NCBI GenBank assembly: GCA_035559535.1
Contig: DATMBG010000034.1
Location: forward strand, 1 to 64,000
Direction of reading: 5' to 3'
DNA length: 64,000 nucleotides
DNA from: Candidatus Limnocylindrales bacterium
Lineage (GTDB): Bacteria; Moduliflexota; Moduliflexia; Moduliflexales; JAUQPW01
In this document: positions 1-64,000 of the stretch, piece by piece
How positions within the stretch are numbered: position 1 is the first letter of the stretch
Layout: every line of letters starts with the position of its first letter
The notes under the pieces: model-generated
Told to the model about the DNA's origin: nothing
The model's input: only the letters and a program-made list of their open reading frames with translations
Databases searched by the model: none
Translations under genes and position numbers: made by a program

Positions 1-151
1 CTATCCGGACAAGATTCCCAACTTTGTGGCCAGTCAGACTGGGGCCAAGGTTTACATGCTTCCGGCCCATGTGGAGGGGGTACCTGAGGCTAAGGATTAT
101 TTTGCTTTGTTTGATTATTTGATCGCCAAGCTCAATGAAGCCATAAGATAA
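1..151 (+). CDS. C-terminal end of a probable metal ABC transporter substrate-binding protein (ZnuA/TroA-like), partial
   Basis: Frame 2 reads YPDKIPNFVASQTGAKVYMLPAHVEGVPEAKDYFALFDYLIAKLNEAIR*, resembling TroA-family C-termini; stop at 149-151. Confidence 0.55.
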   Translation, partial: YPDKIPNFVASQTGAKVYMLPAHVEGVPEAKDYFALFDYLIAKLNEAIR

Positions 152-203
152 ATGAAACTGGGAGGTGTAGGAGAAAAGTATCTACTCTCCTACTCTGATA
201 AGA

Positions 204-1133
204 TTGGAAGAAATAGCCGAAGCCGCACAGATCGCCTGTTTGCTAGAGGTAAGTGCAACTAAACCGGGTAATGTAAATCGGTTTTATAATTTTAAAGATA
301 CCCGGTACGAGGATTTTCTTTTAAGTGCTGTTGCCCTAGGTGGAGCGTTTCGAGAGATTGATAAAGCCACTGTAGGAGAAACGATTTTAAAGGCTGTCCG
401 CTCAACCCGTAAATACGTAAAGACCAATACCAATCTGGGAATGATTTTGCTATTTGCCCCTATTGCTAAAGCCTATGCTCTGGGAAGAACAGGAGAATGG
501 AAAACTGGAGGAATGGAGGAACGGGAGAGCGGGTACCTGGTAACGCCCTCCCCGCCCTCTTACTCTGCCCGGGAACTACGTACTGACCTTGCAAAGGTCT
601 TAAATTCTCTGACGGTGGAGGATGCGAGAAATGCATACGAAGCGATTCGATTGGCCAATCCGGGAGGGATGGGAAAGGTAACAGACCACGATATCCGTGA
701 AGAAGTTCAGGTGTCCCTGTTGGAAGCTATGGCGGCAGCAGCTCATCGAGACTCCATCGCGAGGGAATATACAAGCCGGTTTGAAATTACCTTTCATCTG
801 GGATATCCTACCCTGCAACGCTATTTTACAGAAACCCGGGATCTTGAAAAGTCTATCGTCCAAACTTATCTGACTCTTCTTTCTGAAATTCCCGATACTC
901 TGATCACCAGAAAACAGGGGCTGGATGTGTCGCAGAATGTTATGACGAGAGCCAGAGAAGTTTTACAGGCCGGAGGAATCTTCTCGGAAGTTGGAAGGCA
1001 GAAATTGCAAGAACTGGACAAATTCCTCCGAAGTCGAGATAATCAACTCAATCCCGGCACTACCGCCGATTTGACAGCAGCCGCCCTGTTTGTTATTTTT
1101 TTATTAAATGGAAAGATACTACAAATGCTCTAA
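204..1133 (+). CDS. Triphosphoribosyl-dephospho-CoA synthase (CitG) family protein, archaeal/methanopterin-cluster type
   Basis: LLEVSATKPGNV, NTNLG, PDTLITRK and NPGTTADL motifs. Confidence 0.85.
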   Translation: MEEIAEAAQIACLLEVSATKPGNVNRFYNFKDTRYEDFLLSAVALGGAFREIDKATVGETILKAVRSTRKYVKTNTNLGMILLFAPIAKAYALGRTGEWKTGGMEERESGYLVTPSPPSYSARELRTDLAKVLNSLTVEDARNAYEAIRLANPGGMGKVTDHDIREEVQVSLLEAMAAAAHRDSIAREYTSRFEITFHLGYPTLQRYFTETRDLEKSIVQTYLTLLSEIPDTLITRKQGLDVSQNVMTRAREVLQAGGIFSEVGRQKLQELDKFLRSRDNQLNPGTTADLTAAALFVIFLLNGKILQML

Positions 1134-1632
1134 ATGCTGGAACGAGTTTGATTATACAGAAGTACCTGAAAAGAAAAATCCAGTGGAAGAACTTCAACTG
1201 GAAGCCTGTCCCTATTGTGGAGCGAAGGAAAGCCTTCAGGAGCTACTCACAGGTAGAACGCCCATTCTCCAAACCATAACCCATTTTTTCAAAACGCCCT
1301 CGACTTTCATAGAGGGAGAGAACATCCACTACGTTGAGAAGGTTTTTTCGGAACAGAATCGACTCATCCTTAAGCTCTTCACACCCCTGGGTCCTGAGAG
1401 TGAAGAAGTTCAACTCGATGAGCTGATCCTGCAGAGAAAGGATCCGGACGGATATAAATCCATGGGTCGTCTGGCCAAAGTAGGAAAAATTCTCTATGTA
1501 GATCCTATCCAGGATCCGGTTACCCAGGCCTCTTATTTGGCTCTTAAAATCGAAAAGCAGAGTTGGGAAACGGTGATGATCCTCCGGCTGGAACTTTATC
1601 CAGATGGGAGTTTTTTTGTACACTTTGAATAA
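1108..1632 (+). CDS. Hypothetical protein with N-terminal zinc ribbon
   Basis: CSKC...CPYC motif; overlaps the 3' end of the citG-like gene. Confidence 0.6.
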   Translation: MERYYKCSKCWNEFDYTEVPEKKNPVEELQLEACPYCGAKESLQELLTGRTPILQTITHFFKTPSTFIEGENIHYVEKVFSEQNRLILKLFTPLGPESEEVQLDELILQRKDPDGYKSMGRLAKVGKILYVDPIQDPVTQASYLALKIEKQSWETVMILRLELYPDGSFFVHFE

Positions 1633-1697
1633 AAACTGTCTGTTGTCCGAGGTTTGTTGTCGGTACTTCGGGTTATGACTCCAATTGTTTTAAACGA

Positions 1698-2588
1698 TTG
1701 ATTAAAATCGTTACGGCGAAGCGACAAGGGACCCTGGACCATAGACGATGGATTACATTGTTGTCGGAACTTAAATGCCGAGAATATACGATTCCCCTAA
1801 ATCGTCCTAAGATTATGGGTATTCTCAACGTAACCCCGGATTCTTTTTCCGACGCCGGACAATTTCTCGATCTTGGGAGGGCCCTGGAACACGCCCATCG
1901 AATGGCCGAAGAAGGAGCCGATATTCTGGATATTGGAGGGGCTTCAACCCGGCCTGGAGCCGAGCCGGTTTCTATAGAGGTAGAGCTTCAACGAGTTTTG
2001 CCGGTGATCCAACGACTTATCCATACGATTAAAATTCCTATTTCTATCGACACCTACCAACCGGAAGTGGCCAAAATCTGTTTACAAGAAGGGGTCCATA
2101 TGGTTAATGATGTAACGGGATTGAGAAATCCGGCCATGCGGGAGGTGGTTGCCGAATTTCAGGTCCCTGCAGTTATCATGCACATGTTGGGAGAGCCCAA
2201 GACCATGCAAAAAAACCCCTACTATGAGAATGTTATCGAGGATATTAAGAAGTTTCTAGGGGAGCAGGTTCGACAGGCGAAATCAGAAGGTATTGAACAG
2301 GTCATTGTAGATCCGGGAATTGGATTTGGGAAAACCCTGCATCATAATCTCGAAATTATTCGAAATTTAAAAGCTTTTAAGTCCCTGGATTGTCCCCTTC
2401 TGCTGGGTACTTCTCGGAAAACCTTTATTGGAAAGATTACCGGTGTAGAGAATCCCCAGGACCGATTGGAAGGAACAATTGTGACCAATATTATCGGGAT
2501 TATGAATGGGGCCGATATAATTCGGGTCCACGATGTAAAGGCTTGTAAGCGGGCCATCCAGGTTTATGAAGCCATATTTTTCCCCTGA
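1698..2588 (+). CDS. folP: Dihydropteroate synthase (true start probably ~60 nt downstream)
   Basis: MGILNVTPDSFSD, DIGGASTRPG, DPGIGFGK, SRK and IIRVHDV motifs. Confidence 0.95.
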   Translation: MIKIVTAKRQGTLDHRRWITLLSELKCREYTIPLNRPKIMGILNVTPDSFSDAGQFLDLGRALEHAHRMAEEGADILDIGGASTRPGAEPVSIEVELQRVLPVIQRLIHTIKIPISIDTYQPEVAKICLQEGVHMVNDVTGLRNPAMREVVAEFQVPAVIMHMLGEPKTMQKNPYYENVIEDIKKFLGEQVRQAKSEGIEQVIVDPGIGFGKTLHHNLEIIRNLKAFKSLDCPLLLGTSRKTFIGKITGVENPQDRLEGTIVTNIIGIMNGADIIRVHDVKACKRAIQVYEAIFFP

Positions 2589-3070
2589 TAAGGCTTCACC
2601 TCATGAAAATCCTTTAATTCTTGCCTCAACTCTAACACTGTCTTTTTGAAGATGGGATGTATCCAGGTTGGATTCAGTTCAGCCAGGGGAATCAGTACAA
2701 ACCCACGCTCATGGAGTCTGGGATGAGGAATTTCCAGATCAGCTTCCCTGAGAATCAAGTCGTTGTAGAAAAGGAGATCCAGATCGATAACCCGGGGCCC
2801 CCATTTGATGAGGTAGGTACGGCCCATCCCCCTTTCTATTTCTTTACATCTAAGGAAAACCTCTCGGGGAGGTAAGGAGGTTTTAATTTCTACAACACAA
2901 TTTATAAACCAGTCTTGATGCGCATACCCTACCGGTTCGGTATAATATAGGGAAGAAATCTTGCTAACTTCGATCCCCGGTGTAGCCTGGAGTTGATGGA
3001 TTGCTTCCTGGCAGTTTCTGACTTTGTCCCCTACATTGGAACCGATTCCGACATAAGCTGTTGTCTCCAT
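2564..3070 (-). CDS. folK: 2-amino-4-hydroxy-6-hydroxymethyldihydropteridine diphosphokinase
   Basis: GIGSNVG, WFINCV, WGPRVIDLDLL and PHPRLHERGFVLIPL motifs. Confidence 0.95.
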   Translation of the reverse strand: METTAYVGIGSNVGDKVRNCQEAIHQLQATPGIEVSKISSLYYTEPVGYAHQDWFINCVVEIKTSLPPREVFLRCKEIERGMGRTYLIKWGPRVIDLDLLFYNDLILREADLEIPHPRLHERGFVLIPLAELNPTWIHPIFKKTVLELRQELKDFHEVKPYQGKNMAS

Positions 3071-3110
3071 TGAGATATGAAAACCCGGGAGAGATCCGGA
3101 GGTTGGGTTA

Positions 3111-4085
3111 CTACTCCCGACCCTCTATGATCTCCACCCCGGTATTCTGCCCATGGACGGGGAAGAGAGTCGCTCTAACTTTCCCATGGAGAAATTCCTC
3201 GACCTTAGAGGCCAGTTCCTGTGCCTGCTCGTTTCCTTTTACCAGGCCGTAAACGGTCGGACCCCAGGAGCTTTGCCCGGCTCCGGCGGCTCCGCAAGCC
3301 AGCATATATTCAATCAGTTGCTCACAGATCTTATCTGCAAATAATCCCCCCTGGACGGTCTCGAAATAACTTCCTACGAGTTTCTGGATCTGGGTTAAAG
3401 CTTCACCGAAAACTTTTAAATTTTCTTCGATCAAAGCCGGTAGCATTTGCATGACCAGAATTCTACAGACTTCCCCAACCCGGTAAGGAGAGACAGGAAG
3501 AAGCTGTTCAAAGGCCCGTTGTTCTTTTTCCCCACTTAAACCTTTCTGGATTTCAGGAATAACAACTAAAAACATCCAGTTTTCGGGGAAAGGATATCGG
3601 AAAAGGATCGGAGGAGGGGAAATGTCTCTTTGATGGGGGGGAGGAGTCCGGGGATGTCCTCCATCGACTAAAAACCCGCCCTGGGTAAAGGCTCCAATCC
3701 CGATTCCCGAGCGACAACCCCGTACCATGACTCTGGCCAGTTCCGGGATAGGGATGTCCTTTTGAAAGAATTTAGCCAAACCGAAAGCCACCGCCAGGGA
3801 TAACTGAGTCCCAGACCCCAATCCCACATGCTCAGGAATTCTCTCCTTAAGATGAACCTTCACCGGCTCTTTAATATTATAATGATGGAGAAATCGCCTG
3901 ACCAGAACTTCCACTTTACCGGTGGTATCTCCCTGGATCATCAACTCCCCGGCTTCGGATATTTCTAAAACTATTCCCGGCTTGTGAATAGTTACACCAA
4001 TACTACCGAAGATCCGATTTAAAGAACCGTTTAAGTCCAGTAATCCCAGATGAAGCCGGGAAGGTGTTTTAAGAGTTAAAGTCAT
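3111..4085 (-). CDS. mptG: Beta-ribofuranosylaminobenzene 5'-phosphate (RFAP) synthase, GHMP family
   Basis: TPSRLHLG, HVGLGSGTQL, SGIGIGAF..GGFLVDGG and GQSSWGPT motifs; ATG at 4085 preferred over the upstream GTG. Confidence 0.9.
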   Translation of the reverse strand: MTLTLKTPSRLHLGLLDLNGSLNRIFGSIGVTIHKPGIVLEISEAGELMIQGDTTGKVEVLVRRFLHHYNIKEPVKVHLKERIPEHVGLGSGTQLSLAVAFGLAKFFQKDIPIPELARVMVRGCRSGIGIGAFTQGGFLVDGGHPRTPPPHQRDISPPPILFRYPFPENWMFLVVIPEIQKGLSGEKEQRAFEQLLPVSPYRVGEVCRILVMQMLPALIEENLKVFGEALTQIQKLVGSYFETVQGGLFADKICEQLIEYMLACGAAGAGQSSWGPTVYGLVKGNEQAQELASKVEEFLHGKVRATLFPVHGQNTGVEIIEGRE

Positions 4086-4190
4086 TTTGAAATCTGGCTT
4101 ATCCTTTCCTATCGGAGAGTATAGGGGTATCACCTCTATACTCCCACGACCCTTCTAAGCCCCCCTGGAAGGGTCTTCAAGGCCATCTTT

Positions 4191-4760
4191 CTAAGTCACT
4201 ACGGCTTCCGTATTTGCAGCCTGCCGGACGTAGTTCATAAGATACTCCATGGCCTGTTCCTCCTGAAGCCCACCGGTCTTTTTAACAATGACGGCAAACT
4301 CTTCAAATTTCTCTAAAATCTTTTCTACTCCAATAAACCTGATCCGCGTGGCTAAAATAGCTGCCTCGATAATAGCATTCTTGGCCCGATTAAACCCGAT
4401 AAAATCCCGGATCCGACCTCTTTTAACAATCCGGGTTGTAAACCTTGCACGTTCACTGCTACAATCCACTTCCGATACCACAAACTCATAATAGTAGCAC
4501 GTATCCTTCAGCACGAAACCCTGAATACATTCTGCCGGAAAACTCTCGAACTGTGGGGATGATACCGCACTTTCGGCAAAAATTAATACATTATCTGTAA
4601 TATGAACAACCCCCTGGCGCGTAGCCAGGAGATTTCGATAGGTAGTTCCTTCCTTATAAGGTCGGATGATAATCCTATCCTCTTCTAGCACAACCCCCAT
4701 GGGGGCAAAATTGACCTGACCTTGCTCGTTGATGGTTGAAACAATAGTTTCAGTAATCAC
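4191..4760 (-). CDS. DUF447 family protein (split-barrel, methanopterin-cluster associated)
   Basis: ETIVST...NFAPMGV, TYRNL and FNRAKNAIIEAAILATR motifs. Confidence 0.85.
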   Translation of the reverse strand: MITETIVSTINEQGQVNFAPMGVVLEEDRIIIRPYKEGTTYRNLLATRQGVVHITDNVLIFAESAVSSPQFESFPAECIQGFVLKDTCYYYEFVVSEVDCSSERARFTTRIVKRGRIRDFIGFNRAKNAIIEAAILATRIRFIGVEKILEKFEEFAVIVKKTGGLQEEQAMEYLMNYVRQAANTEAVVT

Positions 4761-5871
4761 AAATCTTCAAAAAATCTGACCGGTTATTTCCTACTACCAG
4801 GCGAAAGTAAGAATCTCCCCGTATATCCTCGACCCATTCCAGGGTCCCCTGGGCCTGAATGACCTCTCCCTTACGAGCTCCACAGAACCGACCCCGGTAA
4901 GAAATCAGTTCTTGAAGAGAATCCAGACCCTTTTGAAAGCTAAAAAAGGAAGGGGAAAAGGTATCAGAAAATGGAAGCGGTTTCCTTTCTATCCACCGAA
5001 CACGACGAACGACGAGGGGATAGCGACAGGGTGTAAACAGCGCTTCCTCATCATTCTGAACTATGCCTTCAACCCAGGCCGTTCCCATAGGGGTATACAC
5101 GCAGTCTTCATATCTTTCCGTGATCTCATCCCTATCCTTTAACAATCGAATATAGAAATCAAGAGTTTGTTGGGCCGAAGGAATACCTTTACATACTTTT
5201 CCTACTTCAAACTTACCTTGAAGCCGCTTCCGCCGTTCAAACTTTACGAATTCTTCAAAGGAAAGAGCCGTATCTTGGGATCGAAATTCCCACAATTTCC
5301 TCAATTCCTCCGGTCGATAGGGACGTATGGGACTATCCGGATTTTGAAAAAGCTTCGCCATGCCTTCGTAGACCTTAAGACCCTGTTGAGAGCCATAAAC
5401 AATCCAATCAAGGTCCGACCGGGGTGTGGCCAGTCCCACAAGAAATGAACCTGAGATACCCAGGGCCGTAAGAGGGATTTGGGATGCCTCCTGGAGGATC
5501 CTGACGAAACTCCTTAGAATTTCTCCATGGGGTTGAGAAATTGCAGATTCTTCGTTCATAACCTCCCACAGATATTCTTGAGGTCGATATATTTTCCCTA
5601 TACGCTCGTGAGGAACAGCTTGAAGAATGGTATCCTGGATCCGTTGATCCTGATAAAGATAATGGGGAAATTTCTCCTTTAATATCTGATAGCGATCGTT
5701 CAATGCATAGACCTTTTTATAACGAACTCCGTTTCGAAGGCGAGTCCCGTCTGGATCAGGGAAGTAGCGGAGAAAGGCGATCACATGGGTTTTGGGATGG
5801 ACGAACCCCTTGACATCAAAAATAAGATGTTCCACGGTCTCTATAAAATCACCTTCCCGGGCCGATATCAT
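4750..5871 (-). CDS. Predicted archaeal-type nucleotidyltransferase (COG1665-like)
   Basis: GISGSFLVGL...SDLDWIVYG Pol-beta-type motif; N-terminal FDVKGFVHP...AFLRY; C-terminal SYRGRF..GE. Confidence 0.75.
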   Translation of the reverse strand: MISAREGDFIETVEHLIFDVKGFVHPKTHVIAFLRYFPDPDGTRLRNGVRYKKVYALNDRYQILKEKFPHYLYQDQRIQDTILQAVPHERIGKIYRPQEYLWEVMNEESAISQPHGEILRSFVRILQEASQIPLTALGISGSFLVGLATPRSDLDWIVYGSQQGLKVYEGMAKLFQNPDSPIRPYRPEELRKLWEFRSQDTALSFEEFVKFERRKRLQGKFEVGKVCKGIPSAQQTLDFYIRLLKDRDEITERYEDCVYTPMGTAWVEGIVQNDEEALFTPCRYPLVVRRVRWIERKPLPFSDTFSPSFFSFQKGLDSLQELISYRGRFCGARKGEVIQAQGTLEWVEDIRGDSYFRLVVGNNRSDFLKICDY

Positions 5872-5914
5872 AGAGGTATCCCTAAACCTTGAGCGAAATA
5901 ATTATTCCTCGATC

Positions 5915-5966
5915 ACGCTTAACAGTAAATCCAGTCCAGTACGCTTAACAGTAAATCCAGTCCAGT
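5915..5966. repeat. Perfect 26-bp tandem duplication covering the DUF1464 stop codon
   Basis: ACGCTTAACAGTAAATCCAGTCCAGT at 5915-5940 and 5941-5966. Confidence 0.95.
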
Positions 5967-6922
5967 ACATGTTCATGGGCTTCTTTGATACCCAGATGGG
6001 TCACAATATTTTCAAATATACCGCCTTCGATCCCATTGGCTATAATGGCGGCTCCTATGGCCGATTCGAAACCTTCTTTATCATTTTGTAATATCCGGGT
6101 AGGATAACGATGGCCTAATTTTTCCTGGACCCACCGTTTATTTCTTCCCGTTAAAAGAATAGAATCCATGTGATAGAAATGCATAAAGGCCAGGAGTTCC
6201 TTTTCCAGGCTTTCCCAGAATGCTTTCTCTCCATACCCGGGGAATTTCTCTTCGAGATCCAGGAATCCTCCCCTGTAAATTTGGGCTTTGGTATTAAAAT
6301 TATAAAGATATGCCAGCTCCCCATCAATACTTCCACGACTTTTGGGTCCCATACAACCCGCCGTACCACCCAAGGCATCGATAATCTGACCGTCCTTTAC
6401 CACAAGTAAACAGGTAAAAGCATATCCTACTTCCAGCATCAGAAAATTCATGCCCTGAAAGCCTCTGCTATAGGAAGAATCCTCGAGGGAAGCATCTTCC
6501 AGCAGTATTTTCTCAACAAACGCAATGGAGCAGAGTTTATCTGAAGTTCCCAGGTCAATTTTATTGATTTTACGATATACGGGAATGGAAGGAAGAAGTT
6601 TAACAGCAGGGATACAATAAGCCTGGATATTTCTCGGTTTGAGGATTTCTAAAAATCTACCCAATCCCAATTCCCGAGGCTCTCCTTTTTTGAGGGTCAT
6701 CTCAAAAATATCCTGCTCCTGAATCTCCTGAACTTTCTTAAGGGGAATACCGAATCCCGAAGGAAGAACTATGGGAAGCGACGGATATCTGGCGACTATC
6801 TCATCCAGATAGGATAAAACCTGTAGGCTATCCTCAAATTCCCGAAGGTCTTTAACTTTTCTCCCTTCAAGGAGAGCTACTTTCCAGGATTTCGTGCCGT
6901 AATCAATACCCAAAGAGTACAA
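5945..6922 (-). CDS. DUF1464 family protein (ASKHA/butyrate-kinase-like, mainly archaeal)
   Basis: GIDYGTKS, PSGFGIPL, RKINKIDLGTSDK, GQIIDALGGT and DGELAY motifs. Confidence 0.85.
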   Translation of the reverse strand: MYSLGIDYGTKSWKVALLEGRKVKDLREFEDSLQVLSYLDEIVARYPSLPIVLPSGFGIPLKKVQEIQEQDIFEMTLKKGEPRELGLGRFLEILKPRNIQAYCIPAVKLLPSIPVYRKINKIDLGTSDKLCSIAFVEKILLEDASLEDSSYSRGFQGMNFLMLEVGYAFTCLLVVKDGQIIDALGGTAGCMGPKSRGSIDGELAYLYNFNTKAQIYRGGFLDLEEKFPGYGEKAFWESLEKELLAFMHFYHMDSILLTGRNKRWVQEKLGHRYPTRILQNDKEGFESAIGAAIIANGIEGGIFENIVTHLGIKEAHEHVLDWIYC

Positions 6923-6996
6923 AACTGCAGGAGGTGGGGAGTGGGCAAGGGTCCACTTTGGATCTTACTGCACCCCGCTCAGGTCCCACCTGTTTA

Positions 6997-7350
6997 TTAC
7001 GAAGAAGTTCGGACAATCTCCACCCCTACATAGTTTGCATTTTTAAGTACAAACTTCTTAACCCGAATTAAGACTTTTTTCGTTGGATACTTGCTTAAAA
7101 TAAAATGGGCTATTTCTTCTGCAACGGTTTCAATAAGGTGAAACTCTCTATTTTCTAGAAATGCCATGACACTTCGATAAACCTCAGAATAGCTGATAGT
7201 TTTCTTGACATCGTCTTCGCGAGCCGCCGCACTGAAATCTCCATAGATTTCCAGATCAATCAGCAACTTTTGCTTTCGGGATCTTTCAGAATCCGAGACT
7301 CCTACCCGGCCTTTGTAGAGTAATTCTTTAATGATAATTTTATCTTCCAT
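6997..7350 (-). CDS. folB: Dihydroneopterin aldolase
   Basis: GV...ER...Q, DD..KTISY, F.LIETVAEEIA and VGVEI motifs. Confidence 0.9.
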   Translation of the reverse strand: MEDKIIIKELLYKGRVGVSDSERSRKQKLLIDLEIYGDFSAAAREDDVKKTISYSEVYRSVMAFLENREFHLIETVAEEIAHFILSKYPTKKVLIRVKKFVLKNANYVGVEIVRTSS

Positions 7351-7358
7351 AAAAACCA

Positions 7359-8687
7359 CTAAACCTCATCTTCATTTAAATATCCCCATCGTAGTTCTTC
7401 CTCTTGAATAAATTTCTTGCGCAACTTCAAAGCAATCTTGGCCTTCATAAGTTCCTGACCCAGATAAAAAGCATGGGAAGGATCTCCCCGGATGTCCAGT
7501 TGGGAGAAGATTCTCTGAATATCGGTATCTTTGATAAAGGTTGTGGCATTAAAGACATAGATATATTGCCCATCAATAAAAATCCTGAAATTTCGATCCT
7601 TGATAAGACTTTGCATTTCCAGCATTTCTGCTTCTGAAAGATAATCCGTTTTTCGATCCTTAATGGTCAAAAGGCTATCATCGAGGTCTTTGGGGAGCCT
7701 GTTATTCTTATAGGTATAGTACATGAGCCTTCGGGCTTTATCTATCTCCCGAACAGAACCCCGGGCCCAGTTGGCTACTTCGGTTGTCAGGACATAGTTG
7801 ATATTCAACTCGGTCATAAATCCCACACAAAGTGCATTAATTCCGGTACTATCGGCGTCGGTCAACTCGGTAATATTGCCTAAACCCATGAGCATTTCGG
7901 CGGAAGGATATTTCTGACGAACCACATAGTAGCGATAAAAAGACTCTGCCAGGCCAAAATTGATGGGATTCAAGATGGGATCGATGATATAGTTTTTAAC
8001 CCCTTTTTTTTCTAGCTGTTCAATATTAAGATCTAGGGATTCAAGACCTGCCCCAAAATCGGGTATAACCACCGGAATACAGTTTAACTCTGAGGCTATG
8101 TCCATATTTTGGGAATTAACACTCAGCAGGTAATCCACACCGGCTTTATTAGCGGCCAAGATCTCTTTTTTATTGAAGGTATCAACACTCACCGTGAAAC
8201 CTTCTTGTTTTAGAAGGGTAATCACCTCTCCGATACCGGGGAATTCTACATCGGGTGTACATCCTACGTCAATAATATCTGCACCACTTTTTTTATAGTA
8301 ATGGGCCAGGGCTAAAATCTGTTCGGTACTCAGCAAAGGAGCATCGTTGATCTCGGCCAGGATCTTCAGTTTATATTCCCCATAGCCTATTTTCTTCTTT
8401 TTAAAACCAAAAAAATCCGGAATGTCCTTTAAATCTTTGGGGCCCTTCTCGACTTTGACTCCCAGGGCTTCTTCAATGGCCTTTATATCTACCACACACA
8501 TTCCTGAAAGGAGGATTTGATCACACTGAACCCCTTTCAAGTTCCGGATAATAAAGGGCGTCGTCATCAAAGCGGCTACACTGATTTTTAACACGGCCAC
8601 TTCATATTCAAAGTCCGGCTTCATCTCCGCTAAGGTCTCCCTCAGAGCCTTCTCGGCCAGTTTACCTGTGACGAATAAAATTTTCAT
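7359..8687 (-). CDS. DUF6513/dihydropteroate-synthase-like protein (methanopterin-type)
   Basis: LFVTGKLAE, VAALMT, GPKDLKDIP, GADIIDVG, GNITELTDADSTG and HAFYLGQEL.KA motifs. Confidence 0.85.
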   Translation of the reverse strand: MKILFVTGKLAEKALRETLAEMKPDFEYEVAVLKISVAALMTTPFIIRNLKGVQCDQILLSGMCVVDIKAIEEALGVKVEKGPKDLKDIPDFFGFKKKKIGYGEYKLKILAEINDAPLLSTEQILALAHYYKKSGADIIDVGCTPDVEFPGIGEVITLLKQEGFTVSVDTFNKKEILAANKAGVDYLLSVNSQNMDIASELNCIPVVIPDFGAGLESLDLNIEQLEKKGVKNYIIDPILNPINFGLAESFYRYYVVRQKYPSAEMLMGLGNITELTDADSTGINALCVGFMTELNINYVLTTEVANWARGSVREIDKARRLMYYTYKNNRLPKDLDDSLLTIKDRKTDYLSEAEMLEMQSLIKDRNFRIFIDGQYIYVFNATTFIKDTDIQRIFSQLDIRGDPSHAFYLGQELMKAKIALKLRKKFIQEEELRWGYLNEDEV

Positions 8688-8746
8688 TCCCTGATGGGGT
8701 CAGAAGTTCAGAAGTTAGGGTAAGGAGGCTTTTAACCTTCTAACCT

Positions 8747-9499
8747 CTAAACCCACATCCCTCCGTGTACATGAATGATTGCGCCGGTAATATATCGTGC
8801 CTTCTCTGAGATGAGAAAGCTAACCAGCTCGGCGATATCACCGGGTGCACCCAGGTATCCCAGTGGAACTAATTTTTTCCATTTCTCTTTATTTTCTTCT
8901 GAAAAGCGGGCGTATTCCTCGGTTTCGATAAAGCCGGGATTAATGGCATTCACCCGGATGTTAAATTTTCCTTCAGAACGGGCCAGATACTTTGTCATCA
9001 TCATCAGGCCGGTTTTAGCAATATAATAGGCAGGGGCCTCGAAGACGCCTATGGCCATGGGAACTTCGGCATTTAACGCTCCAATGTTGATAATGTGTCC
9101 ATTCCGACGGGCTCTCATACTTCGCAGGGCATGTTTCGTACAATAAAAGGCGCTACTTAGATTACCATCGATCATACGATACCATTCCTCATCGGTGGTA
9201 TCGAAAAGGGATCGAATTAAGTAAGGCCCTACATTGTTAACCAGAATATCCAGATGCCCAAACTGTCGGATCGTTTCCTCAACCAGATATCTTGCTTCGT
9301 CTGCCTTTGAAACATCTGCCTGGATTGCTATAGTCCCAGGAGATAAACGCTTTACTTCTTCCAGGGTACGTTCAGCCACCATTTTATTGGAACAGTAATT
9401 CAATATGGGAATGATACCGTCTCGTGCCAGTCTTAAAGCAATTTCTTTTCCAATCCCTCGGGTACTGCCGGTGATCAAAGCAATTTCTTTCTCAGACAT
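8747..9499 (-). CDS. Short-chain dehydrogenase/reductase
   Basis: TGSTRGIG, NNVG, YxxxK (YYIAK) and PGFIET motifs. Confidence 0.9.
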   Translation of the reverse strand: MSEKEIALITGSTRGIGKEIALRLARDGIIPILNYCSNKMVAERTLEEVKRLSPGTIAIQADVSKADEARYLVEETIRQFGHLDILVNNVGPYLIRSLFDTTDEEWYRMIDGNLSSAFYCTKHALRSMRARRNGHIINIGALNAEVPMAIGVFEAPAYYIAKTGLMMMTKYLARSEGKFNIRVNAINPGFIETEEYARFSEENKEKWKKLVPLGYLGAPGDIAELVSFLISEKARYITGAIIHVHGGMWV

Positions 9500-9696
9500 G
9501 AAAACGGGAGTCAGAATTCAGAATCTCTTTTGGAGGTACCGTCTACCTTCAAAAAAATCTACCCCTTAAAGAGAAAAAGTTGGAATCTCTTTGTTTCACC
9601 CTCTCCTTTTCTCTTTCAGGGGTCGTTTCTTCTAAACTAACCTCCCTTCCCGACGTGGGAAAGGAGAACCCGGGGATGGCCTGGGGCTTAACTCTT

Positions 9697-9739
9697 CCCT
9701 CACCCCTTCGTCCCCTCTCTCCCGAGTTGGGAGAAAGGG
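9697..9739. repeat. CCCTCACCCC...CCCTCTCCC...GGGAGAGGG-type palindromic repeat
   Basis: Same family recurs at 9855-9892 and, partially, at 42872-42894. Confidence 0.75.
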
Positions 9740-9816
9740 TTAGGGAAGGGGAACTGGAAGGGTCTGTAAAAATCCTACCCCAGAAGGCTCCCTCTTCTGA
9801 AGCCCCGAAAGAGGAA

Positions 9817-9944
9817 TACTTTGTTTACTTAGTTTTGCTTAACTTTATAAGCGGCCCTCACCCCCGGCCCCTCTCCCACAAGGGGAGAGGGGAGTTGGGA
9901 AGGAAAAGCAGCACTATAAGGTCAAAAACCAAGTAAACAAGGTA
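9817..9944. mobile_element. TA-flanked MITE-like element carrying a palindromic repeat
   Basis: Imperfect terminal IR TACTTTGTTTACTTAGTTTT / AAAACCAAGTAAACAAGGTA. Confidence 0.6.
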
Positions 9945-10279
9945 GGAGTCCGGGATAAAGACCTGAAGAGTTACTTTGTTTTTATTCTGACTTCTGACTC
10001 CTTAACTTTCTATTTGACAATTCCCTTATCTTTGTGCTTATAGTAGCTACAAGATATGCTTGCGTCAAGCTTTTACAGTAGTCCTGGAAAAAATCTCCTA
10101 TCTGAAGTAAAGTAGAAAGTTAAGAATGCCGTAGGATAGGCATATACAGGCTTTCAGGAGTAGTTTTTGAGCTTGAGCCGGATCTTGAGAAAAGTTCCTG
10201 AATTTTTTAATAAAGAAATCATTCCTCCAGTGCGGTAGAGATATTATCCAGATAACGTCCCTACCGTGTATTAACAAAG

Positions 10280-11023
10280 ATGCAACTTTTAGTCAGTGTG
10301 ACCGATGTCGAAGAAGCTGAAAACGCCATGGAAGGTGGCGCAGACATCATCGATATTAAGAATCCATCCGAAGGTTCTTTGGGTGCAAATTTTCCCCACG
10401 TGATCCGAGAAATTGTAAGCAAAATCCCTTCTTCTCTCGAATCCAGTGCGACCCTTGGAGACGTTCCCAATTTACCCGGCACAGTTTCTTTAGCCGGAGC
10501 AGGCGCAGCGTGGTGTGGGGTAAACTACGTAAAAGTGGGGCTTATGGGGGTTCGTACCCTGGAGGATGCCATTTTTCTCCTGAAACAGCTCCGCCATGCC
10601 GTCAAGATGATTAATCCCCATATTAAGGTTATAGCGGCCGGTTATGCCGATGCGGCTATGGTTAAAGCCTTAAATCCCCTCCTTCTTCCCCTGGTTTCCT
10701 CACAGGCAGGTATTGAGGGGTGTATGATCGATACGGCAATTAAAGACGGACATAATCTGTTTTACTATTTAAATCGAGATCAGCTTGAGAATTTTGTCAC
10801 GGAAGCCCAGGGATCTGGTTTAATCTGTGCCCTGGCAGGATCTTTACGTGAGGTGGACATACCCCTTATCCAGGAGCTGGGTGCAGATATTATAGGTCTT
10901 AGAACGGCCGTATGTGAAGGGGATCGTGTCCGTGGGCGAGTTAGCAAAAGTAAAGTTCAAAGGATCCGTTCGATTCTGGAAATGAAATCTTTAAATGGCC
11001 ATCTCCAAACGACATATCCATGA
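10280..11023 (+). CDS. mfnB: (5-formylfuran-3-yl)methyl phosphate synthase (DUF556)
   Basis: LLVS...EEA...GGADIIDIKNPSEGSLGANFP, SATLGD, YVKVGL, DTAIKDG and ALAGSL motifs. Confidence 0.92.
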   Translation: MQLLVSVTDVEEAENAMEGGADIIDIKNPSEGSLGANFPHVIREIVSKIPSSLESSATLGDVPNLPGTVSLAGAGAAWCGVNYVKVGLMGVRTLEDAIFLLKQLRHAVKMINPHIKVIAAGYADAAMVKALNPLLLPLVSSQAGIEGCMIDTAIKDGHNLFYYLNRDQLENFVTEAQGSGLICALAGSLREVDIPLIQELGADIIGLRTAVCEGDRVRGRVSKSKVQRIRSILEMKSLNGHLQTTYP

Positions 11024-11706
11024 AAAAGTTAATTCTTTGCCTGATTGGAATTCTGCTCTTACGGCCTGGGATAGCCGGAGCCCATAACAACAGCATTAGT
11101 TTCTCCGAAATTAAAATCTATCCCGATCACATCCAATACGATCTCAGAACTATTCTGAGCGAGTTTATAACCCATGCTGTTCTTGCAGACGATAACGGAG
11201 ATCAAAAACTCGATGAGGTAGAACTTCAGCATCACAGGCAGGAAATATACGAATATTTTAACAAGCGGATCAAAATCCAGGGAAGTTCTCCCTACACTTT
11301 GAAATTAGACTCTATAACCCTTTCAGAAAGTGGGATGCCTTCCATTACCTTCCACCTGATTTTTACGCCTAAAAATCGAAAGGTTGGAAGTTTTACCATC
11401 TCTTGCAAGATATTTGAAGATGTTCAGAACCATCGAAGCCTGGCCAAGATAACGTCCGGAGAAGAAACCCGGCAATTTGTCTTTACGTTGGATAACCAGT
11501 ATGAAAGGAAAGTGGCGGAAGAAGATCAAGACTTTTTCTCCTTAGAGGGAGCTTCAGGGGTTCGAAAGATCCTTATCGCCTTGCTGATACTGATGGGAAT
11601 TGTGGGTAGTTTGTGGTTTGTCCGACGAGCTTTCCGGACGCGCGCCCCTTTACAGAAGGATGGGTCGGATGTAGATATTATAACAGAAGTGGATAAAAAG
11701 AACTGA
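11020..11706 (+). CDS. Exported, C-terminally anchored protein resembling the N-terminal domain of HupE/UreJ-type proteins
   Basis: Signal peptide ending AGAH; similar to the N-half of 32761..33894 (SCKI.EDV...H..LAK.T..GETRQF.FT); one C-terminal TM. Confidence 0.65.
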   Translation: MKKLILCLIGILLLRPGIAGAHNNSISFSEIKIYPDHIQYDLRTILSEFITHAVLADDNGDQKLDEVELQHHRQEIYEYFNKRIKIQGSSPYTLKLDSITLSESGMPSITFHLIFTPKNRKVGSFTISCKIFEDVQNHRSLAKITSGEETRQFVFTLDNQYERKVAEEDQDFFSLEGASGVRKILIALLILMGIVGSLWFVRRAFRTRAPLQKDGSDVDIITEVDKKN

Positions 11707-11752
11707 GGTTGAATTTTGTTGAAAGCAAGCCTTTCATACCTAAGACAGAACA

Positions 11753-12538
11753 GTGAGAAAAATGCAAAATTCCAATTTTGATCAACTGGTTGAGGTCATG
11801 CGAACTTTACGCAGTGATAAGGGTTGTCCGTGGGACAAAGAACAGACACTCAAAACTCTTAAACCTTTCCTGGTAGAGGAATGTTATGAAGTTTGGGAAG
11901 CCATAGATGAAAATAACCCTGAAAAGCTAAAAGAGGAATTGGGAGACCTTCTCTTCCAGATTATTTTTTATGCCCAGGTTACCGCCGAACAATTGGGATT
12001 TAACATCTACGACGTGATTGAAACAATTAAACAAAAGATGATACGTCGACACCCCCATGTTTTTGGGGAAGTGAAGGTGAGAGATTCCAAGGAGGTTCTG
12101 GTTAACTGGGAGGAAATGAAGAAGAAAGAGCGTGGGGCTCAGAGTTCTGCGCTGGATGGGGTTCCCAAAAATCTTCCGGCTTTACTTCGGGCACACCGGA
12201 TCCAGGAAAAAGCGGCTCGGGTTAGTTTTGAATGGGAAAATATCCAGCAGTGTCTGGATAAGCTGGGAGAAGAAGGCGCAGAACTTAAGGAAGCCTTGCA
12301 GGAAAGGGATCCGGATAAGATGGAAGAAGAGTTGGGAGATGTTCTCTTTGCTCTGGTAAACGTAGCCAGGTTCATGAAGATCAACCCCGAAGAAGCCCTT
12401 CAAAAGGCCATCGGGAAGTTTATCCGGCGTTTTCAATATGTAGAAGCCAAGGTGGCCGAACAGGGCAAAACCATGAAAGAGACCCCCCTGGAAGAGACCG
12501 TCCGATTGTGGAATGAAGCCAAGGAGAATTTATCATGA
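11753..12538 (+). CDS. mazG: Nucleoside triphosphate pyrophosphohydrolase
   Basis: GCPWDKEQT, two EELGD motifs, RRHPHVFG. Confidence 0.95.
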   Translation: MRKMQNSNFDQLVEVMRTLRSDKGCPWDKEQTLKTLKPFLVEECYEVWEAIDENNPEKLKEELGDLLFQIIFYAQVTAEQLGFNIYDVIETIKQKMIRRHPHVFGEVKVRDSKEVLVNWEEMKKKERGAQSSALDGVPKNLPALLRAHRIQEKAARVSFEWENIQQCLDKLGEEGAELKEALQERDPDKMEEELGDVLFALVNVARFMKINPEEALQKAIGKFIRRFQYVEAKVAEQGKTMKETPLEETVRLWNEAKENLS

Positions 12539-13728
12539 GCGCTGTTTTTAAAGGATTACGGGTTATCGATCTCACCAAGATCATCGTAGGTCCGCTCTGT
12601 ACCATGCTACTGGGGGATATGGGTGCCGATGTGATCAAGGTGGAAAAACCGGACTCTGGAGATGATAGCCGTTACTGGACCGCAGACCCTCGTTATGAAG
12701 GATACAGCCCCTATTTTCTATCTGTCAATCGGAATAAAAGGAGCTTAACTTTAGATTTAAAGCAGCCGGAAGGGGTTGAAATTTTAAAAAAACTCATCGA
12801 GAAGGCCGACGTATTGGTTGAGAACTATCGACCGGGAACCATGGAACGGATGGGTCTAGATTACGAAACCCTAAGGAGATCCAATCCCGGTTTAATTTAT
12901 TGTGCACTTTCCGGCTATGGTTCTTCGGGACCCTATCGGGATTGGGGAAGTTATGATGTAATTATTTCGGCTGTCGGGGGGTTGATGAGTATCACCGGAG
13001 AAGAAGGTGGAAAACCGGTCAAAGTAGGGGTTGCGGTGGGGGATATCATCACGGCCCTTTATGCTTACGGTGCCATCGTCTCAGCCCTTTACGCCCGTCA
13101 AAGCAGCCAGAAAGGACAAAAAGTAGAAGTCTCTCTTCTAGAAAGCCAGATCGCTTCCCTCATTAATATTGCCAGTGATTATCTCAACTCAGGAATTATA
13201 CCCCAAAAGTGGGGAACGGCCCATGCCACCATTGTACCTTACCAGGCATTCCCGGTCAAAGACGGTTATATTGTGATCGGTGCAGGAAGCGATGTATTAT
13301 GGAAAAAACTTTGTAAAGTCCTGGATCTGGAGGAACTCGCCGAAGATCCGAGATTTCGCACGAATCCACAGCGGGTTAAGCATCGAGACCTTCTTGTTAA
13401 AATCCTCGAAGAAAAACTTCAAACTTCGACCCGGGCGGAATGGCTGGAAAAACTCAATAAGGAAGGAATTCCGGCCGGTCCCATCAATAATCTGGACGAG
13501 GTCTTTCGAGATCCCCAGGTTAACCATTTGAAGATGGTCCAGGAAGTAATGCATCCTCGAATGGGAAAGGTAAAACTGATTCGAAATCCTGTTACTTTTT
13601 CTGAAACCCCGGCATCGATTGATCTACCTCCTCCCTTGCTTGGAGAGCATACAGAAGAAATTTTAGAACAGCTTCTGGGTTATCATCCCGAACAAATCCA
13701 AGAGTTAAAGAGGAAGGGAGTTATTTAA
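12535..13728 (+). CDS. CoA-transferase family III (CaiB/BaiF)
   Basis: LGDMGADVIKVE, NRNKRS, ENYRPG and P.LGEHT motifs. Confidence 0.93.
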   Translation: MSAVFKGLRVIDLTKIIVGPLCTMLLGDMGADVIKVEKPDSGDDSRYWTADPRYEGYSPYFLSVNRNKRSLTLDLKQPEGVEILKKLIEKADVLVENYRPGTMERMGLDYETLRRSNPGLIYCALSGYGSSGPYRDWGSYDVIISAVGGLMSITGEEGGKPVKVGVAVGDIITALYAYGAIVSALYARQSSQKGQKVEVSLLESQIASLINIASDYLNSGIIPQKWGTAHATIVPYQAFPVKDGYIVIGAGSDVLWKKLCKVLDLEELAEDPRFRTNPQRVKHRDLLVKILEEKLQTSTRAEWLEKLNKEGIPAGPINNLDEVFRDPQVNHLKMVQEVMHPRMGKVKLIRNPVTFSETPASIDLPPPLLGEHTEEILEQLLGYHPEQIQELKRKGVI

Positions 13729-15510
13729 ATGAAACCGGCAAAAAGGAGATTCCCTATGGCTTATTTAAAATTGAGAAAAATATCCGGTGCAATCTTATTG
13801 GGATTCATCCTGCTACTGGGAGCAGGTAACCCGGTTGGAGGCCAACCGGCAAGTTGGCCGGAAGAAGTTTTTGCAATTATCAGCCTGGACAATCCGGGTC
13901 AACTCCTCAAGGACGTGGGACAACTGGTCGAAAGTATTCAACCGGGTATGGGCGTCGTGGTGAATAGCGCAGTTGTAGGACAGATGATCTTTAAAAATCC
14001 TACCTGGACGGGAATGGATAGGGGAGGTAAATACCTGGTCTTTATCTTAAATCCTCAGAAATATCCCCAATCTCCCTATGCCATCACCATTCCTTTAACC
14101 AACAGAGCCGGTTATTTAACTACCCTTTCCCAATCGTTGAAAAAAGAAAAGGAAGAGGGAGGAACCTATACCTTCAGAGACCCCCTTAACGAAAAGAGAG
14201 TCTTTGTGACCTTTGCCGGAAAAGTCGCCATCCTTTCAGCGGACAAAGAGGTAACCAGACAGGTCAAAGGGTTCATTGAAAAAAATAATCCCGGCTTGAC
14301 ACCCATTCCTTTCGTAAAGGGCGCCATAACCGCATCGGTTCCAATCAATAGAATCCTGACCACCTTTCAACCGATGATGGAGGCTATGAAACAACAAATG
14401 TTGATGGGACTTGAAAAACAGACACAGCCTCCCCCCCAAGAGGAATCGAAGGGTGAAACTTCCCAGACTCCCTTACAGAGGGAAGCTGTAAAAAAGATCC
14501 TCCAGGCAGAGGTAGATCTCGTGCTATCTTTTCTGGAACAGATCCAAACGTTAAACCTGGGAATCGATGTAAAAGCTGAGGGTCTTCGAATCTCACAAAG
14601 TACCCTTGCCGTGAAAGGGAGTAAGCTGGCAAACTTTATCGACGTACAATCTCCCCATAGATCGTCTTTGTTAGGGTTTATTCCCTCCAATGCCGGAATG
14701 ATAGGGAACATATCCATCAAAGTAACGCCTGAGCTTATCCAGGGATATGTAGAGTTTCTTAAAATGATATACGGGGCGACTCCAGGAGTCGATCCTGCAA
14801 CAATCGACCATTTGAGCCAATGGATAACAGAATTTTTCAAAGCATTCGGAGAGGAATTTGCCTTTGGTCTGTCCTCTGCAGATGAGAAGCCTCTGATGGT
14901 TTACCTTTACAACGTACAGAATCCCTCGAAAGCAAGGCAATTAATGGAGGAATACCCTCAGCTTCTAGCCCCTATGATGAATTTTTATAAAAGCACAGGA
15001 ACAGAGTTTGACGTGAAGATTTCTGATAAAATTAACTATCATTCCGGAGAGATTCTCGTTTACAAGATGAACTTGAAGATCGGGGCTACTACCGACCCTG
15101 AAGCCCAGGAAGCTTTTACAAAACTCTTTGGAAAAGAAATGCCCATGCCGGTGGGTTTTATTGGTCAATACAGTGTTATGGGTTTTGGATCCGGAGCTCT
15201 TGGAGAAGTGCAGAAGCTCATGGACCTTCTCAGTGCAGGTGCCAAGATATCGGCCAAACATACACCTTCTCTGTTTGGTCTTCCAGAAGAGAACAATATC
15301 TTCTTATATTTTTCCATTCCAAAACTGGTAGCCTGGGCAGCCTCTTTAGACCCCAAGATGTCGGATCTTAAAGTTCCGGAAAGTCCAGGAATTGCCCTGA
15401 GCGGTCGCTTTGTGGAATCTCGTATAGAAACGGAATTTTTTATCCCTGCAAAGGAAATTTCAATCTTTCGGGATATGATCCCTGCCCAAAAAGCTCCAGA
15501 ACCGCAATAG
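13729..15510 (+). CDS. Hypothetical exported protein (start possibly 13756)
   Basis: 593-aa ORF with an N-terminal signal-like hydrophobic segment, in operon context. Confidence 0.7.
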   Translation: MKPAKRRFPMAYLKLRKISGAILLGFILLLGAGNPVGGQPASWPEEVFAIISLDNPGQLLKDVGQLVESIQPGMGVVVNSAVVGQMIFKNPTWTGMDRGGKYLVFILNPQKYPQSPYAITIPLTNRAGYLTTLSQSLKKEKEEGGTYTFRDPLNEKRVFVTFAGKVAILSADKEVTRQVKGFIEKNNPGLTPIPFVKGAITASVPINRILTTFQPMMEAMKQQMLMGLEKQTQPPPQEESKGETSQTPLQREAVKKILQAEVDLVLSFLEQIQTLNLGIDVKAEGLRISQSTLAVKGSKLANFIDVQSPHRSSLLGFIPSNAGMIGNISIKVTPELIQGYVEFLKMIYGATPGVDPATIDHLSQWITEFFKAFGEEFAFGLSSADEKPLMVYLYNVQNPSKARQLMEEYPQLLAPMMNFYKSTGTEFDVKISDKINYHSGEILVYKMNLKIGATTDPEAQEAFTKLFGKEMPMPVGFIGQYSVMGFGSGALGEVQKLMDLLSAGAKISAKHTPSLFGLPEENNIFLYFSIPKLVAWAASLDPKMSDLKVPESPGIALSGRFVESRIETEFFIPAKEISIFRDMIPAQKAPEPQ

Positions 15511-15613
15511 CCGGTTCCTGCAGGATCGATTTAATTTCAATTTTATTTAAAATCAATAGAGGCCACCGACCGGTCGCCTTTATCAGAGGTTATAGGACTC
15601 GATTTTTCCCATG

Positions 15614-16900
15614 CTATTGTCCCGGATCCACCATCACCTTTCCCTCCTTCCATACCATAAGCTCCCCTTTTGGAGTCTCTTTTTCATAATCAATCTGAAC
15701 GAAGGACAACTTTGAAACCAGGGGATAGGTAGTCGGTTTTTTGAGAGAGTCTAACCAGGCTTCTAAGGTCTGATCTTCATCGGAGGGGGGAAGTACCATG
15801 AGATCTGTCCAGGTTCCGGTATTCAAGTAAGTTCCGTTTCCGGTTTTGACTTTCTTGGCTCCATGGGTATGCCCAAAGACTACCCACTTTACACCTTTAC
15901 TGGCGATGAGGTTTCTGGCGGTCTCTATGTTAGGATCGTTGTGCAGAACTTCCCAAAGTCGCTGGGTACTTTCGATGAGGGGAAGGGTCCGTTGGAGAAT
16001 TTTAAGTTTTGTACGTTCCCAAAATTCTTTCAGGAAACGCCTTTCCTGGGAAGGGGGGGCATGGATTTGTTCCAATCCTCCAGAGACCAGGGCCAGATCC
16101 TTAATAAATTTAATCGATTCTCGATCCAGTTTGGCCTTCTGGACCTGTTTTTCCACGCTTCGAGCATCTCGTCGAAGGATATTCTTTAACAAACTGAAAA
16201 AGTCTTCAACTTCCAATCCTAAAAAGCGCGGAACCCGATCTAAAAAGAAATTTCGATCTAAGATAAGAACAATAAAAGCACCGGCCAATAAAGGCTTGAT
16301 ATTGTCAATGAATCCATAGCGTGCCTCGACTTCATTAAAAATCTCGATGACAAACCGAGAACCCCAGGGAAGATTAAGGCTTTTGGTCACCTCATCCCGG
16401 ATCAAATGGTCATGATCAACCCAATTGCGGCTATCGTACTGATTACCATGCTCGATGTAAACCCCCGGCGGCATATAAGACAGGGTAGGGTGAAAGATGA
16501 GACCTTTTTTAAGCTCATGGTCGTTTCCGGCTATGGTATCCGCCATCAATTCCCGTACTTCGGGAAAATTAAGTTCAATGTCGTGATTCCCCTGGATGAT
16601 TCGAACCTGATTACCGGCTGCGATAAAAGCACCCAGTTTCTGAAAAGCTTTTTTATGCTTACTTAATACGATCTTTATTTTACTTATTCCACTGTTCAAA
16701 TCCCGTCCTCCTAAAGGAGGAACTTGAAGAAACTCAATGAAATCACCGTTGATCACCAGTTCCACACCCGAATTCTTCCCCTGTGAGTTTCCGGCCAGAT
16801 AATCCAGAAAGTTGATAAACTCTTCTTCGTACACAAAGTCCTCTAATGGACCCCGATCACCGAAATGCAAATCACTTATCACAACATATTTTTTGGGCAT
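15614..16900 (-). CDS. Metallophosphoesterase (calcineurin-like)
   Basis: SDLH, GD, GNHD, HG and GHTH motifs. Confidence 0.88.
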   Translation of the reverse strand: MPKKYVVISDLHFGDRGPLEDFVYEEEFINFLDYLAGNSQGKNSGVELVINGDFIEFLQVPPLGGRDLNSGISKIKIVLSKHKKAFQKLGAFIAAGNQVRIIQGNHDIELNFPEVRELMADTIAGNDHELKKGLIFHPTLSYMPPGVYIEHGNQYDSRNWVDHDHLIRDEVTKSLNLPWGSRFVIEIFNEVEARYGFIDNIKPLLAGAFIVLILDRNFFLDRVPRFLGLEVEDFFSLLKNILRRDARSVEKQVQKAKLDRESIKFIKDLALVSGGLEQIHAPPSQERRFLKEFWERTKLKILQRTLPLIESTQRLWEVLHNDPNIETARNLIASKGVKWVVFGHTHGAKKVKTGNGTYLNTGTWTDLMVLPPSDEDQTLEAWLDSLKKPTTYPLVSKLSFVQIDYEKETPKGELMVWKEGKVMVDPGQ

Positions 16901-17253
16901 GTTAAAGCTCCAGCCTGATTAAAAAACACACCTGCAAAGAACACAAAGAAGACGTGGAGAGGCGGAAATATAAAGACCAAAACCCAATCTGATCTCTCTA
17001 CGTCTCGCAGTGTGGCCTTTGTAGTGACTCAATAGCCTGTTATGCCACAACCCAACCCAGAAATGGTATTATCATGCCTTTGCAGGGTCTTCAAGCAAAA
17101 ACTAATAAAAGAATTCTTGACGAAACTTTTTTTTATCTGCATATTTATAATTTACTTAACTTCCTTTTTCATAAAATTCCATAAAACCACCTTAACACCT
17201 CTGACCGACATCCGTCACGGGGAGAATTGACCTCCTCTAGGGAGAAGACGCAT

Positions 17254-18036
17254 ATGAAAGAAAATAAAGTAAAAAAAGCTTTAAAAGAAGGAAAGGTTAC
17301 CCTGGGAACGCTGGTTGATTTTGTTCGTACTCCGGCGATTGCAACGATGATGAAAGCCATAGGATTCTCCTGGATTATTATCGATTCAGAGCACTCCGGT
17401 TTTTCCATGGAAACCATTGCCGATATTACCCAGATGGCCCGCGGGGTGGATCTGGTACCCATTGTACGGGTCCCTACCCAGCATTATGACCCCATTTACC
17501 GCTATCTGGATATCGGGGCCATGGGTTTATTGATTCCCCGAATTGAAGAGCGGAAGGTTTTAGAACGTATCGTTCGAGAGACCAAATATTATCCCCTGGG
17601 AGAGCGTGGGATGTCACCCCATAATGCCCATTCGGATTTTAAGAAATGGAAAAATATCATGGAGGACACGGCCCGGCTCAACGAGGAAACCATGCTGGTT
17701 TTACTCATTGAAAGCAAGAAAGCCGTAGATAATCTGGAAGATATGTTGCAGGTTAAGGGGGTAGACGTCTGCCATGTGGGGGTTTTCGACCTCTCCCAGT
17801 CTTTGGGACTTACCGGAGATATTCATCATCCGGAAGTTACCGCCTGTATCGAGCATGTAATCCAGGTCTGTAAAAAAATGGGTGTAGCCCCTGGGGTTAC
17901 CACTTTCGATGTGGAAGTCACCAAAAAATGGATCGATAAAGGGATTCAATTCATCAATTATGGACATGATACGGGATTTTTATTTATGGTGGAAAAACAT
18001 ATCCAGGAACTCCAGGGATATATAAACAAACTCTAA
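17254..18036 (+). CDS. HpcH/HpaI aldolase family protein
   Basis: IDSEHS, LDIGAMG, YYPLGERG, IES and DLSQSLG motifs. Confidence 0.9.
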   Translation: MKENKVKKALKEGKVTLGTLVDFVRTPAIATMMKAIGFSWIIIDSEHSGFSMETIADITQMARGVDLVPIVRVPTQHYDPIYRYLDIGAMGLLIPRIEERKVLERIVRETKYYPLGERGMSPHNAHSDFKKWKNIMEDTARLNEETMLVLLIESKKAVDNLEDMLQVKGVDVCHVGVFDLSQSLGLTGDIHHPEVTACIEHVIQVCKKMGVAPGVTTFDVEVTKKWIDKGIQFINYGHDTGFLFMVEKHIQELQGYINKL

Positions 18037-18060
18037 CAGGTTAGAATTGATAATTGTGGA

Positions 18061-18089
18061 TTGACAATTTTCAAGGAATAACCGATAAT
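18061..18089 (+). promoter_or_regulatory. Sigma70-type promoter of the arg operon
   Basis: TTGACA-17 nt-GATAAT, followed by a GAGGAGG RBS and TTG at 18121. Confidence 0.6.
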
Positions 18090-18120
18090 TGGAGAGAATT
18101 TCATAGAGGAGGATTCGGAT

Positions 18121-19143
18121 TTGAAAATCAGAGCCCATAAAATTGCTTCGGTTACGAGAAATTTAGTCTCACAGGAAATGGAGATAACCGATGAGATGGA
18201 AGTCAGGGAAGGCAATCTGATAGTTGTAAAGGCCTTGGAAGAAAAGCTGGTCTATGACAGAATTGAGTTAACGACCGGAAGAATGGCCAAGGTTGCCAAA
18301 GATGATATTATTGTCGGAGCTTTAGGGGGAAGAAAAGCGTTGAAGGGTTTTGTGGGAAAGATTCCCGAATCTATTCGGCGCGGGGATATTCTTCATATTT
18401 TAAATCTGGGAGGTGTCATTGGTATCGCAACCTCCGGCAATCCTGAGGTCGGAAACCCTCTCCGGGTAGAGGTGCTTGGAATGCCGGTGGTTAACGGGAA
18501 AATCGTTCATATCAGCCAGGGAGCTATCCCCTGGAGTTCATCTCTCACAAACTGCCCTCCTTTGGTGGTTGTGGCCGGTACCTGCATGAGTGCCGGAAAG
18601 ACTCAAGCCGCCACAGAAATCATCCACAAACTGACCGAAAAAAAATATCGTGTGGTAGGGGCGAAGGTGACCGGGGTGGCCTGTCTAAGAGATACCCTTA
18701 ATATGCAAGATCATGGGGCTCTGGCCGCACTGAGCTTTTTAGATGCGGGTCTTCCTTCAACAGCCCACATTACCAACGTGGCTCCCGTAGCTAAAGGACT
18801 CTTTAACGAGTTGAGTAAATTAAATCCGGATGTTATCGTGGTCGAACTGGGCGATGGAATCGTCGGAGGTTACAATGTAGGCTCTTTTTTGAAAGACCCC
18901 GAGATTCAGAGTTATAGTCAAGTCTATGTCATGTGCGCCAATGACCTGGTAGGAGCCTGGGGAGCCGTGGAACTTATGAAGCAGTTTTATTTGGAGATCA
19001 CGGTGATGACGGGTCCTGCCACCGATGCCGAGGTAGGTAAGGAGTATATCGAGACCCACTTGAAAATCCCCGCTGCTAACGCCCGGCTGGAGCCGAGGAG
19101 ATTAGCCGAGATTGTAGAAAACAAGTTGAACAGTAAAGGATGA
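18121..19143 (+). CDS. DUF1611-like P-loop protein, first gene of the arg operon
   Basis: VAGTCMSAGKT, AKVTG, FLDAGLPST and VELGDG motifs typical of DUF1611-related proteins. Confidence 0.7.
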   Translation: MKIRAHKIASVTRNLVSQEMEITDEMEVREGNLIVVKALEEKLVYDRIELTTGRMAKVAKDDIIVGALGGRKALKGFVGKIPESIRRGDILHILNLGGVIGIATSGNPEVGNPLRVEVLGMPVVNGKIVHISQGAIPWSSSLTNCPPLVVVAGTCMSAGKTQAATEIIHKLTEKKYRVVGAKVTGVACLRDTLNMQDHGALAALSFLDAGLPSTAHITNVAPVAKGLFNELSKLNPDVIVVELGDGIVGGYNVGSFLKDPEIQSYSQVYVMCANDLVGAWGAVELMKQFYLEITVMTGPATDAEVGKEYIETHLKIPAANARLEPRRLAEIVENKLNSKG

Positions 19144-19193
19144 GGATGTTGTTCGTTGGAAAGGATAACCGACAACGGACAATGGACAGTTTT

Positions 19194-20228
19194 ATGATCA
19201 AGGTCAGTATTCTGGGTGCTACAGGCTATACAGGTAGTGAGTTACTTCGATTTTTGCTCTTCCATGAGCAGGTCGAGGTCGTTAAGGTGACTTCCCGTAC
19301 AGATATCGGAATTCCCGTGGGCCAGGTGCATCGAAATTTATATAAGCTCACGAACCTGACCTTCACCGAAGAGAACATAGAAGAGATCGTCGAACTTTCC
19401 GATGTGGTTTTCCTGGCCCTTCCTCATGGACAGGCTCTGGAGAAAGTACCTCAGATCTTTCAGGTAGCCAAACAAAAGGACATTAAGGTCCTGGATCTGG
19501 GAGGAGATTTTCGTCTTAAAGATCCCCAGGTTTTTGAGAAATATTACAAACTCAAACATACGGCCCAGGAGTTTTTAAAAAAATCGGTCTATGGCCTGAC
19601 CGAATTTAACCGGGACGAGATACGCAAATCGAATTTAATTGCCTGTCCGGGATGTTTTCCTACCGGAGCGCTGCTGGCCTTACTCCCTCTGGCCAGGGAA
19701 AATCTGCTAACCGGAGACGTCATCATCAACTCGGCCACAGGGTCTTCAGGGTCCGGAGCTACACCCTCCGAAGGAACCCACCATCCCGAGCGGGCCTATG
19801 ATTACAAAGCTTATAACCTTTTCTCCCATCGCCATCAACCTGAAATTCAACAAGAACTGGAGAGATTTAACAAGAATCCTATTGAAGTCACCTTAACGAC
19901 CCATTCCGCTCCTATGGTCCGAGGTATTTTTACCACCGTCTATACCCGCTTGAGCAAGGAGATTTCTGAAGATCAGCTCAGAGATCTTTATAAGGGGTAT
20001 TATGAAAAAGAACCTTTCATCAGACTGGTGGATCAACCTCGTGCCGCTGTGGTTGCCGGGTCCAATTTTTGTGATATCAGCATAGCCAGTCGGGGTCGAA
20101 AGGTCATTATTAATTCGGCCCTTGATAATCTGGTCAAAGGAGGGTCCGGTCAGGCTGTACAAAATATGAACTTAATGTTCGGACTTGACGAAAAGTCGGG
20201 ATTAGGTTTTCCGGGAACACATCCTTAA
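19194..20228 (+). CDS. argC: N-acyl-gamma-glutamyl-phosphate reductase
   Basis: GATGYTG, LALPHG, PGCFPT, HRHQPEI and DNLVKGGSGQAVQNMN motifs. Confidence 0.95.
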   Translation: MIKVSILGATGYTGSELLRFLLFHEQVEVVKVTSRTDIGIPVGQVHRNLYKLTNLTFTEENIEEIVELSDVVFLALPHGQALEKVPQIFQVAKQKDIKVLDLGGDFRLKDPQVFEKYYKLKHTAQEFLKKSVYGLTEFNRDEIRKSNLIACPGCFPTGALLALLPLARENLLTGDVIINSATGSSGSGATPSEGTHHPERAYDYKAYNLFSHRHQPEIQQELERFNKNPIEVTLTTHSAPMVRGIFTTVYTRLSKEISEDQLRDLYKGYYEKEPFIRLVDQPRAAVVAGSNFCDISIASRGRKVIINSALDNLVKGGSGQAVQNMNLMFGLDEKSGLGFPGTHP

Positions 20229-20358
20229 TAGAGACGTAGGGTATAGGGACGCGGAGACGCGGGGACTGTGGGACACGGAGGTAGGGGGACACGTCTTCCA
20301 GTCCCAAAGATGCTGCGCCCCCGCATTCCAGAATCCCTATTTCTCCACGTCGTTGTAA

Positions 20359-21516
20359 ATGAATTTAGCAGAGCTCATCTCCCTGGAGGATAGGTATCAG
20401 TTATTGACGTACAAGAAATTCCCCCTGGATGTAGTCAGGGGAAAAGGGAAGTATGTTTATGACTCAGAAGGCAAGGAGTATCTGGATTTATACGGCGGTC
20501 ATGCCGTTGTTTCTATTGGACATTGCCATCCTAAATTAGTTAAAGCCATTCAAGATCAGGCCGAGAAGCTGATTTTTTACTCTAACGCGGTCTATAGCCC
20601 GATCCGTGCCGAGTTGAGTAAGTTGCTGGTAGAGATAGCCCCTAAAGGAATCGGAGCGGTGTTCTTCAGCAATTCGGGAGCAGAAGCCAATGAAACCGCG
20701 CTTAAGATCGCCAGGAAATTTACAGGTCGGGAAGAGGTTATCTCCCTGGAGAACTCCTTCCATGGACGAACTGTTGGATCGTTGAGTGTGACCGGGGCAA
20801 AAAAATATCGGGATCAGGTAAGGCCTTTATTGGATTGCAAGTTCGTTCCATTTGGAGACCTGGAAAGTGTTCGTAACTCCCTCAGTGAGAAGACTGCGGC
20901 GGTCATGGTAGAAGCCATTCAAAGCCTGGCAGGTGTTTATATGGCCAAACAGAGTTATTATCAAGGACTTCAAAAACTCTGTAAAGAAAAGGGGGCCCTT
21001 TTAATTTTTGATGAGGTTCAGACTATGCCGGGTCGCACAGGAGCCATGTTTGCCTGTAATAACTGGGAGGTTACGCCGGATTTGATCACCACGGCCAAAG
21101 GAATCGCCGGTGGAATTCCGATGGGAGTCACTTTTGTCAAAGAAGAAATTGCAAAGACCATCACCTATGGAGAGCAAGGCTCTACCTTTGGAGGTGGTCA
21201 AATAGCCTGTGCAGCTTCTAAGGCGACTCTGGAAGTTATCCAGGAAGAAAAGCTGGTGGAAAATGCCCGGTCTGTGGGGGAATATGCCCTCAAAATTATT
21301 TCAGAGGTTCCCAGGGTTAAAGAAGTTCGAGGACTGGGCCTGCTCATTGGAGTGGAAACAGATCTTCCTGGTGGAGAAGTCCAGAAGAAACTTTTATCTA
21401 AAGGAATTTTGGTAGGAACTTCCGACCATCCTAAAACGATTCGATTATTGCCGCCCCTTATCATAGAAAGGACAGATATAGATCGGTTTACCCATGAGTT
21501 AAGAAAAATCTTATAA
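20359..21516 (+). CDS. argD: Acylornithine aminotransferase (class III PLP)
   Basis: NSGAEANE, FHGRT, FDEVQT and TAKGIAGG motifs; operon context. Confidence 0.9.
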   Translation: MNLAELISLEDRYQLLTYKKFPLDVVRGKGKYVYDSEGKEYLDLYGGHAVVSIGHCHPKLVKAIQDQAEKLIFYSNAVYSPIRAELSKLLVEIAPKGIGAVFFSNSGAEANETALKIARKFTGREEVISLENSFHGRTVGSLSVTGAKKYRDQVRPLLDCKFVPFGDLESVRNSLSEKTAAVMVEAIQSLAGVYMAKQSYYQGLQKLCKEKGALLIFDEVQTMPGRTGAMFACNNWEVTPDLITTAKGIAGGIPMGVTFVKEEIAKTITYGEQGSTFGGGQIACAASKATLEVIQEEKLVENARSVGEYALKIISEVPRVKEVRGLGLLIGVETDLPGGEVQKKLLSKGILVGTSDHPKTIRLLPPLIIERTDIDRFTHELRKIL

Positions 21517-21579
21517 GATAAGATCTCCAAGGAATGAACCACGCCGGTTGGTTAAAACTTCGGAGGTCTGGAAGGAATA

Positions 21580-22596
21580 ATGACCTACACAAACTTTAAA
21601 GGTAGACATTTTATCAATACTCAAGACTGGACACGCGAGGAATTGGAACAGCTCCTGGAATTGGCTATAGATATGAAGCGACAGCCGTTCCGGAAATCTT
21701 TGGTCAATAAATCGCTCCTGCTGCTTTTCTTTAATCCCTCTCTCCGGACCCGAACTTCGTTCCAATTAGGTATGCATCAACTGGGAGGAACGACCGTGGT
21801 TCTCAACATGGGATTAGAGGTTTGGAATCTGGAGGTTGAAGAGGGGGTGGTTATGGATGGAAAAGCCGCGGAACATATCAAGGAAGCTGCGCGGGTCTTT
21901 TCCAGATATGGGGATATGATCGGGGTCCGAAAATTTCCGGATCTTGTGGATTGGAAAAAGGAAAAACAAGATGCCGTTATTCAGGCTTTTGTCAAATGGG
22001 GAAGTGTTCCCGTTATCAACATGGAATCCCACCTCTACCATCCCTGTCAGGCTATGGCGGATATGTTAACAATTCAGGAACACCTGGGAGGATTTAAAGG
22101 ACGAAAGTTTCTTCTGACCTGGGCCTATCATCCCAAACCTCTTCCGACCAGTGTTCCCAATTCAGCCCTGCTGGCTGCAAGTAAAATGGGAATGGATGTT
22201 GTCCTGGCCCATCCCAAGGGATATGACCTGGATGAAGATATTTTAAAAGCGGTTCGAGAAAATGCCGCCCTGAATCAAAGCTCATTTCAGATCGTTCATA
22301 CTATGGAAGAAGGCTTCCAAAACGCCGATATTGTTTATGCCAAAAGTTGGGGGGCTCCAGCTTTTTATGGGAATTGGGACGAAGAAGCCAAACTCCGAGC
22401 CGAGTTGAAGGACTGGCGGGTTACCCAGAAAAGAATGCAGCTTACCCGGAATGGTAAGTTTATGCATTGTCTTCCGGTTCGAAGAAATGTAGTGGTAGAC
22501 GATGAGGTTATCGATGGACCCAACTCTATCGTCTACGATGAAGCCGAAAACCGACTCCATGTACAAAAAGCAATATTAGAGGCGATATTAAGTTAG
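21580..22596 (+). CDS. argF': N-acylornithine carbamoyltransferase (AOTCase/SOTCase family, succinyl-type residues)
   Basis: FFNPSLRTR, MDGKAAEH, HPCQ, WAYHPKPLP and HCLPVRRNVV motifs. Confidence 0.9.
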   Translation: MTYTNFKGRHFINTQDWTREELEQLLELAIDMKRQPFRKSLVNKSLLLLFFNPSLRTRTSFQLGMHQLGGTTVVLNMGLEVWNLEVEEGVVMDGKAAEHIKEAARVFSRYGDMIGVRKFPDLVDWKKEKQDAVIQAFVKWGSVPVINMESHLYHPCQAMADMLTIQEHLGGFKGRKFLLTWAYHPKPLPTSVPNSALLAASKMGMDVVLAHPKGYDLDEDILKAVRENAALNQSSFQIVHTMEEGFQNADIVYAKSWGAPAFYGNWDEEAKLRAELKDWRVTQKRMQLTRNGKFMHCLPVRRNVVVDDEVIDGPNSIVYDEAENRLHVQKAILEAILS

Positions 22597-22662
22597 ACGA
22601 AAGGGACGAGGCAAAAGGAGAACATCTTTGTCCCTTTTCCCTTTCGCCTTTTACCTTTGTAA

Positions 22663-23586
22663 ATGAAAGACGTATCTATTTTAAGGACGGCGCTCCCTTA
22701 TATCCAACGATTTAGAGATAATATTTTTGTCATTAAGCTGGGAGGAAATGTAATTATCGATGTTAAAAATCTAGATCTGGTCACAGAGGAAATTACTCTA
22801 CTCCATCTGGTAGGAATTCATATTGTTGTGGTTCATGGCGGGGGAAAACAGGCCGATGAACTTCTGGAAAAACTCCATCATACTTCGAGGAAAATAAACG
22901 GACGCCGGGTCACCGATGATGATACGTTGGAAGTAGCCAAGATGGTTTATTCGGGTAAGATCAGTACCGAAATTGTCTCCGCTCTGAGGCGGCATGGAGC
23001 CAAAGGCGTAGGCCTTACCGGAATTGACGGGGGACTGATTCAGGCCAGAAGGAGACCCCCTGTAAAGGTTTTTAATAAAGAAACCGGTCAGGAAGAAATG
23101 GTAGATTACGGACATGTGGGCGACATTGAAAAAGTAAACCCGGATCTCCTTTTAACCCTGGTTAATGCCCGTTATATACCGGTTGTGGCGTCATTGGGAG
23201 CCGATGAAAAAGGGAATGTTTTAAATATCAATGCCGATGTCATTGCAGGGGAGATTGCCAAAAGCTTAAAAGCCGACAAATTGATCAGCATGAGCAATGT
23301 ACGCGGGGTTCTTCGAGATATAAATGATCCGGATTCCTGTATCTCTTCCTTAAGTGTCCGAGAAGCTCAAGAACTCATTCAGAAAGGGATTATTGCCTCA
23401 GGTATGCTCCCTAAAATCCAATCCTGCATCGCAGCGGTGGAAGGTGGAGTACGGCGTGCCCACATTATCGATGGGACCAAGCGCGACTCGCTCCTTAAAG
23501 AAATTTTCAGGCCAGAAGGCGAAGGCACCATGATTGTAACCGATTCAGATAAGGAAAAATATTTAATGGAAGAATTCAAAGGATAG
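22663..23586 (+). CDS. argB: Acylglutamate kinase
   Basis: VIKLGG, VHGGG, GRRVTD, NINAD and GMLPK motifs. Confidence 0.93.
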   Translation: MKDVSILRTALPYIQRFRDNIFVIKLGGNVIIDVKNLDLVTEEITLLHLVGIHIVVVHGGGKQADELLEKLHHTSRKINGRRVTDDDTLEVAKMVYSGKISTEIVSALRRHGAKGVGLTGIDGGLIQARRRPPVKVFNKETGQEEMVDYGHVGDIEKVNPDLLLTLVNARYIPVVASLGADEKGNVLNINADVIAGEIAKSLKADKLISMSNVRGVLRDINDPDSCISSLSVREAQELIQKGIIASGMLPKIQSCIAAVEGGVRRAHIIDGTKRDSLLKEIFRPEGEGTMIVTDSDKEKYLMEEFKG

Positions 23587-23661
23587 TGAGCGATAGGTCG
23601 TGGGCCGTGGATAGTTAAACCCACTTTCTGCTCACGGCCCACGATCTATCACCCACTGCTT

Positions 23662-24396
23662 ATGCCTCCACTTATAGGTATTACCTGTTCAACCACGATC
23701 GGATCTTCCTGGAGTGTAAATTCTTTAGGACGTCTTCAGGACGCCGTTTATCGGAACTATAGTCAGGCCATCGAGTTTTGCGGAGGGGCCCCGATTCTCA
23801 TCCCTGTCATCAAAAAAACAACGGCCTTAGAAAGTATCTTATCGAAGCTGGATGGATTGATCTTATCGGGGGGCAACGATATACATCCTCGGTTTTATGG
23901 AGAAGAACCCCTACTCAAATTAGAGGCCATCGACGCAGAAAGAGATGTGATAGAAATCGAGCTAACCCGATTAGCTTTGGAAATGGATATTCCCATTCTG
24001 GGAATTTGTAGAGGGATCCAGGTCTTGAATGTGGCAGGTGGGGGAACCCTTTATCAAGATCTCGTTTCTCAAAAACCGAATTGTTTGAAGCATCGTCAAG
24101 AAGCCGATATGCAGGTTCAAACCCACCGAATTCGCCTGGACCGGGATAGTCTACTTTATCAGATTTTTAAGAAAGACGAAGTCTGGGTCAATAGTCGACA
24201 TCATCAGGCGGTTAAAGATATAGCCCCCGGTTATCGGATTGCAGCGGTTGCCAGTGACGGAGTTATCGAGGGAATTGAAGATCTTTCCCGTAAGTTCGTA
24301 GTGGGAGTCCAATGGCATCCGGAGGGAACATGGGAAGTAGATGAAGATTCTCAGAATCTGTTTCGTGCATTTGTGGAAGCGGCTATACGGGCTTAA
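23662..24396 (+). CDS. Gamma-glutamyl-gamma-aminobutyrate hydrolase family (peptidase C26)
   Basis: LSGG.DI.P..YG, GICRG.Q, NSRHHQ and GVQWHPE motifs. Confidence 0.9.
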   Translation: MPPLIGITCSTTIGSSWSVNSLGRLQDAVYRNYSQAIEFCGGAPILIPVIKKTTALESILSKLDGLILSGGNDIHPRFYGEEPLLKLEAIDAERDVIEIELTRLALEMDIPILGICRGIQVLNVAGGGTLYQDLVSQKPNCLKHRQEADMQVQTHRIRLDRDSLLYQIFKKDEVWVNSRHHQAVKDIAPGYRIAAVASDGVIEGIEDLSRKFVVGVQWHPEGTWEVDEDSQNLFRAFVEAAIRA

Positions 24397-24399
24397 ATC

Positions 24400-24714
24400 C
24401 CTCCAAGGGTTCGATTCTACCCTTTAAAGGTTTTGATGCGTTATTTTCCTCAAATTCCCCAACGACTTCCAGATTCCCTGCAATACCATAATTTACTACT
24501 AATTGAGGCCTGATAAGGGTATTTTCCCCTCTGTACGTTCTAGATTGAGATATCCCAGCTCAATCTCCATCTCTTTAGGATCGACTCCAGCGGCATCGGT
24601 CGAGATGAAAGGTCGATACCCCCAGGCAGCGACGGGAAGGAACAGTATGAACAGGAGAGGTAAAGTTCCTTCCCCGAAGAAGACGCCTATCATCCGAACT
24701 CCTTTCCTGTTCAA
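24400..24714 (-). pseudogene. Frameshifted, truncated exported/outer-membrane protein remnant
   Basis: Signal peptide plus YRPFISTDAA..E.ELG; a shift near 24520 continues as TLIRPQLVVNYGIAGNLEVVGEF and then breaks off. Confidence 0.6.
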
Positions 24715-24728
24715 GCTCCCTCCTTATT

Positions 24729-25667
24729 TTACCCTCCAAATTCTTTTTGGGTACTGAGTGCGGCTTTTATCCCTTTTGCGAGGTCACTGGTTGAGCCAAC
24801 ACCCCAGTAATGAAGGAATACCGTGCGAGGGGATTCCATAATCATGTGGTTATGGAGAGCAACAATGTTAATCTTAGCACTACGAAGCGCCTTGAGCACA
24901 GGTTGAACCTCATTCTCAAGCATAACAAAATCACCGTCCACCACAGCTTTATCATCGCTTCCAACAAAGGCAGCCCAGGTGTTCACTCCCATTTCATTTC
25001 CGATTTCGTAGCCCTCCATCTTTGTGGTTCGACCAACAGTGATTTTATAAACTCCCTGGTTCATCTCGCCTTTCATACCGAGGATATCTTCAATTTTTTT
25101 GGGATCCAGCGTGGTATTGACAGAATCCAGATTAGCTTTAGGCATCTCACTTTTACCGCCGCTGGTCTCATTAATTTTGGCAAACACTTTTCCAACTGCC
25201 GTTGCGAGTTTCTCCTCATCGCCCATTCCACCGATATGCAAGAACATGACTTTTGGGGAATCCCAGAAGAAGTGGTTGTGTAGAGCAGTAACCTCCAGAC
25301 CATTGCTTAAGGCAACATCTATAACTGCATTAACCTGGTCTTCAAGCACAACATTATCGCCCATAACCATGGTACGGTCACCGACTTTTTTAAACGCTGC
25401 CCAGGAAGTAAGGCCCATAGGCGGGGTTATTTTTACACCTGCTGCGGTGACTTGGAGATCAGTGCGCGGAAGGCTAACTTTAAATACGCCTTCCTTTTCG
25501 TTGAGTTTTCCCTTTGCACCTGTGAGTTTCTCGATTTTAGCGGTATCGAGCTTTTCTTCTGCCAGGCCTGGTGTAACGGTCCAGGAAAGTGCCAGGAATG
25601 AAAAGGCAAAGACCACCCCCACCAGGGAGATATACACGCTTTGTATGTTTACACATCTTATCTTCAT
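24729..25667 (-). CDS. Exported protein with tandem DUF1259 (LppY/LpqO-like) domains
   Basis: Two repeats of WAAF...GD...ALHNH...FLH. Confidence 0.85.
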   Translation of the reverse strand: MKIRCVNIQSVYISLVGVVFAFSFLALSWTVTPGLAEEKLDTAKIEKLTGAKGKLNEKEGVFKVSLPRTDLQVTAAGVKITPPMGLTSWAAFKKVGDRTMVMGDNVVLEDQVNAVIDVALSNGLEVTALHNHFFWDSPKVMFLHIGGMGDEEKLATAVGKVFAKINETSGGKSEMPKANLDSVNTTLDPKKIEDILGMKGEMNQGVYKITVGRTTKMEGYEIGNEMGVNTWAAFVGSDDKAVVDGDFVMLENEVQPVLKALRSAKINIVALHNHMIMESPRTVFLHYWGVGSTSDLAKGIKAALSTQKEFGG

Positions 25668-25754
25668 AGGTTAAATTCCTTTCATTCCAGTGTTCACTAG
25701 AAAGCCTGAAACAGGCTTCTCCGGAAGATAGGTCTTTACATCGAGAAGAGCCTT

Positions 25755-26381
25755 TTATTTCTTGGTTGCCAGGGCATTACCTGTCATAAGGTCGTATCTC
25801 AATTCAACCACTTTATCCTGGGCGGCCACAAGCACTACGAACTGAGGCTTATGATTTTCAACAACAGGAGTAATGGAGAATACGATCCCTTGCTGATCCT
25901 TCGACGCCTTATGGAGAATATCAAGGAGTGAGTGTGGTGAGATAGCCATCAGGGTGAGTTGCTGGGCTGAACGCTTTAGATGTTCTGGGTCTTTGAAAAC
26001 TTCGACCTCGGGGTTCCACTTCTCCTCTTCCGGGCTTCCCGCGAGCTCCTTGAGGACATTGTGCTCAGCATCGGTGCCGAGTCCTTTCTCTGCAGTATAG
26101 ACTGAAAGTGAAAGCTTTTTATTGTCATCAAGCTCAAATTTTGCTGAGATGGGAGTTTCTGGAGTCTTAGTTGCTTGCTGAATACCCTCGGTAAGCGTAA
26201 TCTTGCTATGAGGAAGAACCTTGAGAAGCGGTCCATATTCCTCTTTTTCATATTCTCCAGCTTTTAAAGGCTGTAATCCCCAAATTCCCAATACCAGAAA
26301 GGTCGAGATAACTCCAATTGAAAAAACATTCAAAATACCCTTCTTTACTTGCATACTACATCTCCTTTTGTTAAGCCCCAA
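25755..26381 (-). CDS. Hypothetical exported protein (PepSY-like features; start possibly 26354)
   Basis: Signal-like N-terminus; PISAKFE..LSLSVYT; operon with the TCS and DUF1259 genes. Confidence 0.65.
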   Translation of the reverse strand: MGLNKRRCSMQVKKGILNVFSIGVISTFLVLGIWGLQPLKAGEYEKEEYGPLLKVLPHSKITLTEGIQQATKTPETPISAKFELDDNKKLSLSVYTAEKGLGTDAEHNVLKELAGSPEEEKWNPEVEVFKDPEHLKRSAQQLTLMAISPHSLLDILHKASKDQQGIVFSITPVVENHKPQFVVLVAAQDKVVELRYDLMTGNALATKK

Positions 26382-26431
26382 CCGTCCTCAACATCACCTC
26401 AACGCCCTGTGCGCCGGGAATGTACCCGAAT

Positions 26432-27868
26432 TTAATCAACGGGTAACGGCTGGGAACTCTGGTTATTCTCCAAGTCCGGGAGCACGATCCGGAAGGTGCT
26501 CCCTCTGCCCTCCTCACTCTCTAACTCGATGCGACCGCTATGTGCTTCAATAGCCCATCGAGCAATAGAGAGTCCGAGACCGGTTCCTCCCAGCTCCCGT
26601 GAGCGGGCTTTATCTATCCGGTAAAACCGATCAAAGATGCGCTCACGGTGTTCAGGGGCAATCCCGGGACCCCTATCGATCACCTCCAGAACAGAACCTT
26701 CCAGGCGCTTCTGAACTACAATTCGGATGCAGGTACCCTCCGGGCTATACTTGATAGCATTATCGACTAAGTTAATAATAGCCTGACGGAGTACCATGCG
26801 ATCCCCCCATATATAAACGGGTCCTGTGGCTTCGATGGAGATAGATTGTTGCTTTTCCTCGGCAAGTACTCCCAACTGGTTTACTACCTCCCGGGCTAAC
26901 TCTACCAGATCTACCCGCTCAGGAGTTAGTTTCACGTGTCCGGCATCGGCTCGGGAGAGCATCAAGAGGTTATCCACCAACCGGTTCAGGCGATCCACTT
27001 CCTCCAACATGCTCCCGATCACCTCACGATAGGCCTTCGCATCCCGGGGCTCACGCAAGCCTACTTCGCCAACACTCCGAATGGCCGTAAGGGGGGTTCG
27101 AAGCTCATGGGACGCATCCGCCGTGAAGCGACGCATCTGCTCGAAAGATCGCTCCAAACGGGCAAAGGTCTCATTAAAGACCCTGGCCAGATGTCCCAGC
27201 TCGTCCTCAGGATTTTCAACCGGGAGTCGCTCTCTGAGCCTTTCTGCTGTGATCTTTCTTGCTTGCTCGGTCATTCGACTCACCGGCTCCAAGGCATGGC
27301 GTGCCAGGGTGTAGCCCCCTAATCCCGCGGTTCCGATTGCTAAGGGAAGACCCAAAACCAGTACCAATAGGAATTTCTTCAGCTCCTGGCGAAGCGGTTC
27401 TTCAGACCTTGCTACCCGAATTACCACAGGAAGCCCGTTGAGGAGGTAGGAACCGCTTAAAAACCGAACATGGAGATTCTGGGGTAATTTAATGGATCTG
27501 ACTACAAAGTGACCTTGCAGCTCGAAAGCGGATATAGGTCCTGGTTCTTCTTCCCTGGAGGAAGGACTACGGTAAAGAAGCTTACCTTCCGGGCTCCAAA
27601 CTTCAAACCATTGATTATTATCAGGATATTCGTTTTCTTCATGGTGGGAATCGGTATGCCAACGTACTCCTCCTTCTCCCGTCCGTTCCAGCATCTGCTC
27701 GGCAACTTCAAAGTCTTCGCGAAGCTGACGATCCAGTTCAGCAAAGAGATTGTATCGCAGAAATAGAAATACCCCTCCTGCATAAAAGACAAGTAGGACG
27801 GTGAGCGCCAGCGTATACCACAGTGTAAGCCGCCCTCGAATACTGTGAAGATACCAGTACCTCTTCAT
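26432..27868 (-). CDS. Heavy-metal-type sensor histidine kinase (HAMP-HisKA-HATPase)
   Basis: Two TMs; ASHELRTPL, NLVDNAIKY, D.GPGI and GTGLGL motifs. Confidence 0.93.
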   Translation of the reverse strand: MKRYWYLHSIRGRLTLWYTLALTVLLVFYAGGVFLFLRYNLFAELDRQLREDFEVAEQMLERTGEGGVRWHTDSHHEENEYPDNNQWFEVWSPEGKLLYRSPSSREEEPGPISAFELQGHFVVRSIKLPQNLHVRFLSGSYLLNGLPVVIRVARSEEPLRQELKKFLLVLVLGLPLAIGTAGLGGYTLARHALEPVSRMTEQARKITAERLRERLPVENPEDELGHLARVFNETFARLERSFEQMRRFTADASHELRTPLTAIRSVGEVGLREPRDAKAYREVIGSMLEEVDRLNRLVDNLLMLSRADAGHVKLTPERVDLVELAREVVNQLGVLAEEKQQSISIEATGPVYIWGDRMVLRQAIINLVDNAIKYSPEGTCIRIVVQKRLEGSVLEVIDRGPGIAPEHRERIFDRFYRIDKARSRELGGTGLGLSIARWAIEAHSGRIELESEEGRGSTFRIVLPDLENNQSSQPLPVD

Positions 27869-28548
27869 GGTTCGCCCTCCCGCAGGATAAAGCCAACCCC
27901 TCGCACGGTGTGGATGAGTTTGGTTGCAAAGTCCTGATCCACTTTCTTCCTCAAGCGCGCAATATGAACATCGATGACATTATCCAGGGGCGTGGCTCGG
28001 GATGGCTCCTTCCACACATCTCGGGTGAGCATTTCCCGAGACACCAGTTGGTTCTGGTGGCGGAGCAGGTACTCGAGGAGTTCAAATTCCCGCGCAGTCA
28101 AATTCAAGACCTGACGACCACGAGTGACTTTTCGCGTTACCAGGTCCATCTCTAAGTCCCCTGCCTTAAGGCGAAGCACCTGGTCTGGCCGACCTCTACG
28201 TAAAAGCGCCCGAATGCGGGCAAGGAGCTCGGGAAATGCAAAGGGCTTTATCAGGTAGTCATCAGCCCCGCTGTCAAGACCGAGTACCCGATCTTCGATA
28301 GCATCCTTTGCGGTTAGAATCAGAACCGGCGTCTGAAGCCCTCGTCTTCTCAATGTAGTAAGCACTTCGATCCCGTCTCGGCCTGGAAGCATCAGATCCA
28401 GCACTACCAGATCAAAAACCTCTGCATGGACATAAAAAAACCCCTCTTCCCCAGTTTTTGCGATGACGACTTCGTAGTGCTCGGCCTCAAGTCCTTCTTT
28501 CAAGGCTCGGGCTACTTTAGTTTCGTCCTCGACAACAAGGATACGCAT
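27865..28548 (-). CDS. OmpR-family response regulator (CusR/CzcR-like)
   Basis: MRILVVEDE, LDLMLP, GADDYLIKPF and HTVRGVGF motifs. Confidence 0.95.
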   Translation of the reverse strand: MRILVVEDETKVARALKEGLEAEHYEVVIAKTGEEGFFYVHAEVFDLVVLDLMLPGRDGIEVLTTLRRRGLQTPVLILTAKDAIEDRVLGLDSGADDYLIKPFAFPELLARIRALLRRGRPDQVLRLKAGDLEMDLVTRKVTRGRQVLNLTAREFELLEYLLRHQNQLVSREMLTRDVWKEPSRATPLDNVIDVHIARLRKKVDQDFATKLIHTVRGVGFILREGEP

Positions 28549-28605
28549 AGATTTTACTCTTCCGTAGGAGCAATCTGTTTGTAGCAACGATCCTACCTGA
28601 TACTA

Positions 28606-28724
28606 AGCCCGGTAGGGGTGACCTGTGAAATTCTGGCATCGTTTTTATCCACAGGTCGCTCCTATGGGCCTAAAAGACCTCGGGGGTAACCCTATGGCTA
28701 CAAACAGGTCGCCCCGCTGGGGCT
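28606..28724. repeat. REP-like palindromic repeat (GCCCCG.TGGGGC / ACAGGTCGC family)
   Basis: AGCCCGGTAGGGGTGACCTGT...ACAGGTCGC...ACAGGTCGCCCCGCTGGGGCT; related copy near 57160-57236. Confidence 0.65.
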
Positions 28725-29055
28725 TTTTGGGTAATTTAGCTTTGTCGAGGTAATTACCTTAAGAATTTAAGAATAAGGTAAGGTAGGCTGTCAGGTTTTC
28801 CTACTGAAGTTTTTCTGACATTCGTGTAAGGATTTAAGGGAGAACTTAGAGCGGTATGAAAATACTTCACCCTCCGTTCAACTATAACAGGTCAAGGAAA
28901 TCCTATAAGAAATAAAATGAGGTAATATCCGAAGCTGAGTGTGGATAATAGAAAAGGGTAGGAATTTTCCTACTATCGGAATTTGTTTGCTTCGGCCTAA
29001 CGTAGATACTCATGTTCAGCTACCACAGCCACAACTCTTGTACTTTCGCTCCAAT

Positions 29056-31122
29056 TCATACACTTTCCCTCTCTTCATTTGATCTGATCTTAAACAGAAC
29101 CCGCCGGGCGGCCTCGGCGACATTTTTAGCTGTTAATCCTAGCCGTTCATAAATTATGGGATAAGGTGCCGAAGCCCCAAAGCGATCCAACCCTATGACC
29201 TCTCCTTTTAATCCCACATATCGGCTCCATGCCAGGGTAGCCCCTGCTTCCACGGCTACCCGAGCCTGAATCTGGGGAGGTAATACGGTCTGTTGATATT
29301 CTACCGGTTGGGCTTCAAACAACTCCCAACTCGGCATGGATACTACCCGAGCCTGTATTCCTTGTTCGGCCAGTAACTCCCTGGCTTCCAGTGCTAAATG
29401 CACTTCAGACCCTGTTCCTATTAAGATGACATCTATATTTTCTGCATCGGCCAGAATATATCCCCCCTTTTTGGCTTCCGAGGCCGGGGCATACCGACTT
29501 CGATCCAATACCGGGATACCCTGTCGAGTTAAAATCAGAGCGGTCGGCCCCTGTTGACGGGTGAGGGCTACTCGCCAGGCTTCCACCGTTTCGGTCGCAT
29601 CTGCCGGTCGAAATACCACCAGGTTTGGAATTGCCCGCAAACTCGTCAAATGTTCAATAGGCTGGTGGGTCGGTCCATCTTCTCCCAATCCCACACTGTC
29701 ATGGGTAAAAACAAATATCACCGGTAATTTTGTCATGGCTGCCAACCGAATCGCCGGTCGCATATAATCCGAGAAGATCAGAAAAGTTCCGCCATAGGGT
29801 CGAATCCCTCCGTGTAAAGCCAGTCCATTGAGAATTCCTCCCATTCCATGCTCTCTTACTCCAAAGTGAATATACCGCCCTGAGAAATCGTCTCGGGTTA
29901 AAAACTTCTCTCCTTTGGGTAAGGTGTTATTGGAAGGGGTTAAATCTGCCGAACCCCCCAACAAGTTTGGAATTCTGGGCGCAATGGCATTAAGGACAGC
30001 CCCCGAAGCGGCCCGGGTCGCAAGGGGTTTATCCAGGGGAAAAGTCGGCAGGTCCCGGTCCCAATCGGCAGGTAGTTCCCTACTCATGAAACTTTGAAAA
30101 GCCGCCGCCAAATCCGGATAAGTCTCTGCATACCGAGTAAACAGAGCTTTCCACTGGGCTTGTTTGGCTGCCCCGGCAGCACCTGTTTCCCGCATGAATT
30201 CGTAAACTTCTGGAGGGACATAGAATGGAGGGTCCAGGGGCCAGCCCAAACGTTGCTTGGCCAAACGGACTTCCTCTGCACCCAACGGTTCTCCATGGGC
30301 TTTATTGGTATCCTGTTTGTGGGGACTTCCAAAGCCGATGTGGGTCTTACAGGCAATTAAGGATGGACGTTTCTTCTCGGCTTGAGCTGCATACAGGGCC
30401 ATCTCCACCGCAGCCGGATCATGTCCGTCCACCTGTTGCGTATGCCAGCCATAAGCGGCAAATCGGGCCAGCACATCTTCACTAAAAGCCAGCCAGGTGG
30501 GTCCATCGATACTGATACCGTTATCGTCGTATAGTACGATCAACTTCCCTAAACCCAGGTGCCCGGCTAAAGATCCGGCCTCATGGGAAATCCCTTCCAT
30601 CATATCCCCGTCACTGGCAATGACATAGGTATAGTGATCCACAATATTAAAACCGGGCCGATTGAACCGGTTGGCAAGCCAACGTTCTGCGATGGCCATT
30701 CCCACGGCATTGGTAATCCCCTGTCCAAGGGGACCGGTTGTGGCTTCAACCCCGGGCGTGAGGCCATGTTCGGGATGACCCGGAGTCTGACTCCCCCATT
30801 GACGAAAGGCCTGGAGCTGCTGGAGGGGAAGATCATAACCGGTGAGATGAAGGAGACTGTAAAGGAGCATGGAACCATGGCCTGCAGAAAGAACAAAACG
30901 GTCACGATTGGGCCAGGAAGGATCTTTGGGATTATGGGAGAGGAACTGGGTCCAAAGGACAACAGCGGCATCAGCCATACCCATAGGCATACCGGGATGT
31001 CCAGAATTTGCCTTTTGAACACTATCCATAGCCAATACCCGAATAGCATTGGCGGTTAATCGACGTAGCCGTGACAGGTCTGTAGTCTGGATAGATGTTG
31101 AGGTTGAAGCAGGGTTCGTCAT
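29056..31122 (-). CDS. tkt: Transketolase
   Basis: [27 protein letters not shown] and GEDGPTHQP motifs. Confidence 0.97.
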
Positions 31123-31283
31123 GATCCTTAAACGATCAGAGATGAAGGAAAGAGGAATCGTTCATCGTCCATCGCTTATTTATCCTTATTGCTTTCAATT
31201 TATTCAATTCATATTTTACCGAGTACTTAAATGATACTCAAAAACCGGGTGATATGCAAGATCCTGACCCCATTAATTTTCAT

Positions 31284-31312
31284 TTGACATCTCGAACTCC
31301 CAAATCTACAAT
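31284..31312 (+). promoter_or_regulatory. Sigma70-type promoter
   Basis: TTGACA-17 nt-TACAAT upstream of the isochorismatase gene. Confidence 0.65.
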
Positions 31313-31383
31313 TAAAACAGGTCACCAGGGGTTATAAGTAAACAACCCCAAGTAACAACCCCATGGATAGAGGAGGAACTTGC

Positions 31384-32640
31384 ATGATTCAAACGATTAA
31401 AAGCTTTAAGTTTATACGCCGGTTTTTACTCGTCGTCCTGGCAATAGGGATAATGAGTTCCTGGGTCCTTACCCAAGAGGCCCAAAAGAAAACGGCCCTG
31501 ATCATTGTGGATATGCAGAATGACTTTGCAAAGGAAGGCGGGGCTTTATATGTACCCTCTACAGAGCAAATCAAACCCAAACTGAAACAATTAATTGCTA
31601 AGGCCCGTGAGAAGGGGATTCCCATTATTTACACCCAAGACTGGCATCGCCCGGACGATGTAGAGTTTAAGATCTGGCCACCCCATACCATTCAAGGAAC
31701 CCCGGGAGCAGAAGTTATCGCAGACCTTGCACCTACCGATAAGGATTATACGGTTAAGAAACGGACCTATAATGCCTTCTTTGAAACGGATCTGGACATG
31801 CTCCTGCGCCAGTTGGGAGTTAAACGGATTGTGATAACCGGAACCGTATCGAATATTTGTGTTTTGAACACAGCCGGGGATGCAGCTTTGCGAGGCTACG
31901 AGGTCGTCCTGCCCCACGATGCCATTGCTCCCCTTACCGATTTTGATCAGCAAGCAACCCTCCGGGAAGTCTCCTTTCTCTATAAGGGTAAAATTACCAC
32001 GGCAGACCATGCTTTTGATCCAGATCCCCAGGAGATCAAAGTCGAATTCAATGCCAAACCTCCTGAGTTAAAAGTGGCCTCCAATGTAGAACTCCCAAAA
32101 GACAAAACAGCCGTCATCGTGGTAGACATGCAGAACGATTTCGCCCGGGAAGGAGGGGCCCTCTACGTACCTGCAACCAAAGAAACCATTGAACCTATAA
32201 AGAATCTCTTGAAGAAAGCAAGATCGTCAGGTACCCTGGTTGTTTTTACCCAGGACTGGCACCGAAAGGATGATCCTGAATTCAAAATCTGGCCTCCTCA
32301 TACCATCCAGGGAACCGAAGGCGCTCAAGTGATCGCAGATTTTGAGCCCTCCGATAAAGACTATTTTGTTAAAAAACGAACCTACGATGCCTTCTACGGT
32401 ACCGATATGGATCTGCTCCTCCGACAAAACGGGATTCAAAATGTCGTAATTACCGGTACAGTTTCTAACATCTGTGTCTTGCATACTGCCGGAAAGGCTA
32501 GACTACACGGCTATAACCTCGTTGTAGTCCGAGACGGAATCTCGGCCTTGACCCCCTTCGATATGGATCTGTCCCTACGGCAGATGTCCTTTCTGTATAA
32601 CGGGACCATAGTTGATTCGGGAAATATTCAGTTCCAGTAA
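31384..32640 (+). CDS. Exported cysteine hydrolase with two tandem isochorismatase/nicotinamidase domains
   Basis: Signal peptide; two copies each of DMQNDF, QDWH, WPPH, KKRTY and GTVSNICV. Confidence 0.9.
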   Translation: MIQTIKSFKFIRRFLLVVLAIGIMSSWVLTQEAQKKTALIIVDMQNDFAKEGGALYVPSTEQIKPKLKQLIAKAREKGIPIIYTQDWHRPDDVEFKIWPPHTIQGTPGAEVIADLAPTDKDYTVKKRTYNAFFETDLDMLLRQLGVKRIVITGTVSNICVLNTAGDAALRGYEVVLPHDAIAPLTDFDQQATLREVSFLYKGKITTADHAFDPDPQEIKVEFNAKPPELKVASNVELPKDKTAVIVVDMQNDFAREGGALYVPATKETIEPIKNLLKKARSSGTLVVFTQDWHRKDDPEFKIWPPHTIQGTEGAQVIADFEPSDKDYFVKKRTYDAFYGTDMDLLLRQNGIQNVVITGTVSNICVLHTAGKARLHGYNLVVVRDGISALTPFDMDLSLRQMSFLYNGTIVDSGNIQFQ

Positions 32641-32654
32641 TCTTAGAGGGAGGC

Positions 32655-32850
32655 GTGTGGGAGTATGGGAGTATGGGAGGGAGTATGGGAGTATGGGAGG
32701 GAGTATGGGGGTATGGGAGGGAGTATGGGGGTGTGGGAGTAAGTATGGGAGTATGGAAGTATGAATACTTTACTTTTCAAACCCCCACACCTCCACACTC
32801 CCACACCCCCATACTCCCACACCCCCACACCTCCACACCCTCACACTACC
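32655..32850. repeat. Octamer tandem repeat (GGGAGTAT-like) followed by its inverted counterpart
   Basis: About a dozen GGGAGTAT/GGGAG units at 32655-32760; CCCACAC/CCCCATAC units at 32782-32850. Confidence 0.9.
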
Positions 32851-33894
32851 CTCCCATTCTTTCTTTTTCTACTGCTCAGCCTTGCTCTTCCCGTAATCGC
32901 CCACACTTACAGTACCAGTTATTCCTATCTGACCATTGAACAGGATAAGGTGTTCTACCGATTAAAAGTCCCTGCAACGCAGTTTTTGACGGCAATTCAG
33001 GTGGAACCCGACAAACTTAATGAAAACCTGGATAAGGCCGCTGCCTACCTGAGAGAGAAGATTAAAATCCTGAATCGCAGATCGGCTTGTAATTTGACCC
33101 TTCAGCACCTCCATCCACTGGAAGAGGATCCTATTTTTATCCAGATCGATATGGTCTTTACCTGCAAAAAACCCATCGATAACTTCACCATGTCCTGTAA
33201 AATTCTGGAAGATGTCCCCGAACTCTATCATCAGAATCTGGCCAAAATGACTTTCAGGGGGGAGACCCGCCAATTCCTTTTTACACCGGACAAATATTAC
33301 AACTGGGAAGAAGGAGGGATGTTGGGGGAGATCCCTCAAGAAAATCGGTTTACTCGTATTAAAGAGAAGATCGGGTCAGGAATCCAAAGCATATTAACCG
33401 GAGGGAATATCCTTTTATTTCTTCTGATCTTGTTTCTGCCGGTTGGAGTCTTAAAAGAGGCTTTTAAAACCCTCCTCGCTTTTACCCTGTCCTACACGCT
33501 GGCCTTCTTTCTGGAAAATCTTCTGTTTTTACATCTAACTCCCAAATTTATAAACTCTCTCCTCTACTTCGGGGTGGCCTATATGGCCCTTGAAAATTTA
33601 TCTATAAAGCCTGCTCTCCATCGATGGATTCCGGCGGGGATCTTTGGTTCTGTATATGGATTTTATTCTGCCCAAGCTTTCGCAGCTTTGGATCGGTCTT
33701 CATCGGATCGGTTTGTTTCTTTGTTTGCTTTTTATATCGGAACCGAAACAGGACAGATTATCATTCTCCTCTTTTTAGTTCCTGCTGTTTCTTACTTGAA
33801 CCGGTGGAAGATGGGATATAAGACTATCCGGGTTCTTTCCATGGGAATTCTTGGAATCGCGTTACTTCAGTTTTTTAGAGGGATTTTGTTATAG
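32761..33894 (+). CDS. HupE/UreJ-type membrane protein with periplasmic N-terminal domain
   Basis: IL.G...LLFL, AFT.S, A.ENL, FG..YGF and GTETGQ framework; six C-terminal TMs. Confidence 0.75.
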   Translation: MNTLLFKPPHLHTPTPPYSHTPTPPHPHTTLPFFLFLLLSLALPVIAHTYSTSYSYLTIEQDKVFYRLKVPATQFLTAIQVEPDKLNENLDKAAAYLREKIKILNRRSACNLTLQHLHPLEEDPIFIQIDMVFTCKKPIDNFTMSCKILEDVPELYHQNLAKMTFRGETRQFLFTPDKYYNWEEGGMLGEIPQENRFTRIKEKIGSGIQSILTGGNILLFLLILFLPVGVLKEAFKTLLAFTLSYTLAFFLENLLFLHLTPKFINSLLYFGVAYMALENLSIKPALHRWIPAGIFGSVYGFYSAQAFAALDRSSSDRFVSLFAFYIGTETGQIIILLFLVPAVSYLNRWKMGYKTIRVLSMGILGIALLQFFRGILL

Positions 33895-33957
33895 AGTAGA
33901 AGACCTTTCCGGCTTTGTCGATGGGGGATTTTCACTTTTAGCTTCTCCTCACGGACT

Positions 33958-36492
33958 TTACATTAAATTTACCGGGTCCACATCAACGGTTATACGTACA
34001 TCTTTAATCGATTCCACCTTACGAAAGGTTTCGATCCCTTCACCCACAAAAGTCCGTAAGGTTCCCGAGCTGGGACTTTTTAGCAAAATCTGATATCGAT
34101 ATCTTCCCTTTAATTTAGCCAGAGCTGCCGCCGTAGGACCCAGGAGGATGACCTCTTCGGGCTTTTGAATTCGGAGGTGTCCGGCCAGTTTTTTAGCCAG
34201 GATTTCGGTAAAATCTTTATCTGTCCCCTGGAGGATGATATTGACGACCCGGGAGAAGGGGGGATATCTCAATTGTTGACGGAAGTGGATCTCTTTTTCA
34301 TAAAACTTGAGATAGTCATGGGTTTGTGCGGTGAGAATGGCGTAATGAGAAGGGGTAAAGGTTTGAATTAGAACCTCTCCGGGAAGGGATCCACGTCCTG
34401 CACGACCGGCCACCTGGGTTAATAATTGAAAAGTTCGCTCACTGGCCCGAAAATCAGGGAGATGCAGCATCGTTTCAGCCGAAATAATGCCGACCAGTGT
34501 CACATAAGGGAAGTCATGGCCTTTGGCAATCATTTGGGTTCCGATGAGGATATCGATCTCCCGATTCTCAAACCGGGTTAAAACATCGCGATGGGATTCC
34601 TTTTGGGTCATGGTATCTCGATCCATGCGAGCCACCCGCGCCTGGGGAAAGAGGAGTCGAACCTCCTTTTCCACCTTCTGGGTTCCTACCCCATAGTAGC
34701 CTACTTCTGAGCCGGAACATGCCGGACATACTCTGGGAGCTACCTTGGAGAAATTGCAGTAGTGGCAGAGTAACCGCTCGATGGGAATGTGGTAAGTTAA
34801 CGTAACACTACAACGGGGGCAATAATAGACAAATCCACATTCTCGACACAGGAAGAAGGTAGCAAATCCCCGTCGGTTCAAGAAGAGCAGAGTTTGTTCC
34901 TTTCGTTTTAAACGGGATTCAATCGCCTGCTCCAGCTCAAAGGAAAAGATCCGGCTAGATTCCTGAGGGGTTTTTCTCATATCCAGAATATAAACCCGTG
35001 GAAGTTCTCGCCGATCGATCCGTTCGGTCAGGCTGATGATTTTGTATTTACCTTGTTGGGCATTATAGAAACTTTCCAGGGAAGGAGTGGCACTTCCCAG
35101 GATGGCGGGAGCATTTTCGATCTTGGCCCGCATGATAGCCACATCTCGTCCATTATAACGCGGAACAGAGTCCTGTTTGTAAGAAGGATCATGCTCCTCG
35201 TCCACAATCACCAACCCGAGTTTGGGGACCGGCGCAAAAATGGCCGATCGAGCTCCCAGGACAATATCGATCTCCCCTTTTCGGATTCTTTGCCATTGAT
35301 CAACCCGCTCTCCTGCAGAGAGGCGACTATGTAGAATCGCGATACGATCCCCAAAACGGGATAAAAAACGATTGACTAAAAGCGGAGTCAAAGAGATTTC
35401 TGGAACCAGAAAGATAGCCTGCTTCCTGGAGAACCCCTCCTGAGAATCTTGTTTTTCTTTTTGGGCTCCGGAACTCAGGGACAGATTTTTAGTGAGCAGA
35501 TACTCGATAGCCTGCAAATAAACTTCCGTTTTGCCACTGCCGGTAACCCCATGCAATAAAATAGTCGAAAACTTTCCGGAATCAATTTCCGATTTGATCC
35601 TCTCTAGAGCTTTAACCTGGGGTTCTACCAGGGAAAGGGGTTGTGTTTTCTGATAGGAAATATGTTCAAAGGGATTCCGGTAGACCTCCTTAGAATAGGC
35701 AGCAACCCAACCGGTTTTCTCTAAAGACCTCACGACCTGGTAGGGCTCGAATCCCAGTTTATCTCCTAACTCGGTTAAAGCAATATCCTGGGGGTATATT
35801 TTCATTAAAAAGGTCAGTACTGCGGCTTGATGAGGAGCCCGGGTCTTTAAAGCATTCACGGATTCTGCTATCTGGGATGGCTCTTGAAGAAGTCGTACAT
35901 ATTTGGCAACTTTAGGTTTAATTTTGGTTTGGATAACACGCTCTATCTCAATAAGCCCGCGCTTTTCCAGGGCATGGAGAGTAGAGTAGAGGCCTTTTTT
36001 GCCCAGTTTTTTCTTTAGCCTGGGTAAAGGAACCTCTTCTTCCCTTTGAAGGAATTCCAGGAGTTTACGTTGTGCAGGGGTTATCCCTTCCTGAGTTAAA
36101 GATGGGGACTGATGGGGTGGTTCTCCTGAAAGGTTAAGTCTGACCATGGAGACCTCTAAGCTTTCCAATCCGGCAGGGAGGGTTGCCTTAATAGCCTCTC
36201 CCCAGGAGCAGAGATAATAATCGGCCATCCATTCTGTTAATTTCAAAAGATTCCCATTCAAAATGGGTTCCGTATCCAAAACATCGGTAATTTCCTTCAA
36301 ACCGGCCAGATCTATGAGATTAGGATCTAAAGAAGGAATCAGATTGACCAGGTATCCGGTAATCTGTCGATTTCCAAAAGGGACCAGAACCCTTTTACCG
36401 ATGGCAATTTCTTCCTGAAGACTCTCCGGAATTTTATAGGTAAAGGTTTGATAAACCGGTAAGGGAATAGCTATTTGGGCATAAGGTATCAT
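33958..36492 (-). CDS. priA: Primosomal protein N'
   Basis: GVTGSGKTEVY, DEEHD, four CxxC pairs, GTQMIAKG and QVAGRAGR motifs. Confidence 0.97.
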   Translation of the reverse strand: MIPYAQIAIPLPVYQTFTYKIPESLQEEIAIGKRVLVPFGNRQITGYLVNLIPSLDPNLIDLAGLKEITDVLDTEPILNGNLLKLTEWMADYYLCSWGEAIKATLPAGLESLEVSMVRLNLSGEPPHQSPSLTQEGITPAQRKLLEFLQREEEVPLPRLKKKLGKKGLYSTLHALEKRGLIEIERVIQTKIKPKVAKYVRLLQEPSQIAESVNALKTRAPHQAAVLTFLMKIYPQDIALTELGDKLGFEPYQVVRSLEKTGWVAAYSKEVYRNPFEHISYQKTQPLSLVEPQVKALERIKSEIDSGKFSTILLHGVTGSGKTEVYLQAIEYLLTKNLSLSSGAQKEKQDSQEGFSRKQAIFLVPEISLTPLLVNRFLSRFGDRIAILHSRLSAGERVDQWQRIRKGEIDIVLGARSAIFAPVPKLGLVIVDEEHDPSYKQDSVPRYNGRDVAIMRAKIENAPAILGSATPSLESFYNAQQGKYKIISLTERIDRRELPRVYILDMRKTPQESSRIFSFELEQAIESRLKRKEQTLLFLNRRGFATFFLCRECGFVYYCPRCSVTLTYHIPIERLLCHYCNFSKVAPRVCPACSGSEVGYYGVGTQKVEKEVRLLFPQARVARMDRDTMTQKESHRDVLTRFENREIDILIGTQMIAKGHDFPYVTLVGIISAETMLHLPDFRASERTFQLLTQVAGRAGRGSLPGEVLIQTFTPSHYAILTAQTHDYLKFYEKEIHFRQQLRYPPFSRVVNIILQGTDKDFTEILAKKLAGHLRIQKPEEVILLGPTAAALAKLKGRYRYQILLKSPSSGTLRTFVGEGIETFRKVESIKDVRITVDVDPVNLM

Positions 36493-36498
36493 GTGTAA

Positions 36499-36527
36499 AG
36501 GGTAAATAAAAGGCGAATAGAGGTCAA
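36499..36527 (-). promoter_or_regulatory. Putative promoter giving a leaderless priA mRNA
   Basis: TTGACC-17 nt-TACCCT ending 6 nt before the ATG; no SD sequence. Confidence 0.4.
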
Positions 36528-36816
36528 GAAAATTTTTTGAGAAAGTATTCTATCTTAGGAATTGTGGTAGAGAATAATAGACGAGTTCAGGGAAAAAATC
36601 AATAAAAATCTTCCAATGTTTTTTCGCTTAATATTCTCCTTTTCCCTTGACAAGTTTTCCGATTCCCTGTAAGCTTTTGAATAAGAAGGCTTAGAAATTC
36701 TTTACAAGGTAAAGTTCTTTGAACCCTATCAGATTCTACTTGACGGGTTAGGGGAGTTGTTTGTATGCTGGGAAAGCTTATTCTATGTCAACTACCCTAT
36801 AACATGGAGGGCATTT

Positions 36817-37299
36817 ATGATGGAGCAACGTGAAAGACGACCTGAAAAAAGTTTAAATAAGGTCTTAATTATTGGTCGACTGGGACGGGACCCGGAGTTG
36901 CGATATACCCCGAACGGTACGGCTGTTGCAACCCTGGCCGTGGCGACCAACGAGTCCTGGCAGGACAAAGAGACCAGTCAATGGCAGGAGCGTACCGAGT
37001 GGCATCGGGTTATAGCCTGGGATCGGCACGCCGAAATTGCCGGGGAGTATTTATCCAAAGGAAGTCGGGTTTATATCGAGGGTCGTTTACAAACCCGGGA
37101 ATGGGAGGACAAAGATGGTATTAAGCGGTGGACCACGGAAATCATCGTCCGGGACATGATCATGCTGGGGGGTCGAGGGGATAGCTACTCACCTCGGGTT
37201 GAAGAACCTCCGCATCCTGCAGATGTATACAATACGGGGATATCATCGGGATCTGAAGTACCTCCGGTGGGAGGGACCGAAGAAGATATTCCCTTCTGA
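36817..37299 (+). CDS. ssb: Single-stranded DNA-binding protein
   Basis: LNKV..IGRLG.DPE, TEWHRV, EGRLQTR and C-terminal DIPF; GGAGG RBS before 36817. Confidence 0.97.
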
Positions 37300-37409
37300 C
37301 CGAAAGTCAGAATCCAGAAGTCAGAATGAACAGGGAAGCTACCCGGCCTTGACTGGGCTATCCCCATTGGGAGGAGTTCCTGACCCTATTCTGACTTCTT
37401 TATTCTTTC

Positions 37410-38027
37410 TTGAAAGAGAGTGTGGCACCGAGTCAAACGATCCTCTTACCCGAAGCCGAGTTACATTATTACGAAGCTCTCTTTTCAAAGGAAGAGAGTG
37501 ATCGACTCTTTGACTCCTTGCTGAAGCACATAGACTGGCAACAAGGAGAAGGAACTTTCTTCGGGAAGAAGGCTCTGATTCCACGATTACAGGCCTGGTA
37601 CGGAGAAACCGGCGAGAGTAAAATCTACAAGTATTCGGGTATGACGTTGATTCCCCTGGATTGGACTCCTGACCTTCTTTTCATCAAAAGCCGTATCGAT
37701 GAACTTGCCGGAGTTCATTTTACCAATGTCCTGGTGAACCTTTATAGGGACGGAAGAGACGGAGTAGGCTGGCACAGCGACGACGAATCCATCTTGGGGA
37801 AGAACCCCATCATCGGCTCTGTAAGTTTTGGAGCAACCAGAGTTTTTCAGCTCCGGCATAAAACCCGAGGGATAAAGTTTGAATTGGAATTAAAACACGG
37901 AAGTTTCTTACTCATGCAGGGTCCAACCCAACATTATTGGCAGCATCGGATTCCTAAAAAAGCAGGGATCACCAGACCTCGGATTAATTTGACTTTCAGA
38001 GTTTTACACGAGGTGGAGGGAGGGTAA
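37410..38027 (+). CDS. alkB: AlkB-family 2OG-Fe(II) dioxygenase (ALKBH2/3-like)
   Basis: PRLQAWYG, NLYRDG.D.VGWHSDDE, H.IPK and RINLTFR motifs. Confidence 0.92.
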   Translation: MKESVAPSQTILLPEAELHYYEALFSKEESDRLFDSLLKHIDWQQGEGTFFGKKALIPRLQAWYGETGESKIYKYSGMTLIPLDWTPDLLFIKSRIDELAGVHFTNVLVNLYRDGRDGVGWHSDDESILGKNPIIGSVSFGATRVFQLRHKTRGIKFELELKHGSFLLMQGPTQHYWQHRIPKKAGITRPRINLTFRVLHEVEGG

Positions 38028-38064
38028 AAGAATTTCCAACATACCGGAAAACTGCCGTTCTGCC

Positions 38065-39204
38065 CTACTGGGGTGATGATTCTTGAATTAAGCTGTTATC
38101 GGCTCCCAGACCCGGATAGGTAGCTGCAGGTTCTTTTTTTAGAAAGTTAGAAGCAACGGGTACAGGTAGGGCCGGGATAGCCTCTCCGGCATGGTTCAAT
38201 AGTTGACGATCCAACAGACCCCGTGCACGGAAATGTTCAGATTCCAGAGCTTTTGGAAGGGTTGTTACGATATTACAGCATACATCCTGACCGGAGAATA
38301 TCTGTTCCCACTCCTGGGCGGTACGGGATTGGATGATTTGGGCGACCTCGGTGAGGGTTCTTTCTGGGGATTTCGAATCATCTCGAAATTCCTCGGCGAG
38401 TCCTATCAGTTCACAAAAGTTATTCCAGAACTTATTTTCCAGGGGGGCTGCAGCCAGGAATTGACCATCTTTGGTTGGATAGATCTGATATCTCGGGGAA
38501 CCCCCGGTGAACAACCCCTTCCCGGGTTGAGGCCACTGATGGGCAGCAAAGCCACTCCCTATAGCCCAGAACATGAAGGTAAAGAGGTTATCGGACATGG
38601 CCATATCCAGGTAACATCCTTCTCCGGTGCGATTCCGTCGGAGGAGGGCCAACAGGATGTTAATCACCACGGGATAAGAACCGCCGCCAATATCTGCGAT
38701 CAAGGTGGGGGGCATCACAGGAACTCCGTTAGGGGTAGCTCCCAGACTTAAAAGACCTGTTTCTGCCAGGTAATTGAGATCATGTCCCGCTGTAGAGGCC
38801 CGAGGACCTTTCTGTCCGTATCCGGTCAGAGAGCAATAAATAATCTTGGGATTGATCTTTTTTACCGCTTCATATCCCAATCCAAGCCGATCCATCACGC
38901 CGGGTCGAAATTGTTCCAAAAGGATATCGGCGGTTTGGATGAGAGGTTTGAGGGAGTCCAGGGCTCCCGGATCCTTTAAATCCAGGGAGATACTTCGCTT
39001 CCCCCGGTTCAGGAGGGCAAAATGGACGCTATCCTTCCCGAACCTGGGTAGATAAGAACGCAATTCATCCCCCTGGGGGGGACGTTCCACTTTGATCACT
39101 TCCGCCCCTGCTTCGGCGAGAATTAAAGAAGCTAAAGGTCCTGGTAGCAAGGTACTAAAATCGAGAACCCGGATCCCCGACAGGGGTGGTAAGGATGGAT
39201 TCAT
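38065..39204 (-). CDS. CoA-transferase family III (alpha-methylacyl-CoA racemase-like)
   Basis: LLPGP, NRGKRS, EQFRPGV and AGHDLNY motifs. Confidence 0.92.
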   Translation of the reverse strand: MNPSLPPLSGIRVLDFSTLLPGPLASLILAEAGAEVIKVERPPQGDELRSYLPRFGKDSVHFALLNRGKRSISLDLKDPGALDSLKPLIQTADILLEQFRPGVMDRLGLGYEAVKKINPKIIYCSLTGYGQKGPRASTAGHDLNYLAETGLLSLGATPNGVPVMPPTLIADIGGGSYPVVINILLALLRRNRTGEGCYLDMAMSDNLFTFMFWAIGSGFAAHQWPQPGKGLFTGGSPRYQIYPTKDGQFLAAAPLENKFWNNFCELIGLAEEFRDDSKSPERTLTEVAQIIQSRTAQEWEQIFSGQDVCCNIVTTLPKALESEHFRARGLLDRQLLNHAGEAIPALPVPVASNFLKKEPAATYPGLGADNSLIQESSPQ

Positions 39205-39229
39205 CTCTTTTACCTTTCCTCTTCCTTTC

Positions 39230-40030
39230 CTATTCTTCTAAATGAGGTTGATGAGGGTCTGCCAGGATTGAGAGAACCTTTCCATGGAGTAGACCATTGG
39301 AGCTGACCAGACTTCCACCGTAGATAGACCGCTGACCCGCTAAGGTTGTTGCCTGACCCCCTGCCTCTTCTACGATCACCTGCAGGGGAGCAATATCCCA
39401 GGGCTTTACAGCCGGATCGATGGCCACTTCACCGGCACCTTCTGCCACAAGCATATGCTGATAAAAGTCTCCAAATCCCCGGGTCCTCTGCACCTGGCGC
39501 ATCAAAGTGAAAATACTCCTTGGAGGTAAAGATTCTCCCGAGCCGCCCAGGGTTCCGTGAAAGAGGTGAGCTTTCTGAAGATCCTGGATTTGGGAAACGT
39601 AAAGTCGGCGTTTTCCACAATAAGCCCCGTAACCTCGTGCGGCCCTCCATCGTGCCTGTAAAGCCGGTGCAGTCACCAAACCGGCAATAACTTCACCGTC
39701 TTCTTCGATAGCAAGTAGGGTCGCAAATATGGGAATACCCCGAACGAAATTCCGGGTACCATCAATGGGGTCAATGATCAGGCGTAGGTTTCCCGATCCG
39801 GCCTGTTCTCCGTATTCTTCGCCCCAGATGCCCAGATCCGGATGATGTTTTCGCAAGAGGTTCTGGGCTATTTCCTCAATCGTACGATCTGCTTCGGTTA
39901 CGGGACTCAGATCAACTTTTTCCTCAACACGGAGATTCTGCGCTCGAAAGAGACGAAGGGCAATCTCGTCCGCACGATCTGCAATCTCCTCAAGAAAGGA
40001 TAACCAGGAGATGGGATCCATCTTTTTCAT
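39230..40030 (-). CDS. hisN: Histidinol-phosphatase, inositol monophosphatase family
   Basis: SPVTEAD, GEE, DPIDGT.NFVRG, RGFGDF and WDIA motifs. Confidence 0.85.
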   Translation of the reverse strand: MKKMDPISWLSFLEEIADRADEIALRLFRAQNLRVEEKVDLSPVTEADRTIEEIAQNLLRKHHPDLGIWGEEYGEQAGSGNLRLIIDPIDGTRNFVRGIPIFATLLAIEEDGEVIAGLVTAPALQARWRAARGYGAYCGKRRLYVSQIQDLQKAHLFHGTLGGSGESLPPRSIFTLMRQVQRTRGFGDFYQHMLVAEGAGEVAIDPAVKPWDIAPLQVIVEEAGGQATTLAGQRSIYGGSLVSSNGLLHGKVLSILADPHQPHLEE

Positions 40031-40147
40031 ACTTTATATTTTAAACTCCTTTTTGATTTCGATAAACAGGTTATTCAGTAATTTCTCAGGTTCCTAATCA
40101 GAATTTTTTCAAGCGGAGCATCTCCTTCCATCTTCTCCCTAAGCTAC

Positions 40148-40444
40148 CTACCCTTCTTTTACCTTCTCAATGGTTGCCTCCCAGGCGAAGCCGGCTAACA
40201 AAGCTGCCGGCCAGCTATCCAGTTTATCATTTAGAAAGGCCATAATGAGAGGGGCCGTAACGAAGGCAAAGATAAGGGTTACGATATAGGGCTTGCTGGC
40301 ATCCCAGGCACGGGATAAGAATCCCGGTACTCCGGCCACCCCGGCTCTAGGTCTAGGTAGGGCCTGCCGCAATATGGGATAGATGACACTGATCACGATA
40401 CCTGCAACAACGGCCAAATAGGTTGACCAAAATGACATGGGCAA
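40148..40444 (-). CDS. Small hypothetical membrane protein
   Basis: Three hydrophobic segments; GAGGAGG RBS. Confidence 0.65.
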   Translation of the reverse strand: MPMSFWSTYLAVVAGIVISVIYPILRQALPRPRAGVAGVPGFLSRAWDASKPYIVTLIFAFVTAPLIMAFLNDKLDSWPAALLAGFAWEATIEKVKEG

Positions 40445-40589
40445 GACCTCCTCACATGAGCTTTGGTAAGCAAAATGAATTCGGCTTCCTGATGCCCGAG
40501 TTAAGCAAGCACGAACTTAAATTGGAGCGCCCAAGGGCATCAAGCAAGTTAATAAGAAAAGTACTACTCCCTGCACCCCCCTCCGGGGA

Positions 40590-40698
40590 GTTGTCGGGTC
40601 CTTACTGTTTCACACATTTTCCTTAAAAACCTTCCAAAACCGATACCCTTTTAAATCTTCTGTTGTCGGGTCCTTACTGTTTCACACATTTTCCTTAA
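40590..40698. repeat. Two identical 37-bp direct repeats separated by a 35-bp unique spacer
   Basis: GTTGTCGGGTCCTTACTGTTTCACACATTTTCCTTAA at 40590-40626 and 40662-40698. Confidence 0.9.
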
Positions 40699-40699
40699 C

Positions 40700-41446
40700 T
40701 TAAGGTTCTCCTTTTATCCGCTCCATCACCTTACTGGTGATATGATGCTCTCTTTCCTTAACCACCGCCAAGACGACCAATTTAAAGAAAGGTATGGTGG
40801 TACTGATTGCCGAAGCCAATTGGGCAGTTTCCAACAACCAACCGAACAAAAGCCCTGCAAGGCGCATAATCAGGAGAAGCACCCACAGAAAACACCCTCC
40901 AATAATAGGCGCCAATAGTACATATACAAGGGGTGATTTTATGTCGGCGCCTACCAACATAAGTACCCCTAAGGTAAGAGCAATGATCGCCATTGCTATA
41001 CTGACCATACCCCCGGCAATGACAATCTCACCGGTATAGATCCCCGCATCCATGACCCTTGTTATATACCCCTCTTTTGCCCACGGTCGGGATAGTGGCT
41101 TAAATCCAGGCAATATGGGGGGTTTAAGTTTCGACGGTAGAAGCCGATCATATATCTCCTGAACGTCTCCACTGGGCGGCCCATTCCAGATGCATCTATA
41201 AAATAATCTTGACAATTTAAAGGGATCCACCTGTTCGACACCCCTGACAAAAGAGTCATTAAGATTTCGCAGCTTCTCCCGGAATTCAGGCGATAGAAGA
41301 TCCACTATCTTTTCTGTGAAGGCAGAGAAAACAAAGATAATGAGTACGGAGATAAACCACTTTCGGGCCTTCTGCCAACTACGCCTGTCGGTTGATCCTT
41401 CTAACTGAGAGGATGGTTTCTCCTCCTGTCTGGTCGTATCGGCCAT
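40700..41446 (-). CDS. Hypothetical membrane protein
   Basis: ORF with one N-terminal and several C-terminal TM segments. Confidence 0.65.
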   Translation of the reverse strand: MADTTRQEEKPSSQLEGSTDRRSWQKARKWFISVLIIFVFSAFTEKIVDLLSPEFREKLRNLNDSFVRGVEQVDPFKLSRLFYRCIWNGPPSGDVQEIYDRLLPSKLKPPILPGFKPLSRPWAKEGYITRVMDAGIYTGEIVIAGGMVSIAMAIIALTLGVLMLVGADIKSPLVYVLLAPIIGGCFLWVLLLIMRLAGLLFGWLLETAQLASAISTTIPFFKLVVLAVVKEREHHITSKVMERIKGEP

Positions 41447-41881
41447 ATCCTTTTCCTGTAACACAGATAGGTCTATAAGTTAGGAGCCTTACAATTCCTT
41501 ACCTTCTCCTATCAGATTCGTTGTGAAAGCATTGTATAAAATGGTTACCCCGGCGAATAGAGTCGAACTGTCGGAATTATGGGTCCCATAAAAGCGAGAG
41601 GGCCTGACACCTTGCAGTAATCTGAAATCGACGAGGTTAACTACTTTCAACCTGACAAAGTTTTACGGTTGTTTTAGTAACGACCCTTTGCGGATGCCTT
41701 TATCTAACAACCCTTTATAAGAGTTGTCAAGAACAAAAGGTGGGTAGCTTCTTTCTGAGGTATCCAAAAATTGTATAATCGAGTTTGCAAATTCCCTGCG
41801 GGTACTGATTTTCGGTTAAGTATATACAATTTTTTATACAGACTCCGAGGTAAATCCGAAAAGCCGGCCGGGTTATTCTTT

Positions 41882-42577
41882 TTATCCCTGCAGGTCCTGT
41901 CCAGGGTCTGATAGGAGGTAGTGTACGAACCAGTCGGTTGCAAGCCGCGCGACTTCTTCCAGCGCACCGGGTTCTTCGAAAAGGTGCGTCGCTCCGGGGA
42001 TGACCTCCAGTTTCTTTTCCGTGCGGAGCTGTGCCAGTGCCGCCCGGTTCAGATCGATCACCAGGGTATCTTCTCCACCCACGATGAGAAGCGTGGGGGC
42101 CTGGACCCGAGGCAGAAAGGACTCTGCCAGATCCGGGCGTCCACCCCGTGAGACAACTGCTCCTACAACCTTCGGACGTTCTGCCGCAGCAACCAGTGCA
42201 GCCGCCGCACCGGTACTGGCACCAAAGTAGCCAATTCTGAGGTTTTGGGTCTCTGGGTTCTGCCTGAGCCAGTCTGTGGCACCCACAAGCCGCTCAGCCA
42301 GCAGCTTGATATTAAACCGGAGATGTCGAAGCTGCATATCCACTACTTCCTCTTCTGAGGTGAGAAGGTCCATGAGTAAAGTCGCAAGCCCGGCCTCGCG
42401 AAGCACCCGTGCAACGTATCGGTTTCGAGGACTATGCCGACTACTCCCACTCCCATGCGCGAATACCACAATCCCTCGCGTACCTCCGAGCCCCTCTAGA
42501 TTCCCTGAAAGGGTAACCGGGCCTACCGGAATCTGGACCAGGTTCTCTTCATCCTGTCTTCTCGATATTCCGTTCAT
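41882..42577 (-). CDS. Dienelactone-hydrolase-like alpha/beta hydrolase
   Basis: FAHGSGSSRHSPRN, GYFGASTG, SRGGRPDL and GATHLFEEPG motifs. Confidence 0.9.
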   Translation of the reverse strand: MNGISRRQDEENLVQIPVGPVTLSGNLEGLGGTRGIVVFAHGSGSSRHSPRNRYVARVLREAGLATLLMDLLTSEEEVVDMQLRHLRFNIKLLAERLVGATDWLRQNPETQNLRIGYFGASTGAAAALVAAAERPKVVGAVVSRGGRPDLAESFLPRVQAPTLLIVGGEDTLVIDLNRAALAQLRTEKKLEVIPGATHLFEEPGALEEVARLATDWFVHYLLSDPGQDLQG

Positions 42578-42923
42578 GGGTATTTCCTCCTTTATTTCTT
42601 ATTTGCTCATCCCTGAATAATTAAAATACTGCCTAAACCCCAGGAGTAACCTTTCTGGTTGCTCTGCTTAAGGGCTATCACAAAGATCACTCTTTAATTA
42701 TACCACCTCTTCATAGTAAATGGGTATCAGCTCAGAAGGAATAACGAGGAAGGAAGTGACTGATTCCATAGAGGGGGTATGGATGAGGTGCCTGTAAAGA
42801 CTTTCTTCAAAAGGATCTGCTATTTTGTAAAGTTAAAATTTTGTAAAGTTAAATTTGAATAAGCTATTCTGCCCTCACCCCAGGCCCCTCTCCCGAGGCT
42901 TCGGGATATGACCTCCTTTTCCC

Positions 42924-43100
42924 ATATAACGGACAGGCTAAAAAGAGGTATATTTCTCCGCCGGCCGATGGTTAGACATTCTCTGGCATTGACGCTTCGG
43001 TCTTATATTTCCCCACGACGGGTGGTGCCACTCTCGATATACTGCTTATCATTGTTCTTCCCTCTTCGCGCCATTTCGTAGCACCTCCCGCGTGTCTAAC
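42924..43100 (-). other. Degenerate terminal mini-cassette with a 23-codon ORF
   Basis: Minus strand: GTTAGAC (43100-43094), GGAGG, ATG MARRGKNNDKQYIESGTTRRGEI*, complementary GTCTAAC (42977-42971), GTTATAT (42930-42924). Confidence 0.4.
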
Positions 43101-43332
43101 GCTATGCCTCTGAGCGGCTGGTATACTTCTTCACGCACAAAGTCGCCTGCGCCACCCTGATCGGTCCCAGGGTCAGTCAGGTAGCCTGCCTTTGATAGCC
43201 CTCAAGCCGCCTTGCACTAATTACCCTTAGAGCAAGGGGAGGCTTTCCATAACATAATGGTTGGTGTTGGCCATGACCATTCGCTCACGCTAGGGTGATC
43301 GCAAAGCTCGGAAGTAGGTTGTGAACCCACTC

Positions 43333-43672
43333 TCACTGGATGAACTCCATAATGCACAACATGACGCCTATGACTCCGAGAATTACCCCCCAGAAGTGCA
43401 TCGGAATGAAAAACAGCCGGTGTGTTGCCCGGTCGAGAACCCTCTCCTTTCCTGTCACCTTATCAATAACTGTCTGGGCTGTGCGCTTGCGCAATAGATT
43501 ACCCACAACCCAAGACAAAGCTGCCGCGATCAATAGGGCAAACTCCAATGGTCCACTTATGAGCCAAATAATATCCTTTACCCCATAAAGCATCGAACAC
43601 GTAATTGCAAAGTAATGCCGCTCCAAAAACAAAGACGACAACGAGAAAACCGAAACCACTCCACATGATCAT
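43333..43672 (-). pseudogene. Frameshifted small membrane protein (cassette cargo)
   Basis: MIMWSGFGFLVVVF...YYLAHKWTIGV, then +1 shift at ~43541 into ALLIAAALSW...IDKVTGKE...HRLFFIPMHFW. Confidence 0.75.
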
Positions 43673-43726
43673 TGTTTATCCCTTTCAGTTTGTTGTGATG
43701 GCGAACTCAAGCGGTATACATGAGAC

Positions 43727-43750
43727 ATCTAACGACCCGGCATCAGAGGT
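43727..43750 (-). other. Remnant half attC (R' core GTTAGAT)
   Basis: ATCTAACGACCCGGCATCAG on the plus strand, ~55 nt upstream of the cassette start codon; other arm not recognisable. Confidence 0.45.
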
Positions 43751-43909
43751 TGACCGCTTTAGAGTTACGATGGACCGCTTACGTGCATACCAAACAACCG
43801 GCGACAGCACATAACACAGCCTGCTCTTCACGTGGGTTGCACAATGGTAAGCTTACAGATCTTGAACAACTCTCAGTGGCGCTCCCATTGAACGCACATC
43901 TCTCCATAA

Positions 43910-44193
43910 ATTGGAGTCCTTCCGGTGTCCCCGGTCTGCACGCAACCACCGGCATCAACTGTTGCTAAATCCCCTTGCTGGAATTAAATGTTCCGATACT
44001 CCGTCATTCATTGCCTAACATTCAGCTGATCAATGCGGCATATTATAGTGTCGGGATCAGTATTCGAACATGATATCTGCTCGGCAGCCTGCGTATGAGA
44101 TATGAAACTAAATATGAAAGATGTGACTAAAAAGATTTTTAGTGCAGGGAATAGACCTGTTCGCTTAGATGTGTCAGTGGATTTCATAGTCAT
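43910..44193 (-). pseudogene. Exported-protein remnant with two in-frame stops
   Basis: AGGAGG RBS and signal peptide; the frame continues ...NVRQ*MTEYRNI*FQQGDLATVDAGGCVQTG. Confidence 0.6.
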
Positions 44194-44245
44194 ACCTCCT
44201 TTCGCAGCCCCACCGGAGCAGCGCATGATATGGTACATCTTTGCG

Positions 44246-44791
44246 CTATGATTGCGTAGCCCGGAAAACGGCGACCTGTTTCAGGAAACGGTCAAAGCTT
44301 TGTGGATCTGGGAAAGCGCGGCGGGGCAAAATGAAAGCCTGTAATGATGTTATATAGACGTATGCAGCATGCAGATCGTTCGCGACGTCTACGACCGCTT
44401 GCCAGGGCGTGATGGATGATTGTCCGGCCGCATTGCTGAACTGAAGTCCGGCGGAATCGATCAGGGCGTGCGTCGGACCCAAGATGTTCCTGAACGTACC
44501 ATCCCGGACGCGCCGCAGTATGGATCGCCTCAGCGACCAGCATCCAAGTGGTACGGCTAATATGGCCATGACGAGCGAAAGCAAAAGTATGGGCAGCGCC
44601 AAGGTAAAGTTCAGCCATAGCTTCGGATTTACAAGAGTGCCAACAATCAGTACCCAGCTTGCTAATCCGAGCCGCAAGGACCAGCGCCGCTGACGGAAGT
44701 ATGGGGAGTGCGCCCAGGTGTAAATCGAGAAACGGACGTAATCCTCTGTTGTTAGTGTGTAATTCAACTCCCAGGATTCCATCATGTTCAC
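44246..44791 (-). CDS. YcxB family membrane protein
   Basis: Two TMs followed by W..V.......AYVY....AFILPRRAF. Confidence 0.75.
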   Translation of the reverse strand: MNMMESWELNYTLTTEDYVRFSIYTWAHSPYFRQRRWSLRLGLASWVLIVGTLVNPKLWLNFTLALPILLLSLVMAILAVPLGCWSLRRSILRRVRDGTFRNILGPTHALIDSAGLQFSNAAGQSSITPWQAVVDVANDLHAAYVYITSLQAFILPRRAFPDPQSFDRFLKQVAVFRATQS

Positions 44792-44799
44792 GGTCGGAT

Positions 44800-46338
44800 T
44801 TAATTCTCAACGGGCAATCTTCGCTTGCAGACATGATTTCCGACCCACATGCCGGGGTAAATATCGTTTCCAAGCAAAATGGTGGGGTCTAGTGAATTGT
44901 CATCGATGCAATAGGTCTGATATCCGTACGGAACCGGGTAAACTTTGCCGGTTTCGGGATCGCGCACCAGTTCCTCGCCAGCCAATGCAGCTACCCAGTG
45001 GCGTGCATCGTGGACCATCGCCTCCTGCCGCCGCTCGAAGGCCTCTAACTGCATTTGCTGTACAGCCCGCCCGGCACTGTCAATGAGCTGTTGCTGTACC
45101 TTGGCGCCCTTCACGATTGTCTGGCCCATCTTGATCAAAATGTCGGCTTCCTGTGCGTAAATGCCGACAAGAGCTGTGGCGAAACGGCTGCCCCAACCCG
45201 GAGTGGGCCGCACAGAGTGAATTACGCCAGCGCAGAGATCGCGCCAGCTCTCAGCTTGACTGGCTGGCACCGAACAGCCGGCGATTAACGCGAGACTCGT
45301 CACCTTCCCTGGCCCTAGTATCGGATTCGGCAGATGGTACATGGTAATAGTGCCCCAGTAATCCAGCGGGCCCATTGGACTTGAGCTGAGGACTTGATAA
45401 AAAGCCTGGGACGCAGAGATTGGGATCAAGTCCGGGTGGCCAAAGGAAAGGCCCTGCCAGTGGGATTGCTGGAGCCGTTCGATCACAAGCTGTAAGCTTT
45501 CCCCGGGCGACCATGATCGGGAAGAATCCTGAAGCTGCATCTGGACGGACGGAATCACGCATTGCATGAGGATATTGCCGAACGGATTAAACCCTTGCGA
45601 GCAACTGGCAATTCTGGCCTGATAACGGAGGTCAGAAACACTGACGATCAACACAATAATCGACGGCTGAGTCTTTCCAGAGGGCGCCATTATGAAGACG
45701 TCGCCTTGGGAGGAAGAGTTAATCGACCAGTCAACCGGCAGATAGACCGTGAATTCACCATTGGCAGATCGCGTCGGCGTCAAGGGAACTGCCGGTGTGG
45801 CTTTTTCAGACGGCGTGGACTTAACCGGTACCTCTGCAGCTTCTATCCTGCCAATCGTAAAGCTGCGCTGCATTTGATCGAACGCGCTTCTGACCAAAGC
45901 AAGTTCCGCTTTGGGCGCGGACTGAATCAAGACAAATGTGTGATCGCCGCTGGCTACACCGGACAACGTAAGATAGGCTTCCATGCCCTTCGGATTGATT
46001 CCCGAATAGGCGACCGATACGCCGTTTAAGCCGGCCAGAACTGCGCCTGAGCGGCCTGTTTCGGTCAACTCGCGCCATTGCCGTCCTATTTGTCCAGCTA
46101 AAGAGACGATCAGGCTGGCTGGATCAGAGGATCCGTGGGAGATGAGTATGGTGAGATACGAACTACCGTGAACGAATGATACAGAGTCGGCATTCAGCGG
46201 TGTAACGGTCCATCCCGGTGGCACTTCGACACGAAACCGGTTCTGTGGATCAGAATAAATCTGCGCAGCTGAGGCGAAGCTGAACACCAGCAGCATGCCC
46301 AGCATCAAAGCGATTGCAAAGCAGCGCTCCCATTTCAT
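44800..46338 (-). CDS. Hypothetical exported protein (N-terminal PsbP/DcrB-like region)
   Basis: Signal peptide; YSDP..RFRVEVPPGW and F.VYLP.DW repeats; 512 aa. Confidence 0.65.
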   Translation of the reverse strand: MKWERCFAIALMLGMLLVFSFASAAQIYSDPQNRFRVEVPPGWTVTPLNADSVSFVHGSSYLTILISHGSSDPASLIVSLAGQIGRQWRELTETGRSGAVLAGLNGVSVAYSGINPKGMEAYLTLSGVASGDHTFVLIQSAPKAELALVRSAFDQMQRSFTIGRIEAAEVPVKSTPSEKATPAVPLTPTRSANGEFTVYLPVDWSINSSSQGDVFIMAPSGKTQPSIIVLIVSVSDLRYQARIASCSQGFNPFGNILMQCVIPSVQMQLQDSSRSWSPGESLQLVIERLQQSHWQGLSFGHPDLIPISASQAFYQVLSSSPMGPLDYWGTITMYHLPNPILGPGKVTSLALIAGCSVPASQAESWRDLCAGVIHSVRPTPGWGSRFATALVGIYAQEADILIKMGQTIVKGAKVQQQLIDSAGRAVQQMQLEAFERRQEAMVHDARHWVAALAGEELVRDPETGKVYPVPYGYQTYCIDDNSLDPTILLGNDIYPGMWVGNHVCKRRLPVEN

Positions 46339-46440
46339 CTTTTCATCTTATGAGCCGATTATGAGCCAATTTTCCCGCATCCCATCCCCTCATCAAAGAC
46401 AGCGCCAACACCATCGTCATAGCCCGTCGGGAAATCGTTT

Positions 46441-46677
46441 TCATCTCCATTCTCCTCGATTAAAGTTCGCTCTTTCTTTCCTTCGTCCCTTACCGCCCAA
46501 TTCAGCCCAAAAGGGGTCAAACCCCGACTTGTGAGGCTCTCTTTCTAACAACCAGCGGGGTAGTATAAATGCACCCGTTGTGGCAACCATAGCAAATAAT
46601 CTCATCCACACGAAGTACCTCAGGGACCTTATCTCCGCCCCCAGTGCGATATGCAGAACAAATGCGGCTTGGCTCAT
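46441..46677 (-). pseudogene. Interrupted first-cassette ORF downstream of the second attI-like site
   Basis: AAGGGA RBS and ATG ~17 nt after the core site; hydrophobic ORF runs into a GGGGTTTGACCCC palindrome near 46514-46526. Confidence 0.35.
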
Positions 46678-46693
46678 TACGGTGTCCCTTACG

Positions 46694-47074
46694 AGCTAAT
46701 ATCAAATAGACCCCAAACCCGGCGTAATATCCAGATCCTTCCTCAACTTTACCCTACTTTAGGAGTATTTCTCCAGTTAATCCAAACCCTACACAGCCCA
46801 AGGGTCCTTTTTTGTTTTCACTATCCTTTATCTTGGGTCTACCTTTCCGGTTTGCTCATACCCTCTAAGTCGTGGTTTTTCTTTAACTTCTCTAACCAAC
46901 TGGACAATTCCGCTCCTATCTGTGGGGATATTGGAACCGGAAAATACCCCAACAGATATTACCTCTATATAATGAAGTACGATGAACTATTTTATAAGTT
47001 TCGCTAAACCATCAAAGGTCATAGTAGGATATCATGACAGAAATGACTCTATTTTATGAAACAAATATTGTCAA
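46694..47074 (-). promoter_or_regulatory. Second, diverged copy of the integron promoter-leader-attI segment
   Basis: Colinear with 56146-56524 (TTTAGGAGTATTTCTCCAG, CTAAGTCGTGGTT, TTAACTTCTC, AGATATTAC); TTGACA-17-TAGAGT promoter; core mutated to ATTAGCT. Confidence 0.75.
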
Positions 47075-47123
47075 GAAAAAACCTCTTTTTTGTATCTGTA
47101 TCCCTTTAGTAGGTGGAAAAAGA

Positions 47124-47205
47124 AACACCCCCATCCTCCCTCCAGGGGGACTGACATAGGGTTGCTGCTGCTGAATCCCCCCTGGAGGGAGGATGGGAGA
47201 GTGTT
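47124..47205. repeat. Long inverted repeat (REP-like hairpin)
   Basis: CCCATCCTCCCTCCAGGGGGA ... CCCCCTGGAGGGAGGATGGG. Confidence 0.85.
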
Positions 47206-47428
47206 CAGACAGAAAAAGTGACACCTATTAAATTGTTGTAGAACCGTCTACTTTATGTTAAAGAACAAAAAGGCTTTCGACATATATAAATTTTTAAACA
47301 CCTTCCAGCCCAGGCTGGAAGGGATGGGCCCACCGCCTGGTACGGGTGGATGATCATCCACCCCTACAGTCAGGCCGCATAGGGCCAGTCTCAATCAGCA
47401 TGCAAAAAACTTTCAATCCCCTGCGTAT

Positions 47429-48375
47429 TTAACGCCAAAGCGTGCCTGGACATCTACCTGGACCTTCTGCGCTTTGATTAGACATCCTTTTTCCCTTAGG
47501 TACTTCCAGGTGCTTTACAAAGTTTCCCTCTGTTCCATCGAACAGAAAAGGGTCTTGCGGTAGTACGCCGATCTGGTGCCGCAGATACCGTATATCCAGT
47601 TCGTCGTGCGGGTGCTTATCGGCGAAAAGGGAGCTCTGCTGCGGCCGATACAACCCAAGCAGCAGATTGACGAAGGTTGTCTTACCAGAGCCATTTGGCC
47701 CCACGAGCGCGGTGAATGTATGGGGTGCAAGAGTCAGGTTGACACCACGCAAGACAGGAGCATGATCGGCGTGGCCAAATGTCACATCGTGCAGGGTAAT
47801 GGCGCCACGCATACAATGGCGACGTGTGCCGGAGTATGGCTCGGGCGGAGTGTGAGTGATTAGTTGTTGCAATGACCCGAGCGCCTGATAGCCGTCTACG
47901 AACGCGGGCACGGCACCGAGAGCATCTTGTGAGTAACGCCGCAACGCGAGCAGAATCACGTTGAAGGCAAGTAGGTTGCCCAGCGAAATGTGTCCGGCGG
48001 CAACCTGACTGCCGCCGATAATGAGGAGAACGCCGACCACACCCAGCAGCATGGCATTCTGGACGGCTTGATACCATGCTTGCTGGCGAGACAATGCTTC
48101 GGTCCCACGCTTGAGCGCTTCGATCTGGATAGTTTGATGTGGGGTCTCTTGCTCTTCGGCGGTTTGTACGCGTGTCAGCGTGATCAATTGCAAGACGGCG
48201 AGTGTGCCACGGCTGTAAGCCTTGAGGGCTTTCACGCGTCGGTCAATTTGCCGCCAAAGCGCCTGCAGTGAATAGCGGTTGATTACTATTAGTAGCGGCA
48301 CAGCGAGCGAGAGGACCAACATCAGCGTTGGATTCAGCCAGACCAACGCCGCGCCGATGCCAATACCGATTTTGG
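47429..48375 (-). pseudogene. ABC exporter (TMD+NBD) fragment truncated at both ends
   Basis: Partial TMD, Walker A GPNGSGKTT and Q-loop LPQDPFLFDGT; no LSGGQ or Walker B; 5' end abuts the sulfotransferase remnant. Confidence 0.8.
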
Positions 48376-49009
48376 AACAAAAGTATCGCCCACCTGCAGA
48401 AAGCGGAAGATGTCCAGGAGAACCTTCAATGGCTTCATGTCCCAATCGTCGTAGAGATAGATGCGAATCTGCTCGCGTGGGAAGCGTTCCAAGTAGGGTT
48501 GAAGGAGACAGTAATAAAAGCCATTCGCTCTATATCGCCAGCCACAAGACCAATTCATTTGCTGGCATTCTTCTTCGGCATCGAGCGCCTGGGCGAAAAA
48601 AAGATGCTCGCGCCCTAACTGGACCATCATCAGATACGACGAATACGCTCGATCAACAGGGTGTCTCAGCACGGCAATCAACCGGGCGTGAGGAACGTAC
48701 AGTCGGATACGCTCCACATATGCCTCACCCACCGTAAGATATACCGGAGAGGCTTTCACCGATGGCGATGTGATGATCACGGGCTCCGCGGAACAATTCG
48801 GCATGATCTTCGAGCTTGAAGATTGTACTACTATTGAAGAATCGTTCGTCGCCAGGTCCGCAGAAATTTAGCCTCTCTCCGTTGAAGGCGAAGAAACGTG
48901 GTTCCTTGACCGGACTCATGTAAATTTGCGGGTGCTGTTTAAGCGCACGATCCAGGGCTGTAGTGCCACTCTTGGTTGCGCCAATGATCAGGAAATTGGG
49001 CATGGGCAT
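48334..49009 (-). pseudogene. Sulfotransferase, frameshifted and C-terminally truncated
   Basis: PNFLIIGATKSGTT...KEPRFF in one frame; SPVYL...LRHPVDRAYS in another (shift ~48755). Confidence 0.85.
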
Positions 49010-49037
49010 ACCAACAACCTCTTGGCCTTTGACTCGG

Positions 49038-50420
49038 TCACACGTGTCTATTTTCACTGAGGAGGCAGCGATAGGCTTCGTAGCAAGCCCGCACCGTGTC
49101 ATAAGCGGCTTTCCAAGTTCCCCCTTTGTGATCATCTATCACCCTCCCATCCGCCTGGCAGGCGGTGAACCACTCACCCCACTCAGGGTCAAAAAAGTGC
49201 CCGAAGGTGAAATCGGCCAGTTGCTTGAAGTAGTCAATGTAGCGGCGCTGCCCACTCAGTGCATACATGAGCACCAGCGCTTGCATCCCTTCGCCTTGCG
49301 TCCACCAGGGTTTCTCAGTGCTGGCAAGAATCCCGTTCCGATACACATATTGATAAAAGCCCCCATGCTGTGCGTCCCAGCCGTGGCGCAAAGTAAAATC
49401 CAGGATACGCTCTGCCGTGGTGTAATATTCTGGAACCCCAGTAACCTGATGCATTCTGAGCAACAGCCAAGCCGCCTTCGAATTGTGCCCGATTAAGGCT
49501 TGGCCACGGACGGACATTGGGTCGTAGACCCAGTTCGTATGGAATCGTTCAAGGACACAGCCATATTTACGATCCACCATTTGCAAGACAATTACATCGG
49601 CAATCTGCCGGGCTCGCTCCAGGTAGGCAGCTTCCTTGGTTGCCTCGTGCAAAGCCATGATGGCGGTCAGCATAACCAACTGAATGTAGCTCATCTTGGC
49701 ATCCGATTTCACCTTCCAATCCGACTGGCAGCTTTCGTAATAACCCAGATGATTTTTGTCCCAAACCCGCTGCTCTAACAGACGATAGGTTCGTACCGCA
49801 TAGTCAAGTGCCGTCTGGTCTTGTGTGACACGGTGGTACTCTACCAAACCCAATAGCACGTACGCCTGTTGGAATGAGTTCTTATCAGGCTCTCTAACAC
49901 GTCCATTCCGATAGACGCTTTTGTACCACCCCCCGCGTTGTTTGTCCCACATGTTTTCGATGAGAAACCTGACTCCTTCCCTCGCCAGTTCGAGATAGGT
50001 GGGAGAACGGAACAATTCGTAGCCTATAGAGAAAGCGCAGACCATACGCCCCTGCATGGCGGTCGCTTTCAGATCATCCTTGTAGACCTGCCCCTGGCGA
50101 TCGAGGTGCGTGATAAAACCGCCGTAGCGCCGGTCAGGAGAATGTCGTTCCCAGAACGGCAATAGAGCCGACCGAATATGCTCTAGGAAAAAGTCGCCGG
50201 TATACTCAGCAGCACTTTTCAGCAGACACAACGGCTTCTGATGGCTTGGAGCAAGCGGCATGCGTGCCTTGAGCCTCGTTCGCGCCCCCTGCAGCCTGGC
50301 ATAGACCTCCCAGAAGGCAAAGGCGAACATATCATGCACGCCTCCATTACCCCGGGGAGACACGAGCCTCTTCACAGGCTTCTTCAACGGTGCTAAGATC
50401 AGATGACGAATCGTCTTCAT
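49038..50420 (-). CDS. AGE family epimerase/isomerase (N-acylglucosamine/cellobiose 2-epimerase-like)
   Basis: LPFW...D..YGGF, Q.R, GH..K.AWLL, GWD..HGG, K.WW.Q.E and KG..WK motifs. Confidence 0.85.
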   Translation of the reverse strand: MKTIRHLILAPLKKPVKRLVSPRGNGGVHDMFAFAFWEVYARLQGARTRLKARMPLAPSHQKPLCLLKSAAEYTGDFFLEHIRSALLPFWERHSPDRRYGGFITHLDRQGQVYKDDLKATAMQGRMVCAFSIGYELFRSPTYLELAREGVRFLIENMWDKQRGGWYKSVYRNGRVREPDKNSFQQAYVLLGLVEYHRVTQDQTALDYAVRTYRLLEQRVWDKNHLGYYESCQSDWKVKSDAKMSYIQLVMLTAIMALHEATKEAAYLERARQIADVIVLQMVDRKYGCVLERFHTNWVYDPMSVRGQALIGHNSKAAWLLLRMHQVTGVPEYYTTAERILDFTLRHGWDAQHGGFYQYVYRNGILASTEKPWWTQGEGMQALVLMYALSGQRRYIDYFKQLADFTFGHFFDPEWGEWFTACQADGRVIDDHKGGTWKAAYDTVRACYEAYRCLLSENRHV

Positions 50421-50458
50421 GGGAAACCTCCAAAAATGTTATTGGCTTAATGTCAAGT

Positions 50459-51136
50459 TCATCTGGCCCGGCGCCGGTCCAGTGCGGCTTTGAGAATTTG
50501 GGTGAACTCGCCCATGACCATCTCGCGGCAGCGAATTGTCAAGTTATTGGTGTGAACTCTTCTACGCATCACCACGTTGGGCAGTATAACGATTTCGAGG
50601 GCTGCTTCTTGGGCCCGAGCATACCAATCAACAAACTGACCAACATGCCAATGCGTCGCAAACAGCCCAACACGCATAAATGCCGCCCGGCGAATCAGCA
50701 TCGCGCTGATGTGCAAGCCGTTCAATGTCATTCCTACAAATCGGGCAGACTGGGCAGCAACACCGGCATCGGTACTGCTGAATTGCTCGAACTGTCCAAA
50801 CACCGCGTCCAGTTCTGGCCGAGCCGCGAGGGTTGTCATTTGTCGCGTGAGTTTCTCTGGCATCCACACATCGTCCGCATCGAGAAACGCAAGAAACTCG
50901 CCGCGCGCCTGCTCGACGCCGTGATTGCGCGCCGCACCCGGTCCCTGGTGCAGCTGAAAGCAATAGCGCACTGGGAATTGCTGTGCCACACGCGCGCTCT
51001 CATCCGTCGAGCCATCGTCCACGACGATAATCTCGATGGGACGATAGGTCTGCGCCAGCACGCTCTTTATCGCTTCAGACAGGTAACGCTCACCGTTATA
51101 GACCGGGATAATGACGCTGACCAGTGATGCAGTCAT
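50459..51136 (-). CDS. Glycosyltransferase family 2
   Basis: VSVIIPVYN, VDDGSTD, ARN.G and FLDADD motifs. Confidence 0.92.
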   Translation of the reverse strand: MTASLVSVIIPVYNGERYLSEAIKSVLAQTYRPIEIIVVDDGSTDESARVAQQFPVRYCFQLHQGPGAARNHGVEQARGEFLAFLDADDVWMPEKLTRQMTTLAARPELDAVFGQFEQFSSTDAGVAAQSARFVGMTLNGLHISAMLIRRAAFMRVGLFATHWHVGQFVDWYARAQEAALEIVILPNVVMRRRVHTNNLTIRCREMVMGEFTQILKAALDRRRAR

Positions 51137-51839
51137 CTCCTAATGAGTGTTGGTAACTGGAAGAGTGCTCATCTTTATAATCCTTAAGCAGAAGACCGGC
51201 TTGCCTTATCAGTAATTTTTCGAACAGCCACCATGTAGCCTTTGTAATATCTCGATGTGAGAATGGAACTCGTTCAAGAACTGGTCGATTGCGATTGTCG
51301 GACGCTCCAAAAAGAGGCTTTTCAGGTTCCCACATATAATGATCAAAGATTAAGATGCTGTCTGGTTGAAGCAAAGCCCAGACTAACCGGGCGTCAGTCC
51401 CTACATCGGCGACACAATGACTCCCATCTATATAGATGATATCGTAACTGTTCTCACGCAGCAGTGGTAGGACGCCTTGTGACCTACCTATTATCTTGAT
51501 GACTTGAGACGTCCGCCCCGAGACCTGGATATTGTGATCGAACCGACTTTCGGCTCTTCGAGACCGAAAGATATCTACACAGATGATCAAGCAGGTAGGA
51601 TGGGTAAGAGTGTTCTCCAGGAACCAAAGTGCCGAACGCCCTTCGTAACTACCAATTTCAAGGAGACGCACGTAGGCTTTTCCTTTGAGATCACCCAGAC
51701 ATTTCCTCCAGACCGGTATTGCCTGTGCGGTATAGTCAGCCGTAAAAGGATGCACTAGGATGTGCCTCTTGAGCCTTTGCAGCAATCGTTCTAGCAGAAT
51801 GATTGCGGCGACTACTCTCTCAGGAATAACCGCCTTCAT
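51096..51839 (-). pseudogene. Class I SAM methyltransferase (Methyltransf_24-like) with C-terminal frameshifts
   Basis: LEIGSYEGRS and IYIDGSH motifs; alternative frames restore ERPTIAIDQFL and GYMVAVRK. Confidence 0.7.
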
Positions 51840-51843
51840 GCGC

Positions 51844-52536
51844 CTAACCTTCCTTCTTCAATTCACGCTTGCGCGCCACTGAACGTCTCAATGCAATAAA
51901 CACATTTTGCATATTCTCCGCCATGTTAACCGAGGTGTTCCTGTCGTGAATGCGCTTCAGTAATAGCACCCGATCAATCACTGCCATTGGCGTGCCAAGA
52001 TCATTCGCGCGGGCGAACCAATCGACATCTTCCGCTGTGCTCATCTGCGGGTCGAATATCCCAACGTGGTTAAACACTTGCCGTCGCGCAACGAGGGTCT
52101 GTATAAGACGGACCGACCAGTCGCCCTCCAGGATCTCTTGCCGGAGGAGCGTAGCGGGAAAGGGGCAGCCGGGTTCTAGAAAGAATTCGATTCGCGTGGT
52201 GGTGTATTGCACGTCGGGATGTTCGATCAAATAGCCAACCTGCACCTCCAGTTTCTCCGGCATCCACACATCGTCCGCGTCAAGAAACGCGAGGAATTCG
52301 CCATGCGCCTCCATGATGCCACGATTGCGCGCCGCGCCTGGACCACTGTGCGGCTGACGGTAATAGCGCACCGGATACCATTGGGCCACACGCGCGCTCT
52401 CATCCGTTGAGCCATCGTCCACGACGATAATCTCGATGGGACGATAGGTCTGTGCCAATACACTTTCAATTGCTTCCCCCAGATAGCGCGCGCTATTGTA
52501 GATTGGCACAACCACGCTGACGAGTGGCGCAGTCAT
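51844..52536 (-). CDS. Glycosyltransferase family 2
   Basis: VSVVVPIYN, VDDGSTD, FLDADD and EDVDW motifs. Confidence 0.92.
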   Translation of the reverse strand: MTAPLVSVVVPIYNSARYLGEAIESVLAQTYRPIEIIVVDDGSTDESARVAQWYPVRYYRQPHSGPGAARNRGIMEAHGEFLAFLDADDVWMPEKLEVQVGYLIEHPDVQYTTTRIEFFLEPGCPFPATLLRQEILEGDWSVRLIQTLVARRQVFNHVGIFDPQMSTAEDVDWFARANDLGTPMAVIDRVLLLKRIHDRNTSVNMAENMQNVFIALRRSVARKRELKKEG

Positions 52537-53576
52537 TGGAGTAGCATTTTCATCATGGTTTCCGATATCCGCTCCAGTTCTGTCCCCAGTTCAAGATGAT
52601 AACAGGGAATTTGTCTGACCAAATCGGCAAGGGCAAGGAATTCGAACTGTCCTGTGCCTGGGAATAGAAAGAGCGAACTCGGAGCGAAGGCTCGCAGTGC
52701 GGCGATCGGTGTAGCCAGGGTCAAAGTAGTTTCAGGACGCCCGGTGACCCGTGTCAGTAAAATCACCCGCACAGGCAAACCCGCGATCAAACTGCTCGGC
52801 TGATACTGATAGAGGTAAAGAAGCGCTTTTTCACTGGCGAGTTCTTCAGGGTTGCTAATGGCAGATAGCAAGGTCGGGAAATTCTCAAGGTGGACAGCAT
52901 TCAGTTTGGCAGAGTTGTAGAGGCTATAGACATACGGCACGCCATTAGGGACCAACAAGCAATAGTCGTCGCCGACATAGCGCCATCCTCCTACGAGAGC
53001 AGCTAAGGCGGTGGTTGATTTGCCACTACCTCCCGACCCTGCCAACAGAACCCCATCTTTCAAATGCCCAACCGCCCCGGCATGGACTAACAAACGCCCG
53101 TGTTGGCGCATCCACCAGTGGAGGATGGCACGCAGGGGAGCGCCCCGCTCGTAAGTCGGAACATGGCAAGCATCTCGAATCCAATACACTCCCAGGTTTT
53201 CTGTAATGTCCAGCGTGCTCACCGCGCCCACATCCGCAGATAGTGCAACATGGATGCGCGTATCACTGAAGCCGCGCACATCACCGCGCGCGATGCAGCC
53301 ATCTAATCCCCAAGGACGCGGCGGCATTGACGTGCCCGTCGAGGCGCTGTCCCACAGACAAATGGTCAAATCCGCCTCACCGATGTCGGAAGACACCGCC
53401 AGATGCTCCAGCGCCGGCGTGATAAACGGCACCAGTGCAGATCCCGCAAACCGCAGGCGAACGATATAACCCCCAATGGTGTAGTAGCGATCAATAGCAC
53501 CGCCGACGGTTTGCTCGGCGCGTTGATAGGCGTCGTATACGCCCTCGAAAAAGGCAAGCGGACTCGTCTCAGTCAT
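52533..53576 (-). CDS. HPr-kinase-like serine kinase (RiPP/lasso-cluster type)
   Basis: VHAGAV, Walker A GSGGSGKSTT, GDD; ATG at 53576 overlapping the PqqD gene end. Confidence 0.8.
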   Translation of the reverse strand: MTETSPLAFFEGVYDAYQRAEQTVGGAIDRYYTIGGYIVRLRFAGSALVPFITPALEHLAVSSDIGEADLTICLWDSASTGTSMPPRPWGLDGCIARGDVRGFSDTRIHVALSADVGAVSTLDITENLGVYWIRDACHVPTYERGAPLRAILHWWMRQHGRLLVHAGAVGHLKDGVLLAGSGGSGKSTTALAALVGGWRYVGDDYCLLVPNGVPYVYSLYNSAKLNAVHLENFPTLLSAISNPEELASEKALLYLYQYQPSSLIAGLPVRVILLTRVTGRPETTLTLATPIAALRAFAPSSLFLFPGTGQFEFLALADLVRQIPCYHLELGTELERISETMMKMLLQ

Positions 53577-54039
53577 GGTCCTCTTTCCTGATCGGCCAGC
53601 CCTGTTCATCCACTTCATGGATCGGATCGAGCAGCAACAAGTCTTGCAGATCGGTATACTTGTGGAGCGACGGCACCTGAAACGCGGAACGCGCCGCCAG
53701 ATTTGGATCCGGTATTGCGGGAGCAGCGTGGGGCACGGATGGTGCGTCATCCAACGGCGCAATGAGCGACTCGCGTTGCAACTCGATCAAGAACTGCTCC
53801 ACTCCTTGCTCGATGTCAGCGCAGTTGCCAGTATAGCGCTGGGTCAGCATGTGGATGATGTCGTTCACCGACGCGTTCTGCGCAATCTGTTCCCAGATCA
53901 CTGAGCCGACGCCATCAGTGCTGAAATATGCGCCGCTGTCGAAATCAATGATAATCGTCTCTCCGTCTATGGTCTGGTGAATCACTCTCGGAGTATTAAT
54001 CCTGAAAGTGGCTGATTGTAGCATTCTCTCCCTATTCAT
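53569..54039 (-). CDS. PqqD-family (RiPP recognition element) protein with leader-like C-terminal tail
   Basis: IDGETIII....GAYF....G..IW...F...L....LI core; tail FQVPSLHKYTDLQDLLLLDPIHEVDEQGWP. Confidence 0.85.
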   Translation of the reverse strand: MNRERMLQSATFRINTPRVIHQTIDGETIIIDFDSGAYFSTDGVGSVIWEQIAQNASVNDIIHMLTQRYTGNCADIEQGVEQFLIELQRESLIAPLDDAPSVPHAAPAIPDPNLAARSAFQVPSLHKYTDLQDLLLLDPIHEVDEQGWPIRKEDHD

Positions 54040-54070
54040 TATTCATCTCCTACGGCATTTGACCCCCTGT

Positions 54071-54096
54071 GCTTAACACGCACGAAACGGTTAGGA
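54071..54096 (-). other. Collapsed attC-like site (R''/R' cores only)
   Basis: Minus strand TCCTAAC-12 nt-GTTAAGC, between the end of one cassette remnant and the PqqD start. Confidence 0.45.
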
Positions 54097-54144
54097 CGAT
54101 GAGAATGTCAGCAAACGCCAGTTCTACGTTCGTATAGGTTCGAT

Positions 54145-54376
54145 CTAGGCATACTCGTACACGGGGACTTGAATCAAACGCTTGGGTTTACTTTGTTGCC
54201 AAGCCATCTTTTGGAGGCGTATCACTGTGTCGGGCGAAAACAACTGCTCGCCTCAGCACAGTCCCGAGCCCTGTTTTCTCAGCGAGAGTATCTCCCTTTT
54301 TGACTACTTTGAGCAAGGGACTGAAAGGGCCTAATGTAGCTTCAAATATCTCTGTTTAACATTTCAGACACTTCAT
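54145..54376 (-). pseudogene. Degraded cassette(s): zinc-ribbon start plus YgiT-type zinc-finger C-terminus
   Basis: GGAGGAGG, MKCLKC*; in another frame C*GEQLFSPDTVIRLQKMAW...P.RLIQVPVYEYA*. Confidence 0.55.
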
Positions 54377-54440
54377 TGCCTCCTCCTCAAGTGATCAGAT
54401 TTAGGTATATTCTAGCCGTCCTTCGCCATAAAAAGACGCC

Positions 54441-54513
54441 AGCTAACACTGAAGCTCACCTGCCACTATAGAGCGCCAGTGGAATAGCGGTTAAGTGGAG
54501 CGTCTTGTTGGGC
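54441..54513 (-). other. attC recombination site
   Basis: Minus strand GCCCAAC...GCTCCACTTAACCGCTAT...ATAGTGGCAGGTGAGC...GTTAGCT; imperfect hairpin with extrahelical bases, 73 bp. Confidence 0.85.
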
Positions 54514-54545
54514 AGTATGAGGTCTGACACCGCGTCGAACCGCGA

Positions 54546-55418
54546 TCAGCGACCACTCCTTTGCCAAGCGTCAGCAGTCTCTCGGGCGAAGTCACGGTAG
54601 TTGCGAGGAGCGTGACCCAATAGTTCCGTCAATGCCTCGATGTCATTGTCGTTCGCGATAAAGCCGCGCTCCACAAACCCTTGGAACATCATACGCAAAT
54701 CGAAGGCCAACCAATTCGGAACGTTCTGCCGCATTTGTTCTTCCCACGCGTCGAAGTCATGTCCCGCATAGCTAATTTCCTTTTGCAGGATCTCACTCCA
54801 TATCGAGGCTGCACCCGGACCGCTCAAGAGGCTCGGGCCGACCAGGTTGTAGATTTTACCTTGATGGCCGTCGCTCGTCAGGACAATGGCCGCGGCTTCG
54901 GCGATGTCACGCACGTCTACCGCTGAAATACCCTGTGAGCCCAAGGGCATTGGGTAAATCCCAGCCACTGTCAGCGGTTCCTTCAGCATCGCATCATTTT
55001 GAAAGAAGTAGCTCGGGCGGAGAATGGTGTAGGGGACATCGAAATCCTTCAGCGCTGCTTCGATCATCAACTTCGACGCGAAGTGCGGTACGTCCTTGAA
55101 ACGATCCGCTTGAAAAACCGATTGGTACACCACATGCTGAATCTTCAGCTTCTTTGCCAGATTGCAGACGATGAGACCCTGCGTCAACTCGTCAGGAACG
55201 ACCGCATTCAGCAAATACACTTTCTCTACGCCATCGAGCGCTTGTTCAATTGTAACTGGATCGAGCAAATCGCCAATGGCAACTTCAACGTCCGACGGGA
55301 GCGTCTTGCTCTTGGCCTCGCTGCGAACCAGTGAGCGGACGTTCGTATTGCGTTTCCGGAGCTCCTTGATCACCTGAGAGCCAACCCTACCGGTGCTGCC
55401 TGTTACCAGAATCTTCAT
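54546..55418 (-). CDS. NmrA-family NAD(P)-binding protein (integron cassette 2)
   Basis: TGSTGRVG, H..SK..IE, LRP..FFQN and VDVRDIA motifs; bounded by attC sites. Confidence 0.9.
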   Translation of the reverse strand: MKILVTGSTGRVGSQVIKELRKRNTNVRSLVRSEAKSKTLPSDVEVAIGDLLDPVTIEQALDGVEKVYLLNAVVPDELTQGLIVCNLAKKLKIQHVVYQSVFQADRFKDVPHFASKLMIEAALKDFDVPYTILRPSYFFQNDAMLKEPLTVAGIYPMPLGSQGISAVDVRDIAEAAAIVLTSDGHQGKIYNLVGPSLLSGPGAASIWSEILQKEISYAGHDFDAWEEQMRQNVPNWLAFDLRMMFQGFVERGFIANDNDIEALTELLGHAPRNYRDFARETADAWQRSGR

Positions 55419-55453
55419 CTTGAAGGATCCTCTTGCGCTATGCGTTTTGGACC

Positions 55454-55521
55454 ACCTAACGGCCTGCGCTTGAGCGGCGGCTAAGCGCAGCGAAGCCGTC
55501 CGCTCAAAGCGCTTGTTGGGC
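55454..55521 (-). other. attC recombination site
   Basis: Minus strand GCCCAAC-AAGCGCTTTGAGCGGACGGC...GCCGCCGCTCAAGCGC-AGGCC-GTTAGGT, 68 bp. Confidence 0.9.
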
Positions 55522-55526
55522 GGGCA

Positions 55527-55883
55527 TTACTCATCAAAGCGGCGAATGCGAAAGATTTCTGGCGCAATAACGGCAAAGGCACGTGGCAATTGGGCAGCAT
55601 GTTGATTGATCGCCAAAGCCACTATCTCTGCCTTCCGGGTAGGTGATAGTCCTGCCAGGCGTATCAATATAATCCCGTGTGCATAAAGACGCTGACGAAA
55701 GATCATCTCCCCAAAATCCTTATCCGCAGTCAGTAGCAAAGCGGTTTCCTGATTCGCTCGTGCCAAAACAACATCATCGGATATTCCTGGCTCCATTTCG
55801 GCAACATACCACACCACATGACCATCTCGCCGAAGACGCTCAACAATATGACGGTCAACACTTTCATCAGCCACGAAATTCAT
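55527..55883 (-). CDS. DUF5615 PIN-like toxin (cassette 1)
   Basis: F.ADE, GH.V, SDD.VL, LLT.DKDFG and G.I..RL motifs. Confidence 0.88.
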   Translation of the reverse strand: MNFVADESVDRHIVERLRRDGHVVWYVAEMEPGISDDVVLARANQETALLLTADKDFGEMIFRQRLYAHGIILIRLAGLSPTRKAEIVALAINQHAAQLPRAFAVIAPEIFRIRRFDE

Positions 55884-56116
55884 GTTTCCGTCTCAGCCAC
55901 AGGGTAAATCACGTCAGCGCGCAAGGCTTCTTTGGCAAAGGCGATAGCTGCCAGCACTGCTTCGCGTGTCAGCCGAGGGTGGGCCTCAAGAATCTGTTCG
56001 ATGGTTTCCCCTGCCGCCAATTTCTCCAGAATGAGTTCCACCGTGATGCGCGTGCCTGCGACCACAGGTTTGCCCATCATAATTTTGGGATTTGATACGA
56101 TCAATTGCTTTTCCAT
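55880..56116 (-). CDS. DUF433 antitoxin (cassette 1)
   Basis: NP.IM.GKPVV.GTRITV..IL..LA.G....IL..HP.L. Confidence 0.92.
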   Translation of the reverse strand: MEKQLIVSNPKIMMGKPVVAGTRITVELILEKLAAGETIEQILEAHPRLTREAVLAAIAFAKEALRADVIYPVAETET

Positions 56117-56145
56117 ATGAATCACCTTTCACAACTACTATGCCC

Positions 56146-56165
56146 GCCCAACATGAAATAAACAC
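56146..56165 (-). other. Putative attI site
   Basis: Minus strand GTGTTTATTTCAT-GTTGGGC; the following GTTGGGCGGGCA is exactly complementary to TGCCCGCCCAAC at the end of cassette 1. Confidence 0.75.
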
Positions 56166-56494
56166 CAAAAGTGTCCGAATATCCAGCCCTCTGGACTATC
56201 CCTATTACCCCATTTTAGGAGTATTTCTCCAGGAAATTCAGACATTACACACCAAAAGCGTCCTTTTCCTTGTTTTTAATAGACCTCTTCTCGAGTGTAT
56301 TTCCCTGATTTACTTATATCCTAAGTCGTGGTTTCCCCTTAACTTCTCCATGCTTCGGTAGAATTTTACCCCTCTATTCTTTGAAATATTCATACCGAAA
56401 ACTACACCGCAAGATATTACACTTTTATACGATGTTGCACGAGGAGCTACTCTACAACTCGATAAACAAAAATCATCGTCACTTAAGCTAGTTC

Positions 56495-56524
56495 ATTTTA
56501 AAATTACAAAACAAATCTTGTAAA
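56495..56524 (-). promoter_or_regulatory. Putative cassette promoter (Pc-like)
   Basis: TTTACA-18 nt-TAAAAT pointing toward attI; positionally homologous to the promoter at 47046-47074. Confidence 0.55.
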
Positions 56525-56645
56525 GAAAAAATTTCTTTTTTCCAAAACTCGACTATATTTTTTTCCAAAAAATGCGCCTTAATTTCGGTAGTTAACCGTC
56601 TCGGTTGACATGAGTTTATTTTTTACTGTGAAAAGGAGGAATACC

Positions 56646-57100
56646 ATGCCAGAAAAACCCAAACTGCTCGATCCATTACACAATACCCTCCGTCCCACAA
56701 GCCCTACAGCAAACGCTAAGATTTGGCTTATGTGGATGGGAATAAACGCTTTATTTACTGTCAAGGGGGACGTTTAACCTACTCAGGGGGATGTTTCTTG
56801 TTGGGAAACAGTAGGTTAAGTGTCTCCCTTGACAGAGTAATGGGGGCAAAGGAGGTGGAGGAGTTTATAACCCATCTGGCCCGTGAGCAAACCGTGGTGG
56901 TCAGTACGCAGAATCAGGCATTAAATGCTATTGTGTTTCTCTACAAAGAGGTTTTGGGAATTAAATTCAACCAATTACACGTAGAACAGGCAAAAAAGCC
57001 TGAAAAGCTGCCGGGGGTCTTTACGTGTAGGGAGTCATCAGTCCGGCAGAGAGGATGTAAAAATTTTGATGGTTCTGGCTTAAAAATTCTTCTGGGCTAA
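56646..57100 (+). pseudogene. intI: Integron integrase pseudogene (N-terminal domain only)
   Basis: AGGAGG RBS, MPEKPKLLD, frameshift and stop, then AYVD..KRFI and MGAKEVEEFITHLA....STQNQALNAIVFLYKEVL...AKKPEKLP.V; catalytic domain absent. Confidence 0.9.
56759..56834. mobile_element. 76-bp MITE-like insertion inside intI
   Basis: 25-bp imperfect IR TGTCAAGGGGGACGTTTAACCTACT / AGTAGGTTAAGTGTCTCCCTTGACA. Confidence 0.7.
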
Positions 57101-57234
57101 AACTCCCGTCGGCAAACGCTATCCTGCCTAAGGATCCGGGTCAATTTAGTCGGTATCTTAGTTCCGTTAGGAGTGATCTATTCATAGCAAAATCTTTTGA
57201 CTTTCCCTGCTATAATTAGATTGCCCCGCTGGGG

Positions 57235-57393
57235 CCGTAGTATTAAGTTAAGGGTGGAAGTCCTTGTTAAAGACAAAAACACCCCCACCCTCTTCCTCCC
57301 CCGCTTCGCAGGAGAGTGGACTTGGACCACAGCGTTCCTTCCCCTGCGGTAGCGGGGGAAGGTCAGGAAGGGGGCCTTAACTTAAGGTCATGG
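57235..57393. mobile_element. MITE-like element nested in a REP-like repeat
   Basis: IR ...TTAAGTTAAGG / CCTTAACTTAA...; flanking CGCTGGGG duplicated; internal CCCCCGC/GCGGGGG palindrome. Confidence 0.6.
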
Positions 57394-57577
57394 TGCGCTG
57401 GGGCTGTACAACAAGAATTACCTATCCCCAACTGATTAGCACTGATAGCTCGCCTAAAATCCCGTTGACATTTCTTTCCATTCATGCTAACACTTGTTAG
57501 TCATACAGATTTCGTAGACTTTACATTTGTTTTGAGGGGTTGGTAGTTTTTACTTTTTATAAAGGAGAATATAGCGT

Positions 57578-59281
57578 ATGCCCACACTACCCACACAGCG
57601 AAACCTGCCCTCCGGCACTCCAGGCCGGAATAATTCCTCCCTTTCAAAACCTCGAAGGCTTTCTTTAAGGCTGGCCTTAGGGTCTATTACAGAAGTGGAC
57701 GCTTCCGCACTGGTTGTAGGACACTTTAAAGGCGTTGCCCCCCGTAGTGCAGAACTTGCCGTTGATCAGGCCATTGGATCGATTATTAATGATTTCGAGA
57801 ATCGGCGGATGATCAGTGGAAATCTGGGGGAGATTTTCTTTATTCCAACACACCGAACCAGGTTATACGCTTCTACGGTGATACTGGCCGGATTGGGTAA
57901 CTTCTCCAGCTTTACCAAGGATAGTTTGAGACTGGTGGGAATGAATCTTATCAAAGGGCTGGTAAGTACCAAAATTTATGATTTCGGTATTGTTTTAATG
58001 GGCTCCAATGCAGGAAATTTATCGGTAGAAGATGCGACTCGAACCCTTATATACGGAATCTATGAAGGACTACAGAATTATGATCCAGACGGCAGGATCC
58101 AGGAAATGACCCTGGCCGAGATCAATGAGGAGAAATATCGAAAAATCCGAGAGGTCCTTTTGAATTTCCTGAAAAGTGATCTCTTAACTCAAAAACTGGA
58201 TATCTCCTTTTCTGAATGTGCCTTGACCGGAATCCAGGCCGAACCGACCAAGGAAAAAATATCTCCTTTAAATATTGTAATTCGAACCGAGGGAACCAAA
58301 CTTATTTTTTCTGCCCTGGGAGAGTCGGCTACCCTGCGTAAGGAGCAAGTCATCTCTCCAAAAATCATCGAAGGCATCCGGAAGAAATTGGAGGATTCGT
58401 ATGGAAAACCTCAGGCCGAAGAAATTCAAAAAGCCCATGGAAAACTCCTCTTTGACCAGGTGGTCCCGGAAGATATCCAGAAGGTTATCCTGGCCTGCAA
58501 GGGTCGTCCCATCGCGTTATCCTTAGATTCCTATGCAGCTTCTATTCCCTGGGAGCTTATGTACACCGATCGCCCAGACTGTCCGGGTTTTCTGGGACTC
58601 AACTTCCCCATTGGCCGACAGCTTATGATTGATGCCCCGGTTACCAAGTGGCTGGCCCGCAGAAAGATAAAAGGTAAGCTAGACTTCCTTTTAATAGGGG
58701 ATCCCACTGCAGATCTCCCGGGAGCTGCCGAGGAGGCAAGGATCCTTTCAAGGTTTTTGAACTCTTTACAGGGAGTTCAGGTAACCACCCAAATAGGACC
58801 CAAAGACAACACTGCTGAAGAGGTTTTAGCTCAATTAGGTTCAGGAACCTACGATATCGTCCATTATGCCGGACATGCCTATTTTGATCGGCGAGATCCC
58901 TCTGAAAGTGCCTGGATATTTAAGGACGGGGGAAGGGTGCGCGCCCGGGATTTGGTAAATCTATCCAGCCTTCCGGCATTGCTTTTTTCAAATGCCTGTG
59001 AAGCCGGAGTTGTTGAGCCGATTTACCATACGGATAAATACGGGGTCGCAGAAGCTCTCCTGCGGGCGGGTCTTATTAACTATATCGGAACCTTCTGGCA
59101 AATCAACGACTCACCGGGAGCTTTTTTTGCCGGAAAATTCTATGAAAAACTCCTCCAGGAAAGAACTATCGGAGAATCTTTGGTTGAAGCCAGAAAAGAT
59201 ATGATTCGAAAATTCGGCTACAAAGAGTTAAACTGGGGAAGTTATATGTTATACGGAAATCCAATGTTTCGATTTAAGTAG
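57578..59281 (+). CDS. CHAT (caspase-like) domain protein with N-terminal macro/peptidase-M17-N-like domain
   Basis: IPWEL, IGDPT.DLPGA.EEA, HYAGH, SNACE, YIGT.W and W..Y.LYG.P motifs; N-terminal LGSI....A.VVG.F...VD...GE.F...AGLG. Confidence 0.85.
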   Translation: MPTLPTQRNLPSGTPGRNNSSLSKPRRLSLRLALGSITEVDASALVVGHFKGVAPRSAELAVDQAIGSIINDFENRRMISGNLGEIFFIPTHRTRLYASTVILAGLGNFSSFTKDSLRLVGMNLIKGLVSTKIYDFGIVLMGSNAGNLSVEDATRTLIYGIYEGLQNYDPDGRIQEMTLAEINEEKYRKIREVLLNFLKSDLLTQKLDISFSECALTGIQAEPTKEKISPLNIVIRTEGTKLIFSALGESATLRKEQVISPKIIEGIRKKLEDSYGKPQAEEIQKAHGKLLFDQVVPEDIQKVILACKGRPIALSLDSYAASIPWELMYTDRPDCPGFLGLNFPIGRQLMIDAPVTKWLARRKIKGKLDFLLIGDPTADLPGAAEEARILSRFLNSLQGVQVTTQIGPKDNTAEEVLAQLGSGTYDIVHYAGHAYFDRRDPSESAWIFKDGGRVRARDLVNLSSLPALLFSNACEAGVVEPIYHTDKYGVAEALLRAGLINYIGTFWQINDSPGAFFAGKFYEKLLQERTIGESLVEARKDMIRKFGYKELNWGSYMLYGNPMFRFK

Positions 59282-59400
59282 AAAACCATAGCCCTGCTAC
59301 ATCTTTGCGAACTTTACGCCTTTCAGGGATTCCGGGGTTAAAATTAAGCCGCCCGGGACGCTAAGCAGGCGCAAAGCCCGCAGGATAAAGAGAAAGAACC

Positions 59401-60549
59401 ATGAAAATCACCGATGTCCAAACATTCCTGACAGGTACCCGGTGGCGGAATTTTCTTTTTGTGAAAATCTCTACCGATGAGGGAATCACCGGTGTGGGGG
59501 AGGCCACTCTGGAAGGGAAAGAGAAAGCAGTAGAAGCAGCCATTCACCAGTTGAAGCGGCGGAACGTTGTGGGGGCAAATCCTTTCAACATTGAAGAGAT
59601 ATGGATGCGTATGTATCGTAACGAGTTCTGGCACGGGGGACCGGTTCTCCTTACGGCCATGAGCGGGATCGAAATAGCCTGCTGGGATATTGTGGGAAAG
59701 GCCTTAGGACAACCTGTTTACAATCTCCTCGGAGGCCGCTGCCGGGACAAAATCCTCACCTACGCCAACGGCTGGTACGGCGGGGAACGAACTCCAGAAA
59801 ACTTTGCCCGACGGGCTAAACGGGTGATTGAAAAAGGGTATAAGGCCCTTAAATTTGATCCGTTTGGCTCCGCAGGCCGGGAAATGAGTCGACAGGAAAA
59901 AGTTAAGTCCATCGATATTGTTGCAGCGGTTCGGGATGCCGTAGGTCCGGATATAGAAATTTTCATAGAGGTCCACGGAAGATTCAGCCCCATGACCGCC
60001 ATCGAAATCGCTAAGGAACTGGAACCTTATCGACCCGGCTGGTACGAGGAACCGGTTCCACCCGACAACCATGACGCCATGGCTCTGGTGGCCCATAAAA
60101 TCAATATCCCCGTCGCAACCGGTGAACGCCTCTATACCCGATATGGATTCCGAAGACTCTTTGAACTCCAGGCCGCCAGCATCATCCAACCCGATATCCT
60201 TCACACCGGAGGAATTCTGGAAACCAAAAAGATCGCCGCCATGGCCGATACTTATTATATGACCGTCGCTCCCCACAATCCCAACGGGCCCATCTCTACG
60301 GCAGTGGCCGTTCAGATAGATGCCTGCCTGACCAATTTTTATATTCAGGAGTGCCTGGATGATTTTGATGTCCCCTGGAAAAGTCAACTGGTTAAAGGAG
60401 CTCTGGAAATCAAGGATGGTTATATCACCATTCCCGACAGGCCCGGCATCGGTGTCGAACTCAATGAAGAAGTTATCCAGGAACATCCCTACCTGGAAGA
60501 TGCCTTCTTCAATATGTGGGGTGAGGGATGGGAAAAGGATTTTGCTTAA
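59401..60549 (+). CDS. Mandelate racemase/galactonate dehydratase-like enolase-superfamily enzyme
   Basis: TDEGITGVGE, KALKFD, EVHGR, EEP, TGER, QPD and APHN motifs. Confidence 0.92.
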   Translation: MKITDVQTFLTGTRWRNFLFVKISTDEGITGVGEATLEGKEKAVEAAIHQLKRRNVVGANPFNIEEIWMRMYRNEFWHGGPVLLTAMSGIEIACWDIVGKALGQPVYNLLGGRCRDKILTYANGWYGGERTPENFARRAKRVIEKGYKALKFDPFGSAGREMSRQEKVKSIDIVAAVRDAVGPDIEIFIEVHGRFSPMTAIEIAKELEPYRPGWYEEPVPPDNHDAMALVAHKINIPVATGERLYTRYGFRRLFELQAASIIQPDILHTGGILETKKIAAMADTYYMTVAPHNPNGPISTAVAVQIDACLTNFYIQECLDDFDVPWKSQLVKGALEIKDGYITIPDRPGIGVELNEEVIQEHPYLEDAFFNMWGEGWEKDFA

Positions 60550-60604
60550 TCTCATTGTTTATCTTTCCCGATAGCGCGAACCCTCGCGCTACCGGCCTGA
60601 ATCC

Positions 60605-62248
60605 ATGGTGAAAGGTAACCTCAAGGGGGGAGTGTCCCTTGTAACCAAGATGGGATTGCTCCCCATCCTTTTCTATTTGATCTTTTTCTGGATCCTTAAC
60701 GACCCCCTTATCGGATTATTCTCTACCCATTTGTTTGCAGATCAAGGGGACGGATTACAGAATCTCTGGAATCTGTGGTGGGTCCATAAGGCCGTCACCC
60801 AGCTTCATCAATCCCCCTGGCATACAATTTATCTCCGCTATCCGTCCGATATGACCCTCCTGGGACATACCTTGAATCCCTTCAACGGTTTCATGGCGTC
60901 AGGATTGCTAAAATTTTTGACGCTGACGGAAGCTTACAATTGTATCGTTATTTTTTCCTTCGTTATGGGCGGACTGACCGCTTTTTTACTAGCCTATTAT
61001 TTCACCCGGTCTTACGGCGGTAGCCTCCTGGCAGGCTATATATTTACCTTCTCCAATTATCACTTTGCCCATGCCCAGGGACACCTGAACCTGGAATCTC
61101 TGGAATGGATCCCTCTCTTTGTACTCTGCTGGTACCGATGGGTTACCAAACCCGGCGTGGCGATGGCCCTGACCTCTGCCTTTGTACTCTTTGCGGTTAT
61201 TCTGTGCGATTATTATTACTTTTTTTATTCGGTTTTGATCGGCTTTTTGATTTTGATCTGGTATGCCTTCCAAAAGGATCTCTTTTTCTTTCTCAGAAGG
61301 GCGTATTTAACTTCTCTGATAATCTTCCTTACGGCTACCCTCCTGACTACAGGACCTCTGGTTATTTCCTTGCTGCTCGTAAACAGGAAAGATCCCTTTA
61401 TAGGTGCCCACCAACCCCAGGAATATTCCCTGGACCTGCTGGCCCCTTTCATCCCCGGAGGTCATTGGCGCTTTGCCCATTTAACCCGGTTTTATTGGTC
61501 CAAATTACCCGGTAATATCGATGAAAGTAGCGTTCATATCGGTGTTTCCGTTTTCTGCCTTCTGATGTTGGTATGGATCCGGAGGCATAAAGTTCCACTC
61601 CGGGATTTAGGACTCTGGTACCTTATCCTCGTTTTCTTTACCGTCCTGAGTCTGGGACCCGTCTTGCAGGTAGGGGGAAAGGGGATCCCCTTCATAAAAT
61701 TGCCCTATGCCCTGCTGGAAGTGGTATTCCCTCCGATAAAACTTTCCGGTGCTCCCGTACGGATGATGGTTATCCCCATACTCAGCGCGGCAGTTATCTG
61801 CGCTGCAGGATTTAAATCCCTTTTCCATGGATTTATCGGAAAGCGAGGGTGGACAGGATTCTTCTTGATCCTGCTTTTCCTGGAATATCTACCGAAACCC
61901 ATTCCGGCCTCTAAACTCAATGCACCGGACTACGTGAAGGTTTTGAAGGACTTACCGGATACCGGGGGGATCATCGATACCACCGCCCGACCTACTCTGG
62001 CACTTTACTATCAAACCATTCACGAAAAACCTATGGCCTTTGGCTATGCTTCTCGAATTCCTACCAGTGTCAACAACAAAGATCAAAAGCTATTACAAAT
62101 TCTTAACGATCAGCGATACCCTTTACTTTATTGTGACTATTATATTAAATACTTGATTACGGACACCCTTACCAACGTCCCGGAAGGTCGTTTGCTTTAT
62201 CAGGACGCAAAGGTAAAGTTGTACGATCTGGAAAATCAATGCCCATAG
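60605..62248 (+). CDS. Polytopic membrane protein, GT-C/YfhO-like
   Basis: D..QN.WN.WW luminal loop, AG.IF.FS.YH, LSLGP, P.R and GY.SR motifs; many TMs. Confidence 0.7.
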   Translation: MVKGNLKGGVSLVTKMGLLPILFYLIFFWILNDPLIGLFSTHLFADQGDGLQNLWNLWWVHKAVTQLHQSPWHTIYLRYPSDMTLLGHTLNPFNGFMASGLLKFLTLTEAYNCIVIFSFVMGGLTAFLLAYYFTRSYGGSLLAGYIFTFSNYHFAHAQGHLNLESLEWIPLFVLCWYRWVTKPGVAMALTSAFVLFAVILCDYYYFFYSVLIGFLILIWYAFQKDLFFFLRRAYLTSLIIFLTATLLTTGPLVISLLLVNRKDPFIGAHQPQEYSLDLLAPFIPGGHWRFAHLTRFYWSKLPGNIDESSVHIGVSVFCLLMLVWIRRHKVPLRDLGLWYLILVFFTVLSLGPVLQVGGKGIPFIKLPYALLEVVFPPIKLSGAPVRMMVIPILSAAVICAAGFKSLFHGFIGKRGWTGFFLILLFLEYLPKPIPASKLNAPDYVKVLKDLPDTGGIIDTTARPTLALYYQTIHEKPMAFGYASRIPTSVNNKDQKLLQILNDQRYPLLYCDYYIKYLITDTLTNVPEGRLLYQDAKVKLYDLENQCP

Positions 62249-62305
62249 GTCCCTTAAATAATCGAAAAGATAAGCTAACAGAAACAGAATGAGAGGTCGA
62301 CGCTT

Positions 62306-63337
62306 ATGAGTCACACTCAAAGAGAATCTTTAAAAGTTCTTTTACTTGGGAACATGGCGGTTACTGCCCTGGAGGGTCTCCAGGCAAGGGTTCAAGTACC
62401 TTGTGAATTTATTCCTGTTCCGGGAAAACTGGAGGATCCGAAAGCTCTCTCTTTGATAGAAGAAGCCGACGTGCTGGTGGCGCCCGGTTTTACAAAGAAA
62501 ATGGGGGCAGTTGCAAAGAAACTCCGACTGGTTCAGGCTCCTTTCGCCGGTTTAGAGGCCTTTGACTTAGAGGCGCTTCCTCCAGGTGTTGTTCTGGCCA
62601 ATGTCTATAACCATGAAGTCAGTATTGCGGAATTTGTCCTGATGGCTATGTTGGTTTTGAGTAAACAACTCAAAAAATACGATGCGGATCTAAGACGGGG
62701 TTTCTGGGGTCATAAGCCGTTTTTTGCCGAGCCTTTGGTAGGAGAGTTGCAAAACAAGATTTTAGGTCTTATCGGCTTCGGCCACATTGGTCGGGAGATT
62801 GCCGTGAGGGCGCGGGCTTTTTCCATGAAGATTTGGGCCATCCGAAAACACGGTAAGGAAGGAATTCAGGATTCCAAAGCTCCCCAGATAGATTTCCTTG
62901 GAGGGAAAGAAGATTTACCTCAACTCCTGAGCCAGGCCGATTTTATCGTTCTCTGCTGCCCTCTTACCGAAGAAACCCGGGGTCTCATCGGAACCAGGGA
63001 ATTTAACAGGATGAAACCTACCGCCTATTTAATCAACATTGCCCGGGCCGAAATTGTGAATGAAGAGGCTCTTTATCAGGCTTTATGGGAAAAGAAGATT
63101 GCAGGGGCAGCTCTCGATGTGTGGTACCGGTATCCTCGGGGGTATCCTTCCACTTCCGACGAGCAGTGCTTTCCCTCTCGATTCCCCTTTCAGGATCTGG
63201 ATAACGTGATTATGACCCCGCATATTTCTGGAAGAGCAGAAAGTACCCTTCAAGGTCGTTTACGGGATATAGCAGATAATATAAGTCGGGTATACCACGG
63301 ACAGCCGTTGAAGAACGTGGTGTATGTGGGAAAATAA
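62306..63337 (+). CDS. D-2-hydroxyacid dehydrogenase
   Basis: GFGHIG, PLT.ET, INIAR, AALDVW and TPH motifs. Confidence 0.92.
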   Translation: MSHTQRESLKVLLLGNMAVTALEGLQARVQVPCEFIPVPGKLEDPKALSLIEEADVLVAPGFTKKMGAVAKKLRLVQAPFAGLEAFDLEALPPGVVLANVYNHEVSIAEFVLMAMLVLSKQLKKYDADLRRGFWGHKPFFAEPLVGELQNKILGLIGFGHIGREIAVRARAFSMKIWAIRKHGKEGIQDSKAPQIDFLGGKEDLPQLLSQADFIVLCCPLTEETRGLIGTREFNRMKPTAYLINIARAEIVNEEALYQALWEKKIAGAALDVWYRYPRGYPSTSDEQCFPSRFPFQDLDNVIMTPHISGRAESTLQGRLRDIADNISRVYHGQPLKNVVYVGK

Positions 63338-63439
63338 AACAAAAGAAAGAACGGAGATACAGGATTTACCATATCTCGTAAAGACGCTCTGCAGGGCGTC
63401 CTATCTACCGTTCTTTCTTTTTAAACTCCCGGGGTCAAT

Positions 63440-64000
63440 CTAAGCTCTGGACTGAAGCAGTTGGTTCAAGGGAGGTTTAATGTTGGCCTTTTTCTTGAGT
63501 TCTTCTATAAACTCCCGATAGGCCGTACTCTGCTTCTGTTGAAGAAGGCTCCTTCGAAGGTTTTCCTTCTCCTCCTGGAATTTCTTTTCATCGATTCCGG
63601 GCTTTTCTACGACCTTTAAAAGGACGAAACCTCCGGGTGTTTTAATGGGATCACTGACCTGATTTACCTCTAAAGAAAAGGCCGTATGAATGATCTCTTC
63701 TGATTTTTCGGCCATATCATTCAGAAACCATCGTCGGTTGAAGGGTTCCGGTTTAACCGGGGTTAATTGATACTTTTCCAATAAAGATTCCCAGGAAGCC
63801 CCGGCTTTAAGTTCTGCCAGGAACTCGTTGGCTTTTTTCTCGGCCAACTCTGTGGCCTTATTGTCTATAATCTTCTCTTTAACCTGTTCTCTGGCTTCTT
63901 CCAGGGAGGGGATGTAGGAGTCTTTTTTCTCCACAAGCTGCAGGATATAAAATCCGGCACCCGGCACTTCTACCACCTGGCTGATTTCTCCAGGAGAAAG
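63440..64000 (-). CDS. C-terminal part of a PpiD/SurA-type peptidylprolyl isomerase (partial)
   Basis: Rotamase-like segments AF.L....VS.PI.T..G and a terminal L.KKANI; runs off the window end. Confidence 0.7.
   Translation of the reverse strand, partial: LSPGEISQVVEVPGAGFYILQLVEKKDSYIPSLEEAREQVKEKIIDNKATELAEKKANEFLAELKAGASWESLLEKYQLTPVKPEPFNRRWFLNDMAEKSEEIIHTAFSLEVNQVSDPIKTPGGFVLLKVVEKPGIDEKKFQEEKENLRRSLLQQKQSTAYREFIEELKKKANIKPPLNQLLQSRA

Follow-up and report, generated by a model that had tools for sequence, protein, structure and literature searches.

The DNA analysed here (the window) comprises positions 1 to 64,000 of contig C34 in the draft genome (95.8% complete, 4.1% contamination) of an uncultured bacterium from an isolated lineage. 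A gene cluster starts 204 nt from the contig end and, since the window opens the contig, 204 nt from an assembly break. It is preceded by the 3′ end of a gene for a ZnuA/TroA-like metal ABC substrate-binding protein (1..151, plus strand; identified from its translation), truncated by the contig start; contig C33 carries a paralogue at its end. ORF listing and Pfam/NCBIfam scans gave the content of the cluster (204-11023) as citG-like, folP, folK, mptG, DUF447, NTase, DUF1464, folB, DUF6513/DHPS-like, SDR and mfnB-like genes, by sequence a tetrahydromethanopterin/methanofuran biosynthesis island. Every gene named in the first-pass annotation was confirmed in identity and position, and the reading frames beyond its list encode the SDR, a zinc-ribbon protein, a 228-aa protein and a 118-aa product. 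The last of these (9580-9936, plus strand) was rejected as a gene, with 63 nt alignable with the sister species and a dN/dS of 1.47.

On the plus strand, the CitG-like gene (204..1133; PF01874, 263 bits), the counterpart of methylotroph orf7, overlaps at its stop by 26 nt a genus-specific ORF for the 174-aa zinc-ribbon protein (1108..1632; weak zinc-ribbon Pfam hints only), which has one real relative among 1.84 billion representatives and a dN/dS of 0.12 against the sister-species genome G001. The dihydropteroate synthase gene folP follows (1698..2588, plus strand; TIGR01496, 349.6 bits, cut-off 162.6). Eight genes, separated by gaps of 0-75 nt or overlapping, form a minus-strand operon in which the SDR comes first and folK last: the classical FabG-like SDR (8747..9499; PF13561, 188 bits; TGxxxGxG and YxxxK motifs), the DUF6513/DHPS-like gene of methylotroph orf20/archaeal MJ0301 type (7359..8687; PF20123, 84 bits), the dihydroneopterin aldolase FolB (6997..7359; TIGR00525, 81 bits, cut-off 72), a DUF1464 protein of ASKHA fold (5945..6922; PF07318, 232 bits), a 373-aa nucleotidyltransferase-like protein of three domains (NTase, 4750..5871; weak NTP_transf_2 match), the DUF447 counterpart of methylotroph orf19, from a family with a flavin-binding-like fold (4191..4760; PF04289, PF20766), the beta-ribofuranosylaminobenzene 5′-phosphate (RFAP) synthase MptG (3111..4133; TIGR00144, 221.5 bits, cut-off 113.5) and the 6-hydroxymethyl-dihydropterin pyrophosphokinase FolK (2564..3070; TIGR01498, 143 bits, cut-off 54). 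An MfnB-like 4-HFC-P synthase gene of methylotroph orf21 type (10280..11023, plus strand; PF04476, 262 bits) is translationally coupled to the gene for the 228-aa protein (11020..11706, plus strand). The latter matches no family, has a dN/dS of 0.17 and a paralogue at 32743-33891 of the window, and returned bacterial hypothetical clusters only from the Atlas.

The sister species (L009, G001) has the cluster in synteny: a 55.8-kb contig there carries the same genes and flanks at 91-96% nucleotide identity and reaches just 199 nt past the point at which C34 starts. Against this species, dN/dS values of 0.03-0.24 indicate purifying selection on all real cluster genes; comparable sets of genes are seen again in the metagenome loci L025, L051 and L053, and the cluster is more than a chance association. 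Folate pterin-branch genes are physically merged with the methanopterin-type genes, as had been proposed: folB and folK lie inside the operon, and the folB start codon overlaps the stop codon of the DHPS-like gene. Each of folB, folK and folP is the sole copy in the genome, and mptG and the remaining cluster genes are likewise single. Judged from these genes, the cluster shares its pterin-making steps with folate synthesis. FolC, FolD and ThyX are present in the genome. DHFR was not found in the draft genome, FolE was found in neither of the two genomes of the genus, and AfpA and DmrX gave no match over cut-off in the draft; as the genome is a draft, these four count as not found, not as proven absences.

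MptG groups with Methylomirabilales, Chloroflexi and Bathyarchaeia sequences, and a branch with 100/100 support separates it from four proteobacterial MptGs. Its nearest named homologues are Methylomirabilales MAG proteins (45-51%). NCBIfam equivalog cut-offs were not reached by MptG (NF040726, 255.6 bits, cut-off 328), the MfnB-like protein (NF002573, 280 bits, cut-off 341) or the DHPS-like protein (TIGR00284, 221 bits, cut-off 257). The ‘archaeal-like’ H4MPT islands of proteobacterial methylotrophs comprise orf4/mptG, orf5, orf7, orf9, orf17, orf19, orf20, orf21, orf22 and afpA, are described for Methylosinus trichosporium OB3b in PMC3615186, and were represented in our comparison by the island on the Phyllobacterium zundukense plasmid NZ_CP104969.1. 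The host has in common with such islands mptG and the CitG-like (orf7), DUF447 (orf19), DUF6513/DHPS-like (orf20) and MfnB-like (orf21) genes, together with a RimK-type ligase, a HisA/F-related protein, TIGR03123 (orf9), Fae, MtdB, Mch, FhcA, FhcC and FhcD. However, its biosynthesis genes are just 31-40% identical to theirs (against Phyllobacterium, 31% for DUF447, 35% for the MfnB-like protein with the orf21-type gene, 37% over 436 aa for the DUF6513 proteins), its MptG falls in a different clade, the afpA flavoprotein is missing, FhcB belongs to the FwdB type and a FwdD-like subunit is present. The host island further contains the NTase, DUF1464, the SDR and canonical folB/folK/folP. On these grounds the cluster is not of the proteobacterial methylotroph type.

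Retention of fwdD is common to the host and NC10/Methylomirabilales, the gene being kept in Archaea, Synergistetes, Firmicutes and NC10 according to Chistoserdova 2016 (PMC5020050). Methylomirabilales also hold the nearest named homologues of both MptG and DUF1464, but the host lineage is a different one. In archaeal (TACK/Asgard) clusters, MptA, MptG, DHPS-like, DUF447, CitG-like, NTase and DUF1464 genes occur together, as in the three metagenome loci above. MptA, MptG, the MJ0301-type DHPS-like protein and MptN of archaeal methanopterin biosynthesis are all present in the host, whereas bacterial FolB and FolK replace the archaeal-type aldolase and kinase genes, FolP is included, and a bacterial NAD(P)-type MtdB-like dehydrogenase accompanies the cluster.

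The two proteins flagged beforehand as archaeal in type, the NTase and DUF1464, proved to be so in their homologues. The NTase consists of an uncharacterised N-domain, a Pol-beta-type nucleotidyltransferase with a conserved G-S...D-x-D motif, and an OB fold (AF2 pLDDT 88.6; Z about 7 for the palm and 7-7.8 for the OB fold). All named members among its 622 homologues are archaeal (Bathyarchaeota, Helarchaeota, Njordarchaeota, Thermoprotei, Methanomethylicia), and its Atlas clusters are 53-91% archaeal. DUF1464 (AF2 pLDDT 87) resembles butyrate/acetate kinases (best Foldseek match 1saz, E 2e-12); its homologues occur in Methylomirabilales (MAG proteins, 52-58%, the nearest named) and archaea, and Sulfolobus acidocaldarius alone among the control genomes gave a match. 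The CitG-like protein lies far under the equivalog cut-offs for MdcB (68 vs 282 bits) and CitG (50 vs 272 bits), and shares 36-40% identity with the ‘orf7’ genes of 37 proteobacterial replicons. Across 41 metagenome loci (9 kb or longer) encoding an NTase homologue, we found CitG-like genes in 26 (immediately upstream on the same strand in six), Mch in 12, FhcA, FhcB, FhcC and FwdD in 10 each, MptN in six, DUF1464 in five, and MptG, DUF447, the DHPS-like gene and MptA in four each. Proteobacterial islands lack both the NTase and DUF1464, which on metagenome contigs reappear together with CitG-like and mpt/fwd genes.

CitG/MdcB and CitX/MdcG make and attach the 2′-(5″-phosphoribosyl)-3′-dephospho-CoA prosthetic group, and the chemistry of methanopterin (an alpha-ribosyl linkage, then a phosphodiester) matches that of this pair. 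The cluster likewise combines a CitG-family protein with a nucleotidyltransferase of the Pol-beta superfamily. By this analogy, the CitG-like protein, the NTase and DUF1464 may build the ribosyl-phosphate side chain: we propose that the CitG-like enzyme attaches the alpha-linked ribosyl (tri)phosphate, that the NTase, as a functional analogue of CitX/MdcG, forms the phosphodiester, and that DUF1464 carries out an ATP-dependent phosphotransfer step. The NTase is, however, twice as long as CitX, has the added OB fold, is not similar in sequence to E. coli CitX (hhalign probability 0.3%) and gave no CitX or MdcG match in Pfam even at E up to 5, so the analogy is one of fold class and gene neighbourhood. 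OB folds being typical of nucleic-acid binders, an RNA-directed role is possible. In methanogen cell extracts the ribosyl donor was reportedly PRPP, not ATP, which counts against ATP as the donor.

The window holds no mch, mtd, fae or fhc, as noted at first pass, and no C1-transfer gene lies anywhere on C34. From this it had been suggested that the host may produce a modified pterin resembling methanopterin for enzymes outside the classic formaldehyde-oxidation set, a reading that the two archaeal-type genes would also favour. Genome-wide family searches place the C1 families on two other contigs only, C50 and C44, and this suggestion fails. C50 (2272-12199) carries fwdD-like, fhcB, fhcA, fhcD, fhcC, mch (TIGR03120, 402 bits) and mptN. 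Apart from MptN and FwdD, all exceed their NCBIfam cut-offs; the FhcB belongs to the archaeal FwdB type. C44 carries fae (TIGR03126, 264 bits), an mtdB-like gene (Mpt_N dehydrogenase, MtdB/MtdA-like, 97-99 bits), mptA (296 bits, cut-off 220), HisA/F-related, MfnD-, MfnE- and TIGR03123/MfnF-like genes (the last 349 bits, cut-off 244) and the second of two ftr/fhcD copies. The apparent absence of cofactor users is therefore not real. Most of these matches lie far over their cut-offs, the sister species has Mch on a syntenic contig (within the phylum, two of the nine genomes in the collection searched have Mch), and the cluster lies next to a contig end for which C50 is one of two candidate neighbours. 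A cofactor for a non-classic set of enzymes is thus largely refuted and very improbable. It is normal for H4MPT islands to be scattered. Methylosinus trichosporium OB3b has five according to PMC3615186, one being orf19-orf20-afpA-orf21-orf22, and scattering over several islands is a trait of host and proteobacterial methylotrophs alike. Of two findings said to speak against the original proposal, one is present, as other contigs of the genome encode the complete pathway; the other, grouping with ordinary methylotroph orthologues, was not seen in the MptG tree or in the type of FhcB. With MptG apart from the proteobacterial clade and FhcB of the FwdB type, a side chain unlike that of methylotroph dephospho-H4MPT is possible.

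The presence of the NTase and DUF1464, lacking in proteobacterial islands including that of Phyllobacterium, may point to methanopterin of full length and archaeal type as the product, with a side chain that bears a phosphodiester-linked hydroxy acid or is of another TACK/Asgard type, in place of the dephospho-H4MPT of Methylorubrum. This idea bears on the product alone and does not conflict with our overall explanation; we regard it as a tentative possibility. CitG-like genes occur in 37 plasmid/chromid records, while NTase homologues occur in none of the 41 that bear MptG (the only matches, at about 25% identity, being to 22 Streptomyces records) and DUF1464 in none of 72,556 plasmid records, counts that are uninformative on chromosomes. 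To our knowledge, the structure of methanopterin-type cofactors is known for few organisms only, which also counts against it. That folB, folK and folP are chance neighbours serving folate only, with the methanopterin pterin coming from other, unrecognised enzymes, would agree with their absence from all 41 metagenome NTase loci and with the different aldolase-like gene of the Phyllobacterium island, but is unlikely given the overlap of folB with the DHPS-like gene inside the operon and the lack of further folB and folK copies. Least credible of all is an artefact of binning or assembly that brought in the island from a contaminating archaeon or other bacterium: the contamination estimate and the mainly archaeal relatives of several genes would allow it, yet the sister-species contig repeats cluster and flanks, the window has an even GC content throughout, and typical bacterial genes (folP, folK, folB and mazG) lie among the others within the same operons.

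From the gene identities, order and copy numbers and the C1 enzymes observed, we infer every reaction of the following pathway. Archaeal-type MptA (C44) would open GTP, and FolB and FolK would lead to 6-hydroxymethyl-dihydropterin pyrophosphate, to be divided between FolP, for folate, and the DUF6513/DHPS-like enzyme. MptG would form RFAP from an aminobenzoate and PRPP, and the DUF6513/DHPS-like enzyme would couple it with the pterin pyrophosphate. Intermediates would be reduced by DUF447 and perhaps by the SDR, a generic FabG-like enzyme absent from all 41 metagenome NTase loci and a candidate dihydromethanopterin/dihydrofolate reductase or ribose-to-ribitol reductase. The alpha-ribosyl-5-phosphate side chain would come from the CitG-like protein, transferring a triphosphoribosyl group from ATP as CitG does, the NTase/OB protein, joining the alpha-phosphate to a hydroxy acid with release of pyrophosphate as CitX/MdcG does, and the kinase-like DUF1464 protein. 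MptN (C50) would add glutamate. The MfnB-like protein, the predicted maker of the furan moiety in methanofuran/methylofuran, would supply the furan cofactor with the MfnD/E/F-like proteins of C44.

PQQ methanol/ethanol-family dehydrogenases (eight matches over cut-off, and three more when split frames are summed) are likely formaldehyde sources in this organism. Very probably, 204-11706 is a biosynthesis island for a tetrahydromethanopterin-type pterin, with one methanofuran gene, that serves a complete H4MPT/methanofuran pathway of formaldehyde oxidation encoded on other contigs.

The cofactor cluster opens an 85.2-kb contig (C34), whose first 64 kb form the window, in a draft genome of 5.6 Mb and 58 contigs (95.8% complete, 4.1% contaminated). 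The gene list proposed for it in the first-pass annotation was borne out by ORF listing and family scans, which resolve the cluster into three transcription units. The first, on the plus strand, comprises a citG-like gene (204-1133), an ORF for a 174-aa zinc-ribbon protein that overlaps the citG-like stop (1108-1632) and folP (1698-2588). The second is an eight-gene minus-strand operon whose genes overlap or are separated by gaps of 0-75 nt, headed by a FabG-like short-chain dehydrogenase (SDR; 8747-9499) and continuing with genes for a DUF6513/DHPS-like protein (7359-8687), FolB (6997-7359), a DUF1464 protein (5945-6922), a 373-aa nucleotidyltransferase-like protein (NTase; 4750-5871), a DUF447 protein (4191-4760), MptG (3111-4133) and FolK (2564-3070). 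The third, again on the plus strand, consists of an mfnB-like gene (10280-11023) coupled to an ORF of 228 aa (11020-11706), followed by mazG and a family III CoA-transferase gene. The contig of a sister species is syntenic across the whole 14 kb compared. A 118-aa ORF at 9580-9936 was ruled out as a gene, as it is not conserved in that species, and the remaining cluster genes show dN/dS values of 0.02-0.24. For the zinc-ribbon protein, a search of 1.84 billion representatives found just one related cluster, yet dN/dS is 0.12, so the gene is real although confined to this genus. The 228-aa ORF has a 383-aa paralogue 21 kb downstream (32743-33891, plus strand; phmmer 2e-13), and no Pfam or NCBIfam family matched either protein. 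A promoter and terminator scan was uninformative (27 promoter-like sites, 18.9 +/- 4.7 in shuffles).

The lack of C1-transfer genes beside the cluster had suggested a pterin serving enzymes other than the classic users. Whole-genome family searches, followed by NCBIfam scans of the loci found, instead located these users on two other contigs, both outside the window. On C50, a run of genes in one direction encodes an FwdD-like protein, FhcB (TIGR03129, 552 bits), FhcA (801 bits), FhcD (420 bits), FhcC (275 bits), Mch (402 bits), a histidine kinase and an MptN-type glutamate ligase. C44 bears genes for Fae (264 bits), an Mpt_N-domain dehydrogenase that is closest, among solved structures, to M. 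extorquens MtdA, an MptA-type GTP cyclohydrolase (296 bits, cut-off 220), a HisA/F-related protein, and MfnD-like, TIGR03123/MfnF-like and MfnE-like proteins. A second Ftr/FhcD paralogue (339 bits) lies 20 kb beyond these (locus L008, C44:185777-192430) and adjoins a 5-formyl-THF cyclo-ligase, a Rieske protein and two PQQ methanol/ethanol-family dehydrogenases. Fae, an NAD(P)-dependent methylene-H4MPT dehydrogenase, Mch and Fhc/Fwd, which make up the bacterial H4MPT-linked formaldehyde oxidation system, are thus encoded in one genome; no Mer scored above cut-off in the genome search. PQQ methanol/ethanol-family dehydrogenases gave eight matches above cut-off, with three more when split frames were summed. 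The organism thus has probable sources of formaldehyde and, in the C50 and C44 genes, a complete H4MPT/methanofuran pathway for converting it to formate or CO2. H4MPT genes are usually scattered over several islands, five of them in Methylosinus trichosporium OB3b (PMC3615186). The view of the cluster as a methanopterin/folate hybrid with an archaeal flavour stands, but the suggestion of other users is not supported; with the classic enzymes present, the apparent cofactor without enzymes is explained and gives no pointer to new C1 biochemistry. The function of the cluster is ordinary, and it is the variant of the pathway and three orphan enzyme families that are worth following.

The physical relation between C34 and C50 is partly readable from their ends. 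The citG-like gene starts 204 nt from the assembly break, and the window opens with 151 nt of coding sequence for the last 50 aa (C-terminus) of a ZnuA-like binding protein. Beyond mptN, genes for an ABC ATPase and a permease and then a porin-like ORF point outward to the end of C50, and in the sister species the same contig end goes on to encode the N-terminal 44 aa of a ZnuA-like protein. A C50-C34 join is plausible; it would yield two complete transporters and put fhc-mch-mptN some 5-6 kb upstream of the citG-like gene. The transporter region (metal ABC transporter, porin and binding protein) has a second, ~90% identical copy that also lies at contig ends: the start of C40 shares 41 nt with that of C50 (C50:1-41, C40:1-41), and the end of C33 bears another binding-protein 3' end (C34:2-149 matching C33:180230-180377). 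The join is thus only one of two possible ones. The sister genome carries a paralogous porin and binding protein on its contig C149, and both assemblies break beside the cluster because these paralogous copies end at contig breaks.

FhcB (C50:10498-12199, in locus L006) scores 441 and 429 bits against archaeal FmdB/FwdB (8rja_B and 5t5i_B) and only 68 bits against M. extorquens FhcB (6s6y_B). It retains the SVCH-motif cysteine in the alignment, and its gene is preceded by the FwdD-like gene. The methylotroph Fhc hydrolase, in contrast, combines a truncated FhcB lacking the pterin-metal site with the absence of FwdD. In Chistoserdova's account (PMC5020050), fwdD is placed in Archaea, Synergistetes, Firmicutes and NC10 and not in Proteobacteria or Planctomycetes, and the FwdB-type FhcB with its FwdD-like neighbour fits the pattern given there. 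Judging from these sequence features, the complex may be a redox-active formylmethanofuran dehydrogenase rather than a methylotroph-type hydrolase.

MptG tells a similar story. The protein contains both GHMP kinase domains (PF00288 and PF08544) and scores 221.5 bits with TIGR00144 (cut-off 113.5) and 255.6 bits with the archaeal equivalog NF040726, below the cut-off of 328, making it a member of the family and not an equivalog-level match. Its identity is 34-37% to the 41 MptG genes carried by proteobacterial and haloarchaeal plasmids and chromids, and rises to 45-51% for proteins whose names place them in Methylomirabilota, Anaerolineales/Chloroflexi, Bathyarchaeota and Nitrososphaeria. In a maximum-likelihood tree of 24 rows, none of them planctomycete, the protein and five relatives form their own clade (100/100) and four proteobacterial rows are set apart by a long branch (0.93, 100/100), the relations among the remaining groups being unresolved. 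A search of genome contigs with MptG alone returned the sister species as sole match, at one locus. The host phylum is represented by nine genomes in the collection searched, and Mch occurs in only two of them, both of this genus, the only one there with the pathway; in the other seven, which make up the sister family, the MptG query found only weak GHMP matches. Compared with the methylotroph-type H4MPT island on a Phyllobacterium zundukense plasmid (L113), the system is a mosaic: MptG, MptN, FhcA, FhcB and FhcC are nearer to metagenome loci, whereas the DHPS-like protein, DUF447, Fae and FhcD are at least as near to the island. By its sequence affinities, the H4MPT system here is not of the proteobacterial type.

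The MfnB-like protein scores 262 bits with PF04476 (cut-off 22) and 280 bits, below the cut-off of 341, with the equivalog NF002573. Its orf21-type counterpart in the Phyllobacterium island is a 390-aa protein (L113 27162-28334) adjoined by a separately annotated aldolase. The 228-aa ORF was ruled out as the extra part of this longer protein (E 0.48). FolB from the window did not match the island's annotated aldolase; it did match the stop-to-stop frame holding the MfnB-like protein (28% over 113 aa), and the orf21-type protein may carry a FolB-like part.

The three orphan families, all uncharacterised, are the NTase/OB, CitG-like and DUF1464 proteins. The NTase has 622 homologues, those named among the best 120 being all archaeal (38-44% identity), and its clusters in the Atlas are 53-91% archaeal. 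In the plasmid collection it is found only in 22 Streptomyces records at ~25% identity; these relatives (H26-H40) align over 93-96% of its length and adjoin aminoglycoside-phosphotransferase-family genes. In the structural model (pLDDT 88.6), an unmatched N-domain is followed by a Pol-beta-type palm (Z ~7), and the C-terminal domain is an OB fold (Z 7-7.8). Structural alignment superposes residues 113-248 on Pol beta, TUTase and Cid1 (Z 6.9-7.4, rmsd 3.0-3.6, 91-100 residues), and neither G141-S142 nor D153-x-D155 varies among 18 sequences. These domain-level matches came only from a wide VIA search, a Foldseek search of the PDB with the model returning nothing at E <= 0.001. With Z scores below 8, the model gives moderate support for placing the protein in the Pol-beta-type nucleotidyltransferase superfamily. 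A direct relationship to CitX was rejected at the sequence level, since hhalign, run with a profile of 18 sequences, put the probability of a match to E. coli CitX at 0.3%, and NTP_transf_2 was the only Pfam family to score at E up to 5, with no match to CitX/MdcG.

The CitG-like protein belongs to PF01874 (263 bits), but it is no equivalog-level match (TIGR03132, 68 vs 282 bits; TIGR03125, 50 vs 272 bits), and it is 28% identical to E. coli CitG over 67 aa only. It occurs in 37 records of the plasmid collection, in the same genera, by organism, as the MptG carriers. DUF1464 is absent from that collection, and its nearest named relatives are proteins of Methylomirabilales MAGs (52-58%), followed by several archaeal groups. 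Its model (pLDDT 87) matches butyrate kinase 2 (1saz; Foldseek E 2.2e-12, TM 0.56) and acetate kinases (E ~1e-9 to 1e-8), and the fold is thus modelled as that of the ASKHA acetate/butyrate kinases, with kinase activity as a candidate function.

The neighbourhoods of NTase homologues tie these families to methanopterin and C1 genes. Eighty metagenome loci with such homologues were fetched, and the 41 of at least 9 kb were examined, 39 shorter ones being left out. A CitG-like gene is present in 26 of the 41, directly upstream of the NTase gene on the same strand in six; Mch is found in 12, FhcA, FhcB, FhcC and FwdD in 10 each, MptN in six, DUF1464 in five, and MptG, DUF447, the DHPS-like protein and MptA in four each. 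FolP, FolK, FolB, SDR and MfnB were found in none of the 41. One locus (L025) has the order DHPS-like, MptG, MptA, DUF1464, DUF447, CitG-like, NTase. In most of the 41 loci the NTase is accompanied by one to three paralogues; these follow it as diverged copies (phmmer E 1e-10 to 1e-38) in mainly archaeal loci, and the arrays adjoin fwd/mch genes in L022, L031-L033, L037, L040, L046, L048-L050 and others.

The folate genes of the cluster are the sole copies of FolP, FolK and FolB in the genome. FolE was found in neither of the two genomes of the genus, and MptA, FolC, FolD and ThyX are present. The simplest reading is a single pterin line, in which MptA, a putative phosphodiesterase, FolB and FolK would feed both FolP and the DHPS-like enzyme. 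Between an ATP-grasp gene and fae on C44 lies a gene for a metallo-beta-lactamase protein (L007:10187-11251, minus strand) with weak matches to RNase Z and cyclic-nucleotide phosphodiesterase; that it is a candidate phosphodiesterase for the cyclic-phosphate product of MptA is pure speculation. Searches of the draft genome (95.8% complete) for a known reductase gave no match to DHFR/DmrA (PF00186), 24 bits for DmrB/AfpA (TIGR02699, cut-off 192) and 37 bits for DmrX (TIGR02700, cut-off 251). The genome, without detected DHFR, also encodes two ThyX domains in tandem in one 498-aa open frame (C58:159307-160686). The apparent sharing of the pterin genes, together with the lack of a match to any of the known reductases, makes the SDR that heads the operon a candidate new pterin reductase. 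It is a generic FabG-like protein, absent from the related NTase loci, with scores below the cut-offs of the pteridine-reductase models (TmpR, 190 vs 325; PRK09135, 151 vs 288) and the classical motif TGSTRGIG (TGxxxGxG type). FolM has TGxxxRxG in place of TGxxxGxG.

Methanopterin carries an alpha-linked ribose 5-phosphate on its ribitol, and the archaeal form also a phosphodiester to hydroxyglutarate; the Methylorubrum cofactor has neither the phosphate nor the hydroxyglutarate. CitG uses ATP to produce an alpha-glycosidic triphosphoribosyl adduct, after which CitX/MdcG, members of the Pol-beta nucleotidyltransferase class, create a phosphodiester and pyrophosphate is released. By analogy with the parts played by CitG and CitX in making the prosthetic group of citrate lyase, the CitG-like protein would transfer a triphosphoribosyl group from ATP and the NTase would form the side-chain phosphodiester, while the kinase-like DUF1464 protein would supply a further ATP-dependent step. 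The travelling of CitG-like genes with NTase genes in mpt/fwd neighbourhoods fits this two-step logic. The Phyllobacterium island has neither NTase nor DUF1464, and the simpler Methylorubrum cofactor would explain why proteobacterial islands keep the CitG-like gene without the NTase. Against the proposal, the NTase does not resemble CitX in sequence and its OB fold suggests nucleic-acid binding, extract work reportedly named PRPP as the ribosyl donor, and DUF1464 occurs in only five of the 41 NTase loci. It is possible, though we would not call it probable, that the three proteins are the long-missing enzymes building an alpha-ribosyl-5-phosphate(-hydroxy acid) side chain, that the product is full-length archaeal-type methanopterin and not the methylotroph dephospho form, that one MptA-FolB-FolK line serves folate and methanopterin, and that the SDR replaces the missing dihydrofolate and dihydromethanopterin reductases.

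In the searchable literature, we found no assignment of CitG-like, NTase/OB or DUF1464 proteins to methanopterin side-chain steps, and their occurrence in one bacterial operon context with mptG makes them testable candidates for these steps. The synthesis of folate and methanopterin appears to draw on one pterin gene set. The genome marks a small, isolated lineage of bacteria as probably methylotrophic or alcohol-oxidizing, and the presence in it of an archaeal/NC10-style (FwdB/FwdD type) pathway contributes to the debate over the spread of these genes.

Follow-up and report, generated by a model that had tools for sequence, protein, structure and literature searches.

Within a 64,000-nt stretch of DNA, here called the window, an arginine operon opens with a gene (X) whose product is probably an N-succinyl-L-glutamate synthase that starts arginine synthesis without being a GNAT enzyme, as judged from its context, its co-occurrence with other arginine genes and its modelled fold. 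The sequence-only reading of the window had proposed a non-GNAT glutamate N-acyltransferase role for X as one not known to have been described, but the role is already in print as a prediction, made in the GapMind 2026 preprint (section 11, Appendix 2) for the Steroidobacter protein ACG33_RS14135. The new point is the coexistence, in the genus of the window, of X and ArgJ without an ornithine carbamoyltransferase. Because the prediction is already published, the value of the locus is that of a further family member and of an exception that needs explaining, not that of a discovery. If the role is correct, the committed step of the arginine pathway would be catalysed by a large and widespread family, present in roughly between a quarter and a third of the Acidobacteriota and Planctomycetota sampled, whose fold has no relation to that of any characterised N-acylglutamate synthase. 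It would also fill a gap that is common when the metabolism of soil and water bacteria is reconstructed, and would be the second function assigned to DUF1611-like P-loop proteins. With X, ArgF' and ArgJ all present and no ornithine carbamoyltransferase, this genome is a natural test case for the prediction.

The operon and protein X

Open reading frames and family models confirmed both the coordinates and the order that had been read from the letters, with a promoter followed by X, argC, argD, argF', and argB (Table 1). The promoter is the best sigma-70-like site between positions 17000 and 25000 (11 of 12), in a region where the number of such sites is not above chance (12, compared with a mean of 11.2 in shuffled sequences). 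The N-terminus of protein X agrees with the family consensus MKI..K, and the stop codon of the gene overlaps the argC ATG (ATGA). An HpcH-type aldolase is encoded upstream of X. The genome has a single X, a single argC and a single argB.

Searches with ArgA and ArgJ models bore out the claim that neither argA nor argJ lies in the window, where the ArgA model matched ArgB only; the genome's only ArgJ match is on another contig. The C26 hydrolase gene that follows argB is possibly a member of the operon in the window. As a conserved operon member it was rejected, since among the 80 related loci only the near-identical L005 has it after argB.

Table 1 Features of the arginine operon in the window
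Feature	Position	Strand	Evidence or remark
Sigma-70-like promoter, TTGACA-17 nt-GATAAT	18061..18089	+	11/12 consensus match only; ahead of the operon
Ribosome-binding site, GAGGAGGA	18106-18113	+	7 nt before the TTG start; read from the sequence
Gene X, 340 aa, TTG start, two-domain; predicted N-succinyl-L-glutamate synthase	18121..19143	+	
argC	19140..20228	+	TIGR01850, 398 bits (cut-off 233.6)
argD, N-acylornithine aminotransferase	20359..21516	+	TIGR00707, 415 bits (cut-off 410)
argF', N-acylornithine carbamoyltransferase; Ala97 at the Glu92 position, predicted succinyl-specific	21580..22596	+	NF003384, 485 bits (cut-off 288)
argB, N-acylglutamate kinase	22663..23586	+	TIGR00761, 243 bits; sole copy in the genome
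Peptidase C26 / class I glutamine amidotransferase-like hydrolase	23662..24396	+	PF07722, 234 bits; 76 nt after argB

Pfam and NCBIfam scans of protein X returned no match at E ≤ 0.001, and the GNAT family was absent from both. A word-indexed search with X scored 2901 proteins at E ≤ 0.001, and an exhaustive search of 50%-identity representatives returned 1321 clusters at the same threshold, 799 at 1e-10 and 136 at 1e-30. The best matches outside its own genus are 54–60% identical, all annotated as 'hypothetical', and labelled as Planctomycetes, Thermoanaerobaculia, Gemmatimonadetes and Wallbacteria; Atlas neighbours of X include clusters whose commonest phylum is Pseudomonadota. An alignment of 31 members contains about 80 invariant positions across both halves of the protein. 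The invariant motifs are a Walker A loop of the form GTCMxxGKT (G153-TCMSAG-K160-T161 in protein X), DHGA, ELGDG, CAND..AWG, GP.TD and PAANA.

The AlphaFold model of X (pLDDT 90.9) consists of an all-beta N-terminal domain (residues 1–137, approximately) and a C-terminal P-loop alpha/beta domain (approximately 146–340). Modelled alone, the N-terminal domain had a pLDDT of 91.4. For this domain, Foldseek against the PDB returned no match at E ≤ 0.001, and the highest Z among 48,161 chains compared by VIA-align was 3.2, with none at 5 or above, a result that does not prove a new fold. Many of the invariant residues lie in this N-terminal half, which is without counterpart in DUF1611.

Resemblance to DUF1611 proteins and P-loop ligases

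The earlier description of X as DUF1611-like fits only the P-loop half of the protein, because X fails the sequence criteria of that family and has a different N-terminal domain. With Pfam relaxed to E ≤ 10, PF07755 (DUF1611_C) matched residues 147–178 only (E 0.078, 12.8 bits, cut-off 25), while PF17396 (DUF1611_N), which all true DUF1611 proteins carry, did not match; neither did the NCBIfam DgcN equivalog model NF041892 (cut-off 480). Many members of the X family have a precomputed PF07755 match. CbiA matched X at E 0.18 in the relaxed Pfam search, and AAA_26 or CbiA gave weak matches in some homologues, one of which is labelled 'dethiobiotin synthetase' by one source. With X as the query, neither phmmer nor a PDB profile search returned anything relevant to DUF1611.

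This genome encodes a true DUF1611 protein between murE and murG (PF07755, 226 bits; DgcN model, 252 bits against the cut-off of 480), and BLASTP of X against it returned nothing. An hhalign comparison of the X and DUF1611 families was not significant (probability 2.8%, E 0.016, 167 columns), with the Walker A loop, the acidic strand and the C-terminal motif in register in the same alignment.

Structural searches with the whole X model placed it among P-loop proteins of several kinds. Foldseek listed SRP GTPases and dethiobiotin synthetases on top (E about 1e-6). VIA ranked the DUF1611 protein 2g0t first (Z 17.4, rmsd 2.9, 182 aligned), the DUF1611 protein 2obn sixth (Z 16.3) and DgcN (7xrj) 33rd (Z 15.3, rmsd 3.1, 183 aligned), with CTP synthases and dethiobiotin synthetases tying with DUF1611 at Z 15–16.6.

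The proposed link to DgcN (PF07755 plus PF17396; NF041892; PDB 7XRJ), a protein whose substrate is glutamate, is confined to the P-loop half, where the alpha/beta fold class is shared, and is loosened by the ties with ATP-dependent ligases and by the non-significant profile comparison. X differs from DgcN in having its all-beta N-terminal domain in place of DUF1611_N, and in showing no significant sequence or profile similarity to it. With dethiobiotin synthetase and the synthetase domain of CTP synthase, X shares its C-terminal fold and a GxxxxGKT loop, but it lacks a family-level sequence match to either, has the extra N-terminal domain and lies in a different genomic context. GNAT N-acylglutamate synthases (classical ArgA, the short and fused forms, and the Bacteroides N-succinylglutamate synthase), as described in the part of the literature available to us, have in common with X the proposed reaction and its position in the pathway, whereas X has no GNAT domain and its fold is unrelated.

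Genomic context, co-occurrence and an exception in the window's genus

We compared 80 X loci from species-representative genomes, most of them Blastocatellia or Pyrinomonadaceae; because these are mostly close kin, the loci are not independent. Linkage to arginine genes proved strongly conserved, with an argC match downstream of X in 75 of the 80. The five exceptions are three loci whose contigs stop within 360 nt of X and two from Planctomycetota that lack argC; in one of the latter, argG is the gene immediately upstream of X. The order in Acidobacteriota is argR-argG-X-argC-argD-argF'-argB. Clustering of the open reading frames around X, with counts lowered by an overlap filter, found argR at 61 loci, argG at 47, argC at 70, argD at 61, argF' at 42 and argB at 45, with argH nearby at 18. 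In addition, a metagenomic protein of 626 aa encoded on four contigs (P0162) is a fusion of an X domain (42% identity over residues 39–302) with a kinase domain that resembles ArgB (32% identical to the ArgB of the window), mirroring the kinase-plus-transferase architecture of the known GNAT-type synthase-kinase enzymes.

Matching context and fold make it very likely that X belongs to the family described by GapMind. The preprint predicts an N-succinylglutamate synthase role for ACG33_RS14135, presents it as a very distant homologue of DgcN whose own homologues are virtually always in arginine operons, and argues from this context, from the lack of a Pseudomonas-type ArgA, from a Foldseek match to 7XRJ and from position 92 of ArgF', where A, P, S or V (or I or T) stands in for Glu; ArgE is also reported missing in Steroidobacter. 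The text contains neither a biochemical or genetic test of the predicted role nor any mention of ArgJ. Like the Steroidobacter protein, X has no named family, is found in arginine operons with argB, argC, argD, argF', argG, argH and argR, resembles DgcN (7XRJ) remotely, is never found with a Pseudomonas-type ArgA and neighbours an ArgF' without Glu92. The two differ in that ACG33_RS14135 sits between argG and argC, whereas X is the first gene of its operon in the window, and in that the genome of the window also has ArgJ. Cluster look-ups and a homologue search starting from a Pseudomonadota-labelled X member returned no Steroidobacter name. Our literature search found nothing on DUF1611 together with acetyltransferase and glutamate, and among the succinylglutamate synthase papers found, only the GapMind preprint describes an X-type family.

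We next consider which arginine genes accompany X across genomes. Of 121 Acidobacteriota genomes, 29 have a strong X match (at least 283 bits) and 28 have ArgJ, with none having both (Fisher p 2e-4; since related genomes do not count as independent, this and the following Fisher values make the associations look more significant than they are). Four further genomes have a weak partial match to X and one has a fragment. X and ArgJ are likewise never found together in 101 Planctomycetota genomes (33 with X, 43 with ArgJ; Fisher p 4e-11). ArgF' scored above its cut-off in 25 of the 121 Acidobacteriota, of which 23 carry X (Fisher p 4e-17) and a 24th has the X fragment adjacent to argF'; in six of the 29 X carriers no ArgF' reached its cut-off. 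Classical ArgA was found in a single one of the 121 genomes and in none of the 29 carriers. Two genomes in this sample, G036 and G061, are unpublished; without them there are 27 X carriers, none with ArgJ, and X accompanies ArgF' in 22 of 24 genomes. ArgJ was also absent from five named X carriers of several phyla.

Exclusion of this kind is as expected of alternative solutions to one need. It cannot tell a first-step role for X from a role in deacylation, because ArgJ takes the place of the deacylase as well and the assignment of ArgE in the carriers is uncertain: ArgE scored above cut-off in one of five carrier genomes, and its best match in this genome reached 222 bits against a cut-off of 297.7. 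M20 homologues, which are candidate deacylases, are encoded in this genome and in four of the five carriers. The candidates in this genome include an M20 protein at 67381-68481 of contig C37 and the C26 hydrolase of the window.

The anti-correlation of X with argJ, absolute in the two sampled phyla (222 genomes), breaks down in the window's own genus. The phylum-level group to which the window belongs has nine genomes in the collection, two from the genus and seven from a sister family. Both genomes of the genus have X, ArgF' and ArgJ, and in neither did an ornithine carbamoyltransferase score above cut-off; the two other carbamoyltransferases of the genus are aspartate carbamoyltransferases. 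This is the only coexistence of X and ArgJ among the genomes examined, and it pairs X with a protein of unrelated fold and acetyl-cycling mechanism. The ArgJ of this genome passes the two 'bifunctional' models (456 bits for a cut-off of 351 and 444 bits for one of 298), is intact and has the ATML motif, which we take to be its self-cleavage site. Its gene adjoins carA-carB and two ATP-grasp genes. A binning artefact was rejected, since ArgJ is also present in the second genome of the genus and contig composition is near the genome mean (tetranucleotide correlation of 0.98 for contig C15 and 0.97 for contig C34, with a median of 0.987); by composition, neither contig shows any sign of being foreign.

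No classical ArgA and no short GNAT synthase scored above cut-off in this genome. A hidden GNAT synthase was considered and rejected: of the two weak matches to the ArgA model, one is an ArsN2 acetyltransferase (143.9 bits for a cut-off of 125) and the other a small GNAT protein, and both fall below the short-synthase cut-off. The sequence-only reading had argued from the argF' route that a step of glutamate acylation was missing, an argument that fails for this genome because the intact ArgJ could itself make N-acetylglutamate. It had also named two findings that would speak against its proposal, and the outcome was divided: a canonical ArgJ is encoded elsewhere in the genome, whereas the arginine linkage of X is not lost. 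An ArgJ without ornithine carbamoyltransferase might release ornithine that is then used elsewhere, give the pathway a second, redundant start, or take N-acylcitrulline as a substrate.

The sister family is arranged differently. All seven genomes have a true ornithine carbamoyltransferase and five have ArgJ, which in the three genomes inspected lies within a classical argC-argJ-argB-argD operon. Six of the seven have only a 29%-identical paralogue of X. None of the four paralogue loci inspected has arg genes adjacent to it; in the two whose surroundings were scanned, the neighbours are an ATP-grasp gene of the D-Ala-D-Ala-ligase-like kind and a class II aldolase gene.

Predicted reaction and alternatives

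The ArgF' of the window bears on which acyl group the pathway uses. It aligns best to Xanthomonas N-acetylornithine carbamoyltransferase chains, three of which differ from one another at a single column (A, S or E) at chain residue 112, which corresponds to residue 92 on the assumption that the 20 additional N-terminal residues are a tag. At this Glu92 column the ArgF' of the window has Ala97. Among 52 X-linked ArgF' proteins the column holds Thr in 50 and Ala in 2 (one being the near-identical L005), and Glu in none. The substitutions E92A, E92P, E92S and E92V turn the specificity of ArgF' to N-succinylornithine, Thr not being among the tested residues (Shi et al. 2007, as quoted in the GapMind 2026 preprint). 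An Ala in place of the acetyl-specifying Glu92 points to succinyl intermediates.

In the pathway that we propose, X would acylate L-glutamate to give the first intermediate of a linear route to arginine. ArgB, ArgC and ArgD would turn this product into N-succinylornithine, which ArgF' would carbamoylate to N-succinylcitrulline, and a deacylase would then free citrulline for ArgG and ArgH, both encoded elsewhere. By analogy with the acetyl-CoA-dependent DgcN, the acyl donor may be succinyl-CoA, and the P-loop of X may bind the nucleotide part of CoA. The synthase reading is supported by several lines taken together: gene order, co-occurrence with ArgF', exclusion of ArgJ and ArgA, fusion to ArgB, the fold, the ArgF' residue, the lack of ArgA or a short GNAT synthase in this genome, and the independent arrival of the preprint at the same prediction. 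It is weakened by the intact ArgJ, the weak homology to DgcN, the fold ties, counts that are confounded by kinship, and a Thr that lies outside the tested substitutions. The role put forward in the sequence-only reading is thus the best supported one, through context, co-occurrence and fusion, but it is not novel, the genome also encodes an ArgJ, and its link to DgcN is weaker than had been supposed.

The main rival leaves X in the same place in the pathway but changes its chemistry. X would be an ATP-dependent ligase that turns free succinate (or another acid) into an acyl phosphate and couples this to the glutamate amino group, with no need of acyl-CoA, much as dethiobiotin synthetase and CTP synthase activate an oxygen of a carboxyl or carbonyl group. 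The C-terminal domain of X fits these synthetases as well as it fits DUF1611 (Z 15–16.6 against 15.3–17.4), dethiobiotin synthetases are among its top Foldseek matches and lend their name to one homologue, and the Walker A loop and acidic ELGDG strand are invariant in the 31 aligned sequences. We nonetheless regard a ligase as unlikely, given that DgcN, the sole characterised relative of the fold class that acts on glutamate, is named an acetyltransferase (NCBIfam; GapMind preprint). The exclusion of ArgJ would be explained equally well if X acted at the other end of the pathway, removing or transferring the acyl group of N-acylcitrulline as an analogue of ArgE or of the ArgJ transferase, and the unclear presence of ArgE in carriers, shared with Steroidobacter in the GapMind preprint, fits this. 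Such a role is improbable in view of the fold matches of X, which include no amidohydrolase among the P-loop proteins, and of P0162, whose fusion partner is ArgB (step 2) rather than ArgF' or ArgG; the M20 homologues could, moreover, perform the deacylation.

X might also be an accessory nucleotide-binding protein that arginine operons have retained, for instance a metallochaperone like HypB, an assembly factor or a regulator, given that its fold matches include HypB, SRP GTPases and Fe-S cluster carriers and that its paralogous branch lies outside arginine loci. This seems very improbable: co-occurrence with ArgF' and exclusion of ArgJ in two phyla form the pattern of a replacement enzyme, the 54–60% identity across phyla and the invariant positions in both domains suggest a catalytic site, and no GTPase specificity motif was seen on inspection of the 31-sequence alignment.

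A bolder reading, which we consider unlikely, combines the ligase chemistry with the presence of ArgJ. X would be a succinate:L-glutamate ligase that is driven by ATP and needs no CoA, with a P-loop domain like that of dethiobiotin synthetase and a beta domain without a solved counterpart, and in this genus it would operate beside ArgJ. A single set of ArgB, ArgC and ArgD would then serve both a succinyl branch, leading through ArgF' to arginine, and an acetyl branch, leading through ArgJ to free ornithine.

Candidate glutamate acyltransferases in the genome

The genome of the window encodes an ArgJ (ornithine acetyltransferase/glutamate N-acetyltransferase) in addition to X, the predicted N-succinyl-L-glutamate synthase at the head of the arginine operon. 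The ArgJ gene adjoins carA-carB; on its 5' side are a 118-aa open reading frame and a divergent pair of ATP-grasp genes of the D-Ala-D-Ala-ligase-like type. We found no ornithine carbamoyltransferase able to take the product of ArgJ in this genome. The ArgA model's top GNAT match in the genome, on contig C25, was rejected as a glutamate acetyltransferase: the protein is of the ArsN2 type, with a score of 143.9 bits against a cut-off of 125. The same genome carries a true DUF1611/DgcN-like gene, whose position among the mur genes may tie it to D-glutamate or cell-wall metabolism.

Features of the arginine operon, the genome and related loci (G000, genome of the window; C, contigs; L, loci fetched from other genomes or contigs)
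Feature	Location	Strand	Remarks
N-terminal domain of X, all-beta	window 18124-18534		residues 2-138
Peptidase C26/gamma-glutamyl-GABA-hydrolase-like gene	window 23662-24396	+	76 nt 3' of argB, same strand
ArgJ gene	G000:C15:10600-11742 (L087:4547-5746)		separate from arg operon
ArsN2-type arsenic-resistance acetyltransferase	G000:C25:44321-44587 (L003:1306-1848)
True DUF1611/DgcN-like gene	G000:C55 (L093:1474-2526)	minus	350 aa; between murE and murG
X-family paralogues, sister family	L088:8198-9238, L089:7806-8843, L090:7659-8699, L091:7822-8868		outside arginine loci

Among the 121 Acidobacteriota genomes sampled, 64 lack both a strong X and ArgJ; classical ArgA is present in only one, which carries ArgJ.

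A hydrolase gene downstream of argB

Apart from the missing amino group, a succinyl amide looks like a gamma-glutamyl amide, and because of this likeness the C26 hydrolase encoded after argB could be the N-succinylcitrulline deacylase. Of the 80 X-related loci compared, the one near-identical to the window (L005) is alone in having such a gene after argB.

Domain structure, paralogues and fusions of the X family

The N-terminal domain of X was modelled with a pLDDT of 91.4 and holds numerous invariant residues, including GRxA, LGxRxALxGFxG and LNxGGxxG; no solved counterpart emerged from 48,161 chains, the top match reaching only Z 3.2. Paralogues of X in the sister family, that is, in genomes of the same phylum-level group outside the genus of the window, are about 346 aa long (27–29% identity) and matched no Pfam family. 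In two of the four loci the paralogue has an ATP-grasp ligase gene and a class II aldolase gene as neighbours. Similar weak paralogues occur in other phyla alongside ArgJ in the same genome (G050, G140 and G220). The family also includes two types of fusion, both metagenomic and neither from the window. One, P0162 (626 aa, on four contigs), joins X to an ArgB-like kinase; the other, P0265 (939 aa, on one contig), combines an X-like domain with a methyltransferase and a TauD-type dioxygenase, which suggests that the X-like domain is used outside arginine synthesis.

Follow-up and report, generated by a model that had tools for sequence, protein, structure and literature searches.

CALIN and In0 elements, as they are termed in IntegronFinder, are degraded integrons that are tracked by clusters of attC sites or by lone integrases, and attC sites themselves act as folded bottom strands. 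We know of no recognized category for lone attI/Pc modules, given that attI is too variable to be detected by sequence. The class 1 integron platform comprises intI, Pc, and attI, with ORF-11 encoded in the leader. One review describes an effect of the attI1 leader with ORF-11 on cassette translation and a dispute over a riboswitch claim for the same region (PMC8876359). Second attI or delta-attI sites occur in class 1 and class 2 arrays and have been shown to recombine (PMC12901181). Gene cassettes that lack an ORF and possess promoter activity have also been described (PMC6557892, 10.1101/2023.11.21.568050).

The window analyzed here, a 64,000-nt stretch of a 5.6-Mb genome (G000), contains two copies, designated A and B, of a module that can be compared with each of these systems. 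Relatives of the module were identified in the genome of a sister species (G001) and on a metagenome contig (L044). The module shares with the class 1 platform a divergent integrase gene in L044 and (truncated) at copy B, a putative outward promoter, and, at copy B and on contig C120 of G001, a G/TTRRRY junction (with the slash denoting the crossover point), and it is predicted to resemble attI1 in placing an attI-derived leader on every cassette transcript. It departs from the textbook platform in that its candidate Pc is intergenic and located ~340 nt from the core, in that it has a terminal hairpin of ~120 nt, and in that no L box is adjacent to the core. The integrase start codon associated with the module is ~495 nt from the core, compared with ~250 nt and ~285 nt in two other integrons of G000 (on contigs C50 and C42, respectively), both of which have a comparable layout of integrase, promoter plus leader, and GTTAG-type core. 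No sequence similarity was found between the module and the upstream regions of related integrases.

Arrays of the attI1-gene-attI1/delta-attI type resemble the present case in having a second attI copy downstream, in the same orientation, and within one array, a configuration that probably arose via attI recombination (PMC12901181). The second attI sites of class 1 and class 2 arrays are nearly identical to the resident attI or are shortened versions of it, whereas copy A is ~35% diverged and carries a whole promoter-leader-attI unit of ~400 nt with a mutated core, positioned after 7 kb of non-cassette genes. ORF-less cassettes, as portrayed in the reports cited above, are likewise noncoding array elements able to drive downstream cassettes. 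They are bounded by attC and have defined ends, however, whereas the 5' ends of the module vary and the module is proximal to the integrase in one intact integron (L044). The likeness to CALIN and In0 elements lies in the persistence of integron parts without a working integrase. The case differs from those described in that the whole module is duplicated with ~35% divergence, in that the long leader has a hairpin abutting the core, and in that most members of the family lack an integrase.

Copy A (46687..47091, minus strand) and copy B (56141..56544, minus strand) were delimited by a search of the whole genome with nhmmer and a profile built from four copies, with E values of 2.5e-107 and 3.2e-118, respectively. 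The original prediction, according to which 46694-47074 is colinear with 56146-56524, was borne out by this search, by pairwise alignment (65-69% identity), and by a BLAST cross-match between A and B in the 5.6-Mb genome (69% identity over ~262 nt, E value of 3.3e-19). The description of the divergence as mainly transitions between identical blocks did not hold, given that the differences also include at least seven small indels whose lengths are not multiples of three. Genome-wide BLAST with A or B returned only the query itself and its partner (next best E values of 0.08 and 0.53). Further genome matches to the four-copy profile were a weak, partial one on contig C11 (E value of 0.0024) and two that were disregarded (0.48 and 0.68). 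In the search for additional copies, A and B were thus the only strong ones in the genome.

Both copies have sigma-70-like hexamers at the distal end, where a promoter had been proposed. The promoter-like site of copy A is TTGACA-17-TAGAGT (47046..47074, minus strand) and the candidate Pc of copy B is TTTACA-18-TAAAAT (56495..56524, minus strand), with each site matching the consensus at 10 of 12 positions. The hexamers occupy homologous positions in A and B, a place common to all aligned copies, and are conserved in L044 and in the copy on contig C120 of G001. In copy A as well as in copy B, ~340 nt lie between the -10 hexamer and the core, which agrees with the leader length put forward originally. 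The proximal attI-like cores were also as predicted on the minus strand: the degenerate ATTAGCT in copy A (46694..46700), in which the crossover base has changed from G to A, and GTTGGGC in copy B (56146..56152), which on reading of the sequence forms the junction of attI with cassette 1. The predicted break in homology at the core was seen in all four aligned lineages (A, B, L044, and C120), with homology ending at G/TT (ATT in A) and the DNA beyond being unrelated. Each copy heads its own minus-strand cargo, as had been noted, with different genes behind A and B. Of the 397 alignment columns, 186 are invariant over the four lineages.

Copy B is flanked by a truncated integron integrase gene on one side and by cassette 1 on the other. 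The integrase gene (56647..57151, plus strand) retains approximately the NH2-terminal 150 codons, as judged from matches to PF13495 and TIGR02249 (profile positions 41-107 of 315, 60 bits) and a tblastn match at 56828-57151. In alignment with the intact gene of L044, no similarity is left beyond ~57040-57150, and a palindromic insert near 56754-56836 interrupts the gene. This insert is a near-perfect palindrome of ~80 nt that replaces ~30 nt of coding sequence relative to the L044 gene. On the other side of the module, cassette 1 (55527..56125, minus strand) encodes a toxin-antitoxin-like pair of DUF433 and DUF5615/PIN-like proteins (Pfam E values of 8.5e-24 and 1.2e-23) and is followed by attC1 (55454..55521, minus strand), a site of 68 nt with R'' GCCCAAC and R' GTTAGGT that forms a single hairpin of -35 kcal/mol. 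Cassette 2 (54546..55418, minus strand) encodes an NmrA-like NAD(P)-binding protein (Pfam E value of 2.2e-28). It is followed by attC2 (54441..54513, minus strand; 73 nt; R'' GCCCAAC, R' GTTAGCT), which was identified by reading and by script and is the last recognizable attC.

The R'' flank of attC1 (ATGCCCGCCCAA) is exactly complementary to the 12 bases after the core G of copy B (TTGGGCGGGCAT), and this match is the signature of a true cassette boundary. The attC sites were sought with a custom hairpin script rather than with IntegronFinder, and degenerate sites could therefore escape. The scan yielded 39 candidates at or beyond 36 kb that passed the thresholds, two of which (55454-55521 and 54441-54513) were accepted. 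The others were dropped by eye as lying inside long ORFs, as supersets or opposite-strand versions of the accepted two, or as not being single hairpins, with this sorting being a matter of judgment and not of a statistical test. Two canonical attC cassettes follow copy B. The truncated gene is the only integrase gene of the cognate type in G000. On the basis of these sequence features, copy B appears to be a genuine integron platform, the integron itself having decayed.

Each large sequence collection was scanned with one 28-position IUPAC pattern, a procedure that copies differing in the pattern escape. The pattern detected two stretches in genome contigs, one on C120 of G001 (loci L041 and L042) and one on a Chitinophagaceae contig, and a single stretch in metagenome contigs (L044). 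The Chitinophagaceae match was rejected as a chance occurrence, given that no similarity was apparent outside the pattern. A BLAST search of 61 genomes with copy B gave matches in only two, G000 and G001. Copy B and L044 are 84% identical and all other pairs are 65-71% identical (65-70% for copy A with each of the others), values that indicate three roughly equidistant lineages and that A did not arise from B by recent duplication.

In L044, ~100 nt separate the module from the start codon of an integron integrase gene that is divergently oriented and full-length (TIGR02249 score of 478 bits against a cut-off of 265; match to positions 1-313 of the 315 in the profile), and the core is GTTAGCC. 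The arrangement at copy B is the same, but with the truncated integrase gene. Copy B and the integrase-linked module of L044 together support the proposal that the module corresponds to the promoter, leader, and attI region of an integron. On C120 of G001, a contig of 3.6 kb, the core GTTGGGC is followed by a single gene for a YgaP-like membrane protein and then by a decayed attC. This decayed attC behind the YgaP-like cassette has an R'' complementary to the nine bases that follow the core G. Upstream of the C120 module is a co-directional ORF of unknown family and no integrase gene, with 450 nt of contig left on that side.

Three further members of the family are less complete. Contig C57 of G001 carries an A-type copy, with 76% identity to copy A, in which ~110 nt are missing internally and the core reads GTG. 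It lies just downstream of a pseudogene of the DUF5615 family represented in cassette 1, and no integrase was found near it. Contig C121 of G001 has at its edge a fragment of 175 nt that is 98% identical to the C120 copy. The weak match on C11 of G000 (5439-5557, corresponding to L076 2940-3058; nhmmer E value of 0.0024) is related to the promoter block and to a portion of the 5' leader and is situated upstream of a gene for a secreted protein of 331 amino acids, with no integron parts nearby. The 22-nt promoter block was found, with up to three mismatches, only at B, A, and C11. A link to an integrase is therefore present in two of the approximately six to seven family members (full-length in L044 and truncated at copy B), so that the platform identity of the orphan copies is drawn from homology.

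No module was found next to the other integron integrases of G000 and G001, and nhmmer with the four-copy profile detected none at integrase relatives from the sister family (loci L060-L069) or upstream of the intact integrase on C23 of G001. So far, the module family appears restricted to the genus. The attI region upstream of the C23 integrase (L045 2452-2987), which has no similarity to the module, contains a 9-nt inverted pair (GCCGTCTAA ... TTAGAYGGC) in several copies, along with two direct repeats of ~45 nt with GATGTTAGA, and these repeats could be integrase-binding repeats. Integron integrase genes or fragments were present at at least six loci in G000 and at least eight loci in G001, most of them with stops or truncations, and seven of the nine genomes of the phylum that were examined carry at least one integron integrase. 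Such loci are unusually frequent in G000, in G001, and in the phylum set.

In all four copies, the ~120 nt that precede the core form a single long, imperfect hairpin, at the base of which an invariant AAAAC pairs with the core GTT. The hairpin domain of copy A (46698..46816, minus strand) has a minimum free energy of -35.3 kcal/mol, and that of copy B (56150..56274, minus strand), closed by AAC...GTT, has one of -37.6 kcal/mol. The z scores for the sense strand are -2.44 for A, -2.41 for B, -2.13 for L044, and -4.23 for C120, with the corresponding antisense values being -0.51, -1.15, -1.43, and -4.44. The better folding of the sense strand indicates that the hairpin of A and B survives through G-U pairs. 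This reliance on G-U pairs in the folding models points to a transcript (or the top strand) rather than to an attC-type bottom strand.

Comparative folding of the four copies with RNAalifold, one of the checks that the original prediction had called for, gave a sense-strand consensus of -37.4 kcal/mol with a z score of -4.73 relative to column shuffles, a value reached by none of 200 shuffles. The antisense strand gave a z score of -2.17, which was reached by 4 of 200 shuffles. The structure conservation index was 0.41, and paired cells amounted to 90.9% compared with 89.4% in shuffles. Many one-sided changes from G-U to G-C or A-U were apparent. Compensatory change was detected in 4 of 75 pairs, with 46 of 500 shuffles reaching that count. 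A search of Rfam 15 yielded no matches at gathering score over the window and, at E values up to 1, one chance miRNA match outside the module. The idea of a structured leader thus gains from strand-specific folding but not from covariation, which is not significant with four sequences, and the models leave a leader RNA structure plausible.

The leader is rich in purines and the opposite strand is rich in pyrimidines, and the open frames of the plus strand are an artifact of this pyrimidine richness. Long plus-strand frames (46651-47007 and 56092-56361, for example) were rejected as genes, given that frames shift between copies and that their starts lie outside the homologous part. The 67 substitutions between copy B and L044 are likewise spread 26/19/22 over the codon positions of such frames. 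Sense-strand ORFs of 4 to 11 codons behind a shared ATG were also rejected, with no Shine-Dalgarno motif being present and the ORFs not being conserved in B or L044.

Could the conserved unit be chiefly a structured regulatory RNA, either a leader acting in cis or a small RNA gene that has a promoter of its own, and the link to integrons be secondary? The sense-strand RNAalifold result, the prediction of the 3' hairpin in all four copies (z scores of -2.1 to -4.2), the one-sided changes at G-U pairs, and the weak, partial match to the promoter and 5' leader on C11, where the gene that follows encodes an ordinary secreted protein, would all fit such a role. The low count of compensatory changes, the structure conservation index of 0.41, the failure of Rfam to return anything beyond a chance miRNA, and the lack of a terminator behind the hairpin argue against it, and an RNA gene alone does not explain the precise break of homology at the cassette junction. 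We consider this explanation very improbable.

The ends of the module bear on a different explanation, that it is a mobile, ORF-less promoter cassette whose last ~125 nt form a long attC-like site closed by AAC...GTT. The modules of B and L044 would then be first cassettes, and A, C120, and C57 would be insertions elsewhere in arrays or at secondary sites. Such a cassette would account for most copies not being beside an integrase and for the positions of A and C57 downstream of other array material, C57 following the DUF5615-family pseudogene. It would also fit the 3' hairpin with its invariant AAAAC at the base, and promoter-active ORF-less cassettes are in print (PMC6557892, 10.1101/2023.11.21.568050). 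The 5' limits of homology, however, differ by tens of bases among A, C120, C57, and B/L044, and none of them follows GTT or a G/TTRRRY junction. In L044, with its intact integrase, the stretch from the integrase start to the module contains no other GTTRRRY site. Folding of the bottom strand is poor in A and B, as shown by the antisense z scores, and the real attC sites of the array are 68-73 nt with a GCCCAAC R'', whereas the R'' of the module reads RAAAAC and not RYYYAAC. The variable 5' ends and the poor folding of the bottom strand weaken this explanation, which we regard as improbable.

The same pairing of the core GTT with AAAAC over a ~120-nt hairpin might alternatively mark the module as an unusual attI, with an attC-like folded site that would also be transcribed as a structured, purine-rich leader. 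The orphans A, C120, C57, and the weak C11 copy would in this case be booster promoters and landing pads in trans, usable by integrases encoded elsewhere in the genome. We think this possibility quite improbable.

The genomic context of copy A is defined by comparison with G001. The window is colinear with contig C184 of G001 at 39002-43010 and 57453-58899, with 90-94% identity, and the corresponding blocks in G001 are only ~240 nt apart. The intervening ~43016-57450 is therefore a 14.4-kb island (43016..57450) that contains both modules and is missing at the syntenic site of G001. Copy A is located 9.4 kb downstream of copy B, in the same orientation and in the same island. The order on the minus strand, starting from intI, is copy B, the two attC cassettes, a 7-kb non-cassette cluster, a palindromic repeat, copy A, and 3.7 kb of small or unknown genes that reach the island edge. 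Given its position within the island and the array direction of copy B, copy A is an in-array second copy and not an independent locus.

The non-cassette cluster between the modules (47429..54039, minus strand), in which the script found no attC, was assigned with Pfam and contains genes for PqqD-like and HprK-like proteins, two GT2 glycosyltransferases, a methyltransferase, an epimerase-fold protein, a split sulfotransferase, and a 3'-truncated ABC transporter. The whole set may represent a cluster for the modification of peptides or glycans that is in decay. The GT2 paralogs (50459-51136 and 51844-52536) flank the methyltransferase gene, and their 5' 287 nt are 79% identical. The split sulfotransferase consists of two ORFs (48334-49135), and the truncated ABC transporter gene occupies 47429-48445.

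Directly upstream of copy A is a dispersed palindromic repeat of ~145 nt (47092..47237) with inverted arms at 47125-47149 and 47178-47202. Dozens of copies with 75-86% identity are present in G001, and many variant contigs were found in metagenome runs (four DNA runs), which marks the hairpin as a multicopy element. On the basis of these copies and variants, the repeat resembles a REP or MITE element. Its minus strand presents a stem followed by a T-rich run, and from our reading of this stem and T-run it is terminator-like. The hairpin was not reported by the terminator scan, its loop being too long. Other dispersed repeats, with many G001 copies of 80-90% identity, are present at or beside the left and right edges of the island (42840-42906 and 57282-57374). 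Elsewhere in the window, an array of 8/12-nt tandem units of the GGGAGTAT type is followed ~60 nt later by an inverted counterpart with units of the CACACCCC type (32639-32854), the two arrays together forming a long imperfect inverted repeat. The window also contains a perfect 37-nt direct repeat (40590-40626 and 40662-40698, with a spacing of 72 nt) and a perfect 26-nt tandem duplication (5915-5966).

One contig of DNA run X2 covers 46582-47038, including most of copy A, with zero differences, and no informative joint between the modules was seen among the contigs of the four DNA runs. The genes downstream of copy A (43333..46677, minus strand) comprise a 78-aa ORF, a 512-aa gene of no known family that is absent from G001, a YcxB-like gene, a 76-aa ORF, and a 108-aa ORF. 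The custom script found no attC in this region and hence no attC-bounded cassette such as had been envisaged behind copy A. Within the island, no minus-strand match to RAGCTAAY, the R'' corresponding to the copy A core, was present.

A tblastn-type search of the genome found no integrase remnant beside copy A, which is thus without an integrase, as the original prediction stated. Its further suggestion of a second, separate integration platform fared less well. Copy A is inside the island of copy B and faces the same downstream direction, and the ATT core, the absence of an attC cassette after it, and the truncation of the cognate-type integrase all speak against a working platform. The wider notion of several platforms without integrase was upheld in part, by the C120, C57, and C121 copies of G001 and weakly by C11 of G000, but not by copy A as a stand-alone element.

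These features raise the question of whether copy A is simply a nonfunctional fossil of a second platform or of an old rearrangement, drifting neutrally and without a present role in transcription. Its core has mutated to ATT, neither attC nor a cassette junction follows it, and its surroundings are decayed, as seen from the truncated ABC gene, the split sulfotransferase, the truncated intI, and the inserted dispersed repeats. The A-type copy on C57 is visibly decaying, and covariation is not significant. Copy A nevertheless retains both hexamers (10 of 12 positions) at 30-35% divergence, shares the conserved blocks of the integrase-linked copies without a large indel, and has a sense-strand hairpin that depends on G-U pairs (z score of -2.44, versus -0.51 for antisense). 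We therefore view the fossil explanation as tenable but unlikely.

The reading that we prefer, to which we assign a probability of roughly 55%, is that one integron lineage of this genus has the module as its Pc-leader-attI platform, with copy B being its resident, decayed representative and copy A a diverged in-array copy that is a probable internal promoter. The module would consist of an outward sigma-70-type promoter (Pc), a purine-rich leader of ~340 nt, a terminal hairpin of ~120 nt, and the attI crossover G/TTRRRY, at which cassettes would be inserted. Copy B would be the resident platform of a dying integron, of which the truncated intI and the two attC cassettes are left. Copy A may have originated in the fusion of two related integrons by attI x attC or attI x attI recombination, after which the second integrase and the 3' end of the ABC gene would have been lost together.

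Given its ATT core, the lack of an intact cognate integrase in G000, and the lack of cassettes behind it, copy A has probably ceased to function in recombination. The preservation of its hexamers, conserved blocks, and hairpin, together with the terminator-like repeat before it, suggests a role as an internal promoter and 5' leader, and its promoter and leader may restart transcription for the distal genes of the island. With a promoter at 10 of 12 consensus positions and a hairpin z score of -2.44, compared with the ~110-nt deletion and GTG core of C57, copy A looks maintained. Three observations count against our preferred reading. No integrase remnant is present beside A, C120, or C57, and no canonical L box (RYYYAAC) is present within 30 nt upstream of the core, with the only invariant AAC being that at the hairpin base ~120 nt upstream. 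In addition, the starts of the three orphan copies all fall within ~100 nt upstream of the -35 hexamer, which would be somewhat unexpected if independent random deletions had produced them.

To our knowledge, hardly any attI sites have been characterized beyond the clinical integron classes, given that such sites share no sequence and are not findable by homology. The present case provides an attI/Pc module that is well delimited and can be aligned, from a phylum that has hardly been sampled (nine genomes, seven of them with integron integrases), and it offers a cassette junction, a long conserved leader, and several copies stripped of the integrase. If neither transcription from copy A nor a role for the hairpin holds, the locus would be a tidy example of integron decay. 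If the hairpin matters, a cis-acting RNA or DNA element would be added to the integron toolkit. If copy A is transcriptionally active as a promoter, it would illustrate how the distal genes of a sedentary array are naturally expressed without the main Pc.
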